Made by a program: the position numbers and the translations under genes
Part shown: positions 1 to 64,000 of the stretch, piece by piece
Layout of the letters: each line of letters begins with the position of its first letter
Numbering within the stretch: the stretch's first letter is position 1
NCBI GenBank assembly: GCA_026770705.1
Contig: JANJGN010000150.1
Coordinates: 372,001 to 436,000 of the forward strand
Length of the DNA stretch: 64,000 nt
Direction of reading: 5' to 3'
From: Isurus oxyrinchus
Lineage: Eukaryota
Notes under the pieces: generated by a model
Told to the model about the DNA's origin: nothing
What the model saw: only the letters and a program-made list of their open reading frames with translations
The model's database searches: none

Positions 1-1059
1 AATAAACTTACTCTTTCTTTGACTCCTCCAAACGTGGTTTAATTGGTTCATTCTTAACAATCAAAGAGACTTGCTTTGGAAATTGCATTTGGGGGAAAAT
101 ATATTTTAAACCCTTTTTTTCAACCAACCATAATTACCTCTTAAACATCTTAATCTCATTACTACTGAATTCAAAGCCCACATCTCAAAACATACAAGTT
201 GGAAATTAGTTGTGACAGTTGTTTCAAGTTTCCCTCCAGGATTTGAACAGCTCAGCATTTACCATCTGTTATGTCATAACAGAGCTTCCTTCAACTTAAC
301 CAACGAGCCAAAAACGTATTGAACTGTTTAAAGGAGACCTGTTTTTCAAAAGTACAAGATTAGGCATTGATCAAAAATGGCTGTCACGAGTCACCTGATT
401 GCTGATACTGCAAACTTGATCACTTCTCTGGAAAGCTTCAAATGAATTGCACTAAAGACATGTTGCATGAAAGTTCTCACTGAGGTGTGTCAGGGTCCAC
501 CTGAAACAGGGGCTCCATTAAAAATGCAAAGCGCTGGACTCTGATCACTGTAGGTCTATCAAGCTAATGGGAACTGCTCACCATGCAGATATTCATCAGT
601 CATTCAAAACCTCTTGTGGAGGATGAAATGCCTCCATCTCCTGTTGATTTATATCTTGAAATGCATCAAATGTTTCAGAGATGCAAAGATCAAAAAAGGG
701 ATTACTTGGTCTGTGACAATGAATGCAAGACATGCTGATCGAATTCCCTTTGGGAATATACAGACAGGAGTTTAGCAACAGGTTCTGTCAAGCAGATATA
801 AGAGAAAGTAGGAGGAAAAAGAAAGATGGCAGTCACCCAAAAACACTGCTGGAAAAGAGCAGAAATTCTCTCTCTCTCTCTCTCTCATTCTGAAGCTAAC
901 AGCGCATCTTCAACAAAGTGCAAATCTGAATCAAATCACCACCAGGATGCCACAGGAAACCAATTAACCTTGAACAGCTGCAAATGTCAACAATCTACAC
1001 CTCAAAGTCAAGCAATTGTATTAATCATATATTCTTTTAAATTTTTATTGGACTCTAAC

Positions 1060-1245
1060 NNNNNNNNNNNNNNNNNNNNNNNNNNNNNNNNNNNNNNNNN
1101 NNNNNNNNNNNNNNNNNNNNNNNNNNNNNNNNNNNNNNNNNNNNNNNNNNNNNNNNNNNNNNNNNNNNNNNNNNNNNNNNNNNNNNNNNNNNNNNNNNNN
1201 NNNNNNNNNNNNNNNNNNNNNNNNNNNNNNNNNNNNNNNNNNNNN
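1060..1245. other. Assembly gap (N run)
   Basis: Run of N characters. Confidence 0.99.
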
Positions 1246-1507
1246 GTGAGTGTGTGTCTGTCTATGTACCCTTGTGAGTGAGTGTGTGTGTGTGTGTACA
1301 TGTGTGCGTGTGGATTGTTGCATCTTTATTATTAACGTTATTTAAAAATAGTGATCACACAAGCCTGGTTTCTAAGGAAATGAAACTGCAAACAATTTAC
1401 AGTAAAATGAAACATACAGGAATAATCTATTTATTTTGAGCTGATGATATATAATTATACATGAGGCATGTTGCTAATTTCAAATGTCATCTGAAATATG
1501 GCAGGTC

Positions 1508-1795
1508 TGACAGAGCAGCATTCCCTCAGTGCCCATCCTCTGACAGTGCAGCACTCCCTCAGCATTGACCCTTTGAGAGTGCAGCACTCCTTCAGTATTG
1601 ACCCTCTGGAAGTGCAGCACTCCCTCAGCACTGACCCTCTGGGAGTGCAGCTCTCCCTCAGTACCGACCCTCTGGAAGTGCAGCACTCCCTCAGTGCTAA
1701 CCCTCCAACAGTGCAGCACTCTCTCAGTACTGACCCTCTGACAGTGCAGCACTCCCTCAGTACTGACCCTCCAACAGTGCAGCACTCCCTCACTG
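1508..1795 (-). repeat. 33-bp minisatellite (AGTGCAGCACTCCCTCAGTACTGACCCTCTGAC) within a Deu-SINE fragment
   Basis: About 9 tandem 33-bp units; source of the 11-aa RECCTVGGSVL / QHSLSTDPLTV pseudo-ORFs. Confidence 0.9.
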
Positions 1796-1860
1796 GGAAG
1801 AGTCCGTCCGCATTTTAAGCTGAAACCTTGAGACGGTCTCAAAATCCCAACCTTCCATCT

Positions 1861-2513
1861 CAGAGAGAGAGAGTGCGTTTATGTGAGAGAGAGAGACAAT
1901 GTATGTGTGAGAGACTGAGAGTGTGTATGTGTGAGAGAGCAAAAGAGAGGTAGAGTGTGTGTGCATGAGAGAGGGAGGTAGCTTGTGTGTGTGAGAGAGA
2001 GAGTGTGTGTGAGAGAAAGAGAACGTCTGTGAGAGTGAGAGAGAATTTATGTGTGAGAGAGAAAGATAGAGAGAATGTGCGTGTGAGATAGTGTGTGTGC
2101 AAAAGAGAGTGTGTGTCTGTGAGAGAGTGTTTGTGTATGTGAGAGTGTGTGTGTGAGATCGTGTGTGTGTGTGTGTTTGAGAAAGAGGGTGTGTGTGTTT
2201 GAGAGAGGGAGTGTGCGAGAAAGAGATGGTGTGAGTGTTTGAGGGAGGGGGAGATTGTGTGTTTGAGACAGGGAGTGAGAGAGAACATGTGTGTGAGAGA
2301 GAGAGTGTGTGTGTATGTGTGTGTGTGAAAGAGAAAGTGTTTGTGCAAAACAGTGTGTGTTTGAGAGTATGTGTGCATGTGTGAGTGTGTGTGTGTGTGT
2401 GCTAATGTTTGTGTCTGTGTGTGTGTGAGGGTTTGTGTGTGAGTGAGTTTGTGCGTTTGTGTGCATGTGTGTGTGCATGTGTGTGCGTGAAAGAGTGTTT
2501 GTGCAAAAGAGTG
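1861..2513. repeat. Compound (GA)n/(GT)n microsatellite
   Basis: Degenerate GA/GT dinucleotide tract running into the N gap. Confidence 0.95.
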
Positions 2514-2736
2514 NNNNNNNNNNNNNNNNNNNNNNNNNNNNNNNNNNNNNNNNNNNNNNNNNNNNNNNNNNNNNNNNNNNNNNNNNNNNNNNNNNNNNNN
2601 NNNNNNNNNNNNNNNNNNNNNNNNNNNNNNNNNNNNNNNNNNNNNNNNNNNNNNNNNNNNNNNNNNNNNNNNNNNNNNNNNNNNNNNNNNNNNNNNNNNN
2701 NNNNNNNNNNNNNNNNNNNNNNNNNNNNNNNNNNNN
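2514..2736. other. Assembly gap (N run)
   Basis: Run of N characters. Confidence 0.99.
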
Positions 2737-2824
2737 ACAGTTACACACGTTGCTAGGGACCACTTTTCCGCCTCTCTGTCAGACTGTGTGTATCTGACAG
2801 CAGGTCAGGCAGAAATAGTCCAGA

Positions 2825-3148
2825 ATGCATTGTGGTTTTGTAGCATTGAAACAACGACATGAACTAAATGAGTGCTGCACCAAATAAAGACATGGAGTGA
2901 CCACACCAAAAAACCACGTGACTTCCCCAGTTTCATATCTCCCTCAAACACAGAAAAACTGGGTTAACACTGACCCTCCTCCCAGAGCCAGTTCACCTCG
3001 TGTCCGATGCAGTCAGGAGAGGAAGATCATCTCTCCTCCGATCCTGCTAAACTGAACATTTCCAGAATGAGATCAGCTCCCTGAAGTGTCTCCAGTTAGA
3101 CATTCATCTGACAGGATTGACTCTACAACCCTGGGGACTCATTCTCCT
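2825..3148 (+). promoter_or_regulatory. Candidate promoter and non-coding first exon of the plus-strand Siglec-like gene
   Basis: Unique sequence with RUNX-like (TGTGGTT, ACCACA), E-box CACGTG and PU.1/ETS-like ACTTCCCC motifs at ~2830-2930; strong donor CCT|GTAAGT at 3149 upstream of the signal-peptide exon. Confidence 0.4.
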
Positions 3149-3194
3149 GTAAGTAAAACACTTGCTGCTCCTGTCAAATCTCTTCTGTACAGCA

Positions 3195-3470
3195 TGGTCT
3201 CTGGATGTCCCAGAACACTTTACAATAGAGTTCACCCTTTTTTCGAAGTGTGGTTACTGTCGTAATGTAGGAAACGCAGCAGCCAATTAGCGCACAGCAA
3301 GATCCCACAAACAGCAATGTGATCACCTGTTTTTGGTGATGTTGGTTGAGGGATAAATATTGGTCCCAGGACACGGGGGAGATCTCCCCCCTGCTCTTCC
3401 TCCAAATAGTGGCTGTGGGATCTTTCACACCCGCCCGAGAGGGCAGACGGGGGTCTCGGTTTAGTGTCTA
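3195..3470 (-). mobile_element. Deu-domain SINE (SacSINE1/AmnSINE-like) fragment
   Basis: Reverse complement of the AAAGATCCCACAGCCACTATTT...TTGTGGGATCTTGCTGTGC Deu core. Confidence 0.8.
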
Positions 3471-4046
3471 ATATTGGACTAATCTCCAGGCGAGGTTGGC
3501 TGGATGGATTATTGACAAGGTCCATTCACCCTGTAAAGAGTTTCTCTGGTTTGAAATACCCGATCAAACATCGAGTTCTGTGTCTAAAACTTGTGTTGAA
3601 AAGACACCTTTCCCGCTCTTCACCTGCCATTAGGTTGTTGAGTCTTCACACGCTCCGTCTGTCCGTGGCCAACCCCTCTTAGCTCATCCTTTCCTTGTCG
3701 TACATCGAGCTGTTCATCCTGACGGGTTCCCTCCTTCCCAGTAACACTCCATCTCCGACAACAAACTAACTCCCAACACGTTGATGATTTGTATGGATTC
3801 CAGCATCAGTTGGTTCTGTCTGAGGCTGTTTCTCTGATCGGGGACCGAGCTGTTCTGAATGGACATTGTGTTCAGTACTGATCCTCCGACAGTGCAGCAC
3901 TCCCTCAGTACTTACCCTCTGACAGTGCAGCACGCCCTCAGTACTGATCGTCTGACAGTGCAGCACTCCCTCACCACTCCCTCACTGGGGAGAATCTACC
4001 TGGGTTTTGAGCTGAAATCATGAGCAGGTCTTAAAACATTCTGTAT

Positions 4047-5470
4047 CAGAGAGAGAGATAGTGTCTGAGAGAGAGAGAGAGACAGAGAGACTGTGTGAGA
4101 GAGAAAAAGAGATAGAGAGAGTGTGTGCATGTGTGAGGGAGAGTGTTTGTATATGAGGGAGAGAGTGTGCATGTGAGAGTGTGTGAGAGAGAGTATGTGT
4201 GTGCGAGGGAGAGAAAGAGGGAGACAGCAGAAGATCGAGATGAAGAGAAATGTTAAATGTTTGAGAGAGAGAGAATGTGTGTGTCTGACAGACAGAGTGT
4301 GTGTGTGTGAGAGAGAGTGTGTGCTTGACAGAAAGAGAGATTGTGTTAGTTTTAGGGAAAGTATGTGAGTGTGTGAGAGAGTGTTTGTGTCTGAGAGAGA
4401 GAGAGAATGTATTTGAGGGAGGGAGACAGAGAGAATATGTGTGTGAGAGAGAGAGAGATAGAGCAGAAGAGTGCGATAGAGAGAGATTGTGAGTGTTAGA
4501 GAGAGAATGTGTGTGTGAGAGAGAGAGAGAGAGAGCAGAACAGTGTGATAGAGAGAGATTGTGAGTGTTAGAGAGAGAATGTGTGTGTGAGAGAGAGAGA
4601 GATAGAGCACAGGAGTGTGATAGAGAGAGATTGTGAATGTTAGAGAGAGAAAGTGTGAGTGAGAGAGACAGAGATAGAGCAGAAGAGTGTGATAGAGATT
4701 GTGAGTGTTAGAGAGAGAATGTGTGTGTGAGAGAGAGTGAGATAGAGCAGAAGAGTGTGATAGAGAGAGATTGTGAATGTTAGAGAGAGAATGTGTGTGT
4801 GTGAGAGAGAGAGATAGAGCAGAAGAGTGTGATAGAGAGAGATTGTGAGTGTTAGAGAGAGAATGTGAGTGTGAGAGAGAGAGAGATAGAGCAGAAGAGT
4901 GCGATAGAGAGAGATTGTGAGTGTTAGAGAGAGAATGTGAGTGTGAGAGAGAGAGAGATAGAGCAGAAGAGTGCGATAGAGAGAGATTGTGAGTGTTAGA
5001 GAGAGAATGTGTGTTTGTGTGAGAGAGAAAGATCGAGCAGAAGAGTGCGATAGAGAGAGATTGTGAATGTTAGAGAGAGAATGTGTGTGTGTGAGAGAGA
5101 GATAGAGCAGAATAGTGTGATAGAGAGAGATTGTGTTTGTGAGAGAGAGAGAGAGAGAAGAAGAGTGCATTTGAGAGAGATTGTGAGTGTTAGAGAGAGA
5201 AGGTGTGTGTGTGAGAGAGAGAGATAGAGCAGAAGAGTGTGATAGAGAGGATTGTGAGTGTTAGAGAGAGAATGTGTGTGTGTGAGAGAGAGAGAGAGAG
5301 CAGAAGAGTGTGATAGAGAGAGATTGTGAGTGTTAGAGAGAGAATGTGTGTGTGTGAGAGAGAGAGAGAGCAGAAGAGTGTGATAGAGAGAGATTGTGAG
5401 TGTTAGAGAGAGAATGTGTGTGTGAGAGAGAGAGAGAGAGCAGAATAGTGTGATAGATAGAGATTGTGAG
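4047..5470. repeat. GA/GT microsatellite organised as a ~72-bp higher-order repeat
   Basis: GATT anchors recur at 4557, 4629, 4697, 4769...; explains the 24-aa TLTISLYRTLLLYLSLSHTHILSL pseudo-ORF. Confidence 0.9.
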
Positions 5471-5734
5471 GACTAAACTCACTGAGAGAAAAAGCTGGAC
5501 ACCCAGCACAGGGAGTGAGGGAACAATGAATTTTTGCCCTGTTTGGTGAATCGGTTTGCGATGTCCCTTCTCAATCTCTCCTTCCTTGTCTTGACATTAG
5601 TTTATTCCCTGGTGCTGTTTAACTCACTGAAAGGTGCCATTTAACCACAAGTTGTTGTTTGAGGAAGAAACGCTGGGGACAATTTATGAAAAAGTCTCTG
5701 TCTTTATCATTTCCATTTAGATGAGGAACTGAAG

Positions 5735-5780
5735 ATGGGAGAGGTCGGTCTGATATTGATCTTCATCAGCTTGCTGCAAG
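5735..5780 (+). pseudogene. Signal-peptide exon of plus-strand Siglec-like gene (MGEVGLILIFISLLQ-G, phase 1)
   Basis: Acceptor TTTAG at 5720, ATG 5735, hydrophobic leader ending LLQG typical of Siglec/MAG-like leaders, donor CAAG|GT at 5781; joins in frame to exon at 6601. Confidence 0.85.
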
Positions 5781-6119
5781 GTACAAATTCATTACTGATC
5801 GGAACTCAGGGAATTGGATTCTTTCCTGGAGTGAGGAAGTGAACATTTAATTTTAGAGAACAGGGTTAGTGATCACACAGAGAGTGAGTGATTAGCGAGT
5901 CAGAGAATATAGCAAAAGAAAAAGCCTCATATGGACTCGAAACACCAACTCTGTTTCTCTCTCCACAGATGCTGTCAGACCTGCTGAGTTTTTCCAGCAT
6001 TTTCTGTTTGTGCATCAGAGAGCTTGTTTCAATAGGAATGACAGTGCATTTATACAGCACCTTTAATGCAGTAAAACATCCTTATTGCTTCACAGGATTC
6101 CCCCACAAGGGGTAACATC

Positions 6120-6520
6120 CCCTCAGCATCCACCCTGTCAAACCCCCCACCACCTCAGAATCTTATATGTTTCAATAAGATCACCTCTCATTCTTCTAAA
6201 CTCCAATGGATACAGGGCCCAACCTGCTCAACATTTCCTCATAAGACAAACCCCCTTCATCCCAGGAATCAGCCCAGTGATCCTCCTCTGAACTGCCTCC
6301 AATGCAGAGTCTATCCCTCCCTAAGTAAGGAGACCAGAACTGTACACACTGCTCCTGATACAATCTCACCAACGCCCTGTACAGTTGTAGCAAGACTTCC
6401 CTCCTTTTATACTCCATCCCTTTGCAATAAAGGCCAACATTCCACTTGCCTTCCTCATTCCGTGGTGTTCCTGAATGCTGACTTTCTGTGATTCATGTAC
6501 AAGGACACCCAGATCCCTCT
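6120..6520 (-). mobile_element. CR1 LINE 3' fragment
   Basis: ORF 6196-6417 EYKRREVLLQLYRALVR..QFWSPY is the CR1 ORF2 C-terminal motif. Confidence 0.85.
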
Positions 6521-6600
6521 GTACCGCATTCTGCTGACTCTCTCCATTGAAGTAATATTCTGCTTTTTGATGTCCTGTCTCTTCCCTTGTTGCCTTTCAG

Positions 6601-6888
6601 GAGTGACGTCAGAGGGATGGTCTATGAAGGCGCTGCCTCGGAGGGCCATCAGCAGCTCTTGTGTGGTTATTCCGTGTAGCTTTGACTTTCCTTCCCACTC
6701 TTACACAGCACTGCACGGAGCTTGGTATAAATATTGGTATAGATGGAAATATACCATCACATACACCAAAGATCCCAATTATGGGGTGGCCACATTCGTG
6801 GGACGTGCTAAAATAATCGGCGACTTGGAAGGGAAGAATTGTTCGGTGAGGATTGATAGTCTCAGAGCTGAAGACAGTGACGTGTATT
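6601..6888 (+). pseudogene. Truncated Siglec-type Ig V-set exon (GVTSEGWSMKALPRRAISSSCVVIPCSFDFP...GRAKIIGDLEGKNCSVRIDSLRAEDSDVY)
   Basis: Acceptor CTTTCAG|6601; Siglec V hallmarks W on A strand, SCVxIPC, GxW, GDL..NCS, D.SD.Y; breaks into Gypsy gag at ~6889, stop at 6900-6902, no donor. Confidence 0.85.
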
Positions 6889-7289
6889 GCACCCAATTCT
6901 AAATCTTTTCACCAATTAGTCGTCCTCATGAAGATGTGTTTTCAGCTGAAGCCGTGGGTAATAATGCAGAGGTTTAAGTTTAACTCCAGAGTAAGGGCCC
7001 AGGGAGAGTCCATCGCAACCTATACAGTGAAGTGGAAGCAGGTGACTGAGCACTGGGACCTCGGAGACACACTCAATGACATGTTGCGGGGCCGATTGGT
7101 TTGTGTCGTTCACCCCAACGCCATTCAGAGCCGTTTACTCGCAGAAGCCGACATCGATTTGAAGCGCACCATGGAAATAGCGCCAGGCATGGAAAGTGCT
7201 GGGAGAGACTGGCGGGATTTACAGGATGTACAACATGGCACCAGTCCTCAGCTGGGACAGGAACCAACCACCGGGCGTGAGGCTCAAAC

Positions 7290-7326
<37 letters not shown>

Positions 7327-7975
7327 CCGCCAAGCGAGAGACAGTCTCTGCCGCTCCAGAAACTAAAAGGCTTCGTGGGAGTATTTCAGCAGCAACTCTG
7401 AAGTTGGCCTGTTCTCGATGTGGGGGGCATTGAGCACGTACTGGACACCTGCAGGTTCAAGGGGGCAGAATGCCATCACTGCCACAAGAAAGGGGCGGGT
7501 AATAAAGCAATGCAGGGTGAAATCGAGACAGCCCATCAGGCAGTGCACCAACATGATGGAAGTGAATAATATCACAGAGCCTGAAGCTGCTGATACCGAT
7601 GTCTATTCCCTGTCCAATGTCACAGTGGTAAAAACTGAACCTATAACCATCACAATCCAAGTGAATGGGCAGCCACTAGTAATGGGGCAGATACGGGAGC
7701 CTCAGACACAGTGGTGGAAGAGCCCACATTTAAACAGCTAAATGAAGGAACCCAGACGCTGAATTTAGAGCAAACAATGGATCAGCTGAAGACACACACT
7801 GGAGAATCCATACAGGGAAAGGACCTCATCCCAGTACCTGTGTCCTACAGGCAGCAGACAGCCCAGCTTCCAGTGATCATAGCGACAGGTGAGGGCCCTA
7901 GTCTTCTGGGCCGAGACTGGTTCCAGAAAACCAAGCTCAGCTGCTCTGAAATGTTTCACTGGAGGAGTTGCTGAG
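6889..7975 (+). mobile_element. Ty3/Gypsy LTR retrotransposon internal gag-protease fragment (decayed)
   Basis: VIMQRFKFNSRVRAQGESIA...LNDMLRGRLVC, TEPITITIQVNGQPL, GEGPSLLGRDWF; homologous to 58025-59254. Confidence 0.85.
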
Positions 7976-8038
7976 TTGCTGGGGGAATATGAGAGTGTAT
8001 CTCGGAATGAGTTTGAAGAATTGAAGCATCCTCACAGG

Positions 8039-8256
8039 CTGCAAGTGTCCCTCAGGTCAGAGTTGGTTCCACTGGAAAATCCTGAAGAGAAAGAAAGCGA
8101 ATTCTGTGCCGCTCTGAGCAAACTGAAGAAACAGTTGGCAGGGAAGACCCAACCATGTCCAATGTTCCAGGAGGAAGGCAAGAGATACAAGGAAGAGACT
8201 GAAGAGCTGAAGATTCAGCTGAATGAAACCAAAGAGGCAGTTACAGTATCACAACA
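8039..8256 (+). pseudogene. Coiled-coil coding fragment resembling UACA/RAI14/ANKRD24 family
   Basis: LQVSLRSELVPLENPEEKESEFCAALSKLKKQLAGKTQ..QEEGKRYKEETEELK heptad pattern; family resemblance from memory, not searched. Confidence 0.4.
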
Positions 8257-8269
8257 AGTTTACAGAGCA

Positions 8270-8592
8270 GAAGGAGGCCATTCAGCCCGTCGAGCCTGTT
8301 ACACAGGAACAGGAAGAGGCCCATTCAGCCCCCTCGAGACTGTTACACAGGAACAGAAGGGGGCCATTCAGCCACTGATGTCTGTTACACAGGAACGGAA
8401 GGAGGCCCATTTAGCTCCTCAAGCCTGTTATACAGGAACAGGAGGAGGCCCATTCAGCCCCCTCGAGCCTGTTACACAGGAACTGGAGGAGGCCCATTCA
8501 GCCACATTGAGCCTGTTACACAGAAAAAGGACGAGGCCCATTCAGCCACTGATGCCCGTTACACAGGAACAGGAGGAGGCCATTCAGCCCCT
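8270..8592 (+). repeat. ~43-bp minisatellite (GAGCCTGTTACACAGGAACAGGAGGAGGCCCATTCAGCCCCTC)
   Basis: About 7 tandem units; same family as 62395-63180; resembles the reversed CR1 3' tail. Confidence 0.9.
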
Positions 8593-9824
8593 TGTAGGGT
8601 GTGGTGGTGTGTGTCAGCTTCACCTGCGACTTCTGAGCCGTCTGAATCACTCCCACTCCCTGGGTTCTAGACCTTGGACTTATTCGGGGCTTGTCACAAA
8701 GTGCAGCGGACAACTGGTTTTGGTGCAAGACAAAAACTGAGTTTATTGAAGTCACAAATGAACTTCTAACATTAGGATGACACTGAGATTATACAGACTT
8801 ACAAAGTACACTGAGTTAAGAATAGGGAACACATGGCATAACGAGGGAGAATCACGCTACTAATGCCCTTACCCTTGTCCCACCCCCCATCCCTAACTAA
8901 ATTGCACTAGGAGAGGTCAGGGGTCACGCTCACCAACCCAGGGTTCCTCGACAGTTGGAAATCCAGCCAGGTAAGCCGGTTGCAGTTTTGGGGGACGCTC
9001 TTTGTATCCTCTGGGGCCTGTCAGCCCCACGTGGTCCTGGTCTGTGGAATCTGTGAAGGGTCTTCAGTTGGGTGGAGGGCGCGGTTGTGGGTGGTCGATC
9101 TTCATGGAGGGCAGCGGTTGTGGCCTTGTTGTCTTCGGTTGAGCCTGCTACCCCGTGCCCCTCACCGTGATGTTGCCTGTGGGCCTGCAAACCTCCAGAT
9201 CTCCTTGCTTAAACTCTGTTTCAACCGCTCCCAACTGCTCACTGCCCTGTGTCAGCTTTCAACACTGCAACCCTTCTGCTGGCTGGTTTCTCTCCCAACT
9301 GACTGCCCAGTTATACTGCCTTTCGAGTTTCTTATCGCAATCCAAATCAAGGTTCGTTCTTTGTTTGTCTTTGGTGGGCTTCCCCAGGTGATTGATGTCT
9401 CGTTGTTGTTAATGGGCTCGCATGATGTTTATCATTGTCTTCCTGCCCAGTAACTCGTTTTGAACTGAAAGCCATTGTATGTGTGGAGTATTGATGGGTT
9501 CGCATAATTAAATTGCCGGCCTCAGAAGTTAGGAGCGATTATTGATGCAAGATTTAGATGGGCTTCAGTTGCGTGTGAAGTGAAGTCTTTCTCTGGGTTG
9601 ATTGTATTAAAGGGAAGAATGCGTATTCTGTCTCCTCTCGTTGTCTGGTTTCAGGCCAAACATTCCACACTGCTCTCAATAAGCCCGGACATGTGCAGCC
9701 CCAGGCCTTCATGGGCCCAGCCTCCTGTCTGCAGGGTTTTCCACTTAACTCAGCAGTTTAAAGGTGCAAAAGTGATATCCTTGTTGATGATATGGAAAAT
9801 GTGGGAATTTTGAGAACCCTTCAA

Positions 9825-10110
9825 GAGATAGGGAGGGTTACAGGGGCTGGAGGAGGTTACAGGTATAGGGAGGGGTGTAGGGGTTGAAGGTGGTTACAGA
9901 GATGGGGAGGGTTGTGGGGGTTGAAGGTGGTTACAGAGATGGGGAGGGTTGTGGGGGTTGGAGGTGGTTACAGATATAGGGAGGGGTGTAGGGGTTGAAG
10001 GTGGTTACAGAGATGGGGAGGATTGTAGAGGCAGGTGGAGGCTGCCTTAGGGAGGGTTGTAGGGGCTGGAGGAAAGGGAGAGAGAGAGGAGGTTACAGAT
10101 ATAGGGAGGG
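9825..10110 (-). repeat. 37-bp L2-derived minisatellite (reverse orientation)
   Basis: GGAGGTTACAGAGATAGGGAGGGTTGTAGGGGCT units. Confidence 0.85.
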
Positions 10111-10257
10111 AGACAGTCAGAGAGAGAGCCTCCAGGAGATAGAGAGCGATAGAGAGATTGAGAGACAGACAGAGACTGAGAGAGGGAGAAGAGAGAAGGA
10201 GAGTGAGAGAGAGACAGAACAAGTGTGAAAGATGGTGGAAGGGAAGAGTGGGGAGGT

Positions 10258-10612
10258 GTTGGCCTGATGGTATTTTCACTGGACCAGTAATCCAGAGACT
10301 CAGTGTAATGCTCCTGGGACCCTGGTTAGAATCCCACCACAGCAGTTGGTGGAATTTCAATTCAATAAAAACCTGGAATTAAAAGTCCGATGATGACCAG
10401 GAAACCATTGCTGATTCTTGTATTTGGGTCACAAATGCCCTTTAGGGAGGGAAATCTGCTGTCCTTACCTGGTCTGGCCTACATGTGACTCCAGACCCAC
10501 AGCAAGGTGGTTCACTTTTAAAAAGTGGCCTCTGAACAAGGGCAATTAGGGTTGGGCAATAAATGCTGGCTAAGGCAGCGATGTCCACATCACATGAAAG
10601 AATGAAATAAAA
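10258..10612 (+). mobile_element. tRNA-derived SINE (abundant shark family)
   Basis: A-box/B-box-like head (GGTTAGAATCCC), GGAAATCTGCTGTCCTTACCTGGTCTGGCCTACATGTGACTCCAGACCCACAGCA body, GCAATAAATGCTGG tail. Confidence 0.75.
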
Positions 10613-11194
10613 GGACAGAGAGGGACAGACAGAGTCGAGAGACACCCAGAATGAAAAAAACACAGTAAACACTGGAAAATAAACATTCTGGTCTGATCTG
10701 GTCTTGTATACCTTCAAATGGAACACCAGTAAAACAGGGAAATAAGAGTACTGGGCCAAACTGTTAGAGAGGGTCACATTAAGAGAGAGAGAGAGAGAAA
10801 GAGGGAGACACTGAAAGAGTTAAGGACAAGGAAAGAAAGAGTGAGAGAGAGACAGAGAGAGACACACAAAGAAGTAGAAAGAAAGTGATAGAGATGAAGC
10901 AGGAGAGAATGAGGAGAAAGATAGATAGATAGAGAGAGAGGATGGTAGAGAAAGAGAACGAGAGGAAAAGAGACAAAGGCAGAATGTGATGGAACACTGA
11001 ATCCTTGTCTATGCGTTTTGAAATCCAGCCCAGAACTATCATTGGAAGATTCAGCGAGTGTCCAGTACAGGGGACCCAGCCCAACCTTCTCATCCTGACC
11101 TTCCCAGTGGGGCTGAAGAGGGCAGAGAGGAAACCTTCCTCTGTTATTCTGTTGTCGAATAAACACAACAATTCTGGAACTCTGCCCTTTCTAT

Positions 11195-11790
11195 CTCATG
11201 GATTAGAATATAAGGGGGCAGAGGTCATGCTTCAGTCTACATAAAGCCCTGGCTAGACCACACCTGGAGTCACTGTGAGACATTCTGGGCCCCACACCTT
11301 AGGAAGGATATATTGACCTCGGAGGGAGAGCAGTGTCAGTTTACCAGAATGAGACCGGGACTCCAAGGGTTAAATCACAAGGAGAGATTAAACACAAACT
11401 CGGCTTGTATTCCCTGGAAGTTAGAATGTTAAGCAGGAGATTTGATGAAAGTTCGCATGATAATAAGGGGAACAGATTGGGGGCGATAAAGAGAAACCAT
11501 TTCCCCTGGTTGGGGGGAGTCTGGGACTCGGGGTCAGAGCCTAAAAAGGAATTAAATTAGGAAGTACAAAGGGTGGGAGAAATTTGGAACGGTCTTCCCC
11601 AAACTGAAACTGATGCACGATCAAGTTGTTCATTTTAAACCTGTGAGACTGATAGAGTTTTGTTATCCAAAGGTATTAAAGGAGATGGGACAAAGGCATA
11701 TGGGGCTAGTTTGCAGATCAGCCATGAACTCTTTGAATGGTGGAGCAGGCTCGAGGGCCAAATGGCCTCCTCCTACCCTTATGTAATAGA
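11195..11790 (+). mobile_element. CR1 LINE 3' fragment
   Basis: GLEYKGAEVML motif, GGGCCAAATGGCCTCCTCCT 3' tail. Confidence 0.8.
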
Positions 11791-12175
11791 AACTTACCTG
11801 TCAGAAGCCAGTTTATGTTGATGTGAGTCTGAGTCGATGACTGAACCCAGTTGGTAACTTGTTCCATACAAAGCAAGAACGTTCATGCCCTTCAATGTTC
11901 CTGGATAAACCATGAACAAAGCTGGTGACAGACAGTCTCCACATGGTAAACACTGACCGATCAACACATGACATGGCTGTTAACCCCTAAACCTCAGCGT
12001 AAATCAGTTCCCCCTCGAGGCCCCTTGTCCGAAATAAAAGCAACGCACACAATTTGTAAAATAGTAAGTGTCTGGCAGGAAGGAGGAGCAATGAGAGGAG
12101 TAAGGGGTTAGGGGGCGTGCGCTTCACCTGATTTGCCGACATAAGAACCAGCCCCTCTGTTTTTGCTATGTTGTG

Positions 12176-12390
12176 TTGCGTCAATATGAACACATATTTG
12201 CACAAGGTGAAGGGCGTTGCGGAGGGACTGATAGTTCTCGGCGCCAGACAGTCAATGTCCCAGTGACCTTACTGCTGGTCCCAGGCCAGTGGGACAGGGA
12301 ACATCGACACTGCAATATCCAGAAATGGGTGTGATACCACACAGCTACCCACCCGCGGCTGTCCCCTTCAAGTGTTTCAGGTATAAGAGC
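12176..12390 (+). promoter_or_regulatory. Hepcidin-like proximal promoter: C/EBP-ATF-like TTGCGTCA (12176), C/EBP TTGCACAA (12198), BMP-RE GGCGCC+AGAC (12240-12249), TGACCTT (12264), TATA box TATAAGA (12382)
   Basis: Motifs read directly, located 70-280 nt upstream of ATG 12459; same classes of elements known in vertebrate HAMP promoters. Confidence 0.65.
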
Positions 12391-12458
12391 AGGAAGCTCC
12401 TCTAGTTACAAACCAAAGCATCAAAGCAGAGCCAGAAGATCAGAAGAGACAGGCAGAG

Positions 12459-12550
12459 ATGGGAAGCTCCCAGATGAAATGGCGACTTGTCTTGTTCACT
12501 CTGACTTTGCTGCTCTCCCTGCAGCTGAGTCACTTCTTCTCCTTGTCGAG
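12459..12550 (+). CDS. HAMP: Hepcidin-like exon 1, signal peptide MGSSQMKWRLVLFTLTLLLSLQLSHF.. (donor GAG|GTTAAG; 92 nt, out of phase with exon 2 by 1 nt)
   Basis: ATG 77 nt after TATA; classic n-h-c signal peptide; the donor is phase 0 only in the alternative frame ...SLLLLVE. Confidence 0.75.
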
Positions 12551-12754
12551 GTTAAGCTAAGAGATGTCCCTCTGGGTGAGGTGTTTCTTGCACATGACTA
12601 TACGTCTACCACCCAGATAGACTGGTCTCTTCCGCAGTTTGATATTATTATGTTCGTGCCTTTAATATTGTCGCCCTCTATGAATTTAACATCATTTCCT
12701 TCTGTCGTTTCCCCTGAAATTCTCATTCTTGTTTTCAATCCCTCCTCAGCGACT

Positions 12755-14160
12755 CCCTATCTCTGTAACCTCCTCCAGCCCGTACAACCCTCCCTATCTC
12801 TGTAACCTCCTCCAGCCCCTACAACCCTCCCTATCTCTGTAACCTCCTCCAGCCCCTACAACCCTCCCTATCTCTGTAACCTCCTCCAGCCCCTACACCC
12901 CTCCCTATCTCTGTAACCTCCTCCAGCCCCTACAACCCTCCCTATCTCTGTAACGTCCACCAGGCCTTACAACCCTCCCTATCTCTGTAACCTCCTCCAG
13001 CCCCTACACCCCTCCCTATCTCTGTAACCTCCTCCAGCCGCTACAACCCTCCCTATCTCTGTAACTTCCTCCAGCCCCTACAACCCTCCCTATCTCTGTA
13101 ACCTCCTCCAGCCCGTACAACCCTCCCTATCTCTGTAACCTCCTCCAGCCCCTACAACCCTCCCTATCTCTGTAACCTCCTCCAGCCCCTACAACCCTCC
13201 CTATCTCTGTAACATCCTCCAGCCCCTACAACAATCCCTATCTCTGTAACATCCTACAGTCTCTACAACCCTCCCTATCTCTGTAACCTCCTCCAGTCCC
13301 TATAACCCTCCCTATCTCTGTAACCTCCTCCAGACCCGACAACCCTCCCTATCTATGTAACCTCCTACAGTCCCCACAACACTCCCTATCTCTGTAACCT
13401 CCCCCAGGCCCCACAACCCTCACGATCACTGTAACCTCCTCCAGACCCTACAACCCTCCCTATCTCTGCAAACTGCTCCAGACCCTACAACCCTCCCTAT
13501 CTCTGTAACCTGCTCCAGACACTACAACCCTCCCTATCTCTGTAACCTGCTCCAGACCCTACAACCCTCCCTATCTCTGTAAAATCCTCCAGGCCCCACA
13601 ACCCTCACAATCACTGTAACCTCCTCCAGCCCCTACAATCCTCCTGAACTCTATAAGCTCCTCTCCACACTATAACTCTCCCTATCTCTGTAACCTACTG
13701 TGGCCCCTACAGCAGTGTCTATTTTGGTAACCTCCTCCAGCCTCTACAACCCTCCCTACATCTGTAACCTCCTCCAGCCCCCACAACCACCCCATCTCTG
13801 TAACCTCCTACAGCCCCTACACACCTCCCTACCTCTGTAACCTCCTCCAGCCCCCACAACTCCCCCATCTCTGTAACCTCCTACAGCCTCTACAACCCTC
13901 CCTATCTCTGTAACTTCCTACAGCCCTTACAACCCTCCCTATCTCTGTAACCTCCTACAGCCTCTACAGCCCTCCCTATTTCTGTAACCTCCTCCAGCCC
14001 CTACAACCCTCCCTATCTCTGTAACCTCCTACAGCCTCTACAACCCTCTCTATCTCTGTAACTTCCTACAGCCCTTACAACCCTCCCTTTCTCTGTAACC
14101 TCCTACAGCCTCTACAGCCCTCCCTATCTCTGTAACCTCCTCCAGCCCCCACAACCCTAC
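12755..14160 (+). repeat. 37-bp minisatellite (CTCTGTAACCTCCTCCAGCCCCTACAACCCTCCCTAT), ~38 copies, in hepcidin intron 1
   Basis: Tandem units read directly; the unit is a piece of the L2 3' region. Confidence 0.95.
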
Positions 14161-14199
14161 CTAAATCACTGGTCTGAGTCTCACTCCAGGGAATTCAGT

Positions 14200-14782
14200 C
14201 CCATAATGTAGATCAACGCTCCGTGCTGAGGGAGTGCTGCACTCTCAGAGGGTCAGTAGTGTGGAAGTGTGCACTATTGGAGGGACAGTACTGAGGGAGT
14301 GCTATACTGTCGGAGGTCAGTACTGAGGGAGTGCTGCTGTGTCGAAGGGTTAGTACTGAAATAGAGCTGCACTGACGGAGGGACAGTACTGAGGGAGCGC
14401 AGCACTATCGAAGGGTTAATACTAAGGGAGTGCTGCAGTGTCAAAGGGTTAGTACTGAGGGAGCGCAACAATGTTGAATGAGACATTAAACTGAGTCCCC
14501 CGTCTGCCCTCTCGGGCGGGTGTGAAAGATCCCACAGCCACTATTTGGAGGAAGAGCAGGGGGTGTTCTCCCCGGTGTCCTGGGACCAATATTTATCCCT
14601 CACCCAACATCACCAAAAACAGATGATCTAGGCCATGATCACATTGCTATTTGTGGGATCTTGCTGTGCACAAATCAGCTGCCACATTTCCTACAGTGTG
14701 AGTGCACTTCAAAAACATCCTTCAGTGGCTGTGAAATGCTTTGGGATGTGGTGAAAGGCGTTAGAGAAATGCAAGTCTGTCT
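14200..14782 (+). mobile_element. Deu-domain SINE with internal 33-bp tandem amplification
   Basis: 33-bp units followed by TGAGACATTAAACTGAG..AAAGATCCCACAGCCACTATTT..GAAAGGCGTTAGAGAAATGCAAGTC tail. Confidence 0.85.
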
Positions 14783-14877
14783 TCCTCCCTCTCTCTCTCC
14801 TGTACCTCTCTCTCTCTCTCTCCCTCTCCCTCAATCCTCCTCTCACTTTCTCCCTGATAAATTCTTTCTTTTTGCAG

Positions 14878-14934
14878 GTTGACACTGCTTTAGGTTCTTC
14901 GACGATTGAGAAATCTGTGGATTCCCCGGACACG
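14878..14934 (+). CDS. HAMP: Hepcidin-like exon 2, propeptide VDTALGSSTIEKSVDSPDT (57 nt, phase 0-0)
   Basis: Long polypyrimidine tract and TTTGCAG acceptor, donor ACG|GTAGGT; size and phase match the HAMP middle exon; in frame with exon 3. Confidence 0.8.
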
Positions 14935-16208
14935 GTAGGTGGAAATTCATTCCTTATTTTAAGGTTTCTCCCTGCTCGTTTCTTCCACAGAAAGTTTTCT
15001 GATTTCAAGCTGATTTCAGTGGCAGTCTGTCTCGGTTATACTCAGGAGGCATGTTTGAAATCGAGCCCCCCCCGCCCCCACTTTTTTTGCAAAGCTGGGA
15101 AGAGGCAATTCCAAGGAAGTGAAAATATCCCCACAGGAATTTTAAATGTAACCCACGCCGGGAATAGTGAGAGGGAGACTGATCCAGCCTGGGAGTGGGT
15201 TAAAGAGAGGCTGGGAGTCGAGAGTCGGAGAGAGGGATGGAATGGGGGAGGGAGGGATTGGAAGAGAGAGACAGAGAGTGGGATGGGGAGGGGTGAAAGG
15301 GAAAGAACATAGGTGGGAGAGAGTGACAGAGGGAGAAATTAAAGAAGAGATGCAGAGTGAGGGAAAGTGAAAAGGGAAGAGAGATTGTCCAAGAGAGAGA
15401 AATTAACAGGAAAGGGAGAGTTACAGAGTGAGCGAAAGGTACAAAAATAGTGTGAGAGAGAGGGAGAGATACAGAGTGAGAGAATGAGACAGGGAGAGAG
15501 AGGGAGAGAGACAGGAAAAGGGAGAGAGGAGAGAAAGATTGGGAGAGAGGGCAATTGAGAGGAAGAGTAGGAGAGAGAGAGACAGGGAGAGGAGGAGTGG
15601 ATGAGAGGAAGAGAGATAGAGATATGGAGCAGGAGAACACCTCCTCCGGTCCCGATGTTCCTCCAAAATCTCTGAAATTCCTGCATCTCCCGGGTCCCCC
15701 TGATTCCCATCGCTCCACCATTGGTGGCCGTGCCTTCAGCTGCCTGGGGCCCTGAGCTCCGGAATACCCTCCCTTAACCTCTCTGCCTCTCTCTCTCTCT
15801 CTCCTTTAAGACGCTCCTTAAAAACTGACATCTTTGACCAAGCTTTTGGTCACCTATCCCTAATATCTCCATATGTGACTCAGTGTTAGACTTCTCTCTG
15901 ATTTACGCTCCGGTAATGTGGGCTGGGACATTTTGCAATGTCAGAGGCGCTGTGTAAATGCAAGTTGTGAGTGTTATGTGGAAGGGAGACCCCAGGCGGC
16001 AGTCAGTGCCAGAGACTGGAGTCATTGTGCGCAGACCATATCTAATCTCTCCGAATGCACAATCGGTTTGACTGTCAGCCAAAGCACTTTTGATATTTGA
16101 TCCTTCTAACTGTTTATAACCAGGCCTACATCATACACCGTGAGGCTGGTTAATCAACAGACACCTTAGAGGATCGAGTGAAAGACAAAGAGGACTTGCA
16201 TTTCTCTA

Positions 16209-16357
16209 TAAAAACAAAGAAAACTGCGGATGCTGGAAATCCAAAACAAAAACAGAATTACCTGAAAAAACTCAGCAGGTCTGGCAGCATCGGCAGAGAA
16301 GAAAAGAGTTGACGTTTCGAGTCCTCAGAAGGGTCATGAGGACTCGAAACGTCAACT
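16209..16357 (+). mobile_element. Penelope-derived short palindromic element with 14-bp target-site duplication
   Basis: CTTGCATTTCTCTA duplicated at 16195-16208 and 16358-16371; internal inverted repeat AAGAGTTGACGTTTCGAGTCCTCA / TGAGGACTCGAAACGTCAACTCTT. Confidence 0.75.
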
Positions 16358-16609
16358 CTTGCATTTCTCTAGCGCCTTCCAACACATCAGGACGTCCCAA
16401 ACTGTTTCGCAGACAATCAAGTGCTTTTTTTCTTTCATGTGAGGTCACTGATGTACTGTGGGAAAAGAATCAGCCATTGGCGCACTGTAAGATCCCACAG
16501 ACAGCAGCATGATAATGACCAGCGCGCTCCCAGTACTTGCACTGCAAGTGTCAGTTCAGGGTGTGTGCTCGATTCTCTGCAACTCTCAGCTCTGAGTTAA
16601 AAGGACCAC

Positions 16610-17245
16610 CAGGCGTAATTGAGAAATTACCGAGCTGTCGGAGGGTCAGTACCGGCGGGGGGGCAGGACAGTCGGAGGGTCAGTACTGAGGGGGTGCTGC
16701 ATTGTCAGACGGTCAGTCTTGGAGTGCTGCACTGTCAGAGGGTCAGTCCCGGCGGGGGACTGCACAGTCGGAGGGTCAGTACTGAGGGGGTGCTGCATTG
16801 TCAGACGGTCAGTACTGAGGGAGTGCTGCACAGTCGGAGGGTCAGTACTGAGGGGGTGCTGCACTGTTGAAGGCGCTGTCTTTCAGATGAGATGTTAAAC
16901 TGAGACAACATCTGCCCTCTCAGATGGATGTAGAGGATTCCATGGCCACAATTTAGATGAAGTGCGTCAGGAGTTGGGGGGTATGTGTGGAGGGGATGGT
17001 GGGGGCTGGATGGGGTGGAGTTATGTCCACTTTCCTGGGGCAAACATTTATCCCTCAACTGACATTGGTAAAAAACTGAAAATCGGGGCCATTATCACAT
17101 TTCTGTTTGTGGGATCTTGCTGTGCGTGAATTGCCTGCTGCGTTTCCTACATTACAGCGGTGAGCTCACTTCAGAAAAAGTCCTTCCTTCAGCTGTGGAA
17201 CACTTTGGGCCATCCTGAGGAGGGGAAAGGCGCTAGAGAAATGCG
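16610..17245 (+). mobile_element. Deu-domain SINE with 33-bp tandem array, hepcidin intron 2
   Basis: 33-bp units then GCTGTCTTTCAGATGAGATGTTAAACTGAG...TTGTGGGATCTTGCTGTGCG. Confidence 0.85.
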
Positions 17246-17333
17246 CCATCCTCCTTCCAATGACGCGCCTGATTGAAATGATGCCTTCTTTCTTTCCGGA
17301 ATGTTCTCACCTATTGTCCTCCTGCTTTTCCAG

Positions 17334-17450
17334 GGCTCCTTGCTGCAGCGCCAGAACAGAATGAGCAGACAGCAGCTCTGCAGATTCTGCTGTAACTGCT
17401 GTAATTGGAGAGAACCAAATGAGACTTGTGGTTTCTGCTGTAGATATTAG
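17334..17450 (+). CDS. HAMP: Hepcidin-like exon 3: GSLLQRQNR|MSRQQLCRFCCNCCNWREPNETCGFCCRY*
   Basis: Acceptor CTTTTCCAG; RxxR processing site followed by the hepcidin cysteine scaffold C-xx-CC-x-CC-loop-C-G-F-CC-R-Y; TAG 17448-17450. Confidence 0.93.
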   Translation, partial: GSLLQRQNRMSRQQLCRFCCNCCNWREPNETCGFCCRY

Positions 17451-17634
17451 ACCCTGGCCTCATTCACGCAAGGTCATCCTGCACCATGCCACAGCCTCTC
17501 CCCTCCTTATCTACTGCTTAGCAATCTATTTCACACAGGCCCTGTTCATTAATTCCAACTGAAACTTTACCTGCGTTTTACAGTGTGTTTATCCAGCTTC
17601 CCCTTAAATACATCGACACTATTCACCTCACGTG

Positions 17635-18025
17635 ACTGTGTTTGTGTCTGTCTTTATGAGCGTGTGTGTGTGACTGTCAATATGTGTGTGTCAATGTGAA
17701 TGTGTGTGATTGTGTCAGCGTGTGTGTGTGTATGTGTGACTGTCAGTGCGTGTCAATGTGAATGTGTGTGATTGTGTCAGCGTGTGTGTGTGTGTGTATG
17801 TGTGTGTGTGACTGTGTCAGTGTGTGTCAATGTGAATGAGTGAGTGTGTCAGTGTGTCTGTGTGGGTGTGTGTGACTGTGTCAGTGTGTGTCAATGTGAA
17901 TGAGTGAGTGTGTCAGTGTGTCTGTGTGGGTGTGTGTGACTGTGTCAGTGTGTGTCAATGTGAATGAGTGAGTGTGTCAGTGTGTCTGTGTGGGTGTGGG
18001 TGTGTGAGTGTGCAAGTGAATGTGT
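17635..18025. repeat. (GT)-rich compound microsatellite with ~64-bp repeats in putative HAMP 3' UTR
   Basis: Repeated TGTGTCAGTGTGTGTCAATGTGAATGAGTGAG blocks. Confidence 0.85.
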
Positions 18026-18223
18026 GAGGAATCTTATGACTAAGTCATTTGAATGGATGTTACTGGGGTTAATGATAGTTAAAATTCAGAGAGATGTAAA
18101 GCGGGCTCCTGATTTTGCTGCTTTATGCTCCCGGGCACAGATTCACCCCGACAATGTGTTCATGATTCACCATTATCTTGTCGGGACTTTAATTGTAAAT
18201 ATTGTGCTTTGTAAAAAAAAATG

Positions 18224-18229
18224 AATAAA
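18224..18229 (+). terminator. Candidate poly(A) signal AATAAA for hepcidin-like gene
   Basis: First AATAAA downstream of stop, followed by T/GT-rich sequence. Confidence 0.55.
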
Positions 18230-19864
18230 CAACTTTTGTCTTCACAAAGAGTCTGGCTTGGTATTTCAGGCTACTTGTCTCCCCCTCACCCTCCCCCCCC
18301 CACCATGCCCCCCACACCAGGGAACAATTGTCCCCCCTTCCTCTGAAGTTCTGGGTAAAGATCAGCTTTGTTCAATGCAAGCTGTTCCGACATCGAGAAC
18401 GTTGTTACAAATATCACACAAAGGCCACACGCCATGATAGCCCACTTTCAACAGATTTTACCAGTTGACCAGGTTGAAAACCTTTTCATAAACCACAACG
18501 TAGGTGTTCAATTCTTGCTGCTGTTTGCTTAATGCTCTCATAACTGCTATAACCTCTCTAGTTCCACTACATAACAACACAAACATAAATAAACAGAAGC
18601 AGGAGTAGGCCTTTTGGCCTCCCAAGCCAGCTTGTCCATTCAATTTGAACCTGGCTCCTGCTGAAAGTTATTTAAGTTGAAGCGATAAAGCCATCAGGTG
18701 CAAGGATTAAAATGTAAGCAAAGGAAAAATAATACTTAGACATGAGATTTAAAATCAGTTTCTGTGAAGAATCATACTGAGGCCATTGCTCTGGATTCCT
18801 TCTTTCCAGAGTGAAGGGTTTAAAACTAGGAGTCACATTCAGCAGCTGCGTTGTCTTCTCTAGTTGACTATTTGGAGGTTGCCTGTAGATGTGAATCAGC
18901 AGGTCAGCAGCTTTGGGGAGTCAGTGAAGGTCCCTTTTATTTACAGGATCTGCCACAGGGTGTGCAGGAATATTCCTGCTGAATTCTCCATCCTTGCATT
19001 CATGAAGGGTTTGAAACTGGAAGTCATATTCAGCAGCTGCAATGGCCTCTGTAGCCAACTGTCTGGAGGTTGCCTGTACAGGTGGACTCAGCAGGTCAAC
19101 AGCTTTGTAGGGCAGGGGGGTGCACGGGTAGTAAAGGTCTCTTTACTTTAAAGGCTCTGCCAGTGCAACACTTGATGATCCTGGGTCAAAATCATGTATC
19201 ACCCTCCCCAACAGCACTGTGGATGTGCCCGATGGAGGTTCCTTGGCTTCGACAAGCAGCCTACCAGCTCTACTCTCAATTCCTCTTCGCACTTGCTTCC
19301 TTCCTCCTCTGGTCTTTACTTTGTTATAGTGTTAGTGTCCGCTCTGCCTTTTTTGTTGCTTTCCCAATTCTTCCCACCAACTCTCTCTGGCTTGATCCTT
19401 CTCTGTGCTCATCTCATTGGTTTGGGTTTCTATCCGTTCATTGACCTGGTGTCATCTGAAACTGGTGCAATCAGGTAGGGGTGGGGGGGTTGGCGCTGGC
19501 CGTGGGTGGTGATACACGGCTACCTTTTTACCAAAATTCTTTCACGGGATGTGGACAGCGTTTGTTACCTGTTCCTGACTGAGCCCTGGAGAAGGGGGTG
19601 CTGAGCTGCCTTTTCGAAGTGCTGCAGTTCACCTGGTTTGACTGGTCTGTGGCGGGTTTTGATATAACTCAGTGGCTTGCTCGGCCATTTCAGGGGCCAG
19701 TTAAGAGTCAACCACATTGCTGTGGGTCAGGAGTCACACGTAGGCCAGAATGGGTAAGGACGGCAGGTTTCCTTCCCCAAAGGGCATTAGTGACCCAGAT
19801 GGGTTTTTGCAACAATTGGCCTTAGTTTCATGGTCACCATTACTGAGACTAGCTTCACATTCCA

Positions 19865-20945
19865 GATGTCACATCCAGTCGTGGACAATTAAACAACTCA
19901 CTGGAGGAGGAGGCTCCACAAATATCTCCATCCTCAATGATGGAGGAGCCCAGCACGCCAGTGCAAAAGACAAGACTGAAGCATGCGCAACAATCTTCAG
20001 CCAGAAGTGCTGAGTGGGTGATCCATCTCGGCCTCCTCCGGAGGTCCCCAGCATCAGAGATGCCAATCTTTAGCCAATTCGATTAATTCCACGTGATATC
20101 AAGAAAGGGCTGAAGGCACTGGATATTGTAAATGCTCCAGGCCCTGAAAATATTCTGGCAATAGTACTGAAGACTTGTGCTCCAGAACTTGCTGCGCCCC
20201 TAGCCAAGCTTTTCTGGAATTTTCTAGTACAGCTGCAACACTGGCAACTACCCGGCTATGGGGTACGTCCTGTACACAAAAAGCAGGACAAATCCAACCC
20301 AGCCAATTCCCCAGCAGTCTATTCTTGATCATTACTAAAGTGATGGAAGGGGTCATCAACAGCGCTTGCAAGCAGCACCTGCTTACCAAGAACCTGCTCA
20401 CTGACGCTCAGTTTGTGTTCCACCAGGATCATTCAGCTCCTGGCCTCATTACAGCCTTGGTTCAAACATGCACAAATGAGCTGAACTCCAGAGGTGAGAG
20501 GGACTGCCCTTGACATCAAGGCAGCATTTGACTGAGTGTGGCAAATCAAGGAGCCCGAGCAAAACTGGAGTCAATGGGAATCGGGGGAAAACTCTGTGCT
20601 GCTTGGAGTCATACCCAGCACAAAGGACGATGGTTGTGATTATTGGGGGTCAATCATCTCAGTTCCAGGACATCACTGCAGGAGTTGCTCAGGGTAGTGT
20701 CCTAGGCTCAAACATCTTCAACTGCTTCATCAATGTCCTTCCTTCCATCATAAGGTCAGAAGTGGGGATGTTTGCTGATGTTTGCACAATGTTCAGCATC
20801 ATTCATGGCTCCTCAGATACTGAAGCAAGTTATGTCCAAATGCAGCAAGACCTGGACAACATCCAGGCTTGGGCTGACAGGTGATAAGTAACATTCATGC
20901 CACACAAGTGCCAGGCAATGACCAGCTCCAACAAGAGAGAATCTC
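19865..20945 (+). mobile_element. CR1-clade LINE RT fragment (decayed)
   Basis: KVMEGVINS..HLLTKNLLTDAQF, AGVAQGSVLG..FNCFIN, MFADVCT (FADD), MQQDLDNIQAWADR. Confidence 0.85.
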
Positions 20946-21419
20946 ACTGAAGGTGCAGAAAATTTGGATTTATTTTAAAGAGCCAGCCAGGACCAGCAGC
21001 TAGGGTGACAAAGCGTACACAGACAATCACATCCTTACGTGAAAGCTAAAAACCTGTACAAAGGTTTCAGCTGTAAATTTGCAATGAGGAAATGGGAGAC
21101 ACACACACAAGGACACAGGGTGACTCAATCAAGAAATGGGGAAGGTTATTTCACACCGTCCATTGGCCTTGAACCACATCCAGTCAGCCTCCGGAAACCT
21201 TTTGTAGCGAACAAACATAGATTCTTTGCTGTCTCAAAAGGACAATAGCCAGTCTCTGCCCTGTAATTACTGTACAAGAACACAATTATCAACCCACCGG
21301 AGGGTCATTGTGCTGTGGCCTTTGTCTAACTAATACCATTACCTTGTAACTGAGAGTAAAAAATATATAAACTGTGCTCATTTGAACCTCGGTGGAGAAG
21401 CACCTGGACTGCCCAGGAA

Positions 21420-22360
21420 TGGCGGCTAAATGAGCTGCTGACACAAAGATAGGTTGGAAAGTAAATTGTGAAGAGGATGTAAAGTGGTTAGAAAGTGACA
21501 TCGATAGGTTAAGTGAGTGGGCAAAGATCTGACAAATGGTGTATAATGTGGGCGCAGGTGAAATTGTTCATTTTGTCAGAAAGAACAAGAAGGAAGATTA
21601 TTATCTAAAAGGTGAGAGATTGCAGAGCTCTGAGATGCAGAGGGATCTGGGTGTCCTCGTGCATGAATCACAAAAGGCTGGTTTGCAGATACAGCAGGTC
21701 ATGAGGAAAGCTAATGGGATGTTATAATTTACTGTGGGGGAATTGAATAGAAAAGTAGGGAGGTTACGTTCAGTTGTACAGGGCACTGGTGAGACCACAT
21801 CTGGAGTACTCTGTACAGTAAGGTCACCTTACTTAAAGAAAGATGTAAATGCATTAGAAGCAGTTCAGAGAAGGTTTACTAGACTAATACCAGGATTGGG
21901 CGGGTTGTCTTATGAGGTCAGGTTGGACAGATTAGGCTTGTATCCACTGGAGTTTAGAAGAGTAAGAGGCAACTTAATTAAAACCTTTAAGATCCAGGGG
22001 AGTCTTGACAGGGTGGATATGGAGAGGATGTTCCCTCTTGTGTGAGAATCTAGAACTAGGCGGTCATGGTTTAAAAATAAGGGGTCGCTCATTTAAGATA
22101 GAGATGAGGCGAAATCTTTTCTCTCAGAGGATAGTAAGTCTTTGGAACACTCTGCCTCAAAAGGCAGTGGAAACAGGGTCTTTGAATATTTTTAAGGCAG
22201 AGCTAGATAGATTCTTGATTAACAAGGGGGTGAAAGGTCATTGGGGGTAGACAGGAATGTGAGGTTGAGGTGACAATCAGATCAGCCATGATCTTACTGA
22301 ATGGCGGAGCAGGTTCGAGGGGCTGAGTGACCTACTCCTGATCCTAACTCAGATATCCAT
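21420..22360 (+). mobile_element. CR1 LINE 3' fragment
   Basis: QRDLGVLVHESQK, LEAVQRRFTRLIPG, FSQRIVSLWNTLP, CR1 3' tail. Confidence 0.9.
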
Positions 22361-23692
22361 ATGTTCTCAAAGGCAATTGGGGATGGGCAACAAATACTGG
22401 CCTAGCCAGTGACACCAACATCCCTGAAATGAATAAGAAAAAAATGTATCAATCAATTAAATTTATTGATTAATCGAATCGAAATTCCTCCAGCTGCCGT
22501 GGTGGGATTTGAACCCGTGCCTTCAAAGTATTCACCTGGGCCTCTGGATCACTGGCCTAGTGCCATTCCCATTGTGCGACTGTCTGTTATCATCATGGCT
22601 CTTTCACATCGATGTGGAAGTCCTGATAACAGAAGCATTGGACGAGGTACAGAAAGGTGACAAATCAGGAGCTCCATTGCTCAATATGAACGGATAATAA
22701 AGATAAATGAACATAAACCTTCCAGTCGCTAATTAGGGAGTCACTGTGGAGCCCATGAGTCCCTCGCAGCGCTATTGCAACCTTCTGGATTCCCAGTAGG
22801 GGACTCGGGGTGCAGCTGTGTCTTCCTCATCATTTGGAAAAGCCGGAATTGTTCGGGTGCCCCTTCAAACAGGCCGAAGATGCAGTGGGTGATGTCTCCC
22901 ACAGGCCCTGGGAGACCTCCCCTGCCAATTTGTTTTGTAGCTTATTCTTCAACTGCGACATTGGATCAGCTTGAAAAAGGGTGGGTCTGAGGCAATACCA
23001 CCAGGTAAGCGTCTATCCCCTCACACGTCACCCCCCCCCACCCCTGTAACCATCACAGTCCCTCCCATCGTGCTGGAGGAGCATAATGTGCACATTCCCC
23101 TCCTTCCAATCAGTCTCCTCCCTTCCTCTCTAATCCTTGATCTTATTGTGTTCGGGGTTGACATCCCAGTCCTCCTCCCTAGACTGTCTGATGTTGACAT
23201 CCCAATGCCCCATGTAGACCTGACCTCTCTCCAACTAGAGGCCCATTGTACTGTGACTTACAGAGACCACCGGCCCCCCTCGATTCCCACCCCCACCCCT
23301 ACCCTCTATATTACCTGCTCCCCACTGACAGGCTGCAGATGCCTCCCCTGACTGGGATTGTGCCACCTGCGGCCTAGTATCAAGCCACCCACTCCCAGGA
23401 TGGACGTGTGTGAGGGACTGACCACGTCACTCACACCATGCTGGGCACCACCAACCCAGGACTGCCAGGCTGTCCCCACCACACTGGACTGGGACTAGAA
23501 TAGGCGTGCCAAGCACAGCTCTCTAAATCGTGGCGCAGACCCACAGCACTCGCAATGTTTTGTGGCCCGAATCCTTGCTGAGGAACTGCCCAGCACTAAA
23601 AGCAAAAAAACTGCAGATGCTGGAAATCCAAAACAGAAACAGAAACAGAAATACGTGGAAAAACTCAGCAGGTCTGGCAGCATCGGCGGAGA

Positions 23693-24378
23693 AGTACTGA
23701 GGTAGTGCGGCACTGTCGGAGGGTATGAACTGAGGGAGTGCTGCACTGTCGGAGGGTATGAACTGAGGGAGAGCTACACTGTCGGAGGGCTTGAACTGAG
23801 GAAGTGCTGCACTGTCGGATGGTTTGAACTGAGGGAGTGCTGCACAGTCGGAGGGTTTGAACTGAGGGAGTGCGGCACTGTCGGAGGGTATGAACTGAGG
23901 GAGTGCTGCACTGTCGGAGGGTATGAACTGAGGGAGAGCTGCACTGTCGGAGGGCTTGAACTGAGGAAGTGCTGCACTGTCGGATGGTTTGAACTGAGGG
24001 AGTGCTGCACTGTCGGAGGGTCTGAACTGAAGGAGTGCTGCACTGTCGGAGGGTCTGAACTGAGGGAGTGCTGCACTGTCGGAGGGTCTGAAATGAGGGA
24101 GTGCTGCACTGTCAAAGGGTCTGAACTGAGAAAGTGCTGCACTGTCAGAGGGTCTGAACTGAGAGAGTGCTGCAATGTCAGAGGGTCTGAACTGAGGGAG
24201 TGCTGCACTGTCGGAGGTTCTGAACTGAGGGAGTGCTGCACTGTCGGAGGGTTTGAACTGAGGGAGTGCTGCACAGTCGGAGGGTCTGAACTGAGGGAGT
24301 GCTGCACTGTCAGAGGGTTTGAACTGAGGGAGTGCTGCATTGTCGGAGGGTCTGATCTGAGGGAGTGCTGCACTGTCT
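23693..24378 (+). repeat. 33-bp minisatellite variant (GGGTCTGAACTGAGGGAGTGCTGCACTGTCGGA), preceded by Penelope-type fragment 23597-23693
   Basis: About 21 units; source of the 292-aa DSAALPQFRPS pseudo-ORF. Confidence 0.93.
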
Positions 24379-25107
24379 AAAGAACATTGTACAAATTGCA
24401 CAAAATTTCATCTGATGCCTGTGTCTCATGCTAACATGAAGTTCATGCACACAACAGGAATATTTCTCGCTGTTTCTCTGCAGCAAGACAGCTTTGGAAT
24501 CACACCACCCACTGGCAAGAGTGTGCAGTTACAATGTGACATGTTTACATTGGAAATTTCTATTATAAAGATGGACAGAGGAATTCATCTGATTGGAAAA
24601 CGTGACAACAGGAAGCTATGTCTTTGAGCCAAGTATTTTGCAGCAAAACAAGAATTTTAATCTTTAAATATCTACAGAACAGGCTGAGCATTTTAATCAC
24701 TTGAGTTAATCAATGTAATTTTATTCATAAGCCAAATGCTTCTTACAATCTATCGCAGCATGAAAAGGTGCAGCATTCAGAAAGCACATTCCAATCAGAG
24801 AACAGAGTTTAGCAACGTCACATTTCTGTTCATTCCTATTCGATGAACTATTTCAAAAGGAAATTGGACGGAAATTGGAAATAAATTTGCAGGGATACGG
24901 GGATAGAGCAGGGGATGGGAGTGAGTGGATTGCTTTACAGAGAGACAGCATAGACTCAATGGGCCAAATGTCCTCCTCCATTGCTGGAATGACTCGATGA
25001 TACGGAGATGATTATAACCAGGACACTGACCAGTTTCATTACAACTTAACACAACATCACACGTTATTTGTCCGCACTGACTGACCAGATTGTTGCTGTA
25101 CAAAGCT

Positions 25108-25247
25108 TCAAACAGTCTGTCGACTTCCTTTCACTGTTTGTCTCTCCCAGACACAGACTCCAGTGATAGTGATAACCACAGCCACAAGGAATATCACAGC
25201 TCGTATTCCCAGGATCAGGATCACGTGCAGAATCTCTCCTCCACTGT
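25108..25247 (-). CDS. Siglec-like TM and short tail exon (copy D): (D)SGGEILHVILILGIRAVIFLVAVVITITGVCVWERQTVKGSRQTV*
   Basis: Acceptor TTCTCTAG, phase 1, hydrophobic segment with central Arg, TGA at 25110-25108; frame missed by the ORF track. Confidence 0.88.
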
Positions 25248-26091
25248 CTAGAGAACACACAGAAAGAAATCATCACTGACTCTCCGCTTTCAATCTCTCA
25301 CTCTGGCTGAACAATCAAGCTTCATATCACTGCAACATTTGCTGTAATATTGACCCATCCACTGGGATTCAATGTGGAATGAATGTTTTCATTGTAAACA
25401 CTCTAAGAGTGGACAATCGGAACTTTCTCCTTAGCGTGGAACATTGGTGAGAATGGATCATTGTGCTGTTGGACTCCCTGTCCAATGTTTCTCTCCATCG
25501 CTGTGTACAGGATTGTGCTGTAGAAAATTCTGGAAACGTTTAGTGCCGGGTGAAAATCCATCTCAGCCGTGTGTGCGAATCGGGCAGTATCGGGATGGAC
25601 TCCCCCACGGACTTACACACCCCGCTTAATAAACAGTTCCAATCTTTACCCAGAGAGAGGGGAGAATGTGGAACTCGCTCCCACAGGGAATGGTTGAGGT
25701 GAATAGTAGGAAATTAGGAAGTGAAATTGCTTGAAAAGCTTGGAGATGCAAGGGTTAAGTGTTACCGTGCTACCACTGGTGGGAGAGTGTAACTACAGCG
25801 TGATGTTTACATAGGCAATCCCCATTATGAACATGGACATCATGTGAAAAATGGGCACTGGAAAGCTGAGAACTTGGAGGAGGTGTTGCCATGGAAAATA
25901 ATGTGTGTGAGATGTAAAGTTTAGACAGCTTGTCTCTTCATTCAGCAACAATCAAATAAAGATCAGTTAACTTCTATCGACTGTGAAGCACTTTGAGAGG
26001 CATGAGAATGTGGATACTGAGAACGGGCTGCACTGTCAGAGGGTCAGTGCTGAGGGAGTGCTGATGTAGAATGAAGGGTGTCCGTTCTTAC

Positions 26092-26388
26092 CTTGCACAG
26101 TTAGTACGAGGGTCCGCTCCGATGAAACAGATGGATATCTCACTCTGCAGCTGAGATTGTGTCTGTGGTGTTTGAGTGATGGGATCAGGGTCAGAACAGA
26201 AGTATAGGTCAGAGTGACATCATGCTGAGTTACAGTGTTTGAGACTGATCCAGGTACGTCAGTGGGAGTGTCCCAGGTTAAGACAGGTGCTGCTGTTCCA
26301 TTGCACGTTGTGTTGAAGGTGCAGCTTACATCCACACGCTTTCCTGCAATAATTTCAGCAGGGAATATCGTGGGTTTATCTGTGAAAT
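26092..26388 (-). CDS. Siglec-like Ig C2-set exon (copy D) DFTDKPTIFPAEIIAGKRVDVSCTFNTTCNGTAAPVLTW...LSCRVRYPSVSSERTLVLTVQ
   Basis: 297 nt phase 1-1, canonical AG/GT, Siglec domain-2 pattern C..C..P.LTW..LSC. Confidence 0.92.
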
Positions 26389-27116
26389 CTAACAGACAGA
26401 GAATGGATCCTTTTAGAGAAATATAACATGAAGCATCAGTTCAAATAGAAATCACAGTCCCACAAGAAAAAGCACTTTTACAAGGATGATATCAGATCTG
26501 AGAGGTTACAATGATTAGGAGAGAATTTCCTGCTTTGAGACTTTGGTGTTTCTGTCTCTCAGCTTAATACACGTTCACTCCGAGACACTTGAACTGATAA
26601 TAGTGGGTGAGGGTGGTGGAGCAGACCAGAGTTTGGAGTGCACTACCTCATCATTCACTCAGCGATCTGGGCCATTTGTTACTTTGCAATTTGTGGGAGC
26701 TTGCTGTGTGCAAATTGGTTGCTGTGTTTCCCACATTACAATAGTAACTACAATTCAGGAATCAGCTCATTGGCTGTGAAGTGATTTGGTCCATGCTGAG
26801 GTGGTGAAAGGTGCTACAGAAATGTGAATCTTTCTTCTGTCGCTAAGTCAGACTTCGAGACAGGATTAGAGAGATCGATAGGAGTGGATAACCTGATAAC
26901 ATTGATGGACACAGTCAATACATTTAATCATTGATATTAAAGTGAGTATTAGATGTTGCTTTAGGAGTGAACTGGAAGCTATCACCAGGTTATTGAGAAT
27001 CAGACAGTGTGTTATAATAAGCTGTGTTTTGTGTTAATACGTAAACGTCACAGTTTGTGTTATTTCCCATTGAGTGTTGAATGTGAATTGTTGAGTAATT
27101 ATAACACAACACTTAC

Positions 27117-27482
27117 CAGAAACGTGAAGCTGGGTTACAGGGTAATAGTTGTGGCTCGGACCATTGTCAAATTCTATTCTGAAAAAATAAGGTCCTGCAT
27201 CTTCCCGTGTGATGTTGTTTATAATCAGGGAACAGTCGCCATCTTTCAGGTCTCCAGACAGCCGGGTCCGATGGTGGAACCGTGGTAACTCGTGACTGTG
27301 ATCCTTGGAGTGAAAGGCTACAGACGATGTTCCCCGTTCCTCATTATTAAACCAGACTCCACCTCGCGGTTGGTTTTCCAGACACGATGGATAACTGTAG
27401 TGACATGGAATCTGTACACAGGAACCTTCCTGCGCTGTCACCTCTCGTGGACTGTCACCTTTCCACTCTTGTGACAGTCCAG
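27117..27482 (-). CDS. Siglec-like Ig V-set exon (copy D) with essential Arg (YFFRIEF)
   Basis: 366 nt phase 1-1, AQEGSCVQIPCHY, GDLKDGDCSLII, DAGPYFFRIE; canonical splice sites. Confidence 0.92.
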
Positions 27483-27589
27483 CTGGGGAGAGAAATCTCA
27501 ATATTTATCTCTGAATGATTTGTGGATCCACTGAACCCGATATTTACAGATGAGGCTGAATTGGGGGGATGGTCAATACTGAGGAGAAT

Positions 27590-28375
27590 GGCAACAAATT
27601 ATTTTGGCAGGAAGAATAGAAAAACAGAATATTATTTAAATGGAGAGAGGCTGCAGAATGCAGTACAGAGGGATCTGGGTGTCCTTGTACATGAATCACA
27701 GAAAGTCAGCATTCAGGAACACCACGGAATGAGGAAGGCAAGTGGAATGTTGGCCTATATTGCAAAGGGATGGAGTATAAAAGGAGGGAAGTCTTGCAAC
27801 AGCTGCACATGTTGAGATTGTATCAGGAGCAGTGTGTACAGTTCTGTTCTCCTTACTTAGGGAGGGATAGACTCTGCATTGGAGGCAGTTCAGAGGAGGT
27901 TCACTGGGCTGATTCCTGGGATTAAAGGGTTTGTCCTGTGAGGAAATGTTGAGCACGTTGGGCCTGTATCCATTGGAGTTTAGAAGAATGAGGGGTGAGC
28001 TTATTGAAACATATCCGATTCCGAGGGGGCTTGACAGGGTGGATGCTGGGAGGATGTTTCCCCCTCGTGGGGGAATCTAGAACCAGGGAGCACAGTTTCG
28101 GAATGAGGGCTCTCCCATTTAAGACTGAGATGAGGAGGAATTTCCTCTCTCAGAGGGGCGCTAGCCTGTGGAATTCTCTTCCCCAGAGAGCAGTGGAGGC
28201 TGGGCCATTGAATAGACTCAAGGCTGAGTGAGGCAGGTTTTTGATCGACAAGGGAGTCAAGGGTTTGGGGGACAGGCAGGAGAATGGAGTTAAGGCCACA
28301 ACCAGATCAGTGAGAGCAGGCTTGAGGGGCCGAATGGCCTGCTCCTGTCCCTATTTCTTATGTTCCTACATTCTT
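27590..28375 (+). mobile_element. CR1 LINE 3' fragment
   Basis: QRDLGVLVHESQK, RNFLSQR..LWNSLPQRAVEA, GGCCGAATGGCCTGCTCCTG tail. Confidence 0.9.
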
Positions 28376-29029
28376 ACCTTCTAAATATATTAAAGCTGCA
28401 GAATAAACATGCAAGTGACTGACCCGCTCGACCCACCTTCCATCTGGGGGTCCCATGGGGAGGACCCTTCCTGAGCCAGATCCATCAGCCAACATGGTCT
28501 GGATCCGAGCACAGGAGACACGGGGGGGAGTGACTAACAGGCTCCTTGTGACAGGCCCCATCTGTCCAATGGCTGGCTTTCAGCTGCCAAGGCCAGAGTG
28601 GTCCTTGCTAAAACCGGCTCAGGACAGGCCAGGATCCCTGTGCAGACCTCCTCCAGCGCTGCAGCCTCTGTACAAACCCCTCATGCGCTTGTGGAGAGAC
28701 ACAAACAAGGCTGCGCATTACCGAGGAGAATCCCCTCTATGGACTAAGGGGCTGACTCATCACCCTAAACTCAGCAAATGAGGAGGCTCTCGCTCGGTAT
28801 CGGGGCTTGGCATTGGCTCAATAAAAATAATCAAATGACATTTTGGTCAGAAATCTAAGGAGGTTGTACATTCCCTCAAAAATAAGACTCAAGCTGGGGT
28901 CAAGGGTCAAAGGGCAACAACTTATATTTACACATCAACTTTAACATGACAAATCACCCCAAGGTGCTACACAGGAGCGTCATAAAACAAAGTATGTCAC
29001 CCAGACACATGTGGAGATATTAGCGACAG

Positions 29030-30910
29030 CTGGCCAGAAGAGGTCGGTGTTATGGAGAGACAGAGAGAAAGAGACAGAGAGAGAGAGAGAGAGAGAGGGA
29101 GCGGTTTCGGGTGGGAATTCCAGAGCTTAGGTTCCCAGGGAACTGAGGGCACGGCCGGTAATTTTGGAGCGATAGCATCCGGTGATGGTCAAGAGTCTGG
29201 AATAGGAGGAGCGCAGTGATCTCGGGGGGTTGTAGGTGCTATAGTTTGTACAGAGGCTGTAGAGAGGCTACAAATTAGGAAAATTTGGAGAGGCTGGAGG
29301 AGGTTACAGAGCTAGGGAGGGTTGTACAGTATGCAGGTGGTTACAGAGATAGGGAGGGTTGTAGGGGCAGGATGGGTTTACAGAGATACGGAAGGTTGTA
29401 GGGGCTGGAGGAGCTTACAGTGAAAGGGGGGGCAGTGTAGGGACTGGTGGAGGTTACAGGGTAAGGCAGGCTTTAGGGGCCTGAGTAGGTTACAGAGACA
29501 GGGGGTTTGGAGGGACTGGAGAAATTTATAGTAAAAGGGAGCCTTTAGGGGCAAAAGATAGTTACAGAGATAGAGAGGCTGGACGGGAATGGGAAATGTT
29601 ATGGAGATAGGGGGTTTGTAGGTACAGGATGGGGTTATAGGGACTGGATGAGGTTACAGAGATAGAGAGTGCTGTAGGGACTGGAGGAGGTTACAGAGAT
29701 AGAGAGTGCTGTAGGGACTGGGGGATGTTACAGAGATAGGGGTTGTTGCAGCGGTTGGTGAAGGTTACAGAGAAATGGACCGTTGTTGGAGCTGGAAGAG
29801 GTTTATGAGGTAGTGGTGGTTATAGGGACTGAAATAATTTACAGAGATTGGGAGTGTTGTAGGGGCTGGAGGAGGTTACAGAGATAGGGAGCGTTGTAGG
29901 TACTGGAGGAGGATGAGGAGATTACAGGGATAGTGAGGAAACAAAGATGAAAATTTGGACATTGAGACTTTGCTTGACCAGGAGCCAGTCTCGGTCATCG
30001 AGCAGAGCGGGTGATAAGGGAATGGGACTTGGTGTGAGTAAGGACGGGGTCAGCAGTTTTGGATGGCCTCAAGTTTATGGAGTGTAGAGCGTGTGTTGGA
30101 ACAGTCGAGTCTGGAGGTAATGAAGGTGTGGATGAGGGTTTCAGCAGCAGATGAGCTGAGACAGGGTGAAGTCGTACGATGTTACGGAGGTGGAAATAGA
30201 CGGTGTTAGTGAGGGCGCAGATATGAGGCCGGAAGCTCATCTCAGGATCAAATGGGACAACAAAGCTGTGAACAGATTGGCTTCAATCTCAGAGAGCTGT
30301 CAGGGAGAGGAATGGAGTTGGTAGCGAGGGAACAGAGTTTGGAGCGGGGAATGAAGACAATGGCTTCAGTCTTTCCAATATTTAATTGGAGGGAATTTCT
30401 GCCCATCCAGTACTGGATGTCGGATAAGCAGCCTGATAATTTAGCAGCAGTGGAGGAGTCGAGAGAGGTGGTGGTGAGGTAGAGCTGGGGATCCTCAGTG
30501 GACAGGTGAAAACTAACACTGATCAGATGATGCTGCAAAGCCATTGCAAGTGATTCTCTGGCTACGATGAGTTGGATAAGAGTGGAGCCAGGGGAGAGCA
30601 GTCCCACCCAGCTGGACGACAGTGGAGAGGTGTTGGAGGAGGATGGTGTGGTCGAGCGTGTCAAAGGCTGCAGACAGATCGAGAAGGACGAGGAGGGAAA
30701 GTTGACCTTTGTCACAGTCACACAGGATGCCATTTGTGACCTTGATAAGAGCTGTTTCAGCACAGTGGCTGGGGTGGGAACCTGATTGGAGGGATTCAAA
30801 CATGGAGTTCCGGGAAAGATGGGAACGGATTCGGGAGATGGAAACGCGTTCAAGGACTTTGGAGGGGAAAGAGAGGCTGGAGATGGGACGGGGGTTTACA
30901 CGGACAGTGT
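29030..30910 (-). mobile_element. L2 LINE RT fragment with decayed 37-bp minisatellite (29200-29930)
   Basis: SKVLERV..ESLQSG..TALIKVTNGIL..LLVLLDLSAAFDTLDHTILL; LSDIQYWMGRNSLQLNIGKTEAIVF. Confidence 0.88.
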
Positions 30911-31167
30911 GAGGGGTGGAAGGTGTAGTGGGGAGGAGACACTTCACTCAGTGGGGAGGTGTCATCACCCCTCAGCTCGGTTTACGTTACAGCTATGATG
31001 TGGATTCAATCACACACAATAAGCTCATGGATCTGGGAGCAGAAATAGACAAATCATTAAAAATAGTGACGCTGGTTAACACGGCCAAAAAACAAGCAAA
31101 TCAAACACTATTATTTCCCGTTGAGTGTTGGATGTGAATTGTTGAGTAATTATAACACAGCACTTAC

Positions 31168-31554
31168 CAGAAACGTGAAGCTGGGTTTCAGGATAGTTGC
31201 TGTAACTATTTTTGCCGTCAAATTCTATTCTGAAATAATAAGGTCCTGCATCTTCCCGTCTGATGTTGTTTATAATCAGGGAACAGTCGCCATCTTTCAG
31301 GTCTCCAGACAGCCGGGTCCGATGGCGGAACCGTGGTAACTCGTGACTGTGATTCTTGGAGTGAAAGGCAATGATCCCTCTAGACCTTGTATTCCATGTA
31401 TTCCATGTGTACCATTTCACATACCAGATTCCGACACGTGCTCTCCCTACTAAACGTGCTGGATAACTGTAATTACATGGGATCTGTACACACGAACCTT
31501 CCTGCGCTGTCACCTCTCGTGGAGTGTTGCCTTTCCACTCTTGTGACAGTCCAA
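31168..31554 (-). CDS. Siglec-like Ig V-set exon (copy C) with extended Trp-rich C-C' loop and essential Arg (YYFRIEF)
   Basis: 387 nt phase 1-1, open frame, canonical CCCCAG / GTAAGT sites. Confidence 0.88.
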
Positions 31555-32182
31555 CTGGGGAGAGAAATATCAATATTTAACTCTGTGTGTTTTGACGATC
31601 CACTAGACTCGATATCCACCCCCTCCTTCACTGGGGCACAGTGGCTGCAGTGTGGACCATCTACAGGACACACATGGAACTCCCCAAGGTATCACAATGG
31701 ATGGGAGAGAATCCTGGAAACAGGAGTGGACAAGTTCATTCTACATTGGCTGATGGTCCTCAGGACCCTGATTGTGCACAAGCCTGCTATCCAACAGAAC
31801 TGAAGTTGGGGAAAATCCATTTGGAATTCCATTGTCCAGGGCATTGTGTTAACTAGCTGGGTTTGTTTTAAATCTAAAATCTATTTTTGGTCTGTTGCCT
31901 TAAAGGGAGTGTAACTGGGAGTCAGATTAATTAGGAATTTTTGGAGTTATTATAGCTGTCATTGTAGTCTTATGTATGTGCTTGAAATCTTTTATTTTTG
32001 TGACAAATATTTTAATTTATTTTTTTAAATCTCTAAAGATCTTGGTGGACTTATTGCTTCTGAATTCAGTGCACACATCTCATAATAAATACAAATTGCA
32101 AATTCATTATGATCGTGTGACCACCTTTCTCTCAGGGACTTGGTCTGCCTGGGTCACATCACCTGCCAAGTGATAACACTGT

Positions 32183-33493
32183 TGTAATATGCCTTTCAGG
32201 GACAGCAGCATGACATCACTCGAGGGGAAGTGCGTCATGTGATTTTTCAGAACTGGGGTTGGCTTAAGGAAGCTCTCTGTCTATTTGTGTGTGTTAGGTA
32301 TAAGGTATATCTTTCAATTCAAGTTTAGTTTGTATTTCTGTATTTGGGTGTTTTGAAAAGGGGGAACTTGAGTTTTGGTTTCACTTTGGAAGAAGCCGCC
32401 TATCTAATGAGTTTTTATAACTCTTGAAGGGAAGTCAAAACAAACACAAGTTAGAAGAAACTGTGTTGTTGCCTAGCAACAGTGATCCAGAGGGAGGGAC
32501 ACACAGAGACCGAGAAAAACAGAAAAGTACTTTCAGTTCTGTTGAAAGGAGTTGCCAGGAGACGCAGCAAAGGATTGGGACAGATAGTCAGTCCCAAAGT
32601 AAAGATGAAGCCAAAACTATCGAGTGGAACAGGAGAAAGGGCCCAAGAAAACCTTCTAGTCAAATCTGGAAAAGGCCCTGTTAAGTGAAGTTAAGAGTGA
32701 GGAACAGAAGAAGGCTCGAAACATAAAGGGAGAAAGCAGCAAGACACAGACCTAAAGCAAAATAGGCTTGCGAGAAGCCAGAAGATCCTAGGAGACACCA
32801 CAGGTTGGTGACTCATTACTACGGCCGTGTGAAGCCATGGTGTTCCATTGACATGGCTGAGCATTGGAGAGACAGGGCGTGGAAGGAAGGCTGAATGCAC
32901 GTGGCGATCCAGGGGACAGGAACATGGGAAGGAGAGTTTGAAATAGTGAAAGTGGACCCTTGTGGAAGGTGTCTGAGTGAAAGTGTCATGTTGGAGGAGA
33001 TTCCAAAGTGAGTTCTTGGAGAGTGGAGATTGGAAACCCTCATATGGATATGTCAGTTCAGTGAGACTGGTTGGCTCACAGTGTAACAAGCGTCTGGGGT
33101 CAGATGAGGAGGGAGACATAGCATTTGTTCCAAGTGGGTTCTGTCAGTTTCTTTAAGAATGTGTTGTCCCTGACCCCAGGTCGTCTACTGGTTTACATCG
33201 ACTGTGCACTTAGTGTGAACATGAGAGTATAAGATAGCTATTGTAACTTGTGTTCTACTTATGAATCTGCAAAGGTATAGGTCTGAGTGAAGGAGTAATG
33301 TAATATAATTTGTCTTTCCTAGTTTAATAAATGTTTTATTCTTTTGTTAGAAGTTCATCAGATGACTCCTGTGACTCTGTTCAGTAGCCTCACTCCACAT
33401 TCCTAAATAAAAAATAAAAGTTAGGACCTATCAAGCTGAGTTCCACGCTGGGATCTGACTTGCCCAGTAGTAACATCAGCTGGGATGATAACA
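32183..33493 (+). mobile_element. Probable solo LTR-like element
   Basis: TGTAAT...GATAACA termini and internal AATAAA (~33326); no clear TSD. Confidence 0.45.
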
Positions 33494-34296
33494 CCATCCA
33501 GTCCAAGTTTCACTTTGGTCTGTGAGCAGAACACAGCTCACACAGTTTGGCTGCAGGTGTCTCCCAGCTTTCTATCCTTGTATATCTGTTCTCATGTCCC
33601 TGTTCTAAATAACTGAACCCACAATGTATTTACCCAATTCCGTATCAGGGGCTGGTGCCTTTATATCATTATAAAAACACAACATGGTGATCAGCGGTGG
33701 CCAAACATTCTGGCAGCAAGATTCAGTACAGGTATGACGTGGTGAACAGCCTGAGATCGAGCTACATGACATGAGACGACCCTCGACACTTTGGTCAGAC
33801 CATAACAGAGACACAGCATCAGAGAGGGTTGAAATCGCAGTGTACTGACTGCTCAGGAAACCGTTGAAGACACAGTGACGGGAAAGAGCTCAAGTAAAGA
33901 GCTGGGGAGCAGACGGATCCCTCATGGTGAGATTACAGCACACGGCCTGTAGGTCAGTGAGTGGGACAGTGTGTATCGCCAGGACCAGCAGCGGGTTACC
34001 TCAGTCAGGGAAGGCGAGTGACCAGGGTGTGGGCTGGATCGATAGTGAGCGAGGGAGAGTCAAACACACAAAAACCATTATAAAAATCAGCCCAGAGAAG
34101 TTAGTGATTATAACGGGCGGCTTCGAGATTGCTGAACAGCAAATTGAATAAAAAACAAAGACTCCATTACTCCGTGGTGTGTTCCTGCCACAACCCGTCT
34201 TCGTGGGCGGAGCTTCGGAAAAGCGCACAAAAGGGGCTAAAGCGACACTCATCCCAGATCCTGTAGGAGAAGGCAGGTCAAAGGAATATTGTCAGA

Positions 34297-35500
34297 ATGT
34301 CCACGAAATTCCCCAGTTTGAACTGGGATGTAGCTGACCGACTATCTGAATTCAGAATGTTTAAACAGCGTACAGAGCTCTGGTTTCCTGATTCAGGTGT
34401 GACTGAACCAGACGAACAAGCCATAAAAATTCACCTCGCGATTGGGAATGAAGGTCTACCCAGGCTGAACACGTCAGGATTAACAGCTGAAGAGTGAAAG
34501 GATCCCCAATAGATATGGACGACTTTGGAAGACAGGTTCAGAATCAGGTGAAACTCCATATTCATCAACTAGAGTTTATGTCATTTCATCAGCCTACACA
34601 ATCCATAGACCACTTTGTCAGCCAATGTAGAGAAAAGGGTACGCACTGTGATTTCAAACACAGAGCCTGCAGACACAGTGAGTTGGTGATCGCATCCACT
34701 CCCATGGAAGCCTTCCAGAAAGATCTGCTAGATAAGTCCAAAACCTATAGCATTGAAGAGCTACTCAAGGATGGACATAAATACGAAGTAATCCTCGCAG
34801 GTCAACGAAGCTTACAGGTCCTCAGTACAACATCAATTGTTGACACACTCACTAGAACATCCAAACCTAGTGAGACGTGTGGAAGGTGTGGCCTTCTGCA
34901 GGCACCAAGGAAATGCCCAGCTTTCCACCAATCCTGCAAGGCTTGTGGCAGAAAGGGCCATTGACAGCGGCAGGGCACTAGAGCAAAGGCTGATGCAGCT
35001 ACAAAGAGCCGTGCGCTGATCCAAACAGACCCTACACAACTGGGAACCTTCAAGCAATAAGAATGACCATCCACTATCCCATCAGGAACATATACATGTG
35101 GTGACAGACAAACCAGGAAATGGCGATGATGTGCACGGTGAGACGAGGAGCGGTGATCGATATTCCACCTCTCACACATATCCTGACGTGGCTTGCCAAT
35201 AAATTGTGGATTGTTGTCCTTAATGATCTCTCTCAGCACATCAAATAAACTGAAAATGTCCCATAGGGGTGGGATTTTCTGGCCCCACCCACTGCCAGGA
35301 TTATCCAGTCTGGCCAAAAGCCAATGGATTTATGTTTGTCCCAGTTTCACATACTACCCCATCACCTCAATTCATGACATAACATTGAAATATGCAGAAA
35401 GTTTCAACAATATTGGCAGTTTCAAAGGAGCTCCAACATTACACCTGCTGGAGAATGCAAGTCTGTCAATTGATCTAGTCCATTTAGCACAACACAAATG
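34297..35500 (+). mobile_element. Ty3/Gypsy gag (zinc knuckle) and decayed pol remnant
   Basis: LNW..LSEFRMFKQR.ELWF, CGRCG..CPAFHQSCKACGRKGH double knuckle; stops and frameshifts. Confidence 0.8.
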
Positions 35501-36416
35501 CCAGCAGCTGCAAGAGGGAACGGTGAAAGCTTCTACGCTACAGAAACTGAGGAAGCATCATTGAAGGATCTCCTGATTCAACTTGATCTTATTGGGATGA
35601 GCAAGGCATCTCCCGGGGAGTCATTTTTAAAGGCAGGCAGGGCATCATACTGGAATCTTTGTGATCCGATATTCTTCGACAACTTGGCAGTGGGAAATAG
35701 TGGGGACAGCCTGTCAAGGTAAGAAAATGAGGGGCCCATTGGCAGGTGTCAGTACTGTCCACATGTGTGTCCATCTCAGGCTGTTGGCTGGCCGAGTGCT
35801 TACAAGGATTTGAGATCACCTACAACATTTTGACTGTGACTCTCAGCACTCCACTGTGCCTGCTCTTGGACAATGTCCTTTACCGCGCATCGAAGGGAGG
35901 GCCTGCTGAACCTGCAATGTGAAAAACTGCCCAGGGATATGTCCAATCCAGTGGGACAATTCCAACCTGGCCAATCACCACCTTATTAATTTACTCTTCA
36001 TCATAAGCAAAGTGACAAAGGTGTAATGGACATTAAGAGGCATTGACTCAACAATAACCTGCTCATCCAGCATGGTGGTAGTGCCACACAACACAATGGA
36101 GGGTATCCTCAGTGAAAGGACGGGACTTCATCTCCAAGGTTTCTGTTCAGGACCAGGGTCCTATGGAATCATTACACACAAAGGATCAGCGGTGAGGCCT
36201 AACCGAGGATAAATCAGATCCATTCCCGCTCCTCAATCACCGTACAGTCCTGTTGCATGGAGTCATCGGGCTGAATTTTCCCGTTGGCGAGCAGGGGGCA
36301 GGGCCTGCTCAGCGACACTATGATGATGCGGGATGACATCAGGAGGAACCCCCGACATCATCCTGCCCCATTTAAATATTCAGACCCACCCCCCCCGACA
36401 GGCAGGAAATTCAGCC

Positions 36417-39210
36417 CATAGAGTCATAGATTCACAGGGGTCCACAGCACAGTAAAAGGCCCTTTGGCCCATCGAATCTGCGTCGGTCAAACAAGTACCT
36501 AATTATTCTAATCCCATTAATGCACTGGGCCCAAAGCCTTGTATGCGATGGCATCACAAGTGCACATCCAAATACTTCTTAAATGTTATGAGGGTTTCTG
36601 CCTCTCCCACCCTTTCAGGCAGTGAGTTCCAGATTCAATCTATGCAACATCCTGGTAAATCTCCTCTGCACCCTCTCTAGGGCAATCACATCCTTCCTAT
36701 AATGTGGGTTCCAGAACTGCACGCAATATTCTAGCTGTGGCCTAACCAGTGTTCTATACAGTTCCAGCATAACCTCCCTGCTCTTATATTCTATCTCTCG
36801 GCTAATAAAGGCAAGTATTCCATATGCCTTCTTAACCACCTTATCCACCTGTCCCACTACTTTAAGGGAACGGTGGACATGCACACCAAGGTCCCTCTGA
36901 TCCTTGTTACTTTCCAGGGTCCTACCATTCATTGTCTATTCCTGTGCCTTGTTTATCCTGCCCAAGTGCATCACCTCACACTTATCCAGGTTAAATTCCA
37001 TTTGGCACTGATCAGCCCATCTGACCAGCCCGTCTATATCCCCCTGTAATCTAAGGCTATCCTCTTCATTATTTACCACCCCATCAATTTCCATATCATC
37101 CGCGAAGTCACTGATCAACCTTCCTACATTCAAGTTTAGACCGTTTATATATACCACAAACAGCAAGGGACCCAACACCGATCCCTGTGGAACCCCACTG
37201 GACACAGGCATCCAGTCACAAAAACACCCGTCGACCATCACCCTCTACTTCCTGGCACTCAGCCAATTCTGGATCCAATTTGCCAAATTCCCTTGGATCC
37301 CATGTGCTCTTACTTTCGTTTACAGTCTCCCATGCTGGACCTTATCAAAAGCCTTGCTGATGTCCAAGTTGACTATGTCAAATTCATTGCCCTCATCTAC
37401 ACAATTGGTCACCTCTTCAAAAAATTCAATCAAACTGGTCAGACATGACCTCCCTTTAACAAAACCATGCTGACTGTCCTTGATTAATCCCTGCCTCTCC
37501 AAGTGTAGATTAATTCTGTCCCTCAGAATTGCTTTCAATAGTTTCCCCACCACTGAGGTTAGACTGACTGACCTGTTGTTCCCTGGTTTATCCCTTCCTC
37601 CCTTCTTGAATAACGCTACCACATTGGCTGTCCTCCAGTCCTCTGGTACCTCTCCTCTGGCCAGAGATGTATTGAAAATTATTGCCAGCACCCCTGCTAT
37701 CTCCTCCTTTGCCTCACTCAACAGCCTGAGATACATTTCATCCGGGCCTGCAGATATATCTACGTTTGAGACTGCCAGACAACTTAGAACCTCGTTCCTT
37801 TCTATTCTAATTTCTTTAACTATATCACAGTCCTTCTGCCTGATTTCCAAACCCACATTGCCCCTCTCACTTGTGAACACTGACACAAAGTGTTCATTTA
37901 GAACCCTACCTACATCTTCCGGTTCCACACACAAACTACCAATATGGTCCTTAATGGGCCTTACTCTTTCCCTAGTTATCCTCTTACTCTTAATGTACTT
38001 GTAAAATAACTTTGGATTTTCCTTCATTTTTCCTGCTAATGTTTCTTCATGGCCCCTTTTTGCTCTACTAATTTTCTTTTTAAGGTCCCCCCTACACATT
38101 CTATACTCTTCTAAGGCTTCCACTGTTTTGAGCCTTTGGTATCTGCCATAAGCCTCCCTTTTTCTCTTTATCCAATCCTGTAAATCTCTCGACATCCAGG
38201 ATTCCCTGGATTTGTTGGTCCCACCCTTTGCCTTTACTGGAATATGTTGGCCCTGTACTCTCCCCACTTCCTTCCTGAATGAGTCCCATTGCTCTGACGC
38301 AGATTTCCCTAAAGGTAGCTGCTCCCAGTTCCACTCTGGCCAAATCATATTTGATCTTATTAAAATCAGCCTTCCACCAATTGAGAACTCAGATTTCTGG
38401 CCCATCCTTGTTCTTTTCCATAACAACCTAGAATCTAATGGAATGATGATCACTATCTGCACAATGCTCCCCCACTGATACGTCTACAACTTGCCTGGTT
38501 ACATTCCTTAAAATTTACTCCAGGACCGACCCCTCTCTTGTAGGATTTTCTATGTACTGGCTTAAAAATCTCTCCTGGATGCATTTTAACAATTCTGCCC
38601 CCTCTAAAACTATCACACTATGACTAACCCAGTTATTGTTGGGGAAGGTGAAAAGCCCCACCATTACAACCCGATTATTTTTATACTTCTCTGAATTTTG
38701 CCTTTGTATCTGCACTTCTATTTCTCTGAGTGTCATTGGGCCTGTAGAACACTCCCAGCAAGCTGATTGTTCCTTATTTGTTTTTAGGTTCTACCCATAT
38801 GGCTTCATTTGAGGAGCCCCCTAAGGTGTCTTCCCTCCTCACTGCAATAACTGATTCCTTGATCAATCTTGCAATACCCCCTCCTCTTTTACCTCCTTCC
38901 CTGTCTTGCCAGAAGACCCTGTATCCTGTAATATTGAGCGGCCAATCCTGCCCCTCTCTAATCCATGTCTGTGACAGCAATGACATCATACATCCATGTG
39001 TTATTTGTGCCCTCAACTCATCTGCTTTATTCGTCAGACTCCTTGCATTAAAGTAAATATAATCCAACTTTGCCACGCTATCTTGTGCCTTAACTGGCCA
39101 ATAATTTCTCTGCCTTCCAGGTTCACTTGCTCTCTCTTCTAATTTTGGCTGTGCATCTCCCTCTGCTGAACCTCCTCTCTGGATCCCATCCCCTGCCTCC
39201 CCAATTGCAT
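36417..39210 (-). mobile_element. CR1 LINE, near-complete ORF2 (APE endonuclease + RT), disrupted
   Basis: YFNARSL.NKADEL, DREGGKRGGGIA, WRTANVVALFKKG, QHGFVKGRSCLTSL, SGVPQGSVLGPLLF, FADD; split over ORFs 38774-39265, 37320-38462, 36936-37241, 36615-36932. Confidence 0.93.
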
Positions 39211-41656
39211 CAAGGGTAAAATGCCAATTGAAACCAGGGACAACATCCAAGAATGACAATCCCACAGATCACTGTGAGCATTTAAAGACACCTCCAGACA
39301 AGGTTACCAACACAAGATCTGGGCGTAAGTGCAGATTACCTCTACTCTTTAGACACTCAAATATTCAACAAATCTATACTGTTATGTAATTGTCAATAAA
39401 ATTGAAAATGATACCAGAAACCTCTTGTTCCCTGTCCTTCTCAAAGATCCATCCCTGCAGCTGGAGCCTTAAGAGTTATTGATGTGGGGCTTAATTTATC
39501 AGATTGTAGAATGATCGGGAACAAAAGGAAGCCATTTGGCCCATCGAGCCTGTGCTGGGCTTTTGAAAGATCTGTCCAATTAGTCCCACACTCACCTCTG
39601 CTCTCTCCTCCACAGCCCTGCAAAATGTCCCCTTCAAGTATTTATCCAGTTCCCCTTCTGAAAGTTCCTGTTGAATCTGCTTCCACCGGCCTTTCAGGCA
39701 GTGAGTCAATGGTCTCTCTCTGAGCTGCAAAGTGCTCAGATTCTGTGAAATTTAAACTCTGCAGCAGATCAGAATCAATCAGGATAACTCAGAATATTTG
39801 ACAGCTTTACACACAGACAGCTTTACCTTCCTTCTCTCTTTCAGTTATCTTGCTCCCTTATTGAAGTATCTAGCATGGTGAGAATGGACAGGAAGTGTGA
39901 CACTGAACAGCCTGTCTATTCTAGGAGCTGCTGTGTTGTCTTCATGGGCAATTTTGAATAAAGGCAGCAACGGGCACATATTTCAGGTCATTGCTATCGG
40001 AGACCTAACATTAGGATAGACTTCATCCCCCAGTTTTTATCCCTGATTTTCTATTCAGCCGATCGCTGCCCTGTCACTGGCTGACCTACACTAACTCTCA
40101 GTCCAGCAATGACTCAAATTTCAAATTCTCATCATTGATTTCTTACCCCACCATCCCCCCTCTACACTCCCGATCCCTGTAACCTCCTCCAACCCTAAAA
40201 ACCTCTGAGATCTCTGCTCTCCTCCAATTCTGCTGTCAGACAGGAGGTCAGTGTGTATCAGTAAGCACAGGGGTGATGGGTGAATGGGACTTGGTGTGAG
40301 TTTGTACACTGGCTCACTGGCTCAATCGGGCAGGATTGAGATGGACTCCCCCACGGACTTACACCCCCCGCTTACTAAACAGTTCCAATCTTTACCCAGA
40401 GAGAGGGGAGAATGTGGAACTCGCTCCCACAGGGAGTGGTTGAGGTGAACAGTATCGATGTATTTAAGGGGCATGAGGGTTGGTAACCAGAGGGACACAG
40501 ATTGATGAACCGGATGGGGAATTTGTTTTGACAGAGCGAGTTGTTGTGATCTGGAAGGTGCTGCCTGAAAACGCGGTGGAAGCAGATCCAATAAGAACTT
40601 TCAAAAGGGAAATTGGATAAACACTTGAAGGAGGAAGATGGGGGCAAAGTGGAGTGGTGGTTAGTGGATCTGATGGGATAGAACATTGAAAGACCTGGCA
40701 CAGGCTCAATGGGCTGAATGGCCTCCTCCTGTGCTGTATCATTCTCCGCTTCCATGATCTCTCCCCCAGTCAGTAACCACTCCAGATCCCTCTTGAAGGT
40801 GACAGAGAAACAGCAACCACCACATCCACTGACAGCACATTCCCGAGGATCCCTACTCTCTGGGAAAAGATGAACTCCCCAACATCCAGCCTATTCCTGC
40901 CACCCGGAGAGTGTAAACCCTTCAGGGAGGCACTGAGGAAGTTTTCAATAAAATGAATTATCAAATCTACCGTTTGAGAAACAATTGAATTCCGAAGAAC
41001 TCACAGCTTGTGTAGCAAACTGGGAAGTAGAGTTGCTGGGAAAGCTGGGAAACACAAGGATTAAGGGCTACAATGCCACCACTGGTGAGAGGCTGTAACT
41101 ACAGCGTGACGTTTACATAGGCAGTCATCATTATAAACAGGGGCTTTGGACATACTGGGAATTATGTGCACGGAAATAGTGAGAACATTATGTAAGCTTT
41201 TCACCAGCAGGAATTCTCTTCCTAAACCCCTCCAACTCTCTCTTACTCTCAGATACACAAAGAAAATCACACAGAATCAGATAAGGAGGAGTTGGGTTGG
41301 TGATTCGTCAAAGGGTTAGGTTTCAGGAAGCTTCTTAAAGGGAGAGAGAGAGAGTTGGAGACGCAGAGAGTATCTGTGAGAGCCTCTAAACATCTGAGTG
41401 TCTGTAATAGTAATTTCCATATTCTTCCATAAATATGAATGGGAACACAAATCCCAGAATTCAGGCTAACTCTCCAGTGCAGTAGTGAGGGAGGTCAGGT
41501 AACCCATGAGGGAGTGAGTGTTAGTGTTTGTGTGTGAGTGTGTCTTTGTGTGTGGTCATATATGTGTGTCTGCACGTGTCTATTTAGGTGTGTATGTTCG
41601 ATGGTGTTTGTGTAGTGTTCGAATCTGAGAGAGATGTTGAAGTCTGTGTAACTCAC

Positions 41657-41809
41657 GTTCCACAGTAATGGTTATGAACCCCTCCACTGCTCCATGTTCA
41701 TTCTCTGCCACACACTGATAGTCTCCAGTGTCCCTGGAGGTAATGTGAGGAATCACCAACCACAGCTCATTGTTGGAACTTGTTTTGTTCATTTGGACAT
41801 TCAGATGTC
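41657..41809 (-). pseudogene. 5'-truncated third Ig (C2) exon of Siglec-like copy B
   Basis: HLNVQMNKTSSNNELWLVIPHITSRDTGDYQCVAENEHGAVEGFITITVE with donor retained; homology to 50046-50327 stops at ~41809; N-terminal half and acceptor deleted. Confidence 0.85.
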
Positions 41810-42132
41810 ATGGCAGGAATCAAGAAGCCCGTTCACAGGATTACCAACAGAAAGTGAACAACAATTTATACTTAATGGGAAGAGAGTGCTGATTGGTTGG
41901 CAAGTGGTCTCTGATAGGTGGAGGTGTTGCCATGGAGAATGGTGTGTGCGAGATGTAAAGTTTAGACAGCTTGTCTCTTCATTCAGCAATAATCATATAA
42001 AGATCAATTAACTTCTATCGACTTTGAAGCACTTAGAGAGGCCTTAGAATGTGGATACTGAGAATGGGCTGCACTGTCAGAGGGTCTGCGCTGAGGGAGT
42101 GCTGATGTAGAATGAAAGGTGTATGTAATTAC

Positions 42133-42429
42133 CTTGCACAGTTAGTACGAGGGTCCGCTCCGATGAAACAGATGGATATCTCACTCTGCAGCTGAGAGTG
42201 TGTCCATGGTGTTTGAGTGATGGGATCAGGGTCAGAACAGAAGTATAGGTCAGAGTGACACCATGCTGAGTTACAGTGTTTGAGACGGATCCAGGTACGT
42301 CAGTGGGAGTGTCCCAGGTTAAGACAGGTGCTGCTGTTCCATTGCACGTTGTGTTGAAGGTGCAGCTTACATCCACACGCTTTCCTGCAATAATTTCAGC
42401 AGGGAATATCATGGGTTTATCTGTGAAAT
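42133..42429 (-). CDS. Siglec-like Ig C2-set exon (copy B)
   Basis: 297 nt phase 1-1; nearly identical to 26092-26388 and 53224-53520. Confidence 0.92.
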
Positions 42430-43288
42430 CTAACAGACAGAGAATGGATCCTTTTAGAGAAATATAACGTGAAGCATCAGTTCAAATAGAAACCACAGTC
42501 CCACAAGAGAAAGCACTTTTACAAGGATGATATCAGAACTGAGAGGTTACAATGATCAGGAAAGATTTTCTTGCTCTTTGGCAGTAGTGTTTCTGTCTCT
42601 CAGCTTAATACACGTTCACTCTGAGACATGTGAATTGAGAACACTGGATGAGAGAAGAGGCTCAGACCAGAGATTGGAGTTAAAAGCAGAATACTGTGGA
42701 TGCTGGAAATCTGAAACCAAAACAAAAATTGCTGGAAAGACTCAGCAGGTCTGACAGTATCAGTGGAGAGGAAGACAGGGTTAACGTTTTGAGTCCGTAT
42801 GACTCTTCATCAGACCAGAGGTTTGAGTTCACTGGCTTCTCATTTCCTCAGTGATCTGGGTGATTTATTACATTGTGGTTTGCTGGATCTTGCTGTGCAC
42901 AAACTGCCTGCTGTGTTTTACATCTGTGACTACAATTCAGGAATAATTTCATTGGCTGTGAAGGGATTTGGATCCTCCTGAGGTGGTAAATTGCGCTGCA
43001 GAAATGCACATCTTTCTTTTATCGATACGTCAGACTTTTAAACAGGACAGGAGAGATTGATGGGAGTGGATAACCTGATAATACAGTTAATGCTTTTCAT
43101 CATTGATATTAAAGTGAGTATTAGATGTTGCTTTAGGACTAAACTGGAAGCCATCACCAGGTTATTGAGAATCAGACAATGTGTTAAAACAAGCTGTGTT
43201 TTGTGTTAATATGTAAACGTCACAGTTTGTGTTATTTCCCATTGAGTGTTGAATGTGAATTGTTGAGTAATTATAACACAGCACTTAC

Positions 43289-43657
43289 CAGAAACGTGAA
43301 GCTGGGTTACAGGGTAATAGTTATGGCTCGGACCATTGTCAAATTCTATTCTGAAAAAATAAGGTCCTGCATCTTCCCTTCTGATGTTGTTTATAATCAG
43401 GGAACAGTCGCCATCTTTCAGGTCTCCAGACAGCCGGGTCTGATGGCGGAACCGTGGTAACTCGAGACTGTGATCCTTGGAGTGAAAGGCTATGGGAGCC
43501 CAGGGAATCTGTTTCTCATTATTAAACCAGACTCCACCTCGTGGTTGATTTTCCAAATGTGCTGGATAACTGTAATGACATGGAATCTGTACACACGAAC
43601 CTTCCTGCGCTGTCACATCTCGTGGAGTGTCACCTTTCCACTCTTGTGACAGTCCAA
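43289..43657 (-). CDS. Siglec-like Ig V-set exon (copy B) with essential Arg
   Basis: 369 nt phase 1-1; GLSQEWKGDTPRDVTAQEGSCVQIPC...GDCSL...YFFRIEFDNGPSHNYYPVTQLHVS. Confidence 0.92.
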
Positions 43658-44519
43658 CTGGGGAGAGAAATATCAATATTTAACTCTGGATGGTTTGTAG
43701 ATCCACTAGACTCGATATCCACCCCCTCCATCACTGGGGCACATTGGCTGCAGTGTGGACCATCTACAGGACACACATGGAACTCCCCAGGGGTTTCATA
43801 ATGGATGGAAGAGAATCCTGGACACAGGAGTGGACAACTTCATTCTACATTGGCTCATGGTCCTCAGGACCCTGTTTAGTGAAGCCAGTCTTCCACCCAA
43901 CACAGTGTTTACAAGACACACAGGGAAACTGTGTAAACATCTCATCTCTCTAAACTGACTGGTTTGTCTTCGGTTTAACTTTCAGTTATTTTACTTCCTT
44001 ATTATGGTTGCTATGGTGAAACTGTGCAGGAAGTGCGAGGGCTGGACTCTCTGTCTATTCTCACTGCAGCTGTGATGTAGTCGTGGTGGTTTTCAGTAAA
44101 ATGAAACCCTCTGATCTCCTCCATCGCCGAGGTTTAGGGAGTGAATTCCAGAGCTCAGGCCCCAGGCAGCTGAAGGCCCGGCCGCCAGTATTGGAGTGAT
44201 GGGAATCGGGGGATGGTCAAGAGGCCGGAATTGGAGTAACACAGAGATCTGGGACGTTGGTTGGGAGAGTTGCAGGAGGTTACAGAGATAAGGAGGCAGT
44301 GTGAGGCAATGGATGCATTTGAACAAAGAGATGTGAATCTTAAGTTTGAGATGTTGTAGGACCAGGAGTCAGATAGTTTAGGGGTGATGGGTGAATGGGA
44401 CTTGGTGTGAGTTTGTACACTGGCTCACTGCTGAATCAGTTCCCAATCACAGCTCAATAAGAATGATCTTTTACAAAGACTATTCACCATAAATCTGTCT
44501 GAGCTGACGATGATATTAC

Positions 44520-44559
44520 CTTGGAGAAGTGACAGGAGGAAGTAAGATTTCCCGACCAT
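44520..44559 (-). CDS. Signal-peptide exon, copy B (MVGKSYFSLSLLQ-, phase 1)
   Basis: ATG 44559, donor CAAG|GTAATA; paralog of 56127-56166. Confidence 0.85.
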
Positions 44560-45009
44560 TATCCACTCCCAGATATTTCATCAGATTCTCACTCTGAAGT
44601 TCTGAAAGAGAAAGGAGTTAATGAGACCTCACCTCTTGTCCGACAGCTCTCGAGAGATCAGATCTGCTTTTAGACAATGTCTTCACAGAATAGTTTGATT
44701 CTCTGTGGGATGATAGGTGTTCTGCAGAGAGTTACAAGGCTTTAAGAAGGAAAAACAATGAAGGATTTGCATTTCCATAGCACCTTTCACCACCTCAGGA
44801 TGTCCCAAAGCTCATGTCTCTGCACTTCCCTCATCCCTTGAGCTCGAAAGATGTTCTGTACAACAGACTTGAGCCTCACACCCAGATCTCAATAATCAGT
44901 AGAAATCTTTCAAAGGCGTCAATCATTGGAATCTGTCTTTATAAAGTCACAACATCAACAAAGGACGATGTTGGTGGTGGAAGTGAATTCCAATCGTTCC
45001 GTTACTTAC

Positions 45010-45155
45010 CCAGGACCTGTCCGACTGCTCGCCTGGGGAGGAACTGCCCACACGCTCTGCTTGGGCTGAATGACCTCTTCCTGTGCTGCTCCCTCTGTGT
45101 GTTTAATTAGAAAGGGCTGATGTGTCACTGTGAGACAAAATGAGGAAGTGGGTAA
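45010..45155 (-). promoter_or_regulatory. Promoter and non-coding exon 1, copy B
   Basis: Donor TGG|GTAAGT at 45009; AT-rich TATA-like element ~45105; PU.1-like GAGGAAGT at ~45142; duplicated at 56611-56750 and 63290-63399. Confidence 0.6.
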
Positions 45156-45369
45156 TCAGTGAGAAGATTGAGGATGTTTTGTGCTCTCAGCAAAACGTTT
45201 ACCATGTGATGATCTGTCAGCTCATATTTGGGCAGCTGTAGTCATCAAGTTTCTCCATTGGCTCCATGGGATTAGACCCCTCCCCCTCACCTCAGAGGCT
45301 GAAGCGCAGGCGATAGACTTCCCAATACAGGTCTCTGGCCGTATGATACATGTTGACAATCCCTGATAT

Positions 45370-46860
45370 CATTACTGAAGGAGTGCTGCACTGTCAGGGG
45401 TATAGTACTGAGGGAGTGCTGCACTGTGTGAGGGTCAGTACTGAGTGAGTGCTGCACTATCAGAAGGTCAGTAATGTGGGATTGCTGCACTGTCAGAGGG
45501 CCAGTCGTGAAGTATTGCTGCAATGTCGGAGGGTCAGTACTGAGGGAGTGCTGCACTGTCAGAGGGACAGTAATGTGGGAGTGCTGCACTGTCAGTGTGT
45601 CAGTAATGTGGGAGTGCTGCATTGTCAGAGGGTCAGTAATGTGGGAGTTCTGCACTGGAAGAGGGTCATTAATAAGGGAGTGCTTCACTGTCAGGAGTAT
45701 AGTACTGAGGGAGTGCTGCACTGTGGGAGGGTCAGTACTGAGCGAGTGCTGCACTGTTAGTGGGGTCAGTACTGAGGGTCTGCTGCACTATCAAAGGGTC
45801 AGTAATGTGGGAGTGCTGCACTGTCAGAGGGCCAGTAGTGAAGGAATGCTGCAATGTCGGAGGATCAGTACTGAGGGAGTGCTGCACTGTCAGAGGGACA
45901 GTAATGTAGGAGTGCTGCACTGTCAGAGGGTCAGTAATGTGGCAGTGCTGCACTGTCAGAGGGACAGTAATGTGGGTGTGTTGCACTGGAAGAGGGTCCT
46001 TAATGAGGGAGTGATGCACTGTCAGTGGGTCAGTAATGTGGGAGTGCTGCACTGTCGGAGGCTCTGTACTGAGTGAGATTTGCACAGTCAGAGGGTCAGT
46101 ATTGAGGGGGTGCCGGACTGTGGGAGGGTTACTACTGAGGTAGAGAGGAGTGTGAGAAGATATCCTTTCATGGCAAAGTTTAACTGGAATTTATTTAAAC
46201 AGAGATTCTAGTACTGTGTGTTATTGCTAAAGAAAGGATATGAGGAACTAAGTCTAGTTCCCCTCAGCCTAAAAATAATGTTCTCCGATTTCAATGATTT
46301 AGCATTGAAACCTCCCTCTTTGGGCATCAGTCTTGATTTAAACAACTCGCACAGCACTGTGGGAGGGTGAGTACTGAGGATGTGCTGCACTGTGGGAGGG
46401 TGAGTACTGAGGGAGTGCTGCACTGTGGGAGGGTGAGTACTGAGGGAGTGCTGCACTGTGGGAGGGTGAGTACTGAGGGAGTGCTGCACTGTGGGAGTGA
46501 GAGTACTGAGGGAGTGCTGCACTGTGGGGGGGAGAATCCTGAGGGACAGCTGCATAGTGGGAGTTTGAATACTGAGGGAATGCTGCCCTGTCAGAGTGTC
46601 TGTACCTAGGGAGTGCTGAACTGTCGGAAAGTCATTAGTGATGGAGGGATACAGTATCAGAGGGTCAGTATTCAGGGAGTGTTGCACTGTCAGATTGTCA
46701 GCCATGAGGGAATCCTGCACGGTCAGAAGGTCAATGATGACGGGGTGAAGCACTTGAAAAGGGTCAATAATGAGGTAGTGCAGCACTGTCAGAGAGACAG
46801 TAATGAGGGAGCGCTGAACTGACGGAGGGTCAGCACTGAGGAAACGCTGCACTGTCAGTT
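45370..46860 (+). repeat. 33-bp minisatellite arrays (45370-46140, 46350-46860)
   Basis: GAGTGCTGCACTGTCAGAGGGTCAGTA(CTGAGG/ATGTGG) units. Confidence 0.9.
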
Positions 46861-47569
46861 CTGAGTGTGGTCTGCACTGCCCTAAGTGCATTCTAGGCAC
46901 TGCCCAAGATTCCGCCTGATGTCCGTGTAACAACAACATCATGTACACGTCGAGAATATTTCTCACTGTGTCTGTGCAGCAAGACAGCTTTGGAATGGCA
47001 CCACCACTGGCAGGAGTGTGCAACTACAATGTGACATGTTTACATTGGAAGTTTCTATAATAAGGATGGGCACAGGAATTTATATAATAGAGAAAATGTG
47101 ACAACAAGAAGCTTTTCTTTGAGGCAAGAATTTGGCAGCAAAATAAGAATTTTAATCTATAAATATTTACAGAACAGGCTGAGCATTTTAATCACTTGTG
47201 TTAATCAATGTAATTTTATTCATAACCCAAATGCTTCTTACAATCTATCGCAGCATGAAAAAGGTGCAGCATTCAGAAAGCACATTCCAATCAGAGAACA
47301 GAGTTTAGCAACGTCACATTTCTGTTCATTCCTATTCGACCATGTTGGCTGCACACAGCCAGACAATGCCGTGGTTATGATGTGTCCACACAGCAGGACT
47401 GGGGAGCACCAGGTATAAGGAAAAGTTTCAGCTTGCTGAGGAGAAGAAGGACAATCTCTCGTTCCAGGTTTCTCTCCGTACATTAAGAAGCAGGCATGCC
47501 GATGTTTCATTGCACTCTGTCTGCTGATGGGAGTCCGCTTGGAAATTGCTGTTTGTGCTGATGGAAAGA

Positions 47570-48180
47570 ATAAGCTTTTCATAAATCGAGGGATTGAGTA
47601 CAAACACAGGGAGGTTATGCTGAACATTTATAAAGCTCTGGTTAGGTCACAACTAGAGTATTGTGCCCAGTTCTGGTCTCCTCACTTTGGGAAGGAAGTG
47701 AGGGTCCTTGAGAGGGTGGGGAGGAGATTGAGCAGAATGGGTCCAGGGATGAGGGATTTTAGCGACAAGGTTGGGTTGGAGAAGCTGGGGTTGTTCTCCT
47801 TGGAGCAAAGGAGATTGAGGGGGATCTGATCGAGGTGTACAAGATGATGATGGGTTTAGATCAGGTAGACAAAGAGAAGCTGTTGCCATTAGCTGATGGT
47901 ACAAGGACTGGGGGACACAGATTGAAGGTTTTGGGCAGAGGGGGATGTGAGGAGGAACTTTTTTACACAGCGAGTGGTAATGAGCTGGAACTCGCTGCCT
48001 ACGAGGATGGTGGAAGCGGAGACAATGAACGATTTCAAAAGGAAATTGGATGGACACTTGAGGAGAAATAAACTTGAAGGGATACGGGGATAGAACGGGG
48101 GAATGGGACTGACTGGATTGCTTTACAGAGAGACAGCATGGAGTAGATGGGCCAAATGCCGTTCTTCTGTTCCATGATGA
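47570..48180 (+). mobile_element. CR1 LINE 3' fragment in 3' UTR of copy A
   Basis: INRGIEYKHREVMLNIYKALVRSQLEYCAQFWSPH. Confidence 0.88.
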
Positions 48181-48200
48181 GATTGTTGCTGTCCAAATCT

Positions 48201-51200
48201 TTAAACAGTCTGTCGACTTCCTTTCACTGTTTGTCTCTCCCAGACACAGACTCCAGCGATAGTGATAACCACAGCCACAAGGAATATCACAGCTCGTATT
48301 CCCAGGATCAGGATCACGTGCAGAATCTCTCCTCCACTGTCTAGAGAACACACAGAAAGAAATCATCACTGACTCTCCGCTTTCAATCTCTCACTCTGGC
48401 TGAACAATCAAGCTTCATATCACTGCAACATTTGCTGTAATATTGACCCATCCACTGGGATTCAATGTGGAATGAATGTTTTCATTGTAAACACTCTAAG
48501 AGTGGACAATCGGAACTTTCCCCTTAGCGTGGAACATTGGTGAGAATGGATCATTGTGCTGTTGGACTCCCTGTCCAATGTTTCTCTCCATCGCTGTGTA
48601 CAGGATTGTGCTGTAGAAAATTCTGGAAACGTTTAGTGCAGGGTGGAAATCCATCTCGGACGCGTCTGCGAATCGGACAGGATCGAGATGGACTTCCTCA
48701 CGGACTTACACCCCCCGCTTAATAAACAGTTCCAATCTTTACCCAGAGAGAGGGGAGAATGTGGAACTCGCTCCCACTGGGAGTGGTTGAGGTGAACAGT
48801 ATCGATGTATTTAAGGGGCAGGAGGCTCGGTAACCAGAGGGACACAGATTGACGAACCGGAGGGGGAGATGAGGAGAATTTGTTTTGACAGAGCGAGTTG
48901 TTGTGATCTGGAAGATTCTGCCTGAAAGGGCGGTGGAAGCAGATTCAACAGGAACTTTCAAAAGGGAAATTGGATAAACACTTGAAGGAAGAAGATGGCG
49001 GCAAAGTGGAGTGGTGGTTAGTGGATCTGATTGGATAGAACATTGAAAGATCTGGCACAGGCACAATGGGCTGAATGGCCTCCTCCTGTGCTGTATCATT
49101 CTCCACTTCCATGATCTCTCCCCCAGTTAGTAACCACTCCAGATCCCTCTTGAAGGCAACAGAGAGACAGCAACCACCACACCCACTGACAGCACATTCC
49201 CGAGGATCCCTACTCTCTGGGAAAAGATGAACTCCCCAACATCCAGCCTATTCCTGCTTCCTGGAGAGTGTAAACCCTTCCCAGAGCGTGGATGAACCTT
49301 TCAATAAACTGTATTATCAAATCTACTGTTTGATATATAAGTTAATTTCGATGAACTTACAGCATGTGTAGCAAATTGTGAAGTGAAGTTGGCTGAAAAG
49401 CAGGGAGGTGCAAGCTTAAGCACCACAGTGCCACCACTGGTGGGAGGACGTAAAGACAGTGTGACGTTTACATAGGATGCCCCCATTATAAACAGGGTCA
49501 TTGGACATGATGGCAAAACTGAACACTGGAAAGGTGAGAAAATGAAGTAAGCTCTTCACTAACAGGAAATCCCTTCCTAAACTTCCTTATTTCTCCCTTT
49601 CTCTCAGATACACAAAAAATTTGACACAGGGCATTATAAGGAGGAGTTAGGACAGGCAAGAGTTAGGGAATAGGAAGCTTCTTAAAGGAGGAGAGAGATA
49701 CATGGAGAGGTGGGGAGTATCAGTTGGAATCTTTGTGCATGTGAGTTTCTGGAATAGACTTCGTAATTTGGATATTCTTCGATAAATATGAATGGGAACA
49801 CATATCCCAGAATCCAGGAGAACTCTCCAGTGCAGTACTGGGGGAGGTCAGGTAACTCACAGGGAAGTGTGTACTACTGTGTTAGTGTGTGAGTGTGTCT
49901 TTCTGTGTGCTCATGAGTGTGGGATTGTGTGTGTGCATGCACTTTGGGTCTGTACATTTGTGAGTGCTTGTGTGTGTGTGTGTGGGAGTGCATCTGAGTA
50001 TATGTGTTCGGAGATGAGAGAAATATTAAAGTCTGTGTAACTCACATTCCACAGTAATGGTTATGAACCCCTCCACTGCTCCATGTTCATTCTCTGCCAC
50101 ACACTGATATTCTCCAGTATCCCTGGATGTAACGTGAGGAATCACCAACCACAGCTCATTGTTGGAACTTGTTCTGTTCATTGGGACATTAAGATGTCGC
50201 CACATCAGGTTAGAAGCTGGGAAGCTCTCGACAGAGCAGATTATCTCTGCAGAATTCCCCTCAATTATATTGATCGATGAAGCGTTAATCATATCTGGAG
50301 AAGTAATTGAGAGATTCCGTGGTGCGTCTAAAAACAAATACAGATCAGTTAACTTACACTGACTGTGAAGCACTTTGAAAGACACTGAGAATGTGAAAGG
50401 TGTGATGTCAATGTAGGTTCTTTCACCACATAGCCCGTAATCCAGGCAGACACTTCAGTTCAGTATTGAGGGCGTGCTGCACTGTCAGAGGGTCAGTACT
50501 GAGGGAGTGCTGCACTGCCAGAGGTTCAGTACTGAGGGAGTGCTGCACTGTCAGAGGGTCAGTCCTGAGGGAGTGCTGCACTGTAGGAGGGACAGTACTG
50601 TGGGAGCGCTGCACTGTAGGAGGGTTACTGCTGAGATAAAACTGCACAGTCAGAGCGTCAGTTCTGATTGACCAGTGCAATGTTGGAGGAGCACTACTGA
50701 GGGATCATTACACTATTAGAGAGACAGTAATGAGGGAGTGCTGCACTGTAGAAGGGTCAGTGCTGAGGAGGCAAACATGCTGTTATGTGTGTACTATAGG
50801 CCTCCTGTGATAATGTGGAGTGCCAGGTACCTTTAAGAGAATACAAGTGGATAAACCATGTGACAGTACTGACCAATCACTGGACAGTGTGGGCCACTGG
50901 TTAACTGTAAGTCTGGAGCTGGAGGTGGTTGTGGGAGCAGGCAAGGATTTAGTGCTCTGCCCTCTGTTACAATAAATAATCAGCTTGTTCTAATGTCGGT
51001 CTCTCTTGGTTATTGATAGCGAGCATCAGCTAAGAATAACTCAACAGGTCTGGCAGCATCGGGGGAGAAGAAAAGAGTTGATGTTTCGAGTCCTCATGAC
51101 CCTTCGACAGAACTGAGGTCATGAGGACTCGAACCGTCAACACTTTTCTTCTCCGCCGATGCTGCCAGACCTGCTGAGTTTTTCCAGGTAATTCTGTTTT

Positions 51201-54200
51201 TGTTTTGGATTTCCAGCATCCGCAGTTTTTTTGTTTTTATCAACTAACAAGTGTATATGAAGGAATGCAATTCGAGTTTACTCAACCAGTGAACTCATAG
51301 ACTCAAGATATAAAACCAACAAACAGTCAGGGAGAGATGGACAATCCAACATGTGATCACATTTCAGAGATGTGTAAGAATAATAAAGCAGTAATACTCA
51401 GGGATTTTAACTACCCAAATATTAACTGGGACAGCTTTAGTGAGCAAGGTAGGGAGGGAGAAAAATTCTGAAGTTGCATCCAGGAGAAGATTTTTAGTCT
51501 GTGCATAGAAAGCTCAACAAGGGAGGGGACAGTTCTGGACCTAATATATGGAAAAGCGCCGGGGAAGTTGGAAAGCGTATCAGTAGGGGAGATGGTGACT
51601 GTAACTCAATTGGATTTAGGATAGTTATGGAGAAGGATAAGTTTGTGCTGGGAATAAAAATTCTAAACTGGGGAAAGGCTAATTTTACTAAGATGAGATA
51701 TGATTTGGCCCAAGTGGACTGGGAGAAGCTCTTTGCAGATAAAACTGTGTCAGAGCAGTGGGAGGCATTCAAGGAGGGAATAGCGAGAGTACAGAGCAGA
51801 TATCTTCCTGTAAAGACAAAGAGGGAGACCAAGTCTGGAGAACCCTGGAAGACAAGGAACATAAAGGTTAGGATTGAGAAAAAAGAGAAGCTTATGGCAG
51901 ATACTGAGGGCTCAATACAGCAGAGTCCCTAGAGGAGTATAAATAGTGCAGAGGGGAACTGAAAAAGGACATTAGGAAAGATAAGAGAGTGCATGAGAAA
52001 GCACTGGTGTGTAGAATAAAGCAAAACCCAGAGGGATTTTTTAAATATGTAAAGAGCAGCAGAATAACTCGGGAAAGAGTGGGGCTGATTAGGGACCATC
52101 GAGGTAATGTGTGTGTGGACCTGGAAGACGTGGGTACAGTCCTCAATGAATACTTTGCATCAGTCTTCACTATGGAAAAGGATGATGCAGGTATAACATC
52201 AGGGTGGAGGACAGTGAAATATGAGAGGAAATTAACACAGAGAGAGGAGGTACTAGTGGGTTTAGCGGCCTGAAAAGTGGATAAATCCACAAGTCCGAAT
52301 GAGATGAATCCAAAGCTGTTGAGGGAGGAAAGGGAAGAGATATCAGGGGCCCTGGCAGTAATTTTCAAATCCTCTCTGGCCACAGGTGACGTGCCAGAGG
52401 ACTGGAGGATGGCTAATGTTGTCCCATTATTAAAAAAGGGAGGAAGGGATAGATCAGGAAATTACAGGCCAGTCAGTCTAACCTCGGTGGTGGGGAAGTT
52501 ACTAGGAAGAATTCTGAAGGACAGAATGAATCTGCACTGGGAGAGACAAGGATTAATCTGGGATATTCAGCTGGATTTGTTAAGGGAAGGTCATGTTTGA
52601 CAAACCTGATCAAATCTTTTGAGGAGGTAACCAGGAGTGTTGATGAGAGTAATGCCTTTGATGTGGTCGACATGGGCTGAGGAAGGCTTTTGATAAGGTG
52701 CCTCTTGGCAGAGAGGCCAAGAAAGTAAGAGCCCATGGGATCCAAGGCAAAGTGGCACGTTGGATCCAATATTGGCTGAGGCAGGAAGCAGAGGGTGATG
52801 GTGGAGGGATGTTTCTGTGACTGGATGTCTGTTTCCAGTGGGGTTCCACAGGGCTCAGTGCTGGGGCACTTGCTGTTTGTGGTGTATATAAATGAATTGG
52901 ACGTAAATATAGGGGGGATGATCACGACGCAAATGGACTTCAACCTGGAAAAGTGTGAGGTGATGCACTTAGGGAGGGAGTTGCTGACCAGAATGGACAT
53001 GATGGGCTAAATGGCCTCCTTCTGTCCTGTAAGTGTCTATGAGTCTATGAGTCCAAGATGCACTGTCGGAGAGTCAGTAGTAAGGATGTACTGCCTGTCA
53101 GGGCTCACTTTTACCAGTTAAACACCAATGGTTTGTTTATAAACAAAGTGCAGGATGTGGGAGCTTGCTGTGCACATTTGATACTATTCCAGCTAATGTA
53201 GAATGAAGGGTGTTTGTACTTACGTAGCACAGTTAGTACGAGGGTCCGCTCCGATGAAACAGATGGATATCTCACTCTGCAGCTGAGAGTGTGTCCGTGG
53301 TGTTTGAGTGATGGGATCAGGGTCAGAACAGAAGTATAGGTCAGAGTGACACCATGCTGAGTTACAGTGTTTGAGACTGATCCAGGTACGTCAGTGGGAG
53401 TGTCCCAGGTTAAGACAGGTGCTGCTGTTCCATTGCACGTTGTGTTGAAGGTGCAGCTTACATCCACACGCTTTCCTGCAATAATTTCAGCAGGGAATAT
53501 CGTGGGTTTATCTGTGAAATCTAACAGACAGAGAATGGATCCTTTTAGAGAAATATAATGTGAAGCATCAGTTCAAATAGAAACCACAGTCCCACAAGAG
53601 AAAGCACTTTTACAAGGATGATATCAGAACTGAGAGGTTACAATGATCATTAAAGAATTGTCTATTTTTACACTTGTTGAATCTCTGTCACTCAGATTAA
53701 TACACTCTCACTCAGTGACCCTTGATTTGACCAGACTGGGTGAGGGTGGAGGAACAGCTCACAGCTCGGGGAGAACAGACTCAGCATTTGGAAAAGGATA
53801 TCGAGACACTGGAGAGGGTGGTAAAAAGCTTCACAAGGATGATCTCAGCAATGTGAGGCTTTACCTATCAGGAGAGGATGTACAGGCTGGGTCTCTGTTC
53901 TCTTGAACAGAGAAGGTTGAGGGGTGACCTCATTTGACCTTTGAAGTAATGAAAGGTTTTGATCGAGTAGACATGGAGAGAGTGTTTCCACTCCTCACAA
54001 TGAACAAAACCAGAGGCTGACAATATAACATCCTCACTAATAAATCCAATGGGGAATTCAGGAGGAACTTCTTTACCCAGAGAGTGGGGAGAATGTGTGC
54101 TTCAAGAATCACTTCATTGGCTGTGAATCAGTTTAGGATCGTCCTGAGGTGGTGAAAGGCGCTATGGAAATGTGAGACTTGCTTTTGTATTTTGAAAGCA

Positions 54201-56166
54201 GGTTTCCAAGATTGAGATGGGAACTGAGAGGTAACAACAATCAGCAGCAACTTTCCTATTTTCAAACTTGGTGGGGAATGTGTCACTGAGCTGAATACAC
54301 TTTCACTCCCAGACCCTTGAATTGCCAACACTGGGGTGTGGGTGATGGAGCAGTCCACAGCTCATGGAACCCTGGCTCATCATTCTCTCAGAGATCTGGG
54401 TCACTGATCCCATTGCTCTCTGTGGGAGCTTCCTGTGAACAAACTCACTGCCACGTTAGACAGTGACTATACTTCAAGAATTTCTTCATTGTCTGTGAAA
54501 TGATTTGAAGTTTGCTGAGGTGGTGTAAGGCGCTATAGGAATGCACATCCTTCTTTTGTCAAATTGTTAGACATTTAAAAAGCATTAGGTAGACTGATGG
54601 GAGTGGATAACCTGATAACATTGATGGACACAGTCAATACATTTAATCATTGATATTAAAGTGAGTATTAGAGGTTGCTTAAGGACTGAACTGGAAGCTA
54701 TTAGCAGGTTATTGAGAATCAGACAGTGTGTTATAATAAACTGTGTTTTGTGTTAATATGTAAACGTCACAGTTTGTGTTATTTCCCATTGAGTGTTGGA
54801 TGTGAATTGTTGAGTAATTATAACACAGCACTTACCAGAAATGTGAAACTGGGTTACAGGATAGTAGTTGTAGTTATTTGTACTTCCAAATTCTATTCTG
54901 AAAAAATAAGGTCCTGCATCTTCCCATCTGATGTTGTTTATAATCAGGGAACGGTCGCCATCTTTCAGGTCTCCAGACAGCCGGGTCCGATGGTGGAACC
55001 GTGGTAACTCGTGACTGTGATCCTTGGAGTGAAAGGCAAAGGGATTGTCGAATTTGTGTTTCTCGTTATTAAACCAGATTCCGACTCGTGGTTGGCTTTC
55101 CAAATGTGCTGGATAACTGTAATGACATGGAATCTGTACACACGAACCTTCCTGCGCTGTCACTTCTCGTGGAGTGTCACCTTTCCACTCTTGTGACAGT
55201 CCAACTGGGGAGAGAAATATCTCTATTTAATTCTGGATCCTCAATGTCAACTGAATCTTCATTGTCACTTCATTGTCTAAGGAATCTCTTTGGATCCTCA
55301 ATGTCTAAGGGATTATTTCTGATCCAAACCCCATATTGTTGTATTGTTGATTCCAATGCAGCATTGTAGACTGACTTGTCCCCAAGCTCAGCACTGACCC
55401 TACTCCAGCAGACACTGTGAAACACACTAACAAAGCGCCTCTAGCCTGAGCTCTGCATGTGTCGAGAGAAAGACAAATATACAAACTGAATATTGACACC
55501 TTTACACACAGACAGCTTTACCTTCCTTCTCTCTTTCAGTTATCTTGCTCCCTTATTGAAGTTTCTAGCAAGGTGAGAATGGACAGGAAGTGGGACACTG
55601 AACAGCCTGTCTATTCTAGGAGCTGCTGTGTTGACTTCATGGGAAATTCTGACTAAAATCAGCAAAAGACACTAATTTCAGGCCATTGCTGTCAGAGTCT
55701 CAGCATCAAGATAGACTTCATCCCCTGAATTTTGTGTTTGATTTTCTACTCAAACTTTCACCTCCCCAAACCTCCACCCCGACCCCACAAGTCACTCGCT
55801 GACCTACACTGGCTCCCAGTCCAACAATGCCTCGATGTGATTATTTTCACACTTGATTTCCAATCCCTCCATCACTCCGCTCCACTTCCTATCTCTGTAA
55901 CCCCCTCCAAACCTACAACCCTCTGAGATCTCTGCACTCCTCCAATTCTGCTGTCAGACAGGGAGTCAGTGTATATCAGTGAGCACAGGGGTGATGGGTG
56001 AATGGGACTTGGTGTGAGTTTGTACACTGGCTCACTGCTGAATCAGTTCCCTATCACAGCTCAATAAGAATGGTCTTTTACAAAGACTATTAACCATAAA
56101 TCTGTCCAAGCTGACGATGATATTACCTTGGAGAAGTGACAGGAGGAAGTAAGATTTCCCGATCAT
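48201..56166 (-). CDS. Intact activating-type Siglec-like receptor (copy A), 375 aa: SP 56166-56127, V 55204-54836, C2 53520-53224, C2 50327-50046, TM/tail 48340-48201
   Basis: Five exons (40+369+297+282+140 = 1128 nt), all GT-AG and phase 1, one open frame to TAA; V-set keeps YFFR Arg; TM ILHVILILGIRAVIFLVAVVITIAGVCVW; tail without Tyr; AATAAA on minus at 47220-47215. Confidence 0.88.
50460..50770 (+). repeat. 33-bp minisatellite
   Basis: Tandem STEGVLHCQRV-encoding units. Confidence 0.88.
51037..51240 (-). mobile_element. Penelope-derived palindromic element
   Basis: Two inverted arms of CAGGTCTGGCAGCATCGG..GTTTCGAGTCCTCATGACC; same family as 16209-16357. Confidence 0.75.
51350..53053 (+). 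mobile_element. CR1 LINE ORF2 fragment (internally deleted) in intron of copy A
   Basis: LNWGKANF, WEAFK, WRMANVVPLLKKGGRD..NYRPVSLTSVVGKLL, SGVPQGSVLG; (CTATGAGT)n tail. Confidence 0.9.
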
Positions 56167-56610
56167 CGTCCACTCTCAGGTATTTCATTCGCTCTCAAGC
56201 TGTGAAAGAGAAAGGAGTTAATGAGACCTCACCTCTTGTCCGACAGCTCTCGAGAGATCAGAACTGCTTTTAGACAATGTCTTCACAGACCTAATTTGAC
56301 TCTCTGTGGGATGATAGGTGCTCTGTAGAGAGTTACAAGGCATTAAGGAAGAAAAACAACGATGAACTTGCATTTCTATAGCACCTTTCACCACCTCAGG
56401 ATGTCCCAAAGCTCATGTCCCTGCACTTCCCTCATCCCTTGAGCTAGAAAGATGTTCTGTACAACAGACTTGAGCCTCACACCCAGATCTCAATAATCAG
56501 TAGAAATCTTTCAAAGGCATCAATCATTGGAATCTGTCCTTATAAAGTCACAACATCAACAAAGGACGGTGTTGGTGGTGGAAGTGAATTCCAATCGTTC
56601 CGTTACTTAC

Positions 56611-56755
56611 CCAGTACCTGTCCGACTGCTCGCCTGGGGAGGAACTGCCCACACGCTCTGCTTGGGCTGAATGACCTCTTCCTGTGCTGCTCCCTCTGTG
56701 TATTTAATTAGAAAGGGTTGATGTGTCTCTGTGAGACAAAATGAGGAAGTCAGAT
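56611..56755 (-). promoter_or_regulatory. Promoter and non-coding exon 1, copy A
   Basis: Donor TGG|GTAAGT at 56610; TTAAATA at 56707-56701; PU.1-like GAGGAAGT at 56743-56750. Confidence 0.6.
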
Positions 56756-56979
56756 CAAAGTGACAGAGCAGCTGATGTTTAGAGTTTTTTGAAGCTGTTA
56801 ACCCTTTGCGTTCTGGACTTGTGATGATATTTCTGCTCAAAAGTGGAAAGTCATTGACCAGGAATTTCTCCTGTGGGTCACTGGGTTTCGAACCCTCTCT
56901 CGCTCTCTGAGTGGATGGTCACCTGTTCGAGATTCATTTGGCAAAATTCAGGCTGGCAAAGCAGATCAGCACTCAGTGT

Positions 56980-57685
56980 CAGGACTGAGAGTCCTGCACA
57001 ATCGGAGGGTCAGTACTGAGAGAGAGCTGCACTGTTGGAGGGTGAGTATTGAGGGAGTGCTGCATAGTCAGAGGGTCAGTACTGAGGGAGTGCTGCAAGG
57101 TCAGAGGGTCAGTGCTAAGAGAGAGCTGCACTGTCAGAGGGTCAGTACAGAGGGACTGCTGCACAATTGGAGCGTCAGTACTGAGGGAGTGCTGCACTGT
57201 CAGAGGGTCAGTACTGAGGGAGTACTGCACTGTTGGAGGGTCAGTACTGAGGGAGTGTTGCACTGTGAGAGGGTCAGTACAGAGGTAGAGCTGCACTGTC
57301 AGAGGGTCAGTACTGAGGGAGTGCTGCACTGTCAGAGGGTCAGTACTGAGACAGAGCTGCACTGTCAGATGGGCAGTACTGAGGGAGTGTTGCACTGTGG
57401 GAGGGTCAGTACTGAGAGAGTGCTGCACAGTCGGAGGGTCACTACTGAGGGAGTGCTGCACAATCGGAGGGTCAGTACTGAGGGAGTGCTGCACTGTCGG
57501 AGGGTCAGTACTGAGGGAGAGCTGCACTTTCGGAGGGTCAGTACTGAGGGAATGCTGCACTGTTGGAGGGTCAGTACCGAGGGAATGCTGCACCATCGGA
57601 GTGTCAGTACTGAGGGAGTGCTGCACTGCTGGAGGGTCAGTACCGAGGGACTGCTGCACTGTCACAGGTTCAGTACCGAGGGAAT
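56980..57685 (+). repeat. 33-bp minisatellite, ~21 copies
   Basis: Tandem units; source of the 237/242-aa pseudo-ORFs. Confidence 0.93.
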
Positions 57686-57749
57686 GTAAACCGAACCCAT
57701 TGGTCAACTAAAATAGTGACAAGGGTTGAATAAACTGGTGATGAGGTGA

Positions 57750-60360
57750 AAAACAAGGAAGAAAAAGCAAGGAATGAAAGCAAGCAAATTGAAATCTGGC
57801 CGTGCCTCGCACAGTGATTATAAATATAATTTCCATCCTAATAACCGAAGCAGTCCCCTCGAAGAATGCTGCAGTTTGGAAGAGTTGATCCTTTCGACCC
57901 AACGGTGGGCGATTGGTCTCATTATGGTGAACTTCTCGCGTTCTTTTTCCAAGTGAAAGACATTGATGGGGAGGAGAAGAGGCGAGCGACCCTCTTATCC
58001 ACGTGTGGGAGTAAGATTTAGGGATTGATGCGAACTTTAATGCCACCCGGTGCCATGGATTCAAAAAGTTTAGATGATATAGTGAACCTTGTGAAGATTC
58101 CTTCCCAGCCCCAGCCCTCGGTAACGATGCAACGGTCCAAATTTAACTCAAGAAATAGAGTCCCAGGGGAGGTAGCTGCATGTTATGTGGAAATTCTGAA
58201 ACAGTTCACAGGACATTGTGAGTTTGGTAAATCTATAAATGATATGCTGAGAGATCGACTGGTGTGCAGTATAAATGAAGATGCGATTCAGAAGAGATTA
58301 CTGTCTGAAACAGAACTGGATATTCAGAAGGCGCTGGGAATAGTGCTGGCTAAGGAAAGAGCAGTGAGGGACTCGAAAAACATATGGTGAGTGCAAAATG
58401 TCACCGTCCTCATGTTGGGTGAGGAGCCTCAGCCAAGAAGTGCGGGAAAATGTACAGCTCTGATGAGAAACGGGAAACCTCCACCACTAGCAGCAAATAA
58501 AAAGGAATGACTTATCAGAGGAAACATGGAATAATGTGAACGGAGGTGAAGCAGACAACCTCGTAGTGAATGGAACTTTAAAAAAATCAATTGTTTTTAC
58601 TGTCATCGAAACAGAGAGCCCATGAGAGATTGCAAGGATAGAATCAGGCAGAGTTTCAACCAAGAGAGAAAACCCTGTGAGATCCATAACATAGAAGAGC
58701 CTGAAGTAACAGATTCAGATAGTTATTCATTGTATAATTTAAAGGTAGGAAGAACAGAGCCAATCTATGTAACAGTGAGGGTGAATGATAGAGCTCTCAG
58801 AATGGGGGTGGACACAGGAGCTAACACTACGCTAATTGGTGAGCATACTTTCAAATACTGAAATCATGGGGAAAGTCAATTAAATTTGGAAGAAACAGAT
58901 GACTAATTGAAAACTCACACGGGAGAAGACATTCAAGCCAAAGACATAAGCAGGGTTGTTATACAGTATGGAACTCAATCAGTAAAATGACCCTTGATGA
59001 TGGGAGCTGGTGAGGGACCAAGCCTCCTTGGACGAAACTGGCTGAAAGATATTAAGCTGGATTGGTCTGAGATCTTCCAACTGAGAGCCAGTGGGCTACC
59101 TGAGCTACTACAAAAATACATCTCAGTTTTCCAAGATGAACTCGGGGAGATCCAGGGGCTGCAAGCAAAAATTCATGTGGATCCAGACTCTACCCCTCTG
59201 ATTTATGAAGGCACGACCAGTACCTTATGCAATGTGGGAAAAGGCAGATGCTGAATTGGGCAGGTTCTAGAAACTGGGAGTGATACAATCTGTGCTGTCC
59301 TCAGAATGGGCAGCACCAATAGTCCCTGTACCTGAGCCTGGCCAAAGTGTTTGTGGAGATGACAAGAATTGACTGGAACGGCCTACACGGAGCTGATATG
59401 AGCCATGCTTATCAACAATTGGAGTTCGAGAAGGCCTCCCAGAAGTTTGTCACAATTAATACACACAAAGGGTTGTATCAATAAACCGGTTTGCCTTTCA
59501 GAGTCTCCTCTGCAGGATCACAGAGTCTTAATGGCACAGCAGGAGGCCATTCAGCCCATCGCGTCTGTCCCAGCTCTCCAAATGAGCATCATGACCTAGT
59601 GTCATTGCCCTGCCTTTCCCCATGCCCCTGCACCTTTTCTCTATCCAAATAATCATCTAATGCCCTCCTGAATGCCTCGATTGAACCTGCCTCCACAACA
59701 CTTCCAGGCCGTGCATTCCAGGCCCAAAACTTAGTTGTGTGAAAAAGTTTTTTCTCACGTCACATTTGCAACATCAGTCATGCTAAATGTCAGCGGGAAG
59801 GTGGAAAGGAGGCCAGGAAGACAGGAAACTGGACATGACTGGCATAGCCATGACAGGAAGCTGACCGTAGGAGAGACGGTATATGTGAAGGATTTTAGGA
59901 GGGGCCAAAGTGGTCACCGGGTGAAATAAATGCAGCGATTGGAACTCTTTCTCACCATGTGAAAGTGGAAGACCGAGTCATATGGAGACATGTGGGTCAT
60001 ATAAGGAGGAGAGAAACAAAGTACCAAGAAACATTCCCACCAGTCTTCACGGCTGCGTCTATGTCTCCTGTTGAAAGAACTCAGCTGAGAACAGATGTGT
60101 CTGAAGGGCCCGTTGTACCTGCAAGAGTTGAGGAAACAGGTTTGCAGGTGTCCACCGAAGAAGCTGGTGTTGGGACAACATCAGAAAAGGAGACTCCTGA
60201 CAAAGTATCTGAAGCTGTGGATCTGAGACGTTCCAGACGCATAAGGAAACCCCCCAGAAAGACTGAATTTGTAAATTACTGATCTCTGTAAATCATCTGA
60301 TACTTTGAGAAAATGGTAAAAGTAAGTGTAAAATGTATTTCTGAGTAAAGGGGGAGGGTG
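57750..60360 (+). mobile_element. Ty3/Gypsy retrotransposon (gag-pro-RT remnant-IN tail), decayed, with nested CR1 piece ~59520-59770
   Basis: QRSKFNSRNR..GE, INDMLRDRLVCSIN, protease MGVDTGA, GPSLLGRNWL, W.APIVPV, WRHV.HIRRR, LRRSRRIRKPP, purine tract AAAGGGGGAGGG ~60347. Confidence 0.88.
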
Positions 60361-61198
60361 GTGGTAATCTGATGTGTGATGTACCTTTAAGAAGAAGGTT
60401 ACAATGGAAGATAACATGAGCTCAGTGTTGTGGTGTGTTCTCAGAATCAACCTCAGGCCTGGCTAAAAACAGAACTCTACCCATTACCGGGAAACCATCT
60501 TTTTTGTTCACAGAGTTAGTCACGTACACATTGGGTTATTTAAATTCAAATCTTGTCAGTACATAATCACATAATAAGCATATGTTCCCAGTCCCAGGTA
60601 CATATCTGCTCCTTACCCAAGCAAGAGCTGTTTATCTCGTTCTAGCCTGGTGCTGTTTGCCTTTACCTTATCTGTTTACCCTCAGCATCTCTTTATGTCT
60701 CTTCTCGAGTTAATCCCTCGTGATCTTCAAGGCCTTTCTGGAGAGTTCTGCTGATGTCAGCCCCATGGTGCACAAGGTTCACCTGGAGAATTCTGCTGAC
60801 CTTTGGTTTTCACTAATAGAAGTCCCTGTTTAACTCTTATATCCGTGTCCAACAGCCGAGTGGCGCAGGTACCTCAGTAGTCGGTCACCTTTAGTTAGAG
60901 CCTGTAATGCGGAGACAGGGCTTGAGTTGAAAGCACACAAGTGTAGCTGCTGAGTTCCTTTGTAAATAAGCAGAATGTGTTTCATCTAAGAACTGTCTGC
61001 TGATCTACTCTGTCTATTGTACCTACTCAGCCTCTCCAAAACAAGCCTGGATCCATAAGTCCCAACAAACTCGTGACCAGCATCCAATAGTATCAATAAT
61101 TAATGTATGTATTGTGGGTGGAATTTTTGATTTGGATCAATAATACTAAACACTGATCACTCTGATTGTCACTCTGATCATTTCTGTTTCTATTACAG

Positions 61199-61315
61199 AA
61201 GAAAGATGAGAAGGATCTGGAAATGAAATCTAACCGCGGAGTCAGTCCTGATACAGATGATGATCTTTACGCAAACTGTGAATTTGCCAAGGATTCTGTT
61301 TATGGGAATTTATAA
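61199..61315 (+). pseudogene. Orphan terminal cytoplasmic exon with tyrosine motifs: KKDEKDLEMKSNRGVSPDTDDDLYANCEFAKDSVYGNL*
   Basis: Acceptor TTTCTGTTTCTATTACAG, open phase-0 frame to TAA; acidic DDDLYAN and ITIM-consensus SVYGNL; no upstream plus-strand TM exon found. Confidence 0.65.
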
Positions 61316-62394
61316 ACTGAGCAAGAATGAGACACACACAGTGTGGGGAGAATACAGAACGGGAGAATCATTCAAAACTCCAATTTACCTTCCTAATATC
61401 CACAGGAACTCACTCCCAGGAAATAGATTTAAACCTCTTGTTACAATCTGATGGAATTTCTTCGGAATGATCTATCCAGGATGATTGTCTGTGGGTTTCA
61501 ATTCGAACATCCTCCTTCAGAATTGTCCCTCCCTGTTGGAAACATCCTTCTCTCCATTCTGATTGTAAATGTCTTTAGATATCGTTCGATGATGTACCAG
61601 GACAGAACGGACAAATTCAATCCCGTGTCCGTGATTATGAGTTAATTTTCATTCTGTTATTCACCTTCCTGTCTGTCAGTGTTTACAGAATATTCATCAG
61701 CCAGTGTAGACTTCAGGAAATGCAGGATCGGTGGATAATTGGACCAGAGCAGATCCCTACAATTTATTCACCATTTTGCAGTCAAACATATGTTCAGAGA
61801 ACATGTGTATTTTATGAGTTATTGTTTAATATTAAACTAATCGCAGCCTGGGAAAGGGAAACAATTTGATTGGAGAATTGGTAGACTTCCGACAACACAG
61901 AGGAAAACAGGTGTGCTACAGTGCCAGCACTGGTGGGAGGATGTCATTACAGCGTGACATGTTTACATTGATGTTGCCAATGTCATTGTGAACAGAGGGA
62001 GCTATGATGTGAAAAGTTGCTTGCAAATGTACGTTTTTCACTGTATCCTGGATGGCTGAAACAGCTTGGACAACAGAATGAGCTAAAGCTACAACTTACA
62101 ACCATTTCAGTCTTTCAGTTTTTGAAAGAACAATTAGCCTCCATCCTGAAGGCTGAGTGAATGGGCGGACTGTGCGATGTGTTACAGATTTCAGACACCA
62201 ACATCCTCGATCCTGGTTCTGCTCTGTGTTTGATGAAAAGATCCTAACCAGACACATGGATAAAAGATTGGGAAAATAAATAGTCCTCCTGCATTAACCA
62301 GTAACCAGTCACTAACTAAGTTAATCATGTGAGGACAGGATTGTGTTGGAGGCCATTAACCCCAGCATCAAACACATCCTTTGGACTGGCCATT

Positions 62395-63180
62395 TACACA
62401 GAAGAAAGGAGGAGGCCCCATTCAGCCCCTCGAGCCTGTTACACAGCAACAGGAGGAGGCCCATTCAGCTCCTCGAGCCTGTTACACAGGAACAGGAGGA
62501 GGCCCATTCAGCCCCTCAAGCCTGTTACACAGGAACAGGAGGAGGCCCATTCAGCCCCCTCGAGCCTGTTACACAGTAACAGGAGGAGGGCCATTCAGCC
62601 CCCTCGAGCCTGTTACACAGGAACAGGAGGAGGCCCATTCAGCCGCCTCGAGTCTGTTACACAGAAGAAAGGAGGAGGCCATTCAGCCCTTTGAGCCTGT
62701 TACACAGGAACAGGAGGAGGCCCATTCAGCCCCTTGAGCCTGTTACACAGCAACAGGAGGAGGCCCACTCAGCCCCCTCGAGCCTGTTACACAGGAACAG
62801 GAGGAGGCCCACTCAGCCCCCTCGAGCCTGTTACACAGGAACAGGAGGAGGCCCATTCAGCCCCCTCGAGCCTGTTACACAGGAACAGGAAGAGGACCAT
62901 TCAGCCCCCTCAAGCCTGTGACACAGGAACAGGAGGAGGCCCATTCAGCCCATCGAGCCTGTGACAGAGGAACAGGAGGAGGCCCATTCAGCCCATCGAG
63001 CCTATGACACAGGAACAGGAGGAGGCCCATTCAGCCTCTCGAGCTTGTAAGAAAAGAAAAGGAGGAGGCCGTTCAACCCCTTGAGCCTGTTACACATGAA
63101 CATGAGGGGCCCATTCAGCCCCCTCAATCCCATTACACAGGAACAGGAGGAGGCCATTCAGCCCCTCGAGCCTGTTACAT
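62395..63180 (+). repeat. ~43-bp minisatellite, ~18 copies
   Basis: GAGCCTGTTACACAGGAACAGGAGGAGGCCCATTCAGCCCCTC units. Confidence 0.93.
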
Positions 63181-63274
63181 GGGAAAAAGTTTAATCACAT
63201 TCGGACACAGCCTTGGCACTCCAAGGGTTAACAGTTTGCTTTCATACTTTGACAGCAAACACCTCCCACTTTGT

Positions 63275-63487
63275 CTCAAAGTGACACATCCATCCTTTCT
63301 CATTAAATACACAGAGGGAGCGGCACAGGAAGAGGTCATTCAGCCCAAGCAGAGCGTGTGGGCAGTTCCTCCCCAGGCGAGCAGTCGGACAGGTCCTGGG
63401 TAAGTAACGGAACGATTGGAATTCACTTCCACCACCAACACCGTCCTTTGTTGATGTTGTGACTTTATAAAGACAGATTCCAATAAT
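63275..63487 (+). promoter_or_regulatory. Promoter, non-coding exon 1 and intron start of an inverted Siglec-like paralog extending beyond the window
   Basis: Reverse-complement near-identity to 56520-56735 and 44925-45135; donor TGG|GTAAGT at 63400. Confidence 0.75.
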
Positions 63488-63489
63488 TC

Positions 63490-64000
63490 ACAGTCCAGCA
63501 CTCCCTCAGTACTGACCCTCTGACAGTTCAGCACTCCCTCAGTACTGACCCTCTGACAGTTTAGCACTCCCTCAGTACTGACCCTCTGACAGTGCAACAC
63601 TTCCTCAGTACTGACCCTCTGACAGTGCAGCACTCCCTCAGTACTGACCCACCGATAATGCAGCATTCCCTCAGTACTGAACTTCTGGCAGTGCAGCACT
63701 CCCTCAGTACTGACCCACCATTAGTACAGCACTCCCTCAGTACTGACCCTCTGACAGTGCAGCTCTGCCTCAGTACTGACCCTCCGACAGTGCAGCACTC
63801 CCTCAGTACTGTCTCTCCCACAGTGCAGCACTCCCTCAGCATTGACCCTCTGACAGTGCAGCACCCTCTCAGTACTGACCCTCTGACAGTGCAGCACTCA
63901 CTCAGTACTGAACCTATGACAGTTCAGCACTCCCTCAGTACTGACCCTATGACAGTGCATCACTCCCTCAATACTGACCCACTGACAGTGCAGCATTGCC
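63490..64000 (-). repeat. 33-bp minisatellite
   Basis: Tandem CAGTGCAGCACTCCCTCAGTACTGACCCTCTGA units to window end. Confidence 0.93.

What the first reader, a model, noticed from the sequence alone, without database searches (positions are those of the whole stretch)
12382..18229. Hidden three-exon hepcidin-like gene embedded in a Siglec cluster
Seen: TATA box, signal-peptide exon, 57-nt phase-0 propeptide exon and a last exon with RxxR followed by the 8-Cys C-xx-CC-x-CC...C-G-F-CC scaffold, then AATAAA. The ORF track does not recover the Cys-rich exon because the exons are short and the introns are swollen by minisatellites and SINEs. Known: HAMP has this three-exon layout and in mammals lies in USF2-HAMP-MAG-CD22. 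Inference: this is the cartilaginous-fish counterpart (or a local duplicate) of that locus, so the hepcidin-Siglec linkage would date to the jawed-vertebrate ancestor.
Basis: partly seen in the sequence, partly recalled or inferred. Interest (0 to 1): 0.85.

Follow-up and report, generated by a model that had tools for sequence, protein, structure and literature searches.

The report
Frame-broken shark hepcidin gene copy
This is a real copy of the hepcidin gene (a small cysteine-rich iron and defence peptide) lying among Siglec immune-receptor genes in a shark genome, but its first exon is one base short, so as assembled it cannot make the peptide and is most likely a young dead duplicate.

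Summary
TATAAG lies at 12382. A signal-peptide exon runs 12459-12550, a 57-nt exon 14878-14934, and a last exon 17334-17450. AATAAA lies at 18224.

The last exon passes Pfam's own Hepcidin threshold (32.5 bits against a cut-off of 27). All three exons are colinear with an annotated basking-shark hepcidin, XP_078389754.1 (31+19+38 aa), and with catshark hepcidins.

Exon 1 is 92 nt where relatives need 93, and the only usable GT donor leaves phase 2. The signal-peptide frame therefore stops in exon 2 (14891-14893) after 35 residues. A third ATG gives an 81-aa ORF without a proper leader.

All eight cysteines and the RxxR site survive, although 19 of 30 other exon-3 residues differ from the basking-shark protein. 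The break is therefore recent, an allele, or an assembly error.

Siglec-type V-set exons flank the gene on both sides, so the Siglec neighbourhood is confirmed. USF2, LSR and FFAR are not in the window, and MAG/CD22 orthology is unresolved.

No RNA cover was seen in four runs. Earlier notes of this scan report many hepcidin copies in this genome, some of them expressed. Verdict: a new, probably dead member of a known family.

The parts
12382..12387 (+). TATA box (TATAAG), 72 nt before the first ATG
   Evidence: the only TATAWR in 11900-12460
12240..12250 (+). GGCGCC followed directly by AGACA (BMP/SMAD-element-like); weak, could be chance
   Evidence: about 0.14 GGCGCC expected by chance in the 560 nt scanned (my arithmetic)
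12459..12550 (+). Exon 1 coding part: signal peptide, 30 codons plus 2 nt. It is 92 nt where relatives have 93 (31 codons ending ...FSLSK)
   Evidence: 29 of 30 residues identical to XP_078389754.1
12548..12556 (+). Lesion site and donor: TCG AG|GTTAAG. The only usable GT donor is in phase 2, and no GT lies at the in-frame position
   Evidence: all other GTs in exon 1 score below -2.7 bits; this one 2.6, against 7.7 for donor 2
12479..12481 (+). Third ATG, in the frame that does join exon 2. It opens an 81-aa ORF with a weak, acid-interrupted hydrophobic stretch
12551..14877 (+). Intron 1, mostly a 37-nt minisatellite (12753-14163) and a 33-nt repeat (14226-14463)
14878..14934 (+). Exon 2, 57 nt, pro-region VDTALGSSTIEKSVDSPDT, phase 0 at both ends by homology
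   Evidence: 16 of 19 residues identical to XP_078389754.1
14891..14893 (+). Premature TAG met by the signal-peptide frame after 35 residues, 41 nt before the last exon junction
14935..17333 (+). Intron 2, with purine-rich and 33-nt repeats and interspersed repeats
17334..17450 (+). Exon 3 coding part: end of the pro-region, RQNR/RMSR cleavage motifs, a 29-aa (or 26-aa) mature peptide with 8 Cys and an NET sequon, and TAG
   Evidence: (PF06446, 32.5 bits)
17451..18229 (+). 3'UTR with a GT-rich minisatellite (17662-18012), ending in AATAAA (18224-18229)
6492..6899 (+). Upstream Siglec-type V-set exon. It is cut short by a stop and has Gln where sialoadhesin has the sialic-acid-binding Arg, so it is probably a remnant
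26039..27504 (-). Nearest downstream Siglec-like gene: V-set exon 27037-27504 (with the GPYFFRIEF arginine motif) and C2-set exon 26039-26440
20427..20532 (+). Reverse-transcriptase fragment with a CAG acceptor, counterpart of the third exon of LOC144671611 isoform X3
31607..31849 (+). Counterpart of the third exon of LOC144671611 isoform X1 (85% identical, two stops here). A second copy lies at 43710-43878. Both lie just upstream of, and antisense to, the neighbouring Siglec V-set exons

Best explanation
This is a duplicate of the shark long-loop hepcidin gene, sitting in a tandemly duplicated hepcidin-Siglec array, that has recently been disabled at the exon 1/intron 1 boundary. A working copy would act as follows (inferred from the family). 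Exon 1 gives a cleavable signal peptide. Exon 2 and the start of exon 3 give an acidic pro-region. A furin-type convertase cuts after RQNR, the position homologous to REKR/RQRR in relatives. This releases a 29-residue hairpin held by four disulfides. That peptide has an 8-residue loop with an N-glycosylation sequon (NET) and lacks the SHLS/DTHFP-type N-terminus. It therefore looks like a defence-type (HAMP2-like) hepcidin rather than the ferroportin-binding hormone. In this copy exon 1 is 92 nt instead of 93. The only GT donor splices the signal-peptide frame into a stop in exon 2 after 35 residues, so no hepcidin is made. The stop lies 41 nt before the last junction, so a transcript might escape nonsense-mediated decay. 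Shown here: family membership, exon colinearity, the frame defect and the Siglec neighbours. Inferred: processing, function and the timing of the inactivation.
For: Pfam Hepcidin scores 32.5 bits against a cut-off of 27. It is the single such motif in the window. Exons 1, 2 and 3 align without gaps to XP_078389754.1 (Cetorhinus maximus). Exon 3 also aligns without gaps to XP_038670190.1 (Scyliorhinus canicula), and to XP_038669797.1 (S. canicula) with one 4-residue gap in the loop. All 8 Cys and R6, R9, M10, N24 and G33 of exon 3 are invariant. All three relatives end exon 1 with FSLSK (31 codons), while this copy has FSLS plus AG. No alternative in-frame donor exists. The premature stop is at 14891-14893. 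19 of 30 non-Cys residues of exon 3 differ from the basking-shark protein, yet 8 of 8 Cys are kept. The chance of that under equal drift is about 3e-4, so the exon was under constraint for most of its history and the break is recent. The locus architecture matches LOC144671611, and the Siglec units are tandem copies.
Against: The lesion is a single base and I could not check it against reads. Reads were laid on putative RNA runs, which covered none of the three exons. Nothing else in the gene is decayed: promoter, splice sites, cysteines, stop and poly(A) signal are all intact. That fits an assembly error or a segregating null allele as well as a young pseudogene. The absence of RNA cover is uninformative, because the tissues of the runs are unknown and contigs drop rare transcripts.
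Confidence: 0.6

Rival explanations
1. The gene is intact and working in the animal. The missing base is an assembly or base-call error, or one allele of a polymorphism, and the locus makes a secreted long-loop hepcidin like its paralogues.
For: Every other feature is intact. The cysteine retention argues for long-standing constraint.
Against: The defect lies in a run of only two or three identical bases, not the long homopolymers where modern assemblies err (established knowledge of long-read errors). Donor 1 is also weak, with T at +3. Unchecked notes of this scan list several other hepcidin copies in this genome with lesions at the same boundary, which suggests real decay within the family. 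No exon cover was seen in four runs.
Confidence: 0.22
2. The 81-aa ORF from the third ATG (12479) is the real product, a leader-poor hepcidin isoform that acts inside the cell or is secreted unconventionally.
For: The ORF is open through all three exons and its ATG has G at -3 and +4.
Against: Two upstream ATGs in another frame come first. The N-terminus has no basic n-region, and its best hydrophobic stretch is short and flanked by Glu: Kyte-Doolittle 1.9 over 12 residues, against 2.6 for the true leader. That frame is merely the shifted reading of a signal peptide that is 29/30 identical to relatives. An eight-cysteine peptide needs the secretory pathway to form its disulfides (established knowledge).
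Confidence: 0.03
3. The locus now serves only as a promoter and first exons for chimeric or non-coding transcripts that splice to downstream TE-derived or Siglec-antisense exons, as in isoforms X1 and X3 of LOC144671611.
For: Counterparts of both alternative third exons lie downstream on the same strand with AG acceptors in phase 0.
Against: The frame defect would break those products too. The 31607 copy has two stops and the 43710 copy a frameshift. No joint of this kind was reported.
Confidence: 0.08
4. It is a chance resemblance and not a gene.
For: None beyond the shortness of the exons.
Against: The Pfam score is above its cut-off. There is about 90% identity to an annotated hepcidin in exons 1 and 2, in the right order, phase and strand.
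Confidence: 0.01

Closest known systems
Cetorhinus maximus LOC144671611 isoform X2, XP_078389754.1 (88 aa, Pfam Hepcidin)
   Same: Same three-exon partition (31+19+38 aa). The signal peptide is 29/30 identical and the pro-exon 16/19. Exon 3 aligns without gaps, with the same 8-residue loop length and 8 Cys. The same downstream alternative exons are present.
   Different: Only 50% identical in exon 3. The relative has REKR, an MSHLSVC N-terminus and a Lys-rich loop (KKGTKKT). This copy has RQNR, MSRQQLC and NWREPNET with a glycosylation sequon. This copy is one base short in exon 1.
Scyliorhinus canicula hepcidin-2-like XP_038670190.1 (88 aa, long loop) and XP_038669797.1 (84 aa, 4-residue loop); S. 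torazame hepcidin-1 XP_072325013.1
   Same: Exon 1 starts MGSSQMK and ends FSLSK. The cleavage site is RxxR|M and the cysteine scaffold is the same. The long-loop form is therefore shared by lamniform and carcharhiniform sharks.
   Different: 50-56% identity in exon 3. The 84-aa form has the usual short loop.
Teleost hepcidins: HAMP1 (QSHLS N-terminus, iron hormone) and HAMP2 (defence type); bass hepcidin structure 1S6W
   Same: The core CRFCCNCC is identical to bass hepcidin. Shared features are three exons, a furin site, 8 Cys and multi-copy families (PMC8960508).
   Different: The loop is twice as long. There is no QSHLS/DTHFP motif, so it resembles HAMP2 in lacking the ferroportin-type end. 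No orthology to HAMP2 is implied.
Human HAMP in the USF2-HAMP-MAG-CD22-FFAR block at 19q13.12
   Same: Same exon plan (30/20/34 codons in human, from my own memory and not checked with a tool) and Siglec-family neighbours. HAMP, USF2 and the FFAR genes share a locus in mammals (PMC4453067); the adjacency of MAG and CD22 is my own knowledge.
   Different: Here the neighbours are short, tandemly duplicated Siglec-like genes, and hepcidin itself is multi-copy. USF2, LSR and FFAR were not seen within 64 kb.

Membership tests
Hepcidin (Pfam PF06446) | Profile match above the curated gathering score | tested here: met
   32.5 bits against 27, E 1.1e-7, profile positions 24-52 of 53
Hepcidin (Pfam PF06446) | Eight cysteines in the C-x2-CC-x-CC...C-x2-CC order that forms the four-disulfide hairpin (PMC8960508) | tested here: met
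   All 8 Cys align to three shark hepcidins and to bass hepcidin 1S6W. The loop is 8 residues instead of 4, as in two of the shark relatives.
Hepcidin (Pfam PF06446) | RX(K/R)R convertase site before the mature peptide (PMC8960508) | tested here: inconclusive
   The P4 and P1 arginines are kept (RQNR, aligned to REKR/RQRR), but P2 is Asn. A second RxxR (RMSR) follows three residues later.
Hepcidin (Pfam PF06446) | Three exons with a signal peptide in exon 1, joined in frame (PMC8960508) | tested here: not met
   The layout and splice sites are present, but exon 1 is 92 nt, so the signal-peptide frame stops at 14891-14893. It is a member by descent, not a working member as assembled.
Hepcidin (Pfam PF06446) | Beta-hairpin fold | tested here: inconclusive
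   The AlphaFold2 model of exon 3 from a 4-row alignment had mean pLDDT 59 and spurious helices. It was unusable and was not sent to a fold search.
Iron-hormone type hepcidin (mammalian HAMP / fish HAMP1) | N-terminal DTHFP or QSHLS motif tied to ferroportin internalisation (PMC8960508) | tested here: not met
   The mature N-terminus is MSRQQLC, or QQLC if cut at RMSR. The basking-shark and catshark long-loop relatives do have MSHLS.
Iron-hormone type hepcidin (mammalian HAMP / fish HAMP1) | Liver expression induced by iron or inflammation | not testable with these tools
   Four putative RNA runs gave no cover of any exon, and their tissues are unknown.
USF2-HAMP-MAG-CD22 syntenic block | Siglec-family gene next to hepcidin | tested here: met
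   V-set exons at 6492-6899 (+) and 27037-27504 (-) match sialoadhesin, Siglec-5 and MAG at E 1e-10 to 1e-13. Pfam Ig_CD22 is above cut-off for the four minus-strand V-set exons.
USF2-HAMP-MAG-CD22 syntenic block | USF2, LSR or FFAR genes, or Siglecs shown to be orthologues of MAG or CD22, on the flanks | tested here: not met
   Apart from the hepcidin gene, the ORFs I examined in the window are Siglec-like Ig exons, reverse-transcriptase fragments or repeats. Solved-structure matches do not separate MAG from CD33-type Siglecs. The scaffold beyond the window could not be read.

The most novel reading that the evidence does not exclude
The one-base defect is an assembly error or a segregating null allele. 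In that case this copy belongs to a shark-specific, possibly N-glycosylated, long-loop hepcidin subfamily that has lost the ferroportin-type end and has been amplified together with Siglec receptor genes as a repeating innate-immune unit. The hepcidin-Siglec neighbourhood would then be an ancestral feature of jawed vertebrates that mammals keep as HAMP-MAG-CD22.
Probability: 0.2. Interest if true: 0.55.

Novelty: new member of a known kind. Interest (0 to 1): 0.3.

Why it matters
On its own this copy is a minor item: one more, probably dead, member of the hepcidin family, and shark hepcidins are already in RefSeq.

It does add three things. First, it shows that automatic exon-joining of these short genes must be checked for phase. 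Second, it documents birth-and-death turnover in a hepcidin array interleaved with tandemly duplicated Siglec genes in a shark. Third, it gives one more data point that hepcidin and Siglec-family genes are neighbours outside mammals.

I found no paper holding all three terms 'hepcidin', 'Siglec' and 'synteny'. The open literature I could search says almost nothing on cartilaginous-fish hepcidins beyond a nurse-shark plasma proteome hit (PMC9207270). A proper chromosome-scale comparison could therefore be a small but new evolutionary result.

The mature peptide's lost SHLS end and acidic, sequon-bearing loop, set against the Lys-rich loop of relatives, make the family a natural test of which parts of hepcidin serve iron control and which serve defence.

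Tried and rejected
1. RNA evidence. The one read-laying run used four putative RNA runs from four studies. Contigs lay only on intronic repeats. None covered exon 2 or exon 3. Only a faint depth in one run touched the bin that holds exon 1. No 12550/14878 or 14934/17334 joint appeared. This is uninformative, not evidence of silence.

2. phmmer of the 38-aa exon 3 against 1.84 billion representatives found no hit at E <= 0.001. That is expected for so short a query.

3. A word-indexed search with the open frame around exon 3 found no candidate. The blank means little, because bass-type hepcidins share CRFCCNCC with this exon.

I therefore could not align the lesion base by base, compute dN/dS, or read the scaffold flanks.

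5. AlphaFold2 of exon 3 gave pLDDT 59 and was discarded without a fold search.

6. Alternative rescues of the frame were rejected. No other GT in exon 1 scores as a donor. No second AG lies near the exon 2 acceptor. Skipping exon 2 also gives a stop (and reading).

7. No tRNA-like SINE head was found in the introns.

8. Promoter motif scan: one GGCGCC plus AGACA at 12240, one C/EBP-like site at 12198, and no STAT site. This is too weak to use.

Exons were searched one by one by reference. Exons were joined only inside scripts, to count frames.

10. The search of earlier findings by sequence was blank.


Full report
**What is in the sequence**

- TATAAG lies at 12382-12387. It is the only TATA-like hexamer in the 560 nt before the coding start.
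- An ATG at 12459 opens MGSSQMKWRLVLFTLTLLLSLQLSHFFSLS, a textbook signal peptide. Its best 12-residue Kyte-Doolittle mean is 2.6. It is followed at 12551 by GTTAAG.
- A 57-nt exon lies at 14878-14934, behind a polypyrimidine tract and CAG and before GTAGGT.
- A last exon starts at 17334, behind TTTTCCAG. It reads GSLLQRQNRMSRQQLCRFCCNCCNWREPNETCGFCCRY, then TAG.
- The first canonical AATAAA after the stop is at 18224.
- The C-x2-CC-x-CC motif occurs once in all six frames of the 64 kb.
- Minisatellites make up most of intron 1: a 37-nt unit in 38 copies at 12753-14163, and a 33-nt unit at 14226-14463. They also fill parts of intron 2 (33-nt unit, 16635-16867) and the 3'UTR (GT-rich, 17662-18012).
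- I could not confirm SINEs as such. ARAGORN finds no tRNA-like head. The enormous contig depth over 16130-16930 and 12730-14530 shows only that these are high-copy repeats.

**Is it hepcidin?**

Yes.

- Exon 3 alone scores 32.5 bits against Pfam Hepcidin (PF06446), above the curated cut-off of 27, with E 1.1e-7.
- Against solved structures its only match is bass hepcidin 1S6W, with an identical CRFCCNCC core.
- A search with the open frame around exon 1 found Cetorhinus maximus LOC144671611. Isoform X2 (XP_078389754.1, 88 aa, Pfam Hepcidin; accession) splits as 31+19+38 residues.
- Local tblastn places those three parts at 12459, 14878 and 17334 on the plus strand, in order.
- Exon 1 is 29/30 identical and exon 2 is 16/19 identical.
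- Exon 3 is 50% identical with no gap. All eight cysteines and R6, R9, M10, N24 and G33 are invariant across this copy, the basking-shark protein and two catshark hepcidins, XP_038670190.1 and XP_038669797.1.
- The 8-residue loop is shared with the basking-shark protein and one catshark protein. It is therefore an old shark form, not a peculiarity of this copy. The other catshark protein has the usual 4-residue loop.

All three relatives end exon 1 with FSLSK, which is 31 codons or 93 nt. Here the exon reads ...TCG AG|GTTAAG, which is 92 nt.

The GT at 12551 is the only plausible donor. It scores 2.6 bits on a rough donor matrix, weakened by T at +3. Every other GT in the exon scores below -2.7.

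With junction 12550/14878 the signal-peptide frame reads AG+G, then TTG ACA CTG CTT TAG. It stops at 14891-14893 after 35 residues. No second AG lies near the exon 2 acceptor, and skipping exon 2 also ends in a stop.

The frame that does run through all three exons starts at a third ATG (12479). It gives an 81-aa product beginning MATCLVHSDFAALPAAESLLLLVE. This has no basic n-region and only a short hydrophobic run bracketed by glutamates. It is simply the shifted reading of a conserved leader, and an eight-cysteine peptide needs the secretory pathway. I give this reading 3%.

Two routes to the present boundary are possible and I could not tell them apart without paralogue DNA:

- loss of one A from TCG AAG|GT;
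- or, from TCG AAG|GTAAGC, a G-to-T change at intron +1 followed by an A-to-G change that made a new GT one base upstream. The two strings have the same length.

The second route was suggested by unchecked notes of this scan that other copies in this genome have a changed first intron base.

**How old is the break?**

Of the 30 non-cysteine residues of exon 3, 19 differ from the basking-shark protein, yet 8 of 8 cysteines are kept. If cysteines had drifted at the same rate, the chance of that is about 3e-4. The frame, stop, RxxR site, splice sites, TATA box and poly(A) signal are also intact.

The exon was therefore under constraint for most of its divergence. The defect is young, or one allele, or an assembly error. 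I rate a real, recent inactivation at about 0.6 and an intact gene in the animal at about 0.2.

I could not check reads at the lesion. My single read-laying run went to four putative RNA runs. They covered only intronic repeats and showed no exon 2 or exon 3 cover and no exon-exon joint. That says nothing either way about expression.

**What a working copy would do (inferred from the family)**

The family features come from PMC8960508.

- The signal peptide is removed.
- A convertase cuts after RQNR, the position aligned to REKR/RQRR. This releases a 29-residue hairpin with four disulfides. A second RxxR (RMSR) could trim it to 26 residues.
- The peptide has net charge about +2 and a loop, NWREPNET, that carries an N-glycosylation sequon.
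- Its N-terminus is MSRQQLC. The basking-shark and catshark long-loop relatives have MSHLS there, which resembles the QSHLS motif that marks iron-hormone HAMP1 in bony fish.

This copy thus resembles defence-type (HAMP2-like) hepcidins in lacking that motif. No function was tested.

**Surroundings**

The Siglec setting is confirmed.

- On the minus strand, V-set exons lie at 27037-27504, 31079-31576, 43209-43679 and 54756-55226. They carry the GPYFFRIEF or GPYYFRIEF arginine motif.
- They match Siglec-5, sialoadhesin, MAG, Siglec-8 and CD33 at about 1e-13. They pass Pfam V-set and Ig_CD22.
- C2-type exons follow each of three of the four V-set exons; none lies between the extra V exon at 31079-31576 and the one at 27037-27504.
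- These units are 90-98% identical tandem copies.
- Upstream on the plus strand, 6492-6899 is another Siglec-type V-set exon (sialoadhesin 3e-10, MAG 1.5e-8). It is cut short by a stop and has Gln where sialoadhesin has the key Arg.
- Apart from the hepcidin gene itself, the other ORFs I examined are reverse-transcriptase fragments and repeats.
- No USF2, LSR or FFAR gene was seen.
- The solved-structure matches do not separate MAG or CD22 from CD33-type Siglecs. The few Ig exons per unit look unlike five-domain MAG or seven-domain CD22.

The third exons of LOC144671611 isoforms X3 (a reverse-transcriptase fragment) and X1 recur here. They lie downstream on the same strand at 20427-20532, 31607-31849 and 43710-43878, with AG acceptors. 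The whole segment is therefore a paralogue of that locus, or its counterpart in a close relative. I cannot name the species. The closest proteins are from basking shark.

**Comparison with what is known**

Hepcidin genes of sharks are annotated in RefSeq, and a hepcidin was detected in nurse-shark plasma (PMC9207270).

Mammals have HAMP in one locus with USF2 and the FFAR genes (PMC4453067). The adjacency of MAG and CD22 is my own knowledge.

I found no paper that holds all three terms 'hepcidin', 'Siglec' and 'synteny'.

Earlier notes of this scan, which are unchecked leads, report the following:

- many hepcidin copies in this genome, several strongly expressed;
- an intact copy 19 kb before this window;
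- other copies with lesions at the same boundary.

One note on this same window saw the same frame defect, which I confirmed independently.

**Limits**

- AlphaFold2 of exon 3 was unusable.
Exons were handled one by one by reference and joined only inside scripts for frame counting.

**Verdict**

This is a genuine hepcidin-family gene copy in a shark hepcidin-Siglec array. As assembled, it is disabled by a one-base defect at the end of exon 1. It is a new member of a known kind, of modest interest by itself.

Noticed in passing
window 20427-20532, 31607-31849, 43710-43878 (+): Counterparts of the alternative third exons of basking-shark LOC144671611 isoforms X3 (a reverse-transcriptase fragment) and X1. 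Those of X1 lie just upstream of, and antisense to, the neighbouring Siglec V-set exons. All have AG acceptors in phase 0. The 31607 copy has two stops and the 43710 copy a frameshift. RefSeq's 'isoforms' of that hepcidin gene are therefore read-through splices into neighbouring junk.
   Followed up: partly
window 25000-56000 (-): There are at least three tandem Siglec-like units, each with a V-set exon and C2-type exons, 90-98% identical to one another, at about 26-27 kb, 42-43 kb and 53-55 kb. An extra V-set exon lies at 31079-31576. All four V exons keep the sialic-acid-binding Arg motif (GPYFFRIEF / GPYYFRIEF).
   Followed up: partly
window 6492-6899 (+): This is a lone Siglec-type V-set exon upstream of hepcidin on the same strand. 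It is truncated by a stop and has Gln at the position of the essential Arg. No C2 exon follows before the hepcidin gene, so it is probably a remnant.
   Followed up: partly
window 1407-1891, 14226-14463, 16635-16867, 23540-24500, 45280-46600, 50400-50700, 56900-57700, 63390-63999: One 33-nt minisatellite family (unit about CTGAGGGAGTGCTGCACTGTCGGAGGGTCAGTA) recurs on both strands all over the window, including both hepcidin introns. It creates long spurious ORFs rich in 'VLRECCTVRGS'.
   Followed up: no
window 12240-12250 (+): GGCGCC is followed directly by AGACA about 170 nt before the likely start site. This is reminiscent of the BMP-responsive element of mammalian HAMP promoters. A C/EBP-like TTGCACAA lies at 12198. 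Both could be chance.
   Followed up: no
window 1060-1245 and 2514-2736: Two runs of N (186 and 223 bases) lie inside a CA/TG-rich repeat region.
   Followed up: no
P0004 (XP_038669797.1) against P0003 (XP_038670190.1), Scyliorhinus canicula: The catshark has both a short-loop (4-residue) and a long-loop (8-residue) hepcidin on the same 165-Mb chromosome. The long-loop form therefore predates the split between lamniform and carcharhiniform sharks.
   Followed up: partly

Follow-up and report, generated by a model that had tools for sequence, protein, structure and literature searches.

A derived hepcidin in 89 near-identical copies within a Siglec-like gene array of a shark genome

A three-exon hepcidin gene with a TT donor at intron 1

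The window is the whole 64,000-nucleotide stretch of Isurus oxyrinchus DNA analysed here. Its forward strand carries a hepcidin-type gene and its reverse strand a group of Siglec/CD22-like neighbours (Table 1). The exon 3 translation scores 32.5 bits against the Pfam Hepcidin profile PF06446, above the gathering cut-off of 27 (E 1.1e-7), so the match is not a chance one; the hepcidin cysteine pattern of the exon 3 type has a single instance in the window. The exon translations align over their full length with an 88-residue basking shark precursor (94% identity in exon 1 and 84% in exon 2), and the predicted peptide has the eight cysteines of the Hepcidin family. Retranslation of 17349–17450 on the forward strand gave a product identical to that in the preliminary description, with an RQNR processing site, a 29-residue peptide with eight cysteines, an eight-residue Cys5–Cys6 loop containing N-E-T, and a stop. 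Exon 1 has its first ATG at 12459 and a second in-frame ATG at 12474. The candidate upstream site at 12198 has a motif that we take to be that of C/EBP. In the human hepcidin promoter, each of the two BMP-responsive elements has the motif GGCGCC (PMC3879105, excerpt).

Table 1. Features of the hepcidin-type gene and its neighbours in the window.
Feature	Position	Strand	Evidence
C/EBP-like site	12198..12205	+	Pattern match, motif only
GGCGCC, motif of human hepcidin promoter BMP-responsive elements	12240..12245	+	Only occurrence in the window
TATA box	12382..12386	+	Pattern match
Exon 1 coding part, signal peptide	12459..12551	+	Aligns with basking shark precursor P0004; in-frame joint with exon 2 in contigs
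Intron-1 donor position, TT instead of GT	12552..12553	+	TT in 36 family copies; 48 others and the two C34 genes have GT
Exon 2 (57 bases), propeptide; intact AG and GT sites	14878..14934	+	Alignment to basking shark precursor; contig joints
Exon 3 start: propeptide end and RQNR processing site	17334..17360	+	Translation; AG acceptor before 17334
Exon 3: predicted 29-residue mature peptide and stop, eight Cys	17361..17450	+	Translation; Pfam
Cys5–Cys6 loop codons	17403..17426	+	Exon 3 translation
N-E-T codons	17418..17426	+	Exon 3 translation
AATAAA signal and poly-A site	18224..18248	+	Sequence; loose A-run after 18248 in run X2
Siglec/CD22-like neighbour genes: four V-set, three C2 and one I-set exon	26039..55226	-	Pfam V-set/Ig_CD22 matches

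The three-exon structure of a hepcidin prepropeptide gene (exons starting at 12459, 14878 and 17334) is also seen in contigs from runs X1 and X2, where 12551 is joined to 14878 and 14934 to 17334 at GT..AG, i.e. at the predicted sites; the contigs terminate in poly-A. Both runs come from one sample of organism A in one study and their RNA status is assumed; the spliced contigs occur with variant-type and with ordinary-type letters and are not assignable to single copies.

A functional variant requires intact splice signals and frame, and this copy lacks them at the intron-1 donor. Because of the change from GT to TT, the window's copy with exon 3 at 17334–17450 is likely a dead gene, i.e. a pseudogene, in line with the ‘decaying copy’ that the preliminary description had listed as one option. 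Splicing from the GT that lies one base upstream would put exon 2 out of frame, with a stop at its base 16 and a 30-residue product, and such a frame-shifted exon 1–2 joint was absent among the 15 of 560 contig joints listed. In-frame rescue by another donor was rejected because the sole in-phase GT downstream lies past a stop; rescue through two weak cryptic splice sites combined is possible on paper. We also rejected RQNR as the chief sign of decay, since seven of the 43 intact copies described below have it; the lesion is the donor change. RQNR is a minor allele at the processing site (19 of 89 copies, with RQKR in 64) and conforms to R-X-X-R only, not to R-X-K/R-R. R-X-X-R alone is enough for furin.

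Intron 1 ranges from 1.6 to 3.1 kb among copies, with a median of 2178 bases in those with a TT donor versus 1835 in the others, and in the window it contains a tandem repeat of about 37 bases (approximately 12750–14160). The Pfam scan that located the Siglec-like exons covered 50 of the window's 279 open reading frames; the V exons have a Y-F-F-R motif that presumably includes the sialic-acid-binding arginine. A broken MAG/Siglec-like gene lies at 5723–6902 on the forward strand; its signal exon is followed by a V-set exon that terminates in a stop, and retroelement-like sequence comes next. Remnants of retroelements, consisting of pieces of aspartyl protease and reverse transcriptase, are present at 7639–7971, 20498–20881 and 37320–38480.

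Copy number, mosaic structure and variation of the family

The main point beyond the preliminary description is that the variant constitutes a diversifying family of 89 copies. A search of the genome with exon 3 returned 91 matches, all 91 of which were scored; 89 are variants at 78–100% identity, and two, both on contig C34, are ordinary hepcidins at 54%. A Pfam search of the genome recovered the same hepcidin set with weak extras; two weak Hepcidin-profile matches, at C126:1200707–1200784 and C988:21589–21666, have two stops each and are below cut-off. The variants are spread over 14 contigs in both orientations at a median spacing of 112 kb, with 30 copies (17 of them intact) on the 4.2-Mb contig C52 and 20 on C71. 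The copy floor is therefore 30, the number on one contig, and 89 is the assembly total, which may span two haplotypes.

For each of the 90 matches outside the window, we retrieved 10 kb of surrounding sequence and looked for exon 1 within 8.7 kb. Intact genes, with three exons, splice sites and eight cysteines, account for 43 of the 89 variants and encode 21 distinct mature peptides. The other 46 are broken or incomplete: 36 have TT at the intron-1 donor, five have no whole exon 1 within the fetched 8.7 kb, and five more have a defective acceptor, have lost an exon or are frameshifted. Cysteine changes are singletons only and are confined to donor-dead copies.

The 78 copies with all three exons differ at a median of 25 positions per 1524 columns, and only three of 3003 pairs differ at 0–1 positions; most copies are therefore not assembly duplicates. 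Contig depth over exon 3 in runs X5 and X6 (8.3 and 5.5) showed no pile-up, depth not being equal to copy number. No linkage is seen between donor state and exon-3 variants (r2 ≤ 0.05), and a tree of the copies has 11 changes of donor state, versus at least 19 in 500 shuffles. The copies are thus mosaics, as expected of gene conversion.

No variant has the His-type N-terminus characteristic of HAMP1 (0 of 89); N-terminal positions 3–6, which both C34 copies keep, are replaced and variable, and seven copies are two residues shorter. The N-E-T codons are identical in all 89 and in frame in 87, although nine invariant bases are not unlikely at a background of 8% shared variable sites. The net charge of the intact variants is 0 to +4, versus +5 for the ordinary peptide.

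Divergence is concentrated in the mature region, which differs from the ordinary copy at 30 of 87 bases, compared with 72 of 823 in the flanks (about 9%; Fisher p 7e-10), 5 of 78 in exon 1 and 5 of 57 in exon 2. A similar pattern is seen within the family when sites with the minor allele in at least five copies are considered (14 of 87 versus 36 of 819 in the flanks, p 1e-4), and 13 of these 14 frequent mature-region variants are non-synonymous, one of them at the edge of a 6-base deletion. When all variable sites including singletons are counted, the mature region has no excess (19 of 87 versus 166 of 819, p 0.78), and exons 1 and 2 are depleted (8 of 135 versus 166 of 819, p 2e-5). Among 40 full-length intact copies piN is 0.046 and piS 0.012, and a codon model of 34 haplotypes gives an omega of about 15 (2dlnL about 18 versus omega 1), a value inflated by heavy recombination, with 35 of 78 site pairs failing the four-gamete test. 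One of 15 shared sites is synonymous, a count that by itself does not reach significance against the site numbers (p 0.16). The mature region is also highly diverged from the C34 copy at synonymous sites (5 of about 14, partly path-averaged), and this fits an older paralog with converted flanks.

The same Siglec-like exon arrangement adjoins the C34 copies, and between 9.8 and 23.6 kb the window aligns collinearly with that locus in blocks of 85–94% that include the hepcidin gene and DNA downstream of it. One V-set exon has 1072 candidates in the genome; the best 150, at 90–100% identity, all lie on array contigs or on one further short contig. Since the same Siglec-like exons stand beside the C34 copies and in the array, the amplified unit is hepcidin together with Siglec-like genes, and hitchhiking competes seriously as an explanation of the copy number. 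Array contigs include C52, C71, C150, C189, C121 and C385, and some V exons recur every 2.3 kb.

Comparison with hepcidins of sharks, rays and teleosts

The two ordinary hepcidins on C34 are 31 kb apart, begin with M-S-H-L-S and have an eight-residue loop. The proposal that the window encodes a derived paralog without a His-type N-terminus is borne out by this comparison. Human hepcidin has a four-residue loop (HRSK) and the N-terminal motif DTHFP, and the preliminary description had read the doubled loop as a mark of the paralog; this reading fails, as eight residues is the common elasmobranch state. We compared the ten named elasmobranch sequences that could be parsed by cysteine pattern. 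Some of the ten, taken from two species of catshark, are near-duplicates, and the comparison excludes P0012, which is an isoform of P0008, as well as two basking shark isoforms that have no hepcidin exon 3. Eight of the ten have an eight-residue loop and two a four-residue loop, and none has a loop sequon, so the sequon was rightly singled out as unusual. The long loop was likewise rejected as a private insertion, since both C34 copies share it with these eight. On these sequences, eight residues is the usual loop length in sharks and rays.

The variant resembles other elasmobranch hepcidins (basking shark XP_078389754.1, catshark XP_038670190.1, Mustelus XP_078092315.1, stingray XP_059813392.1) in its three-exon prepropeptide, eight cysteines, eight-residue loop and 29-residue mature peptide. 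It differs from them in lacking the His-type N-terminus, in its acidic loop with N-E-T, in its net charge (about +2 versus +4 to +6), and in its 89 copies versus one or two annotated per elasmobranch species among the matches. The sevengill shark ‘hepcidin-like’ protein XP_067831447.1 (P0016) shares the loss of the His-type N-terminus and contains C-R-F-C-C together with C-G-I-C-C, but it retains its own lineage's basic loop, has no sequon, and falls in a protein collection cluster of two with no sign of amplification. Both P0016 and catshark P0006 are second hepcidins whose prepro region is nearly identical and whose mature region has changed; P0006 has an N-terminal sequon.

Exon 3 contigs were found in organism B (18 differences in 540 bases) and organism C (11 in 416). 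These differ from the ordinary copy at 60 and 49 positions respectively and from family members at 3–15, and being nearer to the family they indicate that a variant-type gene exists in two other organisms. No variant-like protein was found by a word-based search of proteins of 31–100 residues or by phmmer against 1.84 billion representatives at E 0.001, where a 38-residue query is weak. An Atlas match of the variant to hepcidin, at 0.75, is a lead only. Hepcidin has been detected in nurse shark plasma (PMC9207270, excerpt).

Among teleosts, HAMP2 hepcidins have undergone tandem expansion and rapid change of the mature peptide (PMC6240063 and PMC9073008, excerpts; PMC3325200). The variant is like the HAMP2 peptides of bass, croaker and seahorse in its lineage-specific tandem expansion, fast mature-region change, lack of the His motif and C-R-F-C-C; it shows the multi-copy expansion and mature-peptide selection of a HAMP2-like family, with the estimate of selection inflated by recombination. 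Excerpts of PMC6240063 give loops of 4–5 residues for teleost peptides and, for five croaker peptides, C-R-F-C-C in two, C-Q-F-C-C in two and C-R-Y-C-C in HAMP1. The only PDB match, bass hepcidin 1S6W, is weak (E 0.77); C-R-F-C-C-N-C-C is common to both, and 1S6W also has a loop sequon, N-M-S. Unlike teleost HAMP2, the variant arose out of the shark's own gene, by a separate origin, has an eight-residue loop, lies inside a Siglec-like array and is known here from sequence alone. HAMP2, the antimicrobial type, is described for actinopterygians only (PMC3978493, excerpt), and on flank divergence descent of the variant from it is unlikely, the flanks being about 9% from the same genome's ordinary gene.

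Reviews give one to nine hepcidin copies for teleosts, and the variant copy count is about tenfold the largest of these numbers (nine; PMC4690011, excerpt). Literature searches, with subscription journals and supplements (where shark genome papers might give counts) outside their scope, returned no report of a shark hepcidin expansion, and excerpts of PMC6795676, PMC3832898 and a bioRxiv ferroportin paper contain nothing on this subject. The variant family would be the largest hepcidin expansion that we found described.

Regulatory and receptor context was also compared. Hepcidin is a single gene in most mammals, with LSR and USF2 nearby; the shark genome has four LSR matches, none on C34 or the array contigs, so that the mammalian gene order finds no confirmation in LSR. 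In 72 of the 84 variant copies that have exon 1, GGCGCC and the ATG are no more than 400 bases apart, such that the variants retain a proximal BMP-type element motif, a feature of iron-regulated hepcidin, and in both C34 copies it is 2.6–3.3 kb further up than in the variants. In these copies (L013 and L014) an insertion has pushed GGCGCC away from the TATA box, to upstream distances of 2.6 and 3.3 kb; the L013 insertion contains a 32-base tandem repeat. Three ferroportin-like loci (L123–L129) are present, at C14 56.7 Mb, C14 74.7 Mb and C3 138.6 Mb, and two of them retain equivalents of the reference positions Cys326 and His507 (PMC7655804, excerpt). In the C14 74.7 Mb locus these positions are occupied by Gly and Arg, and this locus would thus be without a hepcidin/metal site. 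Hepcidin contacts ferroportin through its first six residues (PMC9882908), and in mammals the N-terminus is necessary for ferroportin binding (PMC6316648). As ordinary hepcidin and ferroportin with Cys326/His507 equivalents remain in this genome, iron control is still provided for, which seems to leave the variants free to take on a different role.

Interpretation and alternative explanations

We hold with moderate confidence that this is a derived shark hepcidin, present as 89 near-identical copies in a Siglec-like array, whose family members are likely secreted and possibly glycosylated host-defence peptides, likely with no action on ferroportin, the window's own copy being likely dead. The best reading by analogy is likely that of a shark-specific, HAMP2-like family with a predicted defence function; we infer host defence, glycosylation and loss of ferroportin activity. 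Intact copies would be spliced, and their products secreted and cleaved at R-Q-K/N-R. The peptides may be glycosylated after translocation, a route that is possible for C-terminal N-X-T sites through STT3B (PMC3613688, excerpt), and at least 21 different ones would be released together, with microbes or immune cells as their targets. With the net charge down from +5 to 0–4, a plain cationic killing mechanism is not assured, and the less cationic croaker HAMP2 peptides had no antibacterial activity (PMC6240063, excerpt). Donor-dead copies would yield just the 30-residue product and at most serve as conversion donors.

A more far-reaching version is tentative, though possible: that in a shark lineage, independently of teleost HAMP2, hepcidin has given rise to a large and diversifying set of immune peptides that are secreted and N-glycosylated, with the splice-dead copies as a gene-conversion reservoir of exon 3. 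The boldest step, in which the variant glycan would be a ligand of the co-amplified Siglec-like receptors, is highly improbable.

Hitchhiking with the Siglecs is the main rival, if an unlikely one, to the preferred reading of a diversifying defence family. The variant would then be a single-function or near-neutral passenger of an amplifying Siglec block, and the dead donor would have spread because an extra dose was useless or harmful. The roughly tenfold excess of Siglec-like V exons on the same contigs (1072 candidates, best 150 scored) accords with this, as do the 85–94% collinear blocks that the window shares with the C34 locus, hepcidin and the DNA downstream of it included, and the 46 broken or incomplete copies. 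Exons 1 and 2 are, however, four times less variable than the flanks, and a concentration of frequent variants at amino-acid-changing sites of the mature region is not predicted by passive amplification. The variants could alternatively still be iron regulators or modulators, through binding to a paralog of ferroportin or through competition with the ordinary hepcidin, which we consider rather improbable. The proximal GGCGCC, displaced in the ordinary copies, is consistent with such a role, as are the three ferroportin-like loci, two with the Cys326/His507 equivalents, and the finding that one croaker HAMP2 peptide without a His motif raised macrophage iron (PMC6240063, excerpt). The N-terminus that mammals need for ferroportin binding (PMC6316648, PMC9882908) is nonetheless replaced and hypervariable in the variants and shortened in seven, and diversification is not expected from a single host receptor.

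It is very unlikely that exon 3 of the variant represents an ancient second shark hepcidin lineage with flanks homogenised with the ordinary gene, rather than a product of recent selection. The raised synonymous divergence of the mature region is consistent with this possibility, as are the sevengill shark and catshark paralogs in which an altered mature region follows a near-identical prepro region; but the loop of the sevengill paralog follows its own ordinary gene, the catshark paralog is unlike both, and neither large protein collection yielded a variant-like protein. That the copy number is mostly an assembly artefact, through haplotypes or false duplications, is hardly credible: the array does extend over 14 contigs, some short, and includes three near-identical pairs, but 30 copies are on one contig in both orientations and the median divergence is 25 differences per 1524 columns.

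For comparative work the baseline is corrected, in that the eight-residue loop is ordinary in sharks and rays. If the preferred reading of a diversifying defence family is true, the array would represent a second independent split of iron control and defence, in a shark, and the copies would provide a natural panel for the residues that decide between ferroportin binding and host defence.

What the first reader, a model, noticed from the sequence alone, without database searches (positions are those of the whole stretch)
25108..44559. Deletion-fused chimeric gene able to encode a three-V-domain Siglec (SP-V-C2-V-V-C2-TM)
Seen: only one promoter and leader (45010/44559) and one TM exon (25247) bracket three intact V exons and two intact C2 exons. 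At ~40320-40327 the pre-TM intron of copy B (homologous to 48670-49270) joins directly, at an AATC microhomology, to the leader-V intron of the next paralog (39805-40319, homologous to 55500-56037), so B's TM and C's promoter/leader are gone. Between V(C) and V(D), paralog homology ends ~60 nt from each exon, implying a second deletion. All exons are phase 1 with canonical sites, so skipping the broken exon gives 1896 nt = 631 aa in frame. Inference: either a multivalent receptor with three differently specific Arg-bearing V domains or a cassette of alternatively spliced V exons on one activating TM. Fusion by deletion recalls the human SIGLEC14/5 fusion allele.
Basis: partly seen in the sequence, partly recalled or inferred. 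Interest (0 to 1): 0.8.

Follow-up and report, generated by a model that had tools for sequence, protein, structure and literature searches.

The report
Deletion-fused shark Siglec gene pair
Two neighbouring shark immune-receptor genes of the sialic-acid-lectin (Siglec) family have been joined by one small deletion, so that one start and one membrane anchor now bracket three intact sugar-binding exons, but stacked sugar-binding domains are already common in shark Siglecs and it is not yet shown that all three reach one protein.

Summary
On the minus strand, one leader (44559-44520) and one arginine-bearing TM exon (25247-25108) bracket three intact V exons and two intact C2 exons. All internal exons are phase 1 with canonical splice sites and sum to 1896 nt (631 codons plus stop). 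The join at 40324-40327 (AATC) links a pre-TM intron to a leader-V intron exactly as described.

V(C)-V(D) adjacency needs no second deletion. V(C) groups with the first V domains, and V(B)/V(D) with the second V domains, of two-V Siglec models annotated in great white and basking sharks. So one deletion fused a single-V gene B, which lost its TM exon, to a canonical two-V activating gene, which lost its leader.

RNA contigs from one animal (three runs) show V(C)>V(D), V(D)>C2 and C2>TM splices. What splices onto V(C) was not seen, so B's leader is inferred and the three-V protein is unproven. The 40324 join was not checked in reads.

Multi-V Siglecs are widespread in elasmobranch annotation, and this scan already noted them on other DNA of this genome. 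The interleaved V-C2-V-V-C2 order was in 0 of 114 elasmobranch models examined. I never joined the exons into one sequence.

The parts
44560..45149 (-). Upstream/promoter block of gene B, 94% identical to the block upstream of copy A (55987-56750 also covers the leader)
   Evidence: 44380-45149 vs 55987-56750, 94.2%; promoter activity not tested
44520..44559 (-). Leader exon of gene B (MVGKSYFLLSLLQ, phase 1 out); the only leader upstream of the five Ig exons
43289..43657 (-). V(B): intact V-set exon of V2 type, with the FRIEF arginine
42133..42429 (-). C2(B): intact first C2-set exon, 291 of 297 nt identical to C2(D)
41657..41809 (-). Remnant of B's second C2 exon: 3' half only, acceptor lost, in-frame TGA at 41810 just upstream; donor GT kept
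40324..40327 (-). Deletion junction, AATC microhomology: B's pre-TM intron joined to the leader-V intron of the next gene
39792..40323 (-). Surviving 5' part of the leader-V1 intron of gene CD (82.5% to A 55488-56044); it starts 83 nt after where the leader donor would lie
36615..39265 (-). LINE fragment with reverse-transcriptase ORFs, same orientation as the gene, inside the 10.6-kb C2(B)-V(C) interval
31168..31554 (-). V(C): intact V-set exon of V1 type with a long Trp-rich C-C' loop; the arginine aligns to the sialoadhesin FRFE arginine
   Evidence: RNA joint 31168>27482
27601..30947 (.). Repeat-filled V1-V2 intron: dispersed repeat 27601-28310, 37-nt satellite about 29240-29920, RT fragment 30513-30947
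   Evidence: contigs of runs X1-X3 cover it
27117..27482 (-). V(D): intact V-set exon of V2 type
   Evidence: RNA joints at both ends
26092..26388 (-). C2(D): intact first C2-set exon
   Evidence: joint 26388>27117 in X1, X2 and X3
25108..25247 (-). Terminal TM exon with an intramembrane Arg (ILILGIRAVIF...) and a 15-residue tail, then the stop
   Evidence: the X3 loose end at 26092 equals 25218-25247

Best explanation
One microhomology-mediated deletion fused two neighbouring genes of a tandem Siglec-like cluster in a lamniform-type shark. By analogy with the A-B spacing it was about 4 kb.

The upstream partner, B, keeps its promoter block, leader, V, first C2 and half of its second C2 exon. 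It lost its TM exon. The downstream partner is a canonical two-V activating family member: V1 = V(C), V2 = V(D), one C2, and a TM exon with a buried arginine. It lost its promoter and leader. So V(C)-V(D) adjacency is the family's old layout, not a second deletion.

Shown: the structure, the junction, the frame compatibility, and splicing of V(C) to V(D), V(D) to C2 and C2 to TM in RNA contigs.

Inferred: because no other leader lies in the window, transcripts holding V(C) most likely start at B's promoter. Every internal exon is symmetric in phase 1. Such transcripts could therefore encode SP-V-C2-V-V-C2-TM (631 aa). With V(B) and C2(B) skipped, they could encode the ordinary SP-V1-V2-C2-TM. 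Either product would pair through the TM arginine with an ITAM adaptor, as activating Siglecs do; that mechanism is recalled, not tested here.
For: - Dot-plot and pairwise alignments fix the junction and the homologies.
- There are 2 leaders and 2 TM exons in the window.
- Exon table with phases: 1896 nt in all.
- The two flanks of the junction are not homologous to each other, and each is only 82-95% like the other copies. A collapse of paralogs would not produce this join.
- RNA contigs: joint 27482>31168 with CT..AC ends in X1 (side 30); the same joint with one variant letter in X2 and X3; joint 26388>27117 in X1, X2 and X3; an X3 loose end at 26092 identical to the first 30 nt of the TM exon.
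- Contigs of X1-X3 also cover the V(C)-V(D) intron.
- Two- to four-V models are common in elasmobranch annotation: 22 of 114 proteins by my HMM count.
- Great white models P0166 and P0168 read (partial V1)-V2-C2-ArgTM. P0151 has a V(C)-like V1 followed by a V(D)-like V2.
- In the tree, win_VC sits in a 7-row clade of V1 domains (SH-aLRT 97), and win_VB and win_VD sit with V2 domains.
Against: - No read or contig was seen joining C2(B) or the leader to V(C). The only read-laying run covered 25621-31620, and loose ends at 31554 were not among the rows shown.
- The runs are contigs from one sample, labelled only 'RNA?'. They differ from the window by about 1-3%, so they come from another individual or a close species.
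- The short sides of the V>V joints are 20-30 nt, and the last 20 nt are shared by all V exons. The upstream V of the X2 and X3 joints could therefore be another V.
- C2 exons are 98% alike. Contigs laid on C2(D) carry B-like letters at 26157 and 26220, so paralogs cross-map.
- V-joint contig depths were roughly a tenth of the V(D)>C2 joint depths, though contig depth is a poor measure.
- Two sense-oriented LINE fragments in the long introns could end transcripts early.
- Great white models with this V1-V2 unit start inside V1 without a leader, so a missing 5' end is a recurring unknown.
- The V2 grouping in the tree has support of 84-93 only, which is not strong.
- The 40324 junction itself was not checked in reads.
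Confidence: 0.6

Rival explanations
1. The downstream V1-V2-C2-TM unit is transcribed from a 5' exon or promoter of its own that I did not recognise. This could be a diverged leader or a repeat-borne promoter in the 8-kb repeat-rich stretch 31777-39791. On this reading B is a dead remnant and no B-CD fusion transcript is made.
For: V(C)>V(D) splicing is seen, but its upstream partner is not. The interval is full of LINE and other repeats that can carry promoters. Great white models of the same unit also lack a leader.
Against: No second leader-like sequence lies in the window, even allowing 10 of 42 mismatches. V(C) holds no in-frame ATG, so a new first exon would have to supply both a start and a signal peptide in phase 1. 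The surviving intron piece 39792-40323 shows that the original leader was upstream of the breakpoint.
Confidence: 0.22
2. Two separate deletions built the locus, and its main product is a three-V receptor SP-V-C2-V-V-C2-TM with three different specificities.
For: All exons are intact and in frame. Homology stops about 60 nt from V(C) and V(D). The three V domains differ mainly in the C-C' loop and near the G strand, and all keep the arginine.
Against: V1-V2 tandems with the same V-type order occur in basking and great white shark models, so the second deletion is not needed. The C2(B)>V(C) splice has not been observed. 0 of 114 elasmobranch models have a V after a C2. dN/dS of 0.4-0.9 on about 120 codons does not separate selection from drift.
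Confidence: 0.15
3. The join at 40324 is an assembly error, and the real genome has B's TM exon and a leader for the next gene.
For: The cluster is made of tandem 11.6-kb units flanked by 33-nt satellites, which is hard to assemble. No read was laid across 40324.
Against: Mis-joins of paralogs switch copies within homologous sequence. Here two non-homologous intron positions meet at 4 bp, and both flanks are unique diverged copies. The downstream half of the locus is covered by independent contigs.
Confidence: 0.06
4. A decaying locus. Transcripts exist but are leaderless or rare by-products, and no receptor is made from them.
For: Broken exons are frequent in this cluster (scan note s1-864012). 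Copy A has lost a canonical cysteine. An out-of-frame ATG lies 22 nt before the leader ATG.
Against: Five Ig exons and the TM exon, 1856 nt in all, are free of stops and keep all splice sites, the cysteines and the arginine. The spliced forms are present in three runs of one sample.
Confidence: 0.15

Closest known systems
Human SIGLEC14/SIGLEC5 deletion-fusion allele
   Same: A deletion between neighbouring tandem Siglec paralogs removes the end of one gene and the start of the next, leaving one transcription unit. PMC6288428 (passages seen) lists a 'SIGLEC14-SIGLEC5 fusion (SIGLEC14 deletion)' and cites Yamanaka 2009.
   Different: As I recall, the human fusion arises by recombination between highly similar sequences and yields a normal-length protein. 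Here the breakpoints lie in non-homologous introns (4-bp microhomology) and the exon count rises, putting Ig exons of both genes in series.
Siglec-12 (two V-set domains) and the elasmobranch multi-V Siglec-like models
   Same: Tandem N-terminal V-set domains in one Siglec. [quoted passage not shown] NCBI names many shark two-V models 'Siglec-12'. V(C)-V(D) matches their V1-V2 order.
   Different: Those have all V domains at the N-terminus, before any C2. 0 of 114 elasmobranch models had a V after a C2. The fused reading here would be V-C2-V-V-C2.
Activating Siglecs with a charged TM residue (Siglec-14, -15, -16 type)
   Same: A short tail and a basic residue inside the TM helix. The same TM exon type occurs in great white models P0166, P0168 and P0192.
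   Different: Adaptor pairing (DAP12 or a related chain) is recalled from mammals. It was not tested for sharks.
Interleaved V-C2-V-C2 models in other vertebrates
   Same: Automatic models with a V after a C2 exist in an elephant ('Siglec-12 isoform X4'), a turtle, a gecko and teleosts.
   Different: These are distant (29-39% identity to V(C)), unverified predictions. Some may themselves be read-through fusions of tandem genes.

Membership tests
[quoted passage not shown] | N-terminal V-set Ig domain of the Siglec type | tested here: met
   Pfam V-set and Ig_CD22 match all three V exons above cut-off. The best solved relatives of V(C) are sialoadhesin, MAG, Siglec-5, -10, CD33, -8 and -7 (E 8e-14 to 3e-9).
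[quoted passage not shown] | Conserved arginine on the F strand that binds the sialic acid carboxylate | tested here: met
   In the HMMER alignment, the R of V(C) 'YYFRIEF' aligns with the R of sialoadhesin 'YNFRFEI'. V(A), V(B) and V(D) all have FFRIEF. That this is the essential arginine is recalled.
[quoted passage not shown] | Siglec cysteine pattern in V (two Cys near strand B, one in strand E) and a following C2-set domain | tested here: met
   V(B), V(C) and V(D) hold GSCVQIPC and DGDCSL. The C2 exons match Pfam C2-set_2. Copy A has DGDRSL instead. Disulfide pairing itself was not tested.
[quoted passage not shown] | Actual binding of sialylated glycans | not testable with these tools
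   Needs recombinant V domains on glycan arrays.
Activating (adaptor-coupled) immune receptors | Basic residue within the TM helix and a short tail without ITIM | tested here: met
   The TM exon reads ILILGIRAVIFLVAVVITITGV, then CVWERQTVKGSRQTV and the stop.
Activating (adaptor-coupled) immune receptors | Association with an ITAM adaptor | not testable with these tools
Deletion-fusion genes between tandem paralogs (SIGLEC14/5 type) | A breakpoint joining the body of one paralog to the body of the next, with loss of the intervening 3' and 5' ends | tested here: met
Deletion-fusion genes between tandem paralogs (SIGLEC14/5 type) | A transcript that crosses the breakpoint and joins exons of both partners | not tested
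   The only read-laying run covered 25621-31620. The joints 42133>31554 and 44520>31554 were outside it.

The most novel reading that the evidence does not exclude
The fused unit is expressed from B's promoter and makes an activating receptor with three arginine-bearing lectin domains in an interleaved order (V-C2-V-V-C2-TM). That would be a natural multi-headed Siglec assembled in one step by a 4-bp-microhomology deletion. Exon skipping could additionally give a set of one-, two- and three-headed forms on the same anchor.
Probability: 0.25. Interest if true: 0.6.

Novelty: new variant of a known kind. Interest (0 to 1): 0.42.

Why it matters
It is a clean, base-resolved example of how a birth-and-death immune-receptor cluster can change domain architecture in one step. 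A small intron-to-intron deletion strings together symmetric phase-1 Ig exons of two genes. If the fused transcript exists, it would extend the already unusual multi-V Siglecs of sharks to an interleaved layout not seen in the annotated elasmobranch models I examined. It would also give a natural test case for how lectin-domain number and spacing affect glycan avidity. If the fused transcript does not exist, the locus is an ordinary casualty of cluster turnover.

Tried and rejected
- My first C2 acceptor (26379/42420) was wrong by 9 nt.
- I looked for a usable in-frame acceptor in B's half C2b exon. Only four weak AG sites without a pyrimidine tract were found, and a TGA lies at 41810, so inclusion is unlikely.
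- dN/dS among the four V exons (0.40-0.94) rests on too few sites to decide between selection and drift, so I draw no conclusion from it.
- A search with V(C) alone in the 90%-clustered collection gave only 3 short proteins. None showed what precedes a V(C)-type exon.
- Four literature searches were run. The two on shark or elasmobranch Siglecs listed no paper describing elasmobranch Siglec architecture. That is a statement about those two searches of the held library only, and supplements were closed.
- I considered that the V>V joints come from paralogous two-V genes elsewhere. This cannot be excluded for the X2 and X3 joints (sides 20-26 nt). It is less likely for X1 (side 30), and intron contigs of the same locus are present.
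- I did not fold any domain. The sequence matches to solved Siglec V domains were clear enough.


Full report
WHAT IS THERE

The window holds a tandem cluster of Siglec-like genes on the minus strand. Scan notes on the same window call the genome a shark's and report a hepcidin gene copy nearby. The closest public proteins are NCBI models from great white shark, with basking shark models next.

tblastn with the window's own exon peptides finds four V exons, three first-C2 exons and two second-C2 exons. Copy A (56166 to 48201) is complete: leader, V, C2, C2b, TM. Below it lie the following, with exact edges:

| Exon | Coordinates | Length (nt) |
|---|---|---|
| Leader B | 44559-44520 | 40 |
| V(B) | 43657-43289 | 369 |
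| C2(B) | 42429-42133 | 297 |
| Half C2b exon | ending at 41657 | remnant |
| V(C) | 31554-31168 | 387 |
| V(D) | 27482-27117 | 366 |
| C2(D) | 26388-26092 | 297 |
| TM exon (with stop) | 25247-25108 | 140 |

- All acceptors are AG and all donors GT.
- The leader ends in phase 1 and every internal exon is a multiple of three.
- Without the half exon, the lengths add to 1896 nt, which is 631 codons plus a stop.
- I added lengths only.

A mismatch-tolerant scan finds only two leaders (56166, 44559) and two TM exons (48340, 25247) in 64 kb.

THE JUNCTION

- 40324-41809 is homologous to A's C2b-to-TM interval (48671-50198, 83.8%).
- 40324-40454 is homologous to D's pre-TM intron (25578-25708, 94.7%).
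- 39792-40327 is homologous to A's leader-V intron (55488-56044, 82.5%), and its last 58 nt are homologous to B's own (44380-44437).
- AATC (40324-40327) belongs to both alignments.

The breakpoints lie 331 nt before a TM exon and 83 nt after a leader donor. If the B-to-next-gene spacing matched the A-B spacing (3642 nt from stop to ATG), about 4 kb was lost.

The two flanks are not homologous to each other, and each is a diverged, unique copy. A collapse of paralogs during assembly is therefore an unlikely cause, but no read was laid across the site.

B's second C2 exon has lost its 5' half and its acceptor. An in-frame TGA sits where homology begins, and there is no credible in-frame acceptor.

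THE 'SECOND DELETION'

Paralog homology does stop 57 nt after V(C) and 61 nt before V(D). The 3.7 kb between them is a dispersed repeat, a 37-nt satellite and a reverse-transcriptase fragment. The comparative evidence points elsewhere.

*Domain counts in public models.*
- A profile-free search of 1.84 billion representatives with the V(C) exon gave, as its best hits, proteins with 2, 3 or 4 matched V stretches.
- Their sequences show SP-V-V..., SP-V-V-V-C2... and SP-V-V-V-V-C2-TM layouts.
- A second search returned 114 proteins, all NCBI or UniRef entries from sharks, rays and skates.
- By my own single-exon HMMs, 22 of the 114 have two or more V domains (15 with two, 5 with three, 2 with four), 85 have one and 7 have none.

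*Closest lamniform models.*
- Great white P0166 and P0168 read (partial V1)-V2-C2-TM, with the same arginine TM.
- P0151 has a V1 with V(C)'s peculiar Trp-rich loop followed by a V2 almost identical to V(D).
- Basking shark P0002 and P0156 read leader-V1-V2.

*Tree.*
- In a tree of 55 V domains, win_VC lies in a 7-row clade (SH-aLRT 97). The other six members are five first V domains of two-V lamniform models and the single V domain of great white model P0165.
- win_VB and win_VD lie among the second V domains of the same models (support 84-93, weaker).

V(C)-V(D) is therefore the V1-V2 pair of an ordinary two-V family member, and one deletion suffices. D also lacks the C2b exon: there is a gap of about 700 nt relative to A and B between 25872 and 25950. 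This matches the V-V-C2-TM build of P0166 and P0168.

Caveat: these are automatic gene models.

RNA

The run search listed 21 runs with coded names, and none held half of the words. I laid X1-X3 (one sample, organism A) and X4 (organism B) on 25621-31620. All four are Logan contigs labelled 'RNA?'.

Spliced forms with canonical ends were found:
- 26388>27117, i.e. V(D) to C2(D), in X1 (2 contigs), X2 (1) and X3 (2).
- 27482>31168, i.e. V(C) to V(D), in X1 (1 contig, side 30).
- The same joint with one replaced letter in X2 and X3 (sides 20 and 26). That letter turns the junction codon into the Val seen at the V1-V2 junction of P0002, P0153 and P0160.
- A cryptic variant 27394>31168 in X2.
- An X3 loose end at 26092 that equals the window's 25218-25247, the start of the TM exon.

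Against over-reading these results:
- The three positive runs are one sample.
- Contigs differ from the window by about 1-3%.
- The last 20 nt of all V exons are identical.
- C2 exons are 98% alike, and contigs laid on C2(D) carry B-like letters at 26157 and 26220.
- One X2 loose end at 26092 leads into a C2b-type exon of another copy.
- X4 showed no depth on V(D).
- Contig depth cannot rank forms.
- Contigs of X1-X3 also tile the V(C)-V(D) intron. This fits pre-mRNA, but DNA carry-over is equally possible.

What splices onto V(C)'s acceptor at 31554 was not among the rows shown.

HOW IT MOST LIKELY WORKS

*Shown.* A fused locus in which one leader and one Arg-TM exon bracket V, C2, V1, V2 and C2. 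Its downstream unit is transcribed and correctly spliced in at least one animal.

*Inferred.*
- V(C) holds no ATG and no other leader is present. The transcripts therefore most likely start at B's promoter block, which is 94% identical to A's.
- After C2(B), the next competent acceptor is V(C), 10.6 kb downstream.
- Every internal exon is symmetric. Both the full chain (SP-V-C2-V-V-C2-TM) and skipped forms such as SP-V1-V2-C2-TM stay in frame.
- Exon skipping is at least annotated in this family: great white P0189 reads leader directly followed by C2.
- Sense-oriented LINE fragments in both long introns could curtail transcripts.

*Odds.* About 0.6 for the single-deletion, B-promoter-driven reading as a whole, and about 0.25 that the three-V protein is really made.

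MEMBERSHIP AND COMPARISON

The V exons meet the sequence criteria of Siglecs (Pfam V-set and Ig_CD22).
- The best solved relatives are sialoadhesin, MAG and Siglec-5.
- The arginine aligns with that of the sialoadhesin FRFE motif.
- The Siglec cysteine pattern is present.

Glycan binding and adaptor pairing are untested.

The nearest known analogue of the event is the human SIGLEC14-SIGLEC5 deletion fusion. The nearest analogue of stacked V domains is Siglec-12. Both are named in passages of PMC6288428 that I read.

The difference here is the interleaved order. 0 of the 114 elasmobranch models have a V after a C2. Such orders do appear in automatic models from an elephant, a turtle, a gecko and teleosts.

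Earlier notes of this scan already report genes with two to seven tandem V exons on other pieces of this genome. That agrees with what I found independently. Multi-V as such is not new to the scan.

VERDICT

This is a new variant of known kinds: a deletion fusion between tandem Siglec paralogs, and a multi-V shark Siglec. Interest is moderate. The structural event is clean and instructive, while the striking product remains to be shown.

Noticed in passing
window 54951-54953 (minus strand, V exon of copy A): Copy A reads DGDRSL where B, C and D read DGDCSL. The strand-E cysteine of the Ig disulfide is replaced by Arg (codon CGT), so the otherwise complete copy A may fold abnormally.
   Followed up: partly
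window 44581 and 56188 (minus strand): Both leader exons carry an ATG 22 nt upstream of the signal-peptide ATG, in another frame (MKYLGVDN...). Great white models P0024 and P0165 start with that peptide.
   Followed up: partly
window 25872-25950 versus 41139-41917 and 49540-50332: Gene D lacks the roughly 700-nt segment that holds the second C2 exon in A and B. Its build, V-V-C2-TM, matches great white models P0166 and P0168.
   Followed up: partly
window 25087-25708 versus 48180-48801: The TM-exon regions of D and A are 96.8% identical over 622 nt, well above the 76-93% of the other A-D matches. This suggests gene conversion or a more recent common origin of the 3' ends.
   Followed up: no
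window 23696-24377, 45369-46140 and 46354-46855; also about 56975-57690, 63489-64000 and 1506-1792: A 33-nt satellite flanks each gene unit of the cluster. The unit period from A to B is 11,607 nt.
   Followed up: partly
window 63260-63488: An inverted copy (94.8%) of the 230 nt that lie 360-590 nt upstream of the leaders of A and B, next to satellite. It may be the remnant of an inverted gene unit.
   Followed up: no
window 6609-6887 (+ strand): A weak V-set-like match (about 30% identity to the V exons) on the opposite strand, probably an exon of a different Ig-family gene.
   Followed up: no
window 26027-26063: Many odd back-joints and loose ends of RNA contigs pile up just downstream of the C2(D) donor, mostly in X4 and also in X1 and X3. 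The loose-end letters look like the 33-nt satellite unit.
   Followed up: no
window 27809-27883: Contigs of X1-X3 replace 73 nt of the dispersed repeat in the V1-V2 intron with 36 other letters. This is an indel difference between the window and the sampled animal.
   Followed up: no

What the first reader, a model, noticed from the sequence alone, without database searches (positions are those of the whole stretch)
48201..56166. Activating-type Siglec-like receptor with a transmembrane arginine in a cartilaginous fish
Seen: intact 375-aa SP-V-C2-C2-TM gene; V-set with the Siglec signature (SCVxIPC, YFFR Arg); TM ILHVILILGI-R-AVIFLVAVV; ~12-aa tail with no Tyr. The same TM exon is duplicated at 25108-25247. 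Known: a basic TM residue plus short tail marks receptors that pair with ITAM adaptors (DAP12/FcRgamma), and human Siglec-14 has this V-C2-C2/TM-Arg layout. Inference: an independently expanded family of activating Siglec-like receptors in sharks, near the MAG/CD22 locus.
Basis: partly seen in the sequence, partly recalled or inferred. Interest (0 to 1): 0.75.

Follow-up and report, generated by a model that had tools for sequence, protein, structure and literature searches.

The report
Shark activating Siglec in giant array
This shark gene encodes a Siglec-type immune receptor that likely switches cells on through a partner chain; it is one of hundreds of activating- and inhibitory-type copies in one genome, and this copy has lost a structural cysteine that nearly all the others keep.

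Summary
The gene is real: five GT-AG exons give 375 aa, SP-V-C2-C2-TM, with TM Arg345 and a 12-aa tail without Tyr. RNA-type contigs show family-level splicing into this TM exon and read-through past its stop. The larger result is the family: 218 Arg-TM and 295 neutral-TM exon matches, with V exons shared across tail types. Haplotig duplication and pseudogenes inflate these counts. The Arg is kept in 17 of 17 homologous anchors from three shark orders. The same exon ends a SLAM-family gene, so the anchor probably arose independently of Siglec-14's. FcR-gamma-like and CD3-zeta-like exons are present; adaptor binding is untested. The family is its own clade, on the tetrapod CD33-related side of the tree rather than with MAG (110). 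MAG was not found; FFAR genes flank family copies on one scaffold. The scan noted this anchor before on other DNA.

The parts
56611..56727 (-). likely 5' non-coding exon
   Evidence: RNA-type contigs X1 and X7 join this stretch to the signal-peptide exon; ends approximate
56127..56166 (-). signal-peptide coding part of exon (ATG at 56166)
   Evidence: SP-V joint 55204/56127 in contigs of X1 and X7
54836..55204 (-). Siglec-type V-set exon
   Evidence: Pfam V-set 45.9 bits and Ig_CD22 33.3 bits, both over cut-off; top 18 PDB rows are all Siglecs
54951..54953 (-). codon 98: Arg in place of the E-strand Cys
   Evidence: only 2 of 652 V-pattern matches carry it, this gene and its twin on C385
54897..54899 (-). 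codon 116: F-strand Arg (sialic-acid-binding position)
   Evidence: aligns with the YFFR/YYFR Arg of Siglec-5, -8 and MAG; on strand E97-105 of the exon model
53224..53520 (-). first C2-set exon, with the extra Cys165
   Evidence: Pfam C2-set_2 37.7 bits; Cys list
50046..50327 (-). second Ig exon (C2/I-set)
   Evidence: Pfam Ig_3 47.4, I-set 42.9 bits; joined to the TM exon in X7 contig 29
48201..48340 (-). terminal exon: stalk, TM helix with Arg345 (codon 48296-48294), 12-aa tail, stop
   Evidence: X7 contig 29 reads on past the stop unspliced
47215..47220 (-). likely poly(A) signal about 1 kb past the stop
   Evidence: an AATAAA lies 0.98-1.09 kb downstream in 12 of 15 Arg-TM units
25108..44559 (-). 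second Arg-TM unit: SP 44559-44520, V 43657-43289, C2 42429-42133, truncated C2 41809-41642, V 31554-31168, V 27482-27117, C2 26388-26092, TM 25247-25108
   Evidence: open frames of 281 or 631 aa if the truncated exon is skipped; looks like a deletion fusion of two genes (self-alignment); splicing of this unit not shown
6601..6887 (+). truncated V exon of a second Siglec-like class, cut by a retroelement
   Evidence: 97% identical to a Carcharodon CD22-like protein; frame ends after the match
61196..61312 (+). orphan cytoplasmic exon with two Tyr motifs (YxN type) of the same family
   Evidence: tblastn; sequence

Best explanation
The gene encodes the activating-type member of a shark paired-receptor family: a Siglec-like ectodomain on a membrane anchor whose arginine likely pairs with the acidic residue of an ITAM adaptor, most likely FcR-gamma, so that ligand binding would activate the cell while sister receptors with similar V domains and Tyr-motif tails would inhibit it. 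Shown: exon structure, motifs, family size and tail classes, mixing of V exons across classes, conservation of the Arg, presence of FcR-gamma-like and CD3-zeta-like TM exons. Inferred: surface expression, adaptor binding and its identity, sialic-acid binding, activation. The array likely grows by segmental duplication and exon shuffling, and the activating anchor was likely exchanged with a SLAM-family gene in early galeomorph sharks (direction unknown). This particular copy likely works less well than its sisters, because it lacks the intra-sheet disulfide cysteine.
For: Open five-exon frame. Contigs of RNA-type runs: SP-V joint in X1 and X7, V-C2 loose end in X3; C2-TM joint with read-through past the stop in X7, and first-C2-to-TM loose end in X1. 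Arg in 17 of 17 stored proteins that carry this anchor, from 7 species in three shark orders, although the codon here is a mutable CGA (98 of 100 listed matches CGA, 2 CAA). 218 Arg-TM and 295 neutral-TM exon matches; neutral-TM genes end in ITIM-like or YxN tails. In 34 V exons the three tail classes need 9 changes on the tree against a minimum of 2. Arg lies in the outer third of the hydrophobic stretch; Carcharodon and SLAM versions have a Gln five residues before it, which puts it near the outer face. N-terminal TM Arg marks FcR-gamma partners in LILRA2, NKp46, GPVI, OSCAR and Xenopus XFLs (PMC2413239, passages). An FcR-gamma-like TM exon with the Asp exists (42.1 bits to FcR-gamma against 35.2 to CD3-zeta).
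Against: No binding or signalling data. The anchor lacks the Asn of the NxxR motif described for FcR-gamma partners, and human activating Siglecs use DAP12 (PMC6288428, PMC13358205, passages), so the adaptor could be DAP12, which I could not search for. Within the genome the TM exon is no more conserved than its upstream intron (0.0108 against 0.0118), so copy number alone does not show selection. 9 of 15 Arg-TM units sampled are broken or lack V. No pN/pS above 1 for V as a whole (0.72) or its loops (0.60-0.80). V exons still cluster by class more than chance (9 changes against 14.9 shuffled). RNA evidence is from unitig contigs of runs only guessed to be RNA and cannot be assigned to this locus.
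Confidence: 0.62

Rival explanations
1. The family is as described, but this copy is a dying duplicate: loss of the B-E disulfide leaves Cys40 unpaired, the V domain misfolds and the protein does little.
For: Cys-to-Arg98 in 2 of 652 V matches only; Cys in 137 of 137 homologous V motifs matched in stored proteins; 9 of 15 Arg-TM units are broken; null alleles of the activating partner are common in primates (PMC5701461 abstract; PMC6288428 passage).
Against: Frame, splice sites, Arg116 and the inter-domain Cys pair are intact; the same codon is in both assembled copies, so it is no one-off error; some Ig V domains fold without the disulfide (recalled). The AlphaFold model folds as a V domain (pLDDT 74), but that does not measure stability.
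Confidence: 0.3
2. The receptor is activating but signals through DAP12 (as Siglec-14 does) rather than FcR-gamma or CD3-zeta.
For: Activating human Siglecs use DAP12; the anchor has no NxxR; if the helix starts at Ile335 the Arg sits nearer the middle (hydropathy windows start at 335-340).
Against: The anchor is not inherited from a Siglec-14-like exon but shared with a SLAM-family gene; polar residues before the Arg in relatives favour an outer position. A DAP10-family profile found no credible match (best E 0.4, with a stop); DAP12 itself was not searched.
Confidence: 0.2
3. The anchor arginine is not an adaptor site; the short-tailed forms are non-signalling decoy or adhesion receptors and the Arg merely snorkels to the membrane surface.
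For: No direct interaction evidence; the SLAM-gene version on C21 has further polar residues in its helix; short-tailed forms without a charged residue exist in rays (P0093, P0095).
Against: Arg is invariant across 17 of 17 proteins while neighbouring helix positions vary, and it always comes with a Tyr-free short tail beside ITIM-like sisters.
Confidence: 0.12
4. The giant array is largely an assembly artefact (uncollapsed haplotypes and mis-joined repeats); the true family has only tens of genes.
For: Array contigs are unplaced; a 31.6-kb block around this gene recurs on C385 at 98.2%; the FcR-gamma-like exon also occurs twice on small contigs with near-identical flanks.
Against: One contig, C52, alone holds 66 Arg-TM and 87 neutral-TM matches over about 4.1 Mb; within C150 duplicated blocks are mosaic at 95-99% and V exons differ by up to 30%. 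Halving the counts still leaves about 250 TM exons.
Confidence: 0.1

Closest known systems
Primate paired Siglecs, Siglec-5/14 and Siglec-11/16 (PMC6288428, PMC13358205 passages; PMC5701461 abstract)
   Same: Siglec V-set with F-strand Arg; activating form with basic TM residue and short tail beside ITIM-bearing sisters with similar V domains; frequent loss of the activating partner.
   Different: Two pairs in humans against hundreds of units here; three tail classes; the shark family is a separate clade; the anchor exon is shared with a SLAM-family gene; adaptor may be FcR-gamma; this copy lacks the E-strand Cys.
CD33-related Siglecs of tetrapods
   Same: V plus variable number of C2 domains, clustered, ITIM plus ITIM-like tails; on the same side of a 98/93-supported split as the shark family.
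   Different: Not nested within them (each clade 100/99); tree unrooted; sialic-acid binding untested.
Xenopus FcR-like paired receptors (XFL) and FcR-gamma-coupled LILRA2, NKp46, GPVI, OSCAR (PMC2413239, passages)
   Same: Large lineage-specific paired family built by domain shuffling; N-terminal TM Arg module on varied ectodomains.
   Different: Different ectodomain family; their TM has an NxxR motif that this anchor lacks.
MAG (Siglec-4) and Siglec-15, the conserved Siglecs reported in fish (PMC7226832, passages)
   Same: V-domain likeness to MAG (53.6 bits); Siglec-15 is activating through a basic TM residue.
   Different: A clade of the shark family plus MAG is rejected (p-AU 0.0014, one MAG row); Siglec-15 uses Lys and scores far lower (36.1 bits).

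Membership tests
Siglec | N-terminal V-set domain of Siglec type followed by C2-set domains, type I membrane protein | tested here: met
   best fold match sialoadhesin V, though many V domains score alike
Siglec | F-strand arginine for the sialic-acid carboxylate | tested here: met
   Arg116 aligns with that of Siglec-5, -8, MAG; kept in 34 of 39 intact V exons sampled
Siglec | B-E intra-sheet disulfide in V (feature recalled; Cys position seen) | tested here: not met
   Arg98 in this copy; met by the family (100 of 100 listed matches Cys; Arg form 2 of 652). So this copy is filed as Siglec-like, the family as Siglec-type.
Siglec | Inter-domain disulfide V-C2 (feature recalled) | tested here: met
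   Cys35 and the extra Cys165 are present; bond itself not modelled
Siglec | Sialic-acid-dependent glycan binding | not testable with these tools
   needs glycan array or cell binding
Activating (adaptor-coupled) paired receptor | Basic TM residue with short tail lacking Tyr motifs | tested here: met
   Arg345, 12-aa tail; stop read through unspliced in an RNA-type contig
Activating (adaptor-coupled) paired receptor | Inhibitory sister with closely similar ligand-binding domain | tested here: met
   family level: 5 of 11 Arg-class V exons have a neutral-TM V at 94-96% identity; this gene's own V has a best neutral-TM match of 85% among 34 sampled
Activating (adaptor-coupled) paired receptor | Physical association with an ITAM adaptor | not testable with these tools
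   needs co-precipitation; adaptor TM exons present
FcR-gamma-coupled TM1 module | NxxR motif at the TM N-terminus | tested here: not met
   Arg present, Asn three residues before it absent in all 17 anchors; motif from PMC2413239
CD33-related Siglecs | Falls within the tetrapod CD33-related clade | tested here: not met
   separate clades, each 100/99; adjacent in an unrooted tree; sister or co-orthologue status open
CD33-related Siglecs | Conserved genomic neighbourhood | tested here: inconclusive
   family copies on C34 lie between a PP2A A-subunit exon and FFAR genes; the window's contig is unplaced; human positions of PPP2R1A recalled
MAG (Siglec-4) orthologue | Groups with MAG | tested here: not met
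   p-AU 0.0014; 36-39% identity to a MAG-type V query

The most novel reading that the evidence does not exclude
Lamniform sharks carry the largest Siglec repertoire yet seen: a multi-megabase array with well over a hundred working activating and inhibitory receptors, built independently of mammals by shuffling V exons between three signalling ends, with the activating end a mobile FcR-gamma-coupling exon shared with the SLAM family. The array sits at a locus that joins neighbours of both human Siglec regions (FFAR and PPP2R1A), which would place a CD33-like paired system at the base of jawed vertebrates.
Probability: 0.35. Interest if true: 0.8.

Novelty: new variant of a known kind. Interest (0 to 1): 0.56.

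Why it matters
A 2020 paper lists only four regular Siglecs in fish and no inhibitory CD33-related ones (PMC7226832, passages; it does not cover sharks), and a 2014 screen found no FcR-gamma chain in sharks (PMC4016189, passages). Here a shark genome holds hundreds of Siglec-type units of opposite signalling type, plus an FcR-gamma-like exon. If the activating forms do couple to an adaptor, paired Siglecs arose at least twice by different routes, and sharks offer a natural library of V domains to test what drives paired-receptor expansion. The single gene is modest and may be impaired; the value lies in the family.

Tried and rejected
Complex prediction of the TM exon with two FcR-gamma-like TM chains gave no answer (score 0.14, mark 0.34); it is not used either way. 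A DAP10 profile search gave no credible hit. A search for MAG with a MAG-type V protein returned only family members at 35-39% among 150 scored of 976 candidates; absence is not proven. No MAG or CD22 exon was found in 430 kb of C34 (57% was masked for the ORF scan). Positive selection: pN/pS was not above 1 for V or its loops; the one value above 1 (1.22) is in the low-variation framework and rests on few changes. I first read the C21 match as an orphan exon and dropped that once SLAM-type exons were found upstream on the same strand. I considered the 686-nt stretch in the 3' UTR a marker for this gene; it is present in most Arg-TM units, so it cannot assign RNA to this locus. Summed contig depth in run X18 is far higher on exons than on some intron bins, but the tool states this is no copy number, so it is not counted. 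Foldseek does not separate Siglecs from other V domains. The reads tables did not list position 54953 among the rows shown, so the Arg98 allele was not checked in reads.
Full report
1. Observation. The five minus-strand exons join in phase 1 with canonical splice sites to a 375-aa protein: signal peptide, V, C2, C2/I-set, TM and a 12-residue tail without Tyr. Pfam gives V-set and Ig_CD22 for the V exon, C2-set_2 for the next and Ig_3/I-set for the third. The first 18 of 33 PDB sequence matches to the V exon are Siglecs: Siglec-5 56.5 bits, MAG 53.6, Siglec-8 52.9, CD33 51.5, sialoadhesin 49.1, Siglec-15 36.1; CD22 scores 27.1. The TM copy at 25108-25247 is real and ends a second open-frame unit. 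One defect was missed: the E-strand Cys is Arg98. Of 652 exact matches to a V-exon pattern, all 100 listed have the Cys codon and only 2 have the Arg codon, this gene and a twin on contig C385.

2. Expression. 23 runs were listed; I laid six of them (X1, X2, X3, X5, X7, X18) in two calls. All are assembled contigs, and their RNA status is a guess. In X1 the second-C2 and TM exon bins are far deeper than intron bins. X7 contig 29 joins the second C2 exon to the TM exon and continues unspliced past the stop; a loose end in X1 joins the first C2 exon straight to the TM exon. The SP-V joint is seen in X1 and X7, a V-C2 loose end in X3. No joint from the TM exon to another exon appears among the rows shown, only weak GT sites follow the helix, and the next same-strand exon downstream is another gene's signal peptide. 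This is family-level evidence: near-identical copies prevent assignment to this locus.

3. The family. The nearest named relatives are from Carcharodon and Cetorhinus (up to 83%), so the genome is likely a lamniform shark. Exact-pattern counts in the assembly are 652 V exons, 218 Arg-type TM exons, one of them the SLAM-gene copy, and 295 neutral TM exons (of 100 listed, 67 of the ITIM-tail class and 33 of the YxN-tail class). Contig C52 alone has 66 and 87 of the two TM kinds. I annotated 864 kb (664 kb of C150 with the window, 200 kb of C385): 34 TM-ending units, 15 Arg, 12 ITIM-class, 7 YxN-class. Of the 15 Arg units, 2 are fully intact V-C2-C2-TM (this gene and its twin), 4 could give V(n)-C2-TM by skipping a truncated exon, and 9 are broken or lack V. 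By the same rough rule (SP, an intact V, intact first C2) 15 of 19 neutral units pass; the TM flags on the ITIM class are an artefact of my query length, one YxN unit may be frameshifted, and tails were not checked throughout. Counts may be up to twice too high: a 31.6-kb block around this gene recurs on C385 at 98.2% with different flanks, and the FcR-gamma-like exon is also assembled twice. Scaling 6 of 15 to 218 and halving gives some tens of working activating genes; that is an inference.

4. Pairing and variation. In a tree of 34 intact V exons the tail classes need 9 changes against a minimum of 2 and a shuffled mean of 14.9: V exons move between classes, but not freely. Variation sits in the BC, CC' and FG regions (pN 0.12-0.21 against 0.03 in framework), while C2 and TM exons are nearly uniform; pN/pS is 0.72 for V and 0.60-0.80 for the loops, so positive selection is not shown. 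The F-strand Arg is kept in 34 of 39 intact V exons.

5. The anchor. 17 stored proteins carry this TM exon and all 17 have the Arg; they come from Carcharodon, two Scyliorhinus, Chiloscyllium, Hemiscyllium, Rhincodon and Mustelus. None came from rays or squalomorph sharks, which is weak evidence given the search. One is a Mustelus 'SLAM family member 9-like' protein. In this genome a copy on C21 follows a C2 exon on the same strand as an upstream V exon whose best PDB matches are SLAMF6 and SLAMF5, and it shares about 490 nt with the window, including some 360 nt of intron. The C2 exon's own best PDB match was CEA, not SLAM, and the splicing of that gene is not shown. An earlier scan note gave me this lead. 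So the activating module is a shared exon, and the likeness to Siglec-14 (layout and TM Arg recalled) is likely convergent.

6. Mechanism. Basic TM residue plus short tail is the textbook mark of adaptor coupling (PMC13358205, PMC6288428; passages). An Arg near the TM N-terminus goes with FcR-gamma in LILRA2, NKp46, GPVI, OSCAR and Xenopus XFLs, within an NxxR motif (PMC2413239; passages). Here the Arg is in the outer third but there is no Asn. The genome has a CD3-zeta-like TM exon on C18 and an FcR-gamma-like one on C1723 and C1648; only these TM exons were examined. A 2014 screen had found no FcR-gamma in sharks (PMC4016189; passages). DAP12 could not be searched. I put adaptor coupling of the family at about 0.8, FcR-gamma or CD3-zeta over DAP12 at about 3 to 1, and full function of this copy at about even.

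7. Phylogeny and locus. From 150 listed representatives and earlier hits I chose 98 proteins; 16 were dropped for lack of a usable C2, including the only sialoadhesin and two of three MAG rows, and 55 went into the careful tree. 20 representatives were looked up for names; other group labels are mine, from motifs. The shark and ray family is one clade (100/99), tetrapod CD33-related-like proteins another (100/99), and both, with a small second shark class, are split from MAG, CD22-like and teleost Siglec-like proteins (98/93). Family plus MAG is rejected (p-AU 0.0014). The tree is unrooted and lacks Siglec-15 and mammalian CD22. Within elasmobranchs, ray and carpet-shark V domains cluster by lineage. 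On the 19.9-Mb scaffold C34, three family genes and a fragment lie between a PP2A A-subunit exon and two FFAR-type genes. Human FFAR1-3 lie at 19q13.1 near CD22 (PMC4531286; passage and a cited title); PPP2R1A near the CD33-related cluster is recalled. MAG was not found. In Heterodontus a family member and a CD22-like protein are listed on contigs of the same length. The window's contig is not placed, so its link to C34 is inferred.

8. Literature. Ten searches were run; those aimed at shark Siglecs listed no paper describing this family. The whale-shark genome paper names Siglecs once, as a family arising in jawed vertebrates (PMC8455134; passage; supplements not read). PMC7226832 (passages) has no mention of sharks. 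PMC5701461 was seen as abstract, PMC10264397 and PMC4384638 as passages. Subscription papers, such as reviews of Siglec evolution that I recall, were not searchable. NCBI's automatic names already call these proteins Siglec-like.

9. Verdict. Observation confirmed, interpretation partly supported. The gene is an activating-type member, possibly impaired, of a very large shark paired Siglec-like family with a borrowed anchor exon. New variant of a known kind; interest 0.56.

Noticed in passing
G000:C1723:88553-88636 (L122) and C1648:27629-27712 (L123): FcR-gamma-like TM exon in a shark, closer to FcR-gamma than to CD3-zeta, against a 2014 report of none in cartilaginous fish; assembled twice, likely haplotigs.
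   Followed up: partly
G000:C21:89407742-89447640 (L006-L010): SLAM-family-like gene (V, two C2-type exons) ending in the same Arg-TM exon, with extra polar residues in the helix; an RBM4-like gene lies nearby.
   Followed up: partly
G000:C34:15110243-15293758: Three family genes and a fragment between a PP2A A-subunit gene and two FFAR-type genes, one frameshifted; an assembly gap lies at 15110243.
   Followed up: partly
window 6601-6887 (+) and 6 more copies in C150: Second Siglec-like V class, far from the main one in the tree; 6 of 7 copies in C150 are truncated at about the same place, in the window by a retroelement.
   Followed up: partly
C150:696404-710941 and 786441-799474: ITIM-class genes with 9 and 11 tandem copies of the second C2 exon, so stalk length varies from 0 to 11 units.
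   Followed up: no
C150 and C385 ITIM-class genes: Several carry two or three tandem sets of tail exons, one with a canonical ITIM-like motif and others with a YxNP variant; alternative tails are possible.
   Followed up: no
C150:180160, 463435, 670827, 751912; C385:68614: Five intact V exons of the long-CC'-loop type have lost the F-strand Arg (Gly, Thr, Met, Ser).
   Followed up: partly
G000:C1037:149490-178146, C2274:68754, C8:88270846: Other Siglec-like genes: a multi-domain gene on C1037, a frameshifted CD22-like V on C2274, a sialoadhesin-like V on C8.
   Followed up: partly
window 1537-1792, 23696-24377, 45380-46624, 50460-50625, 57002-57683, 63490-63995: Dispersed 33-bp minisatellite, one copy inside the intron between the two C2 exons.
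   Followed up: no
window 56522-56743 and 63267-63488: The 5' exon region recurs inverted 7 kb away (95%), marking a head-to-head neighbour gene just beyond the window.
   Followed up: no
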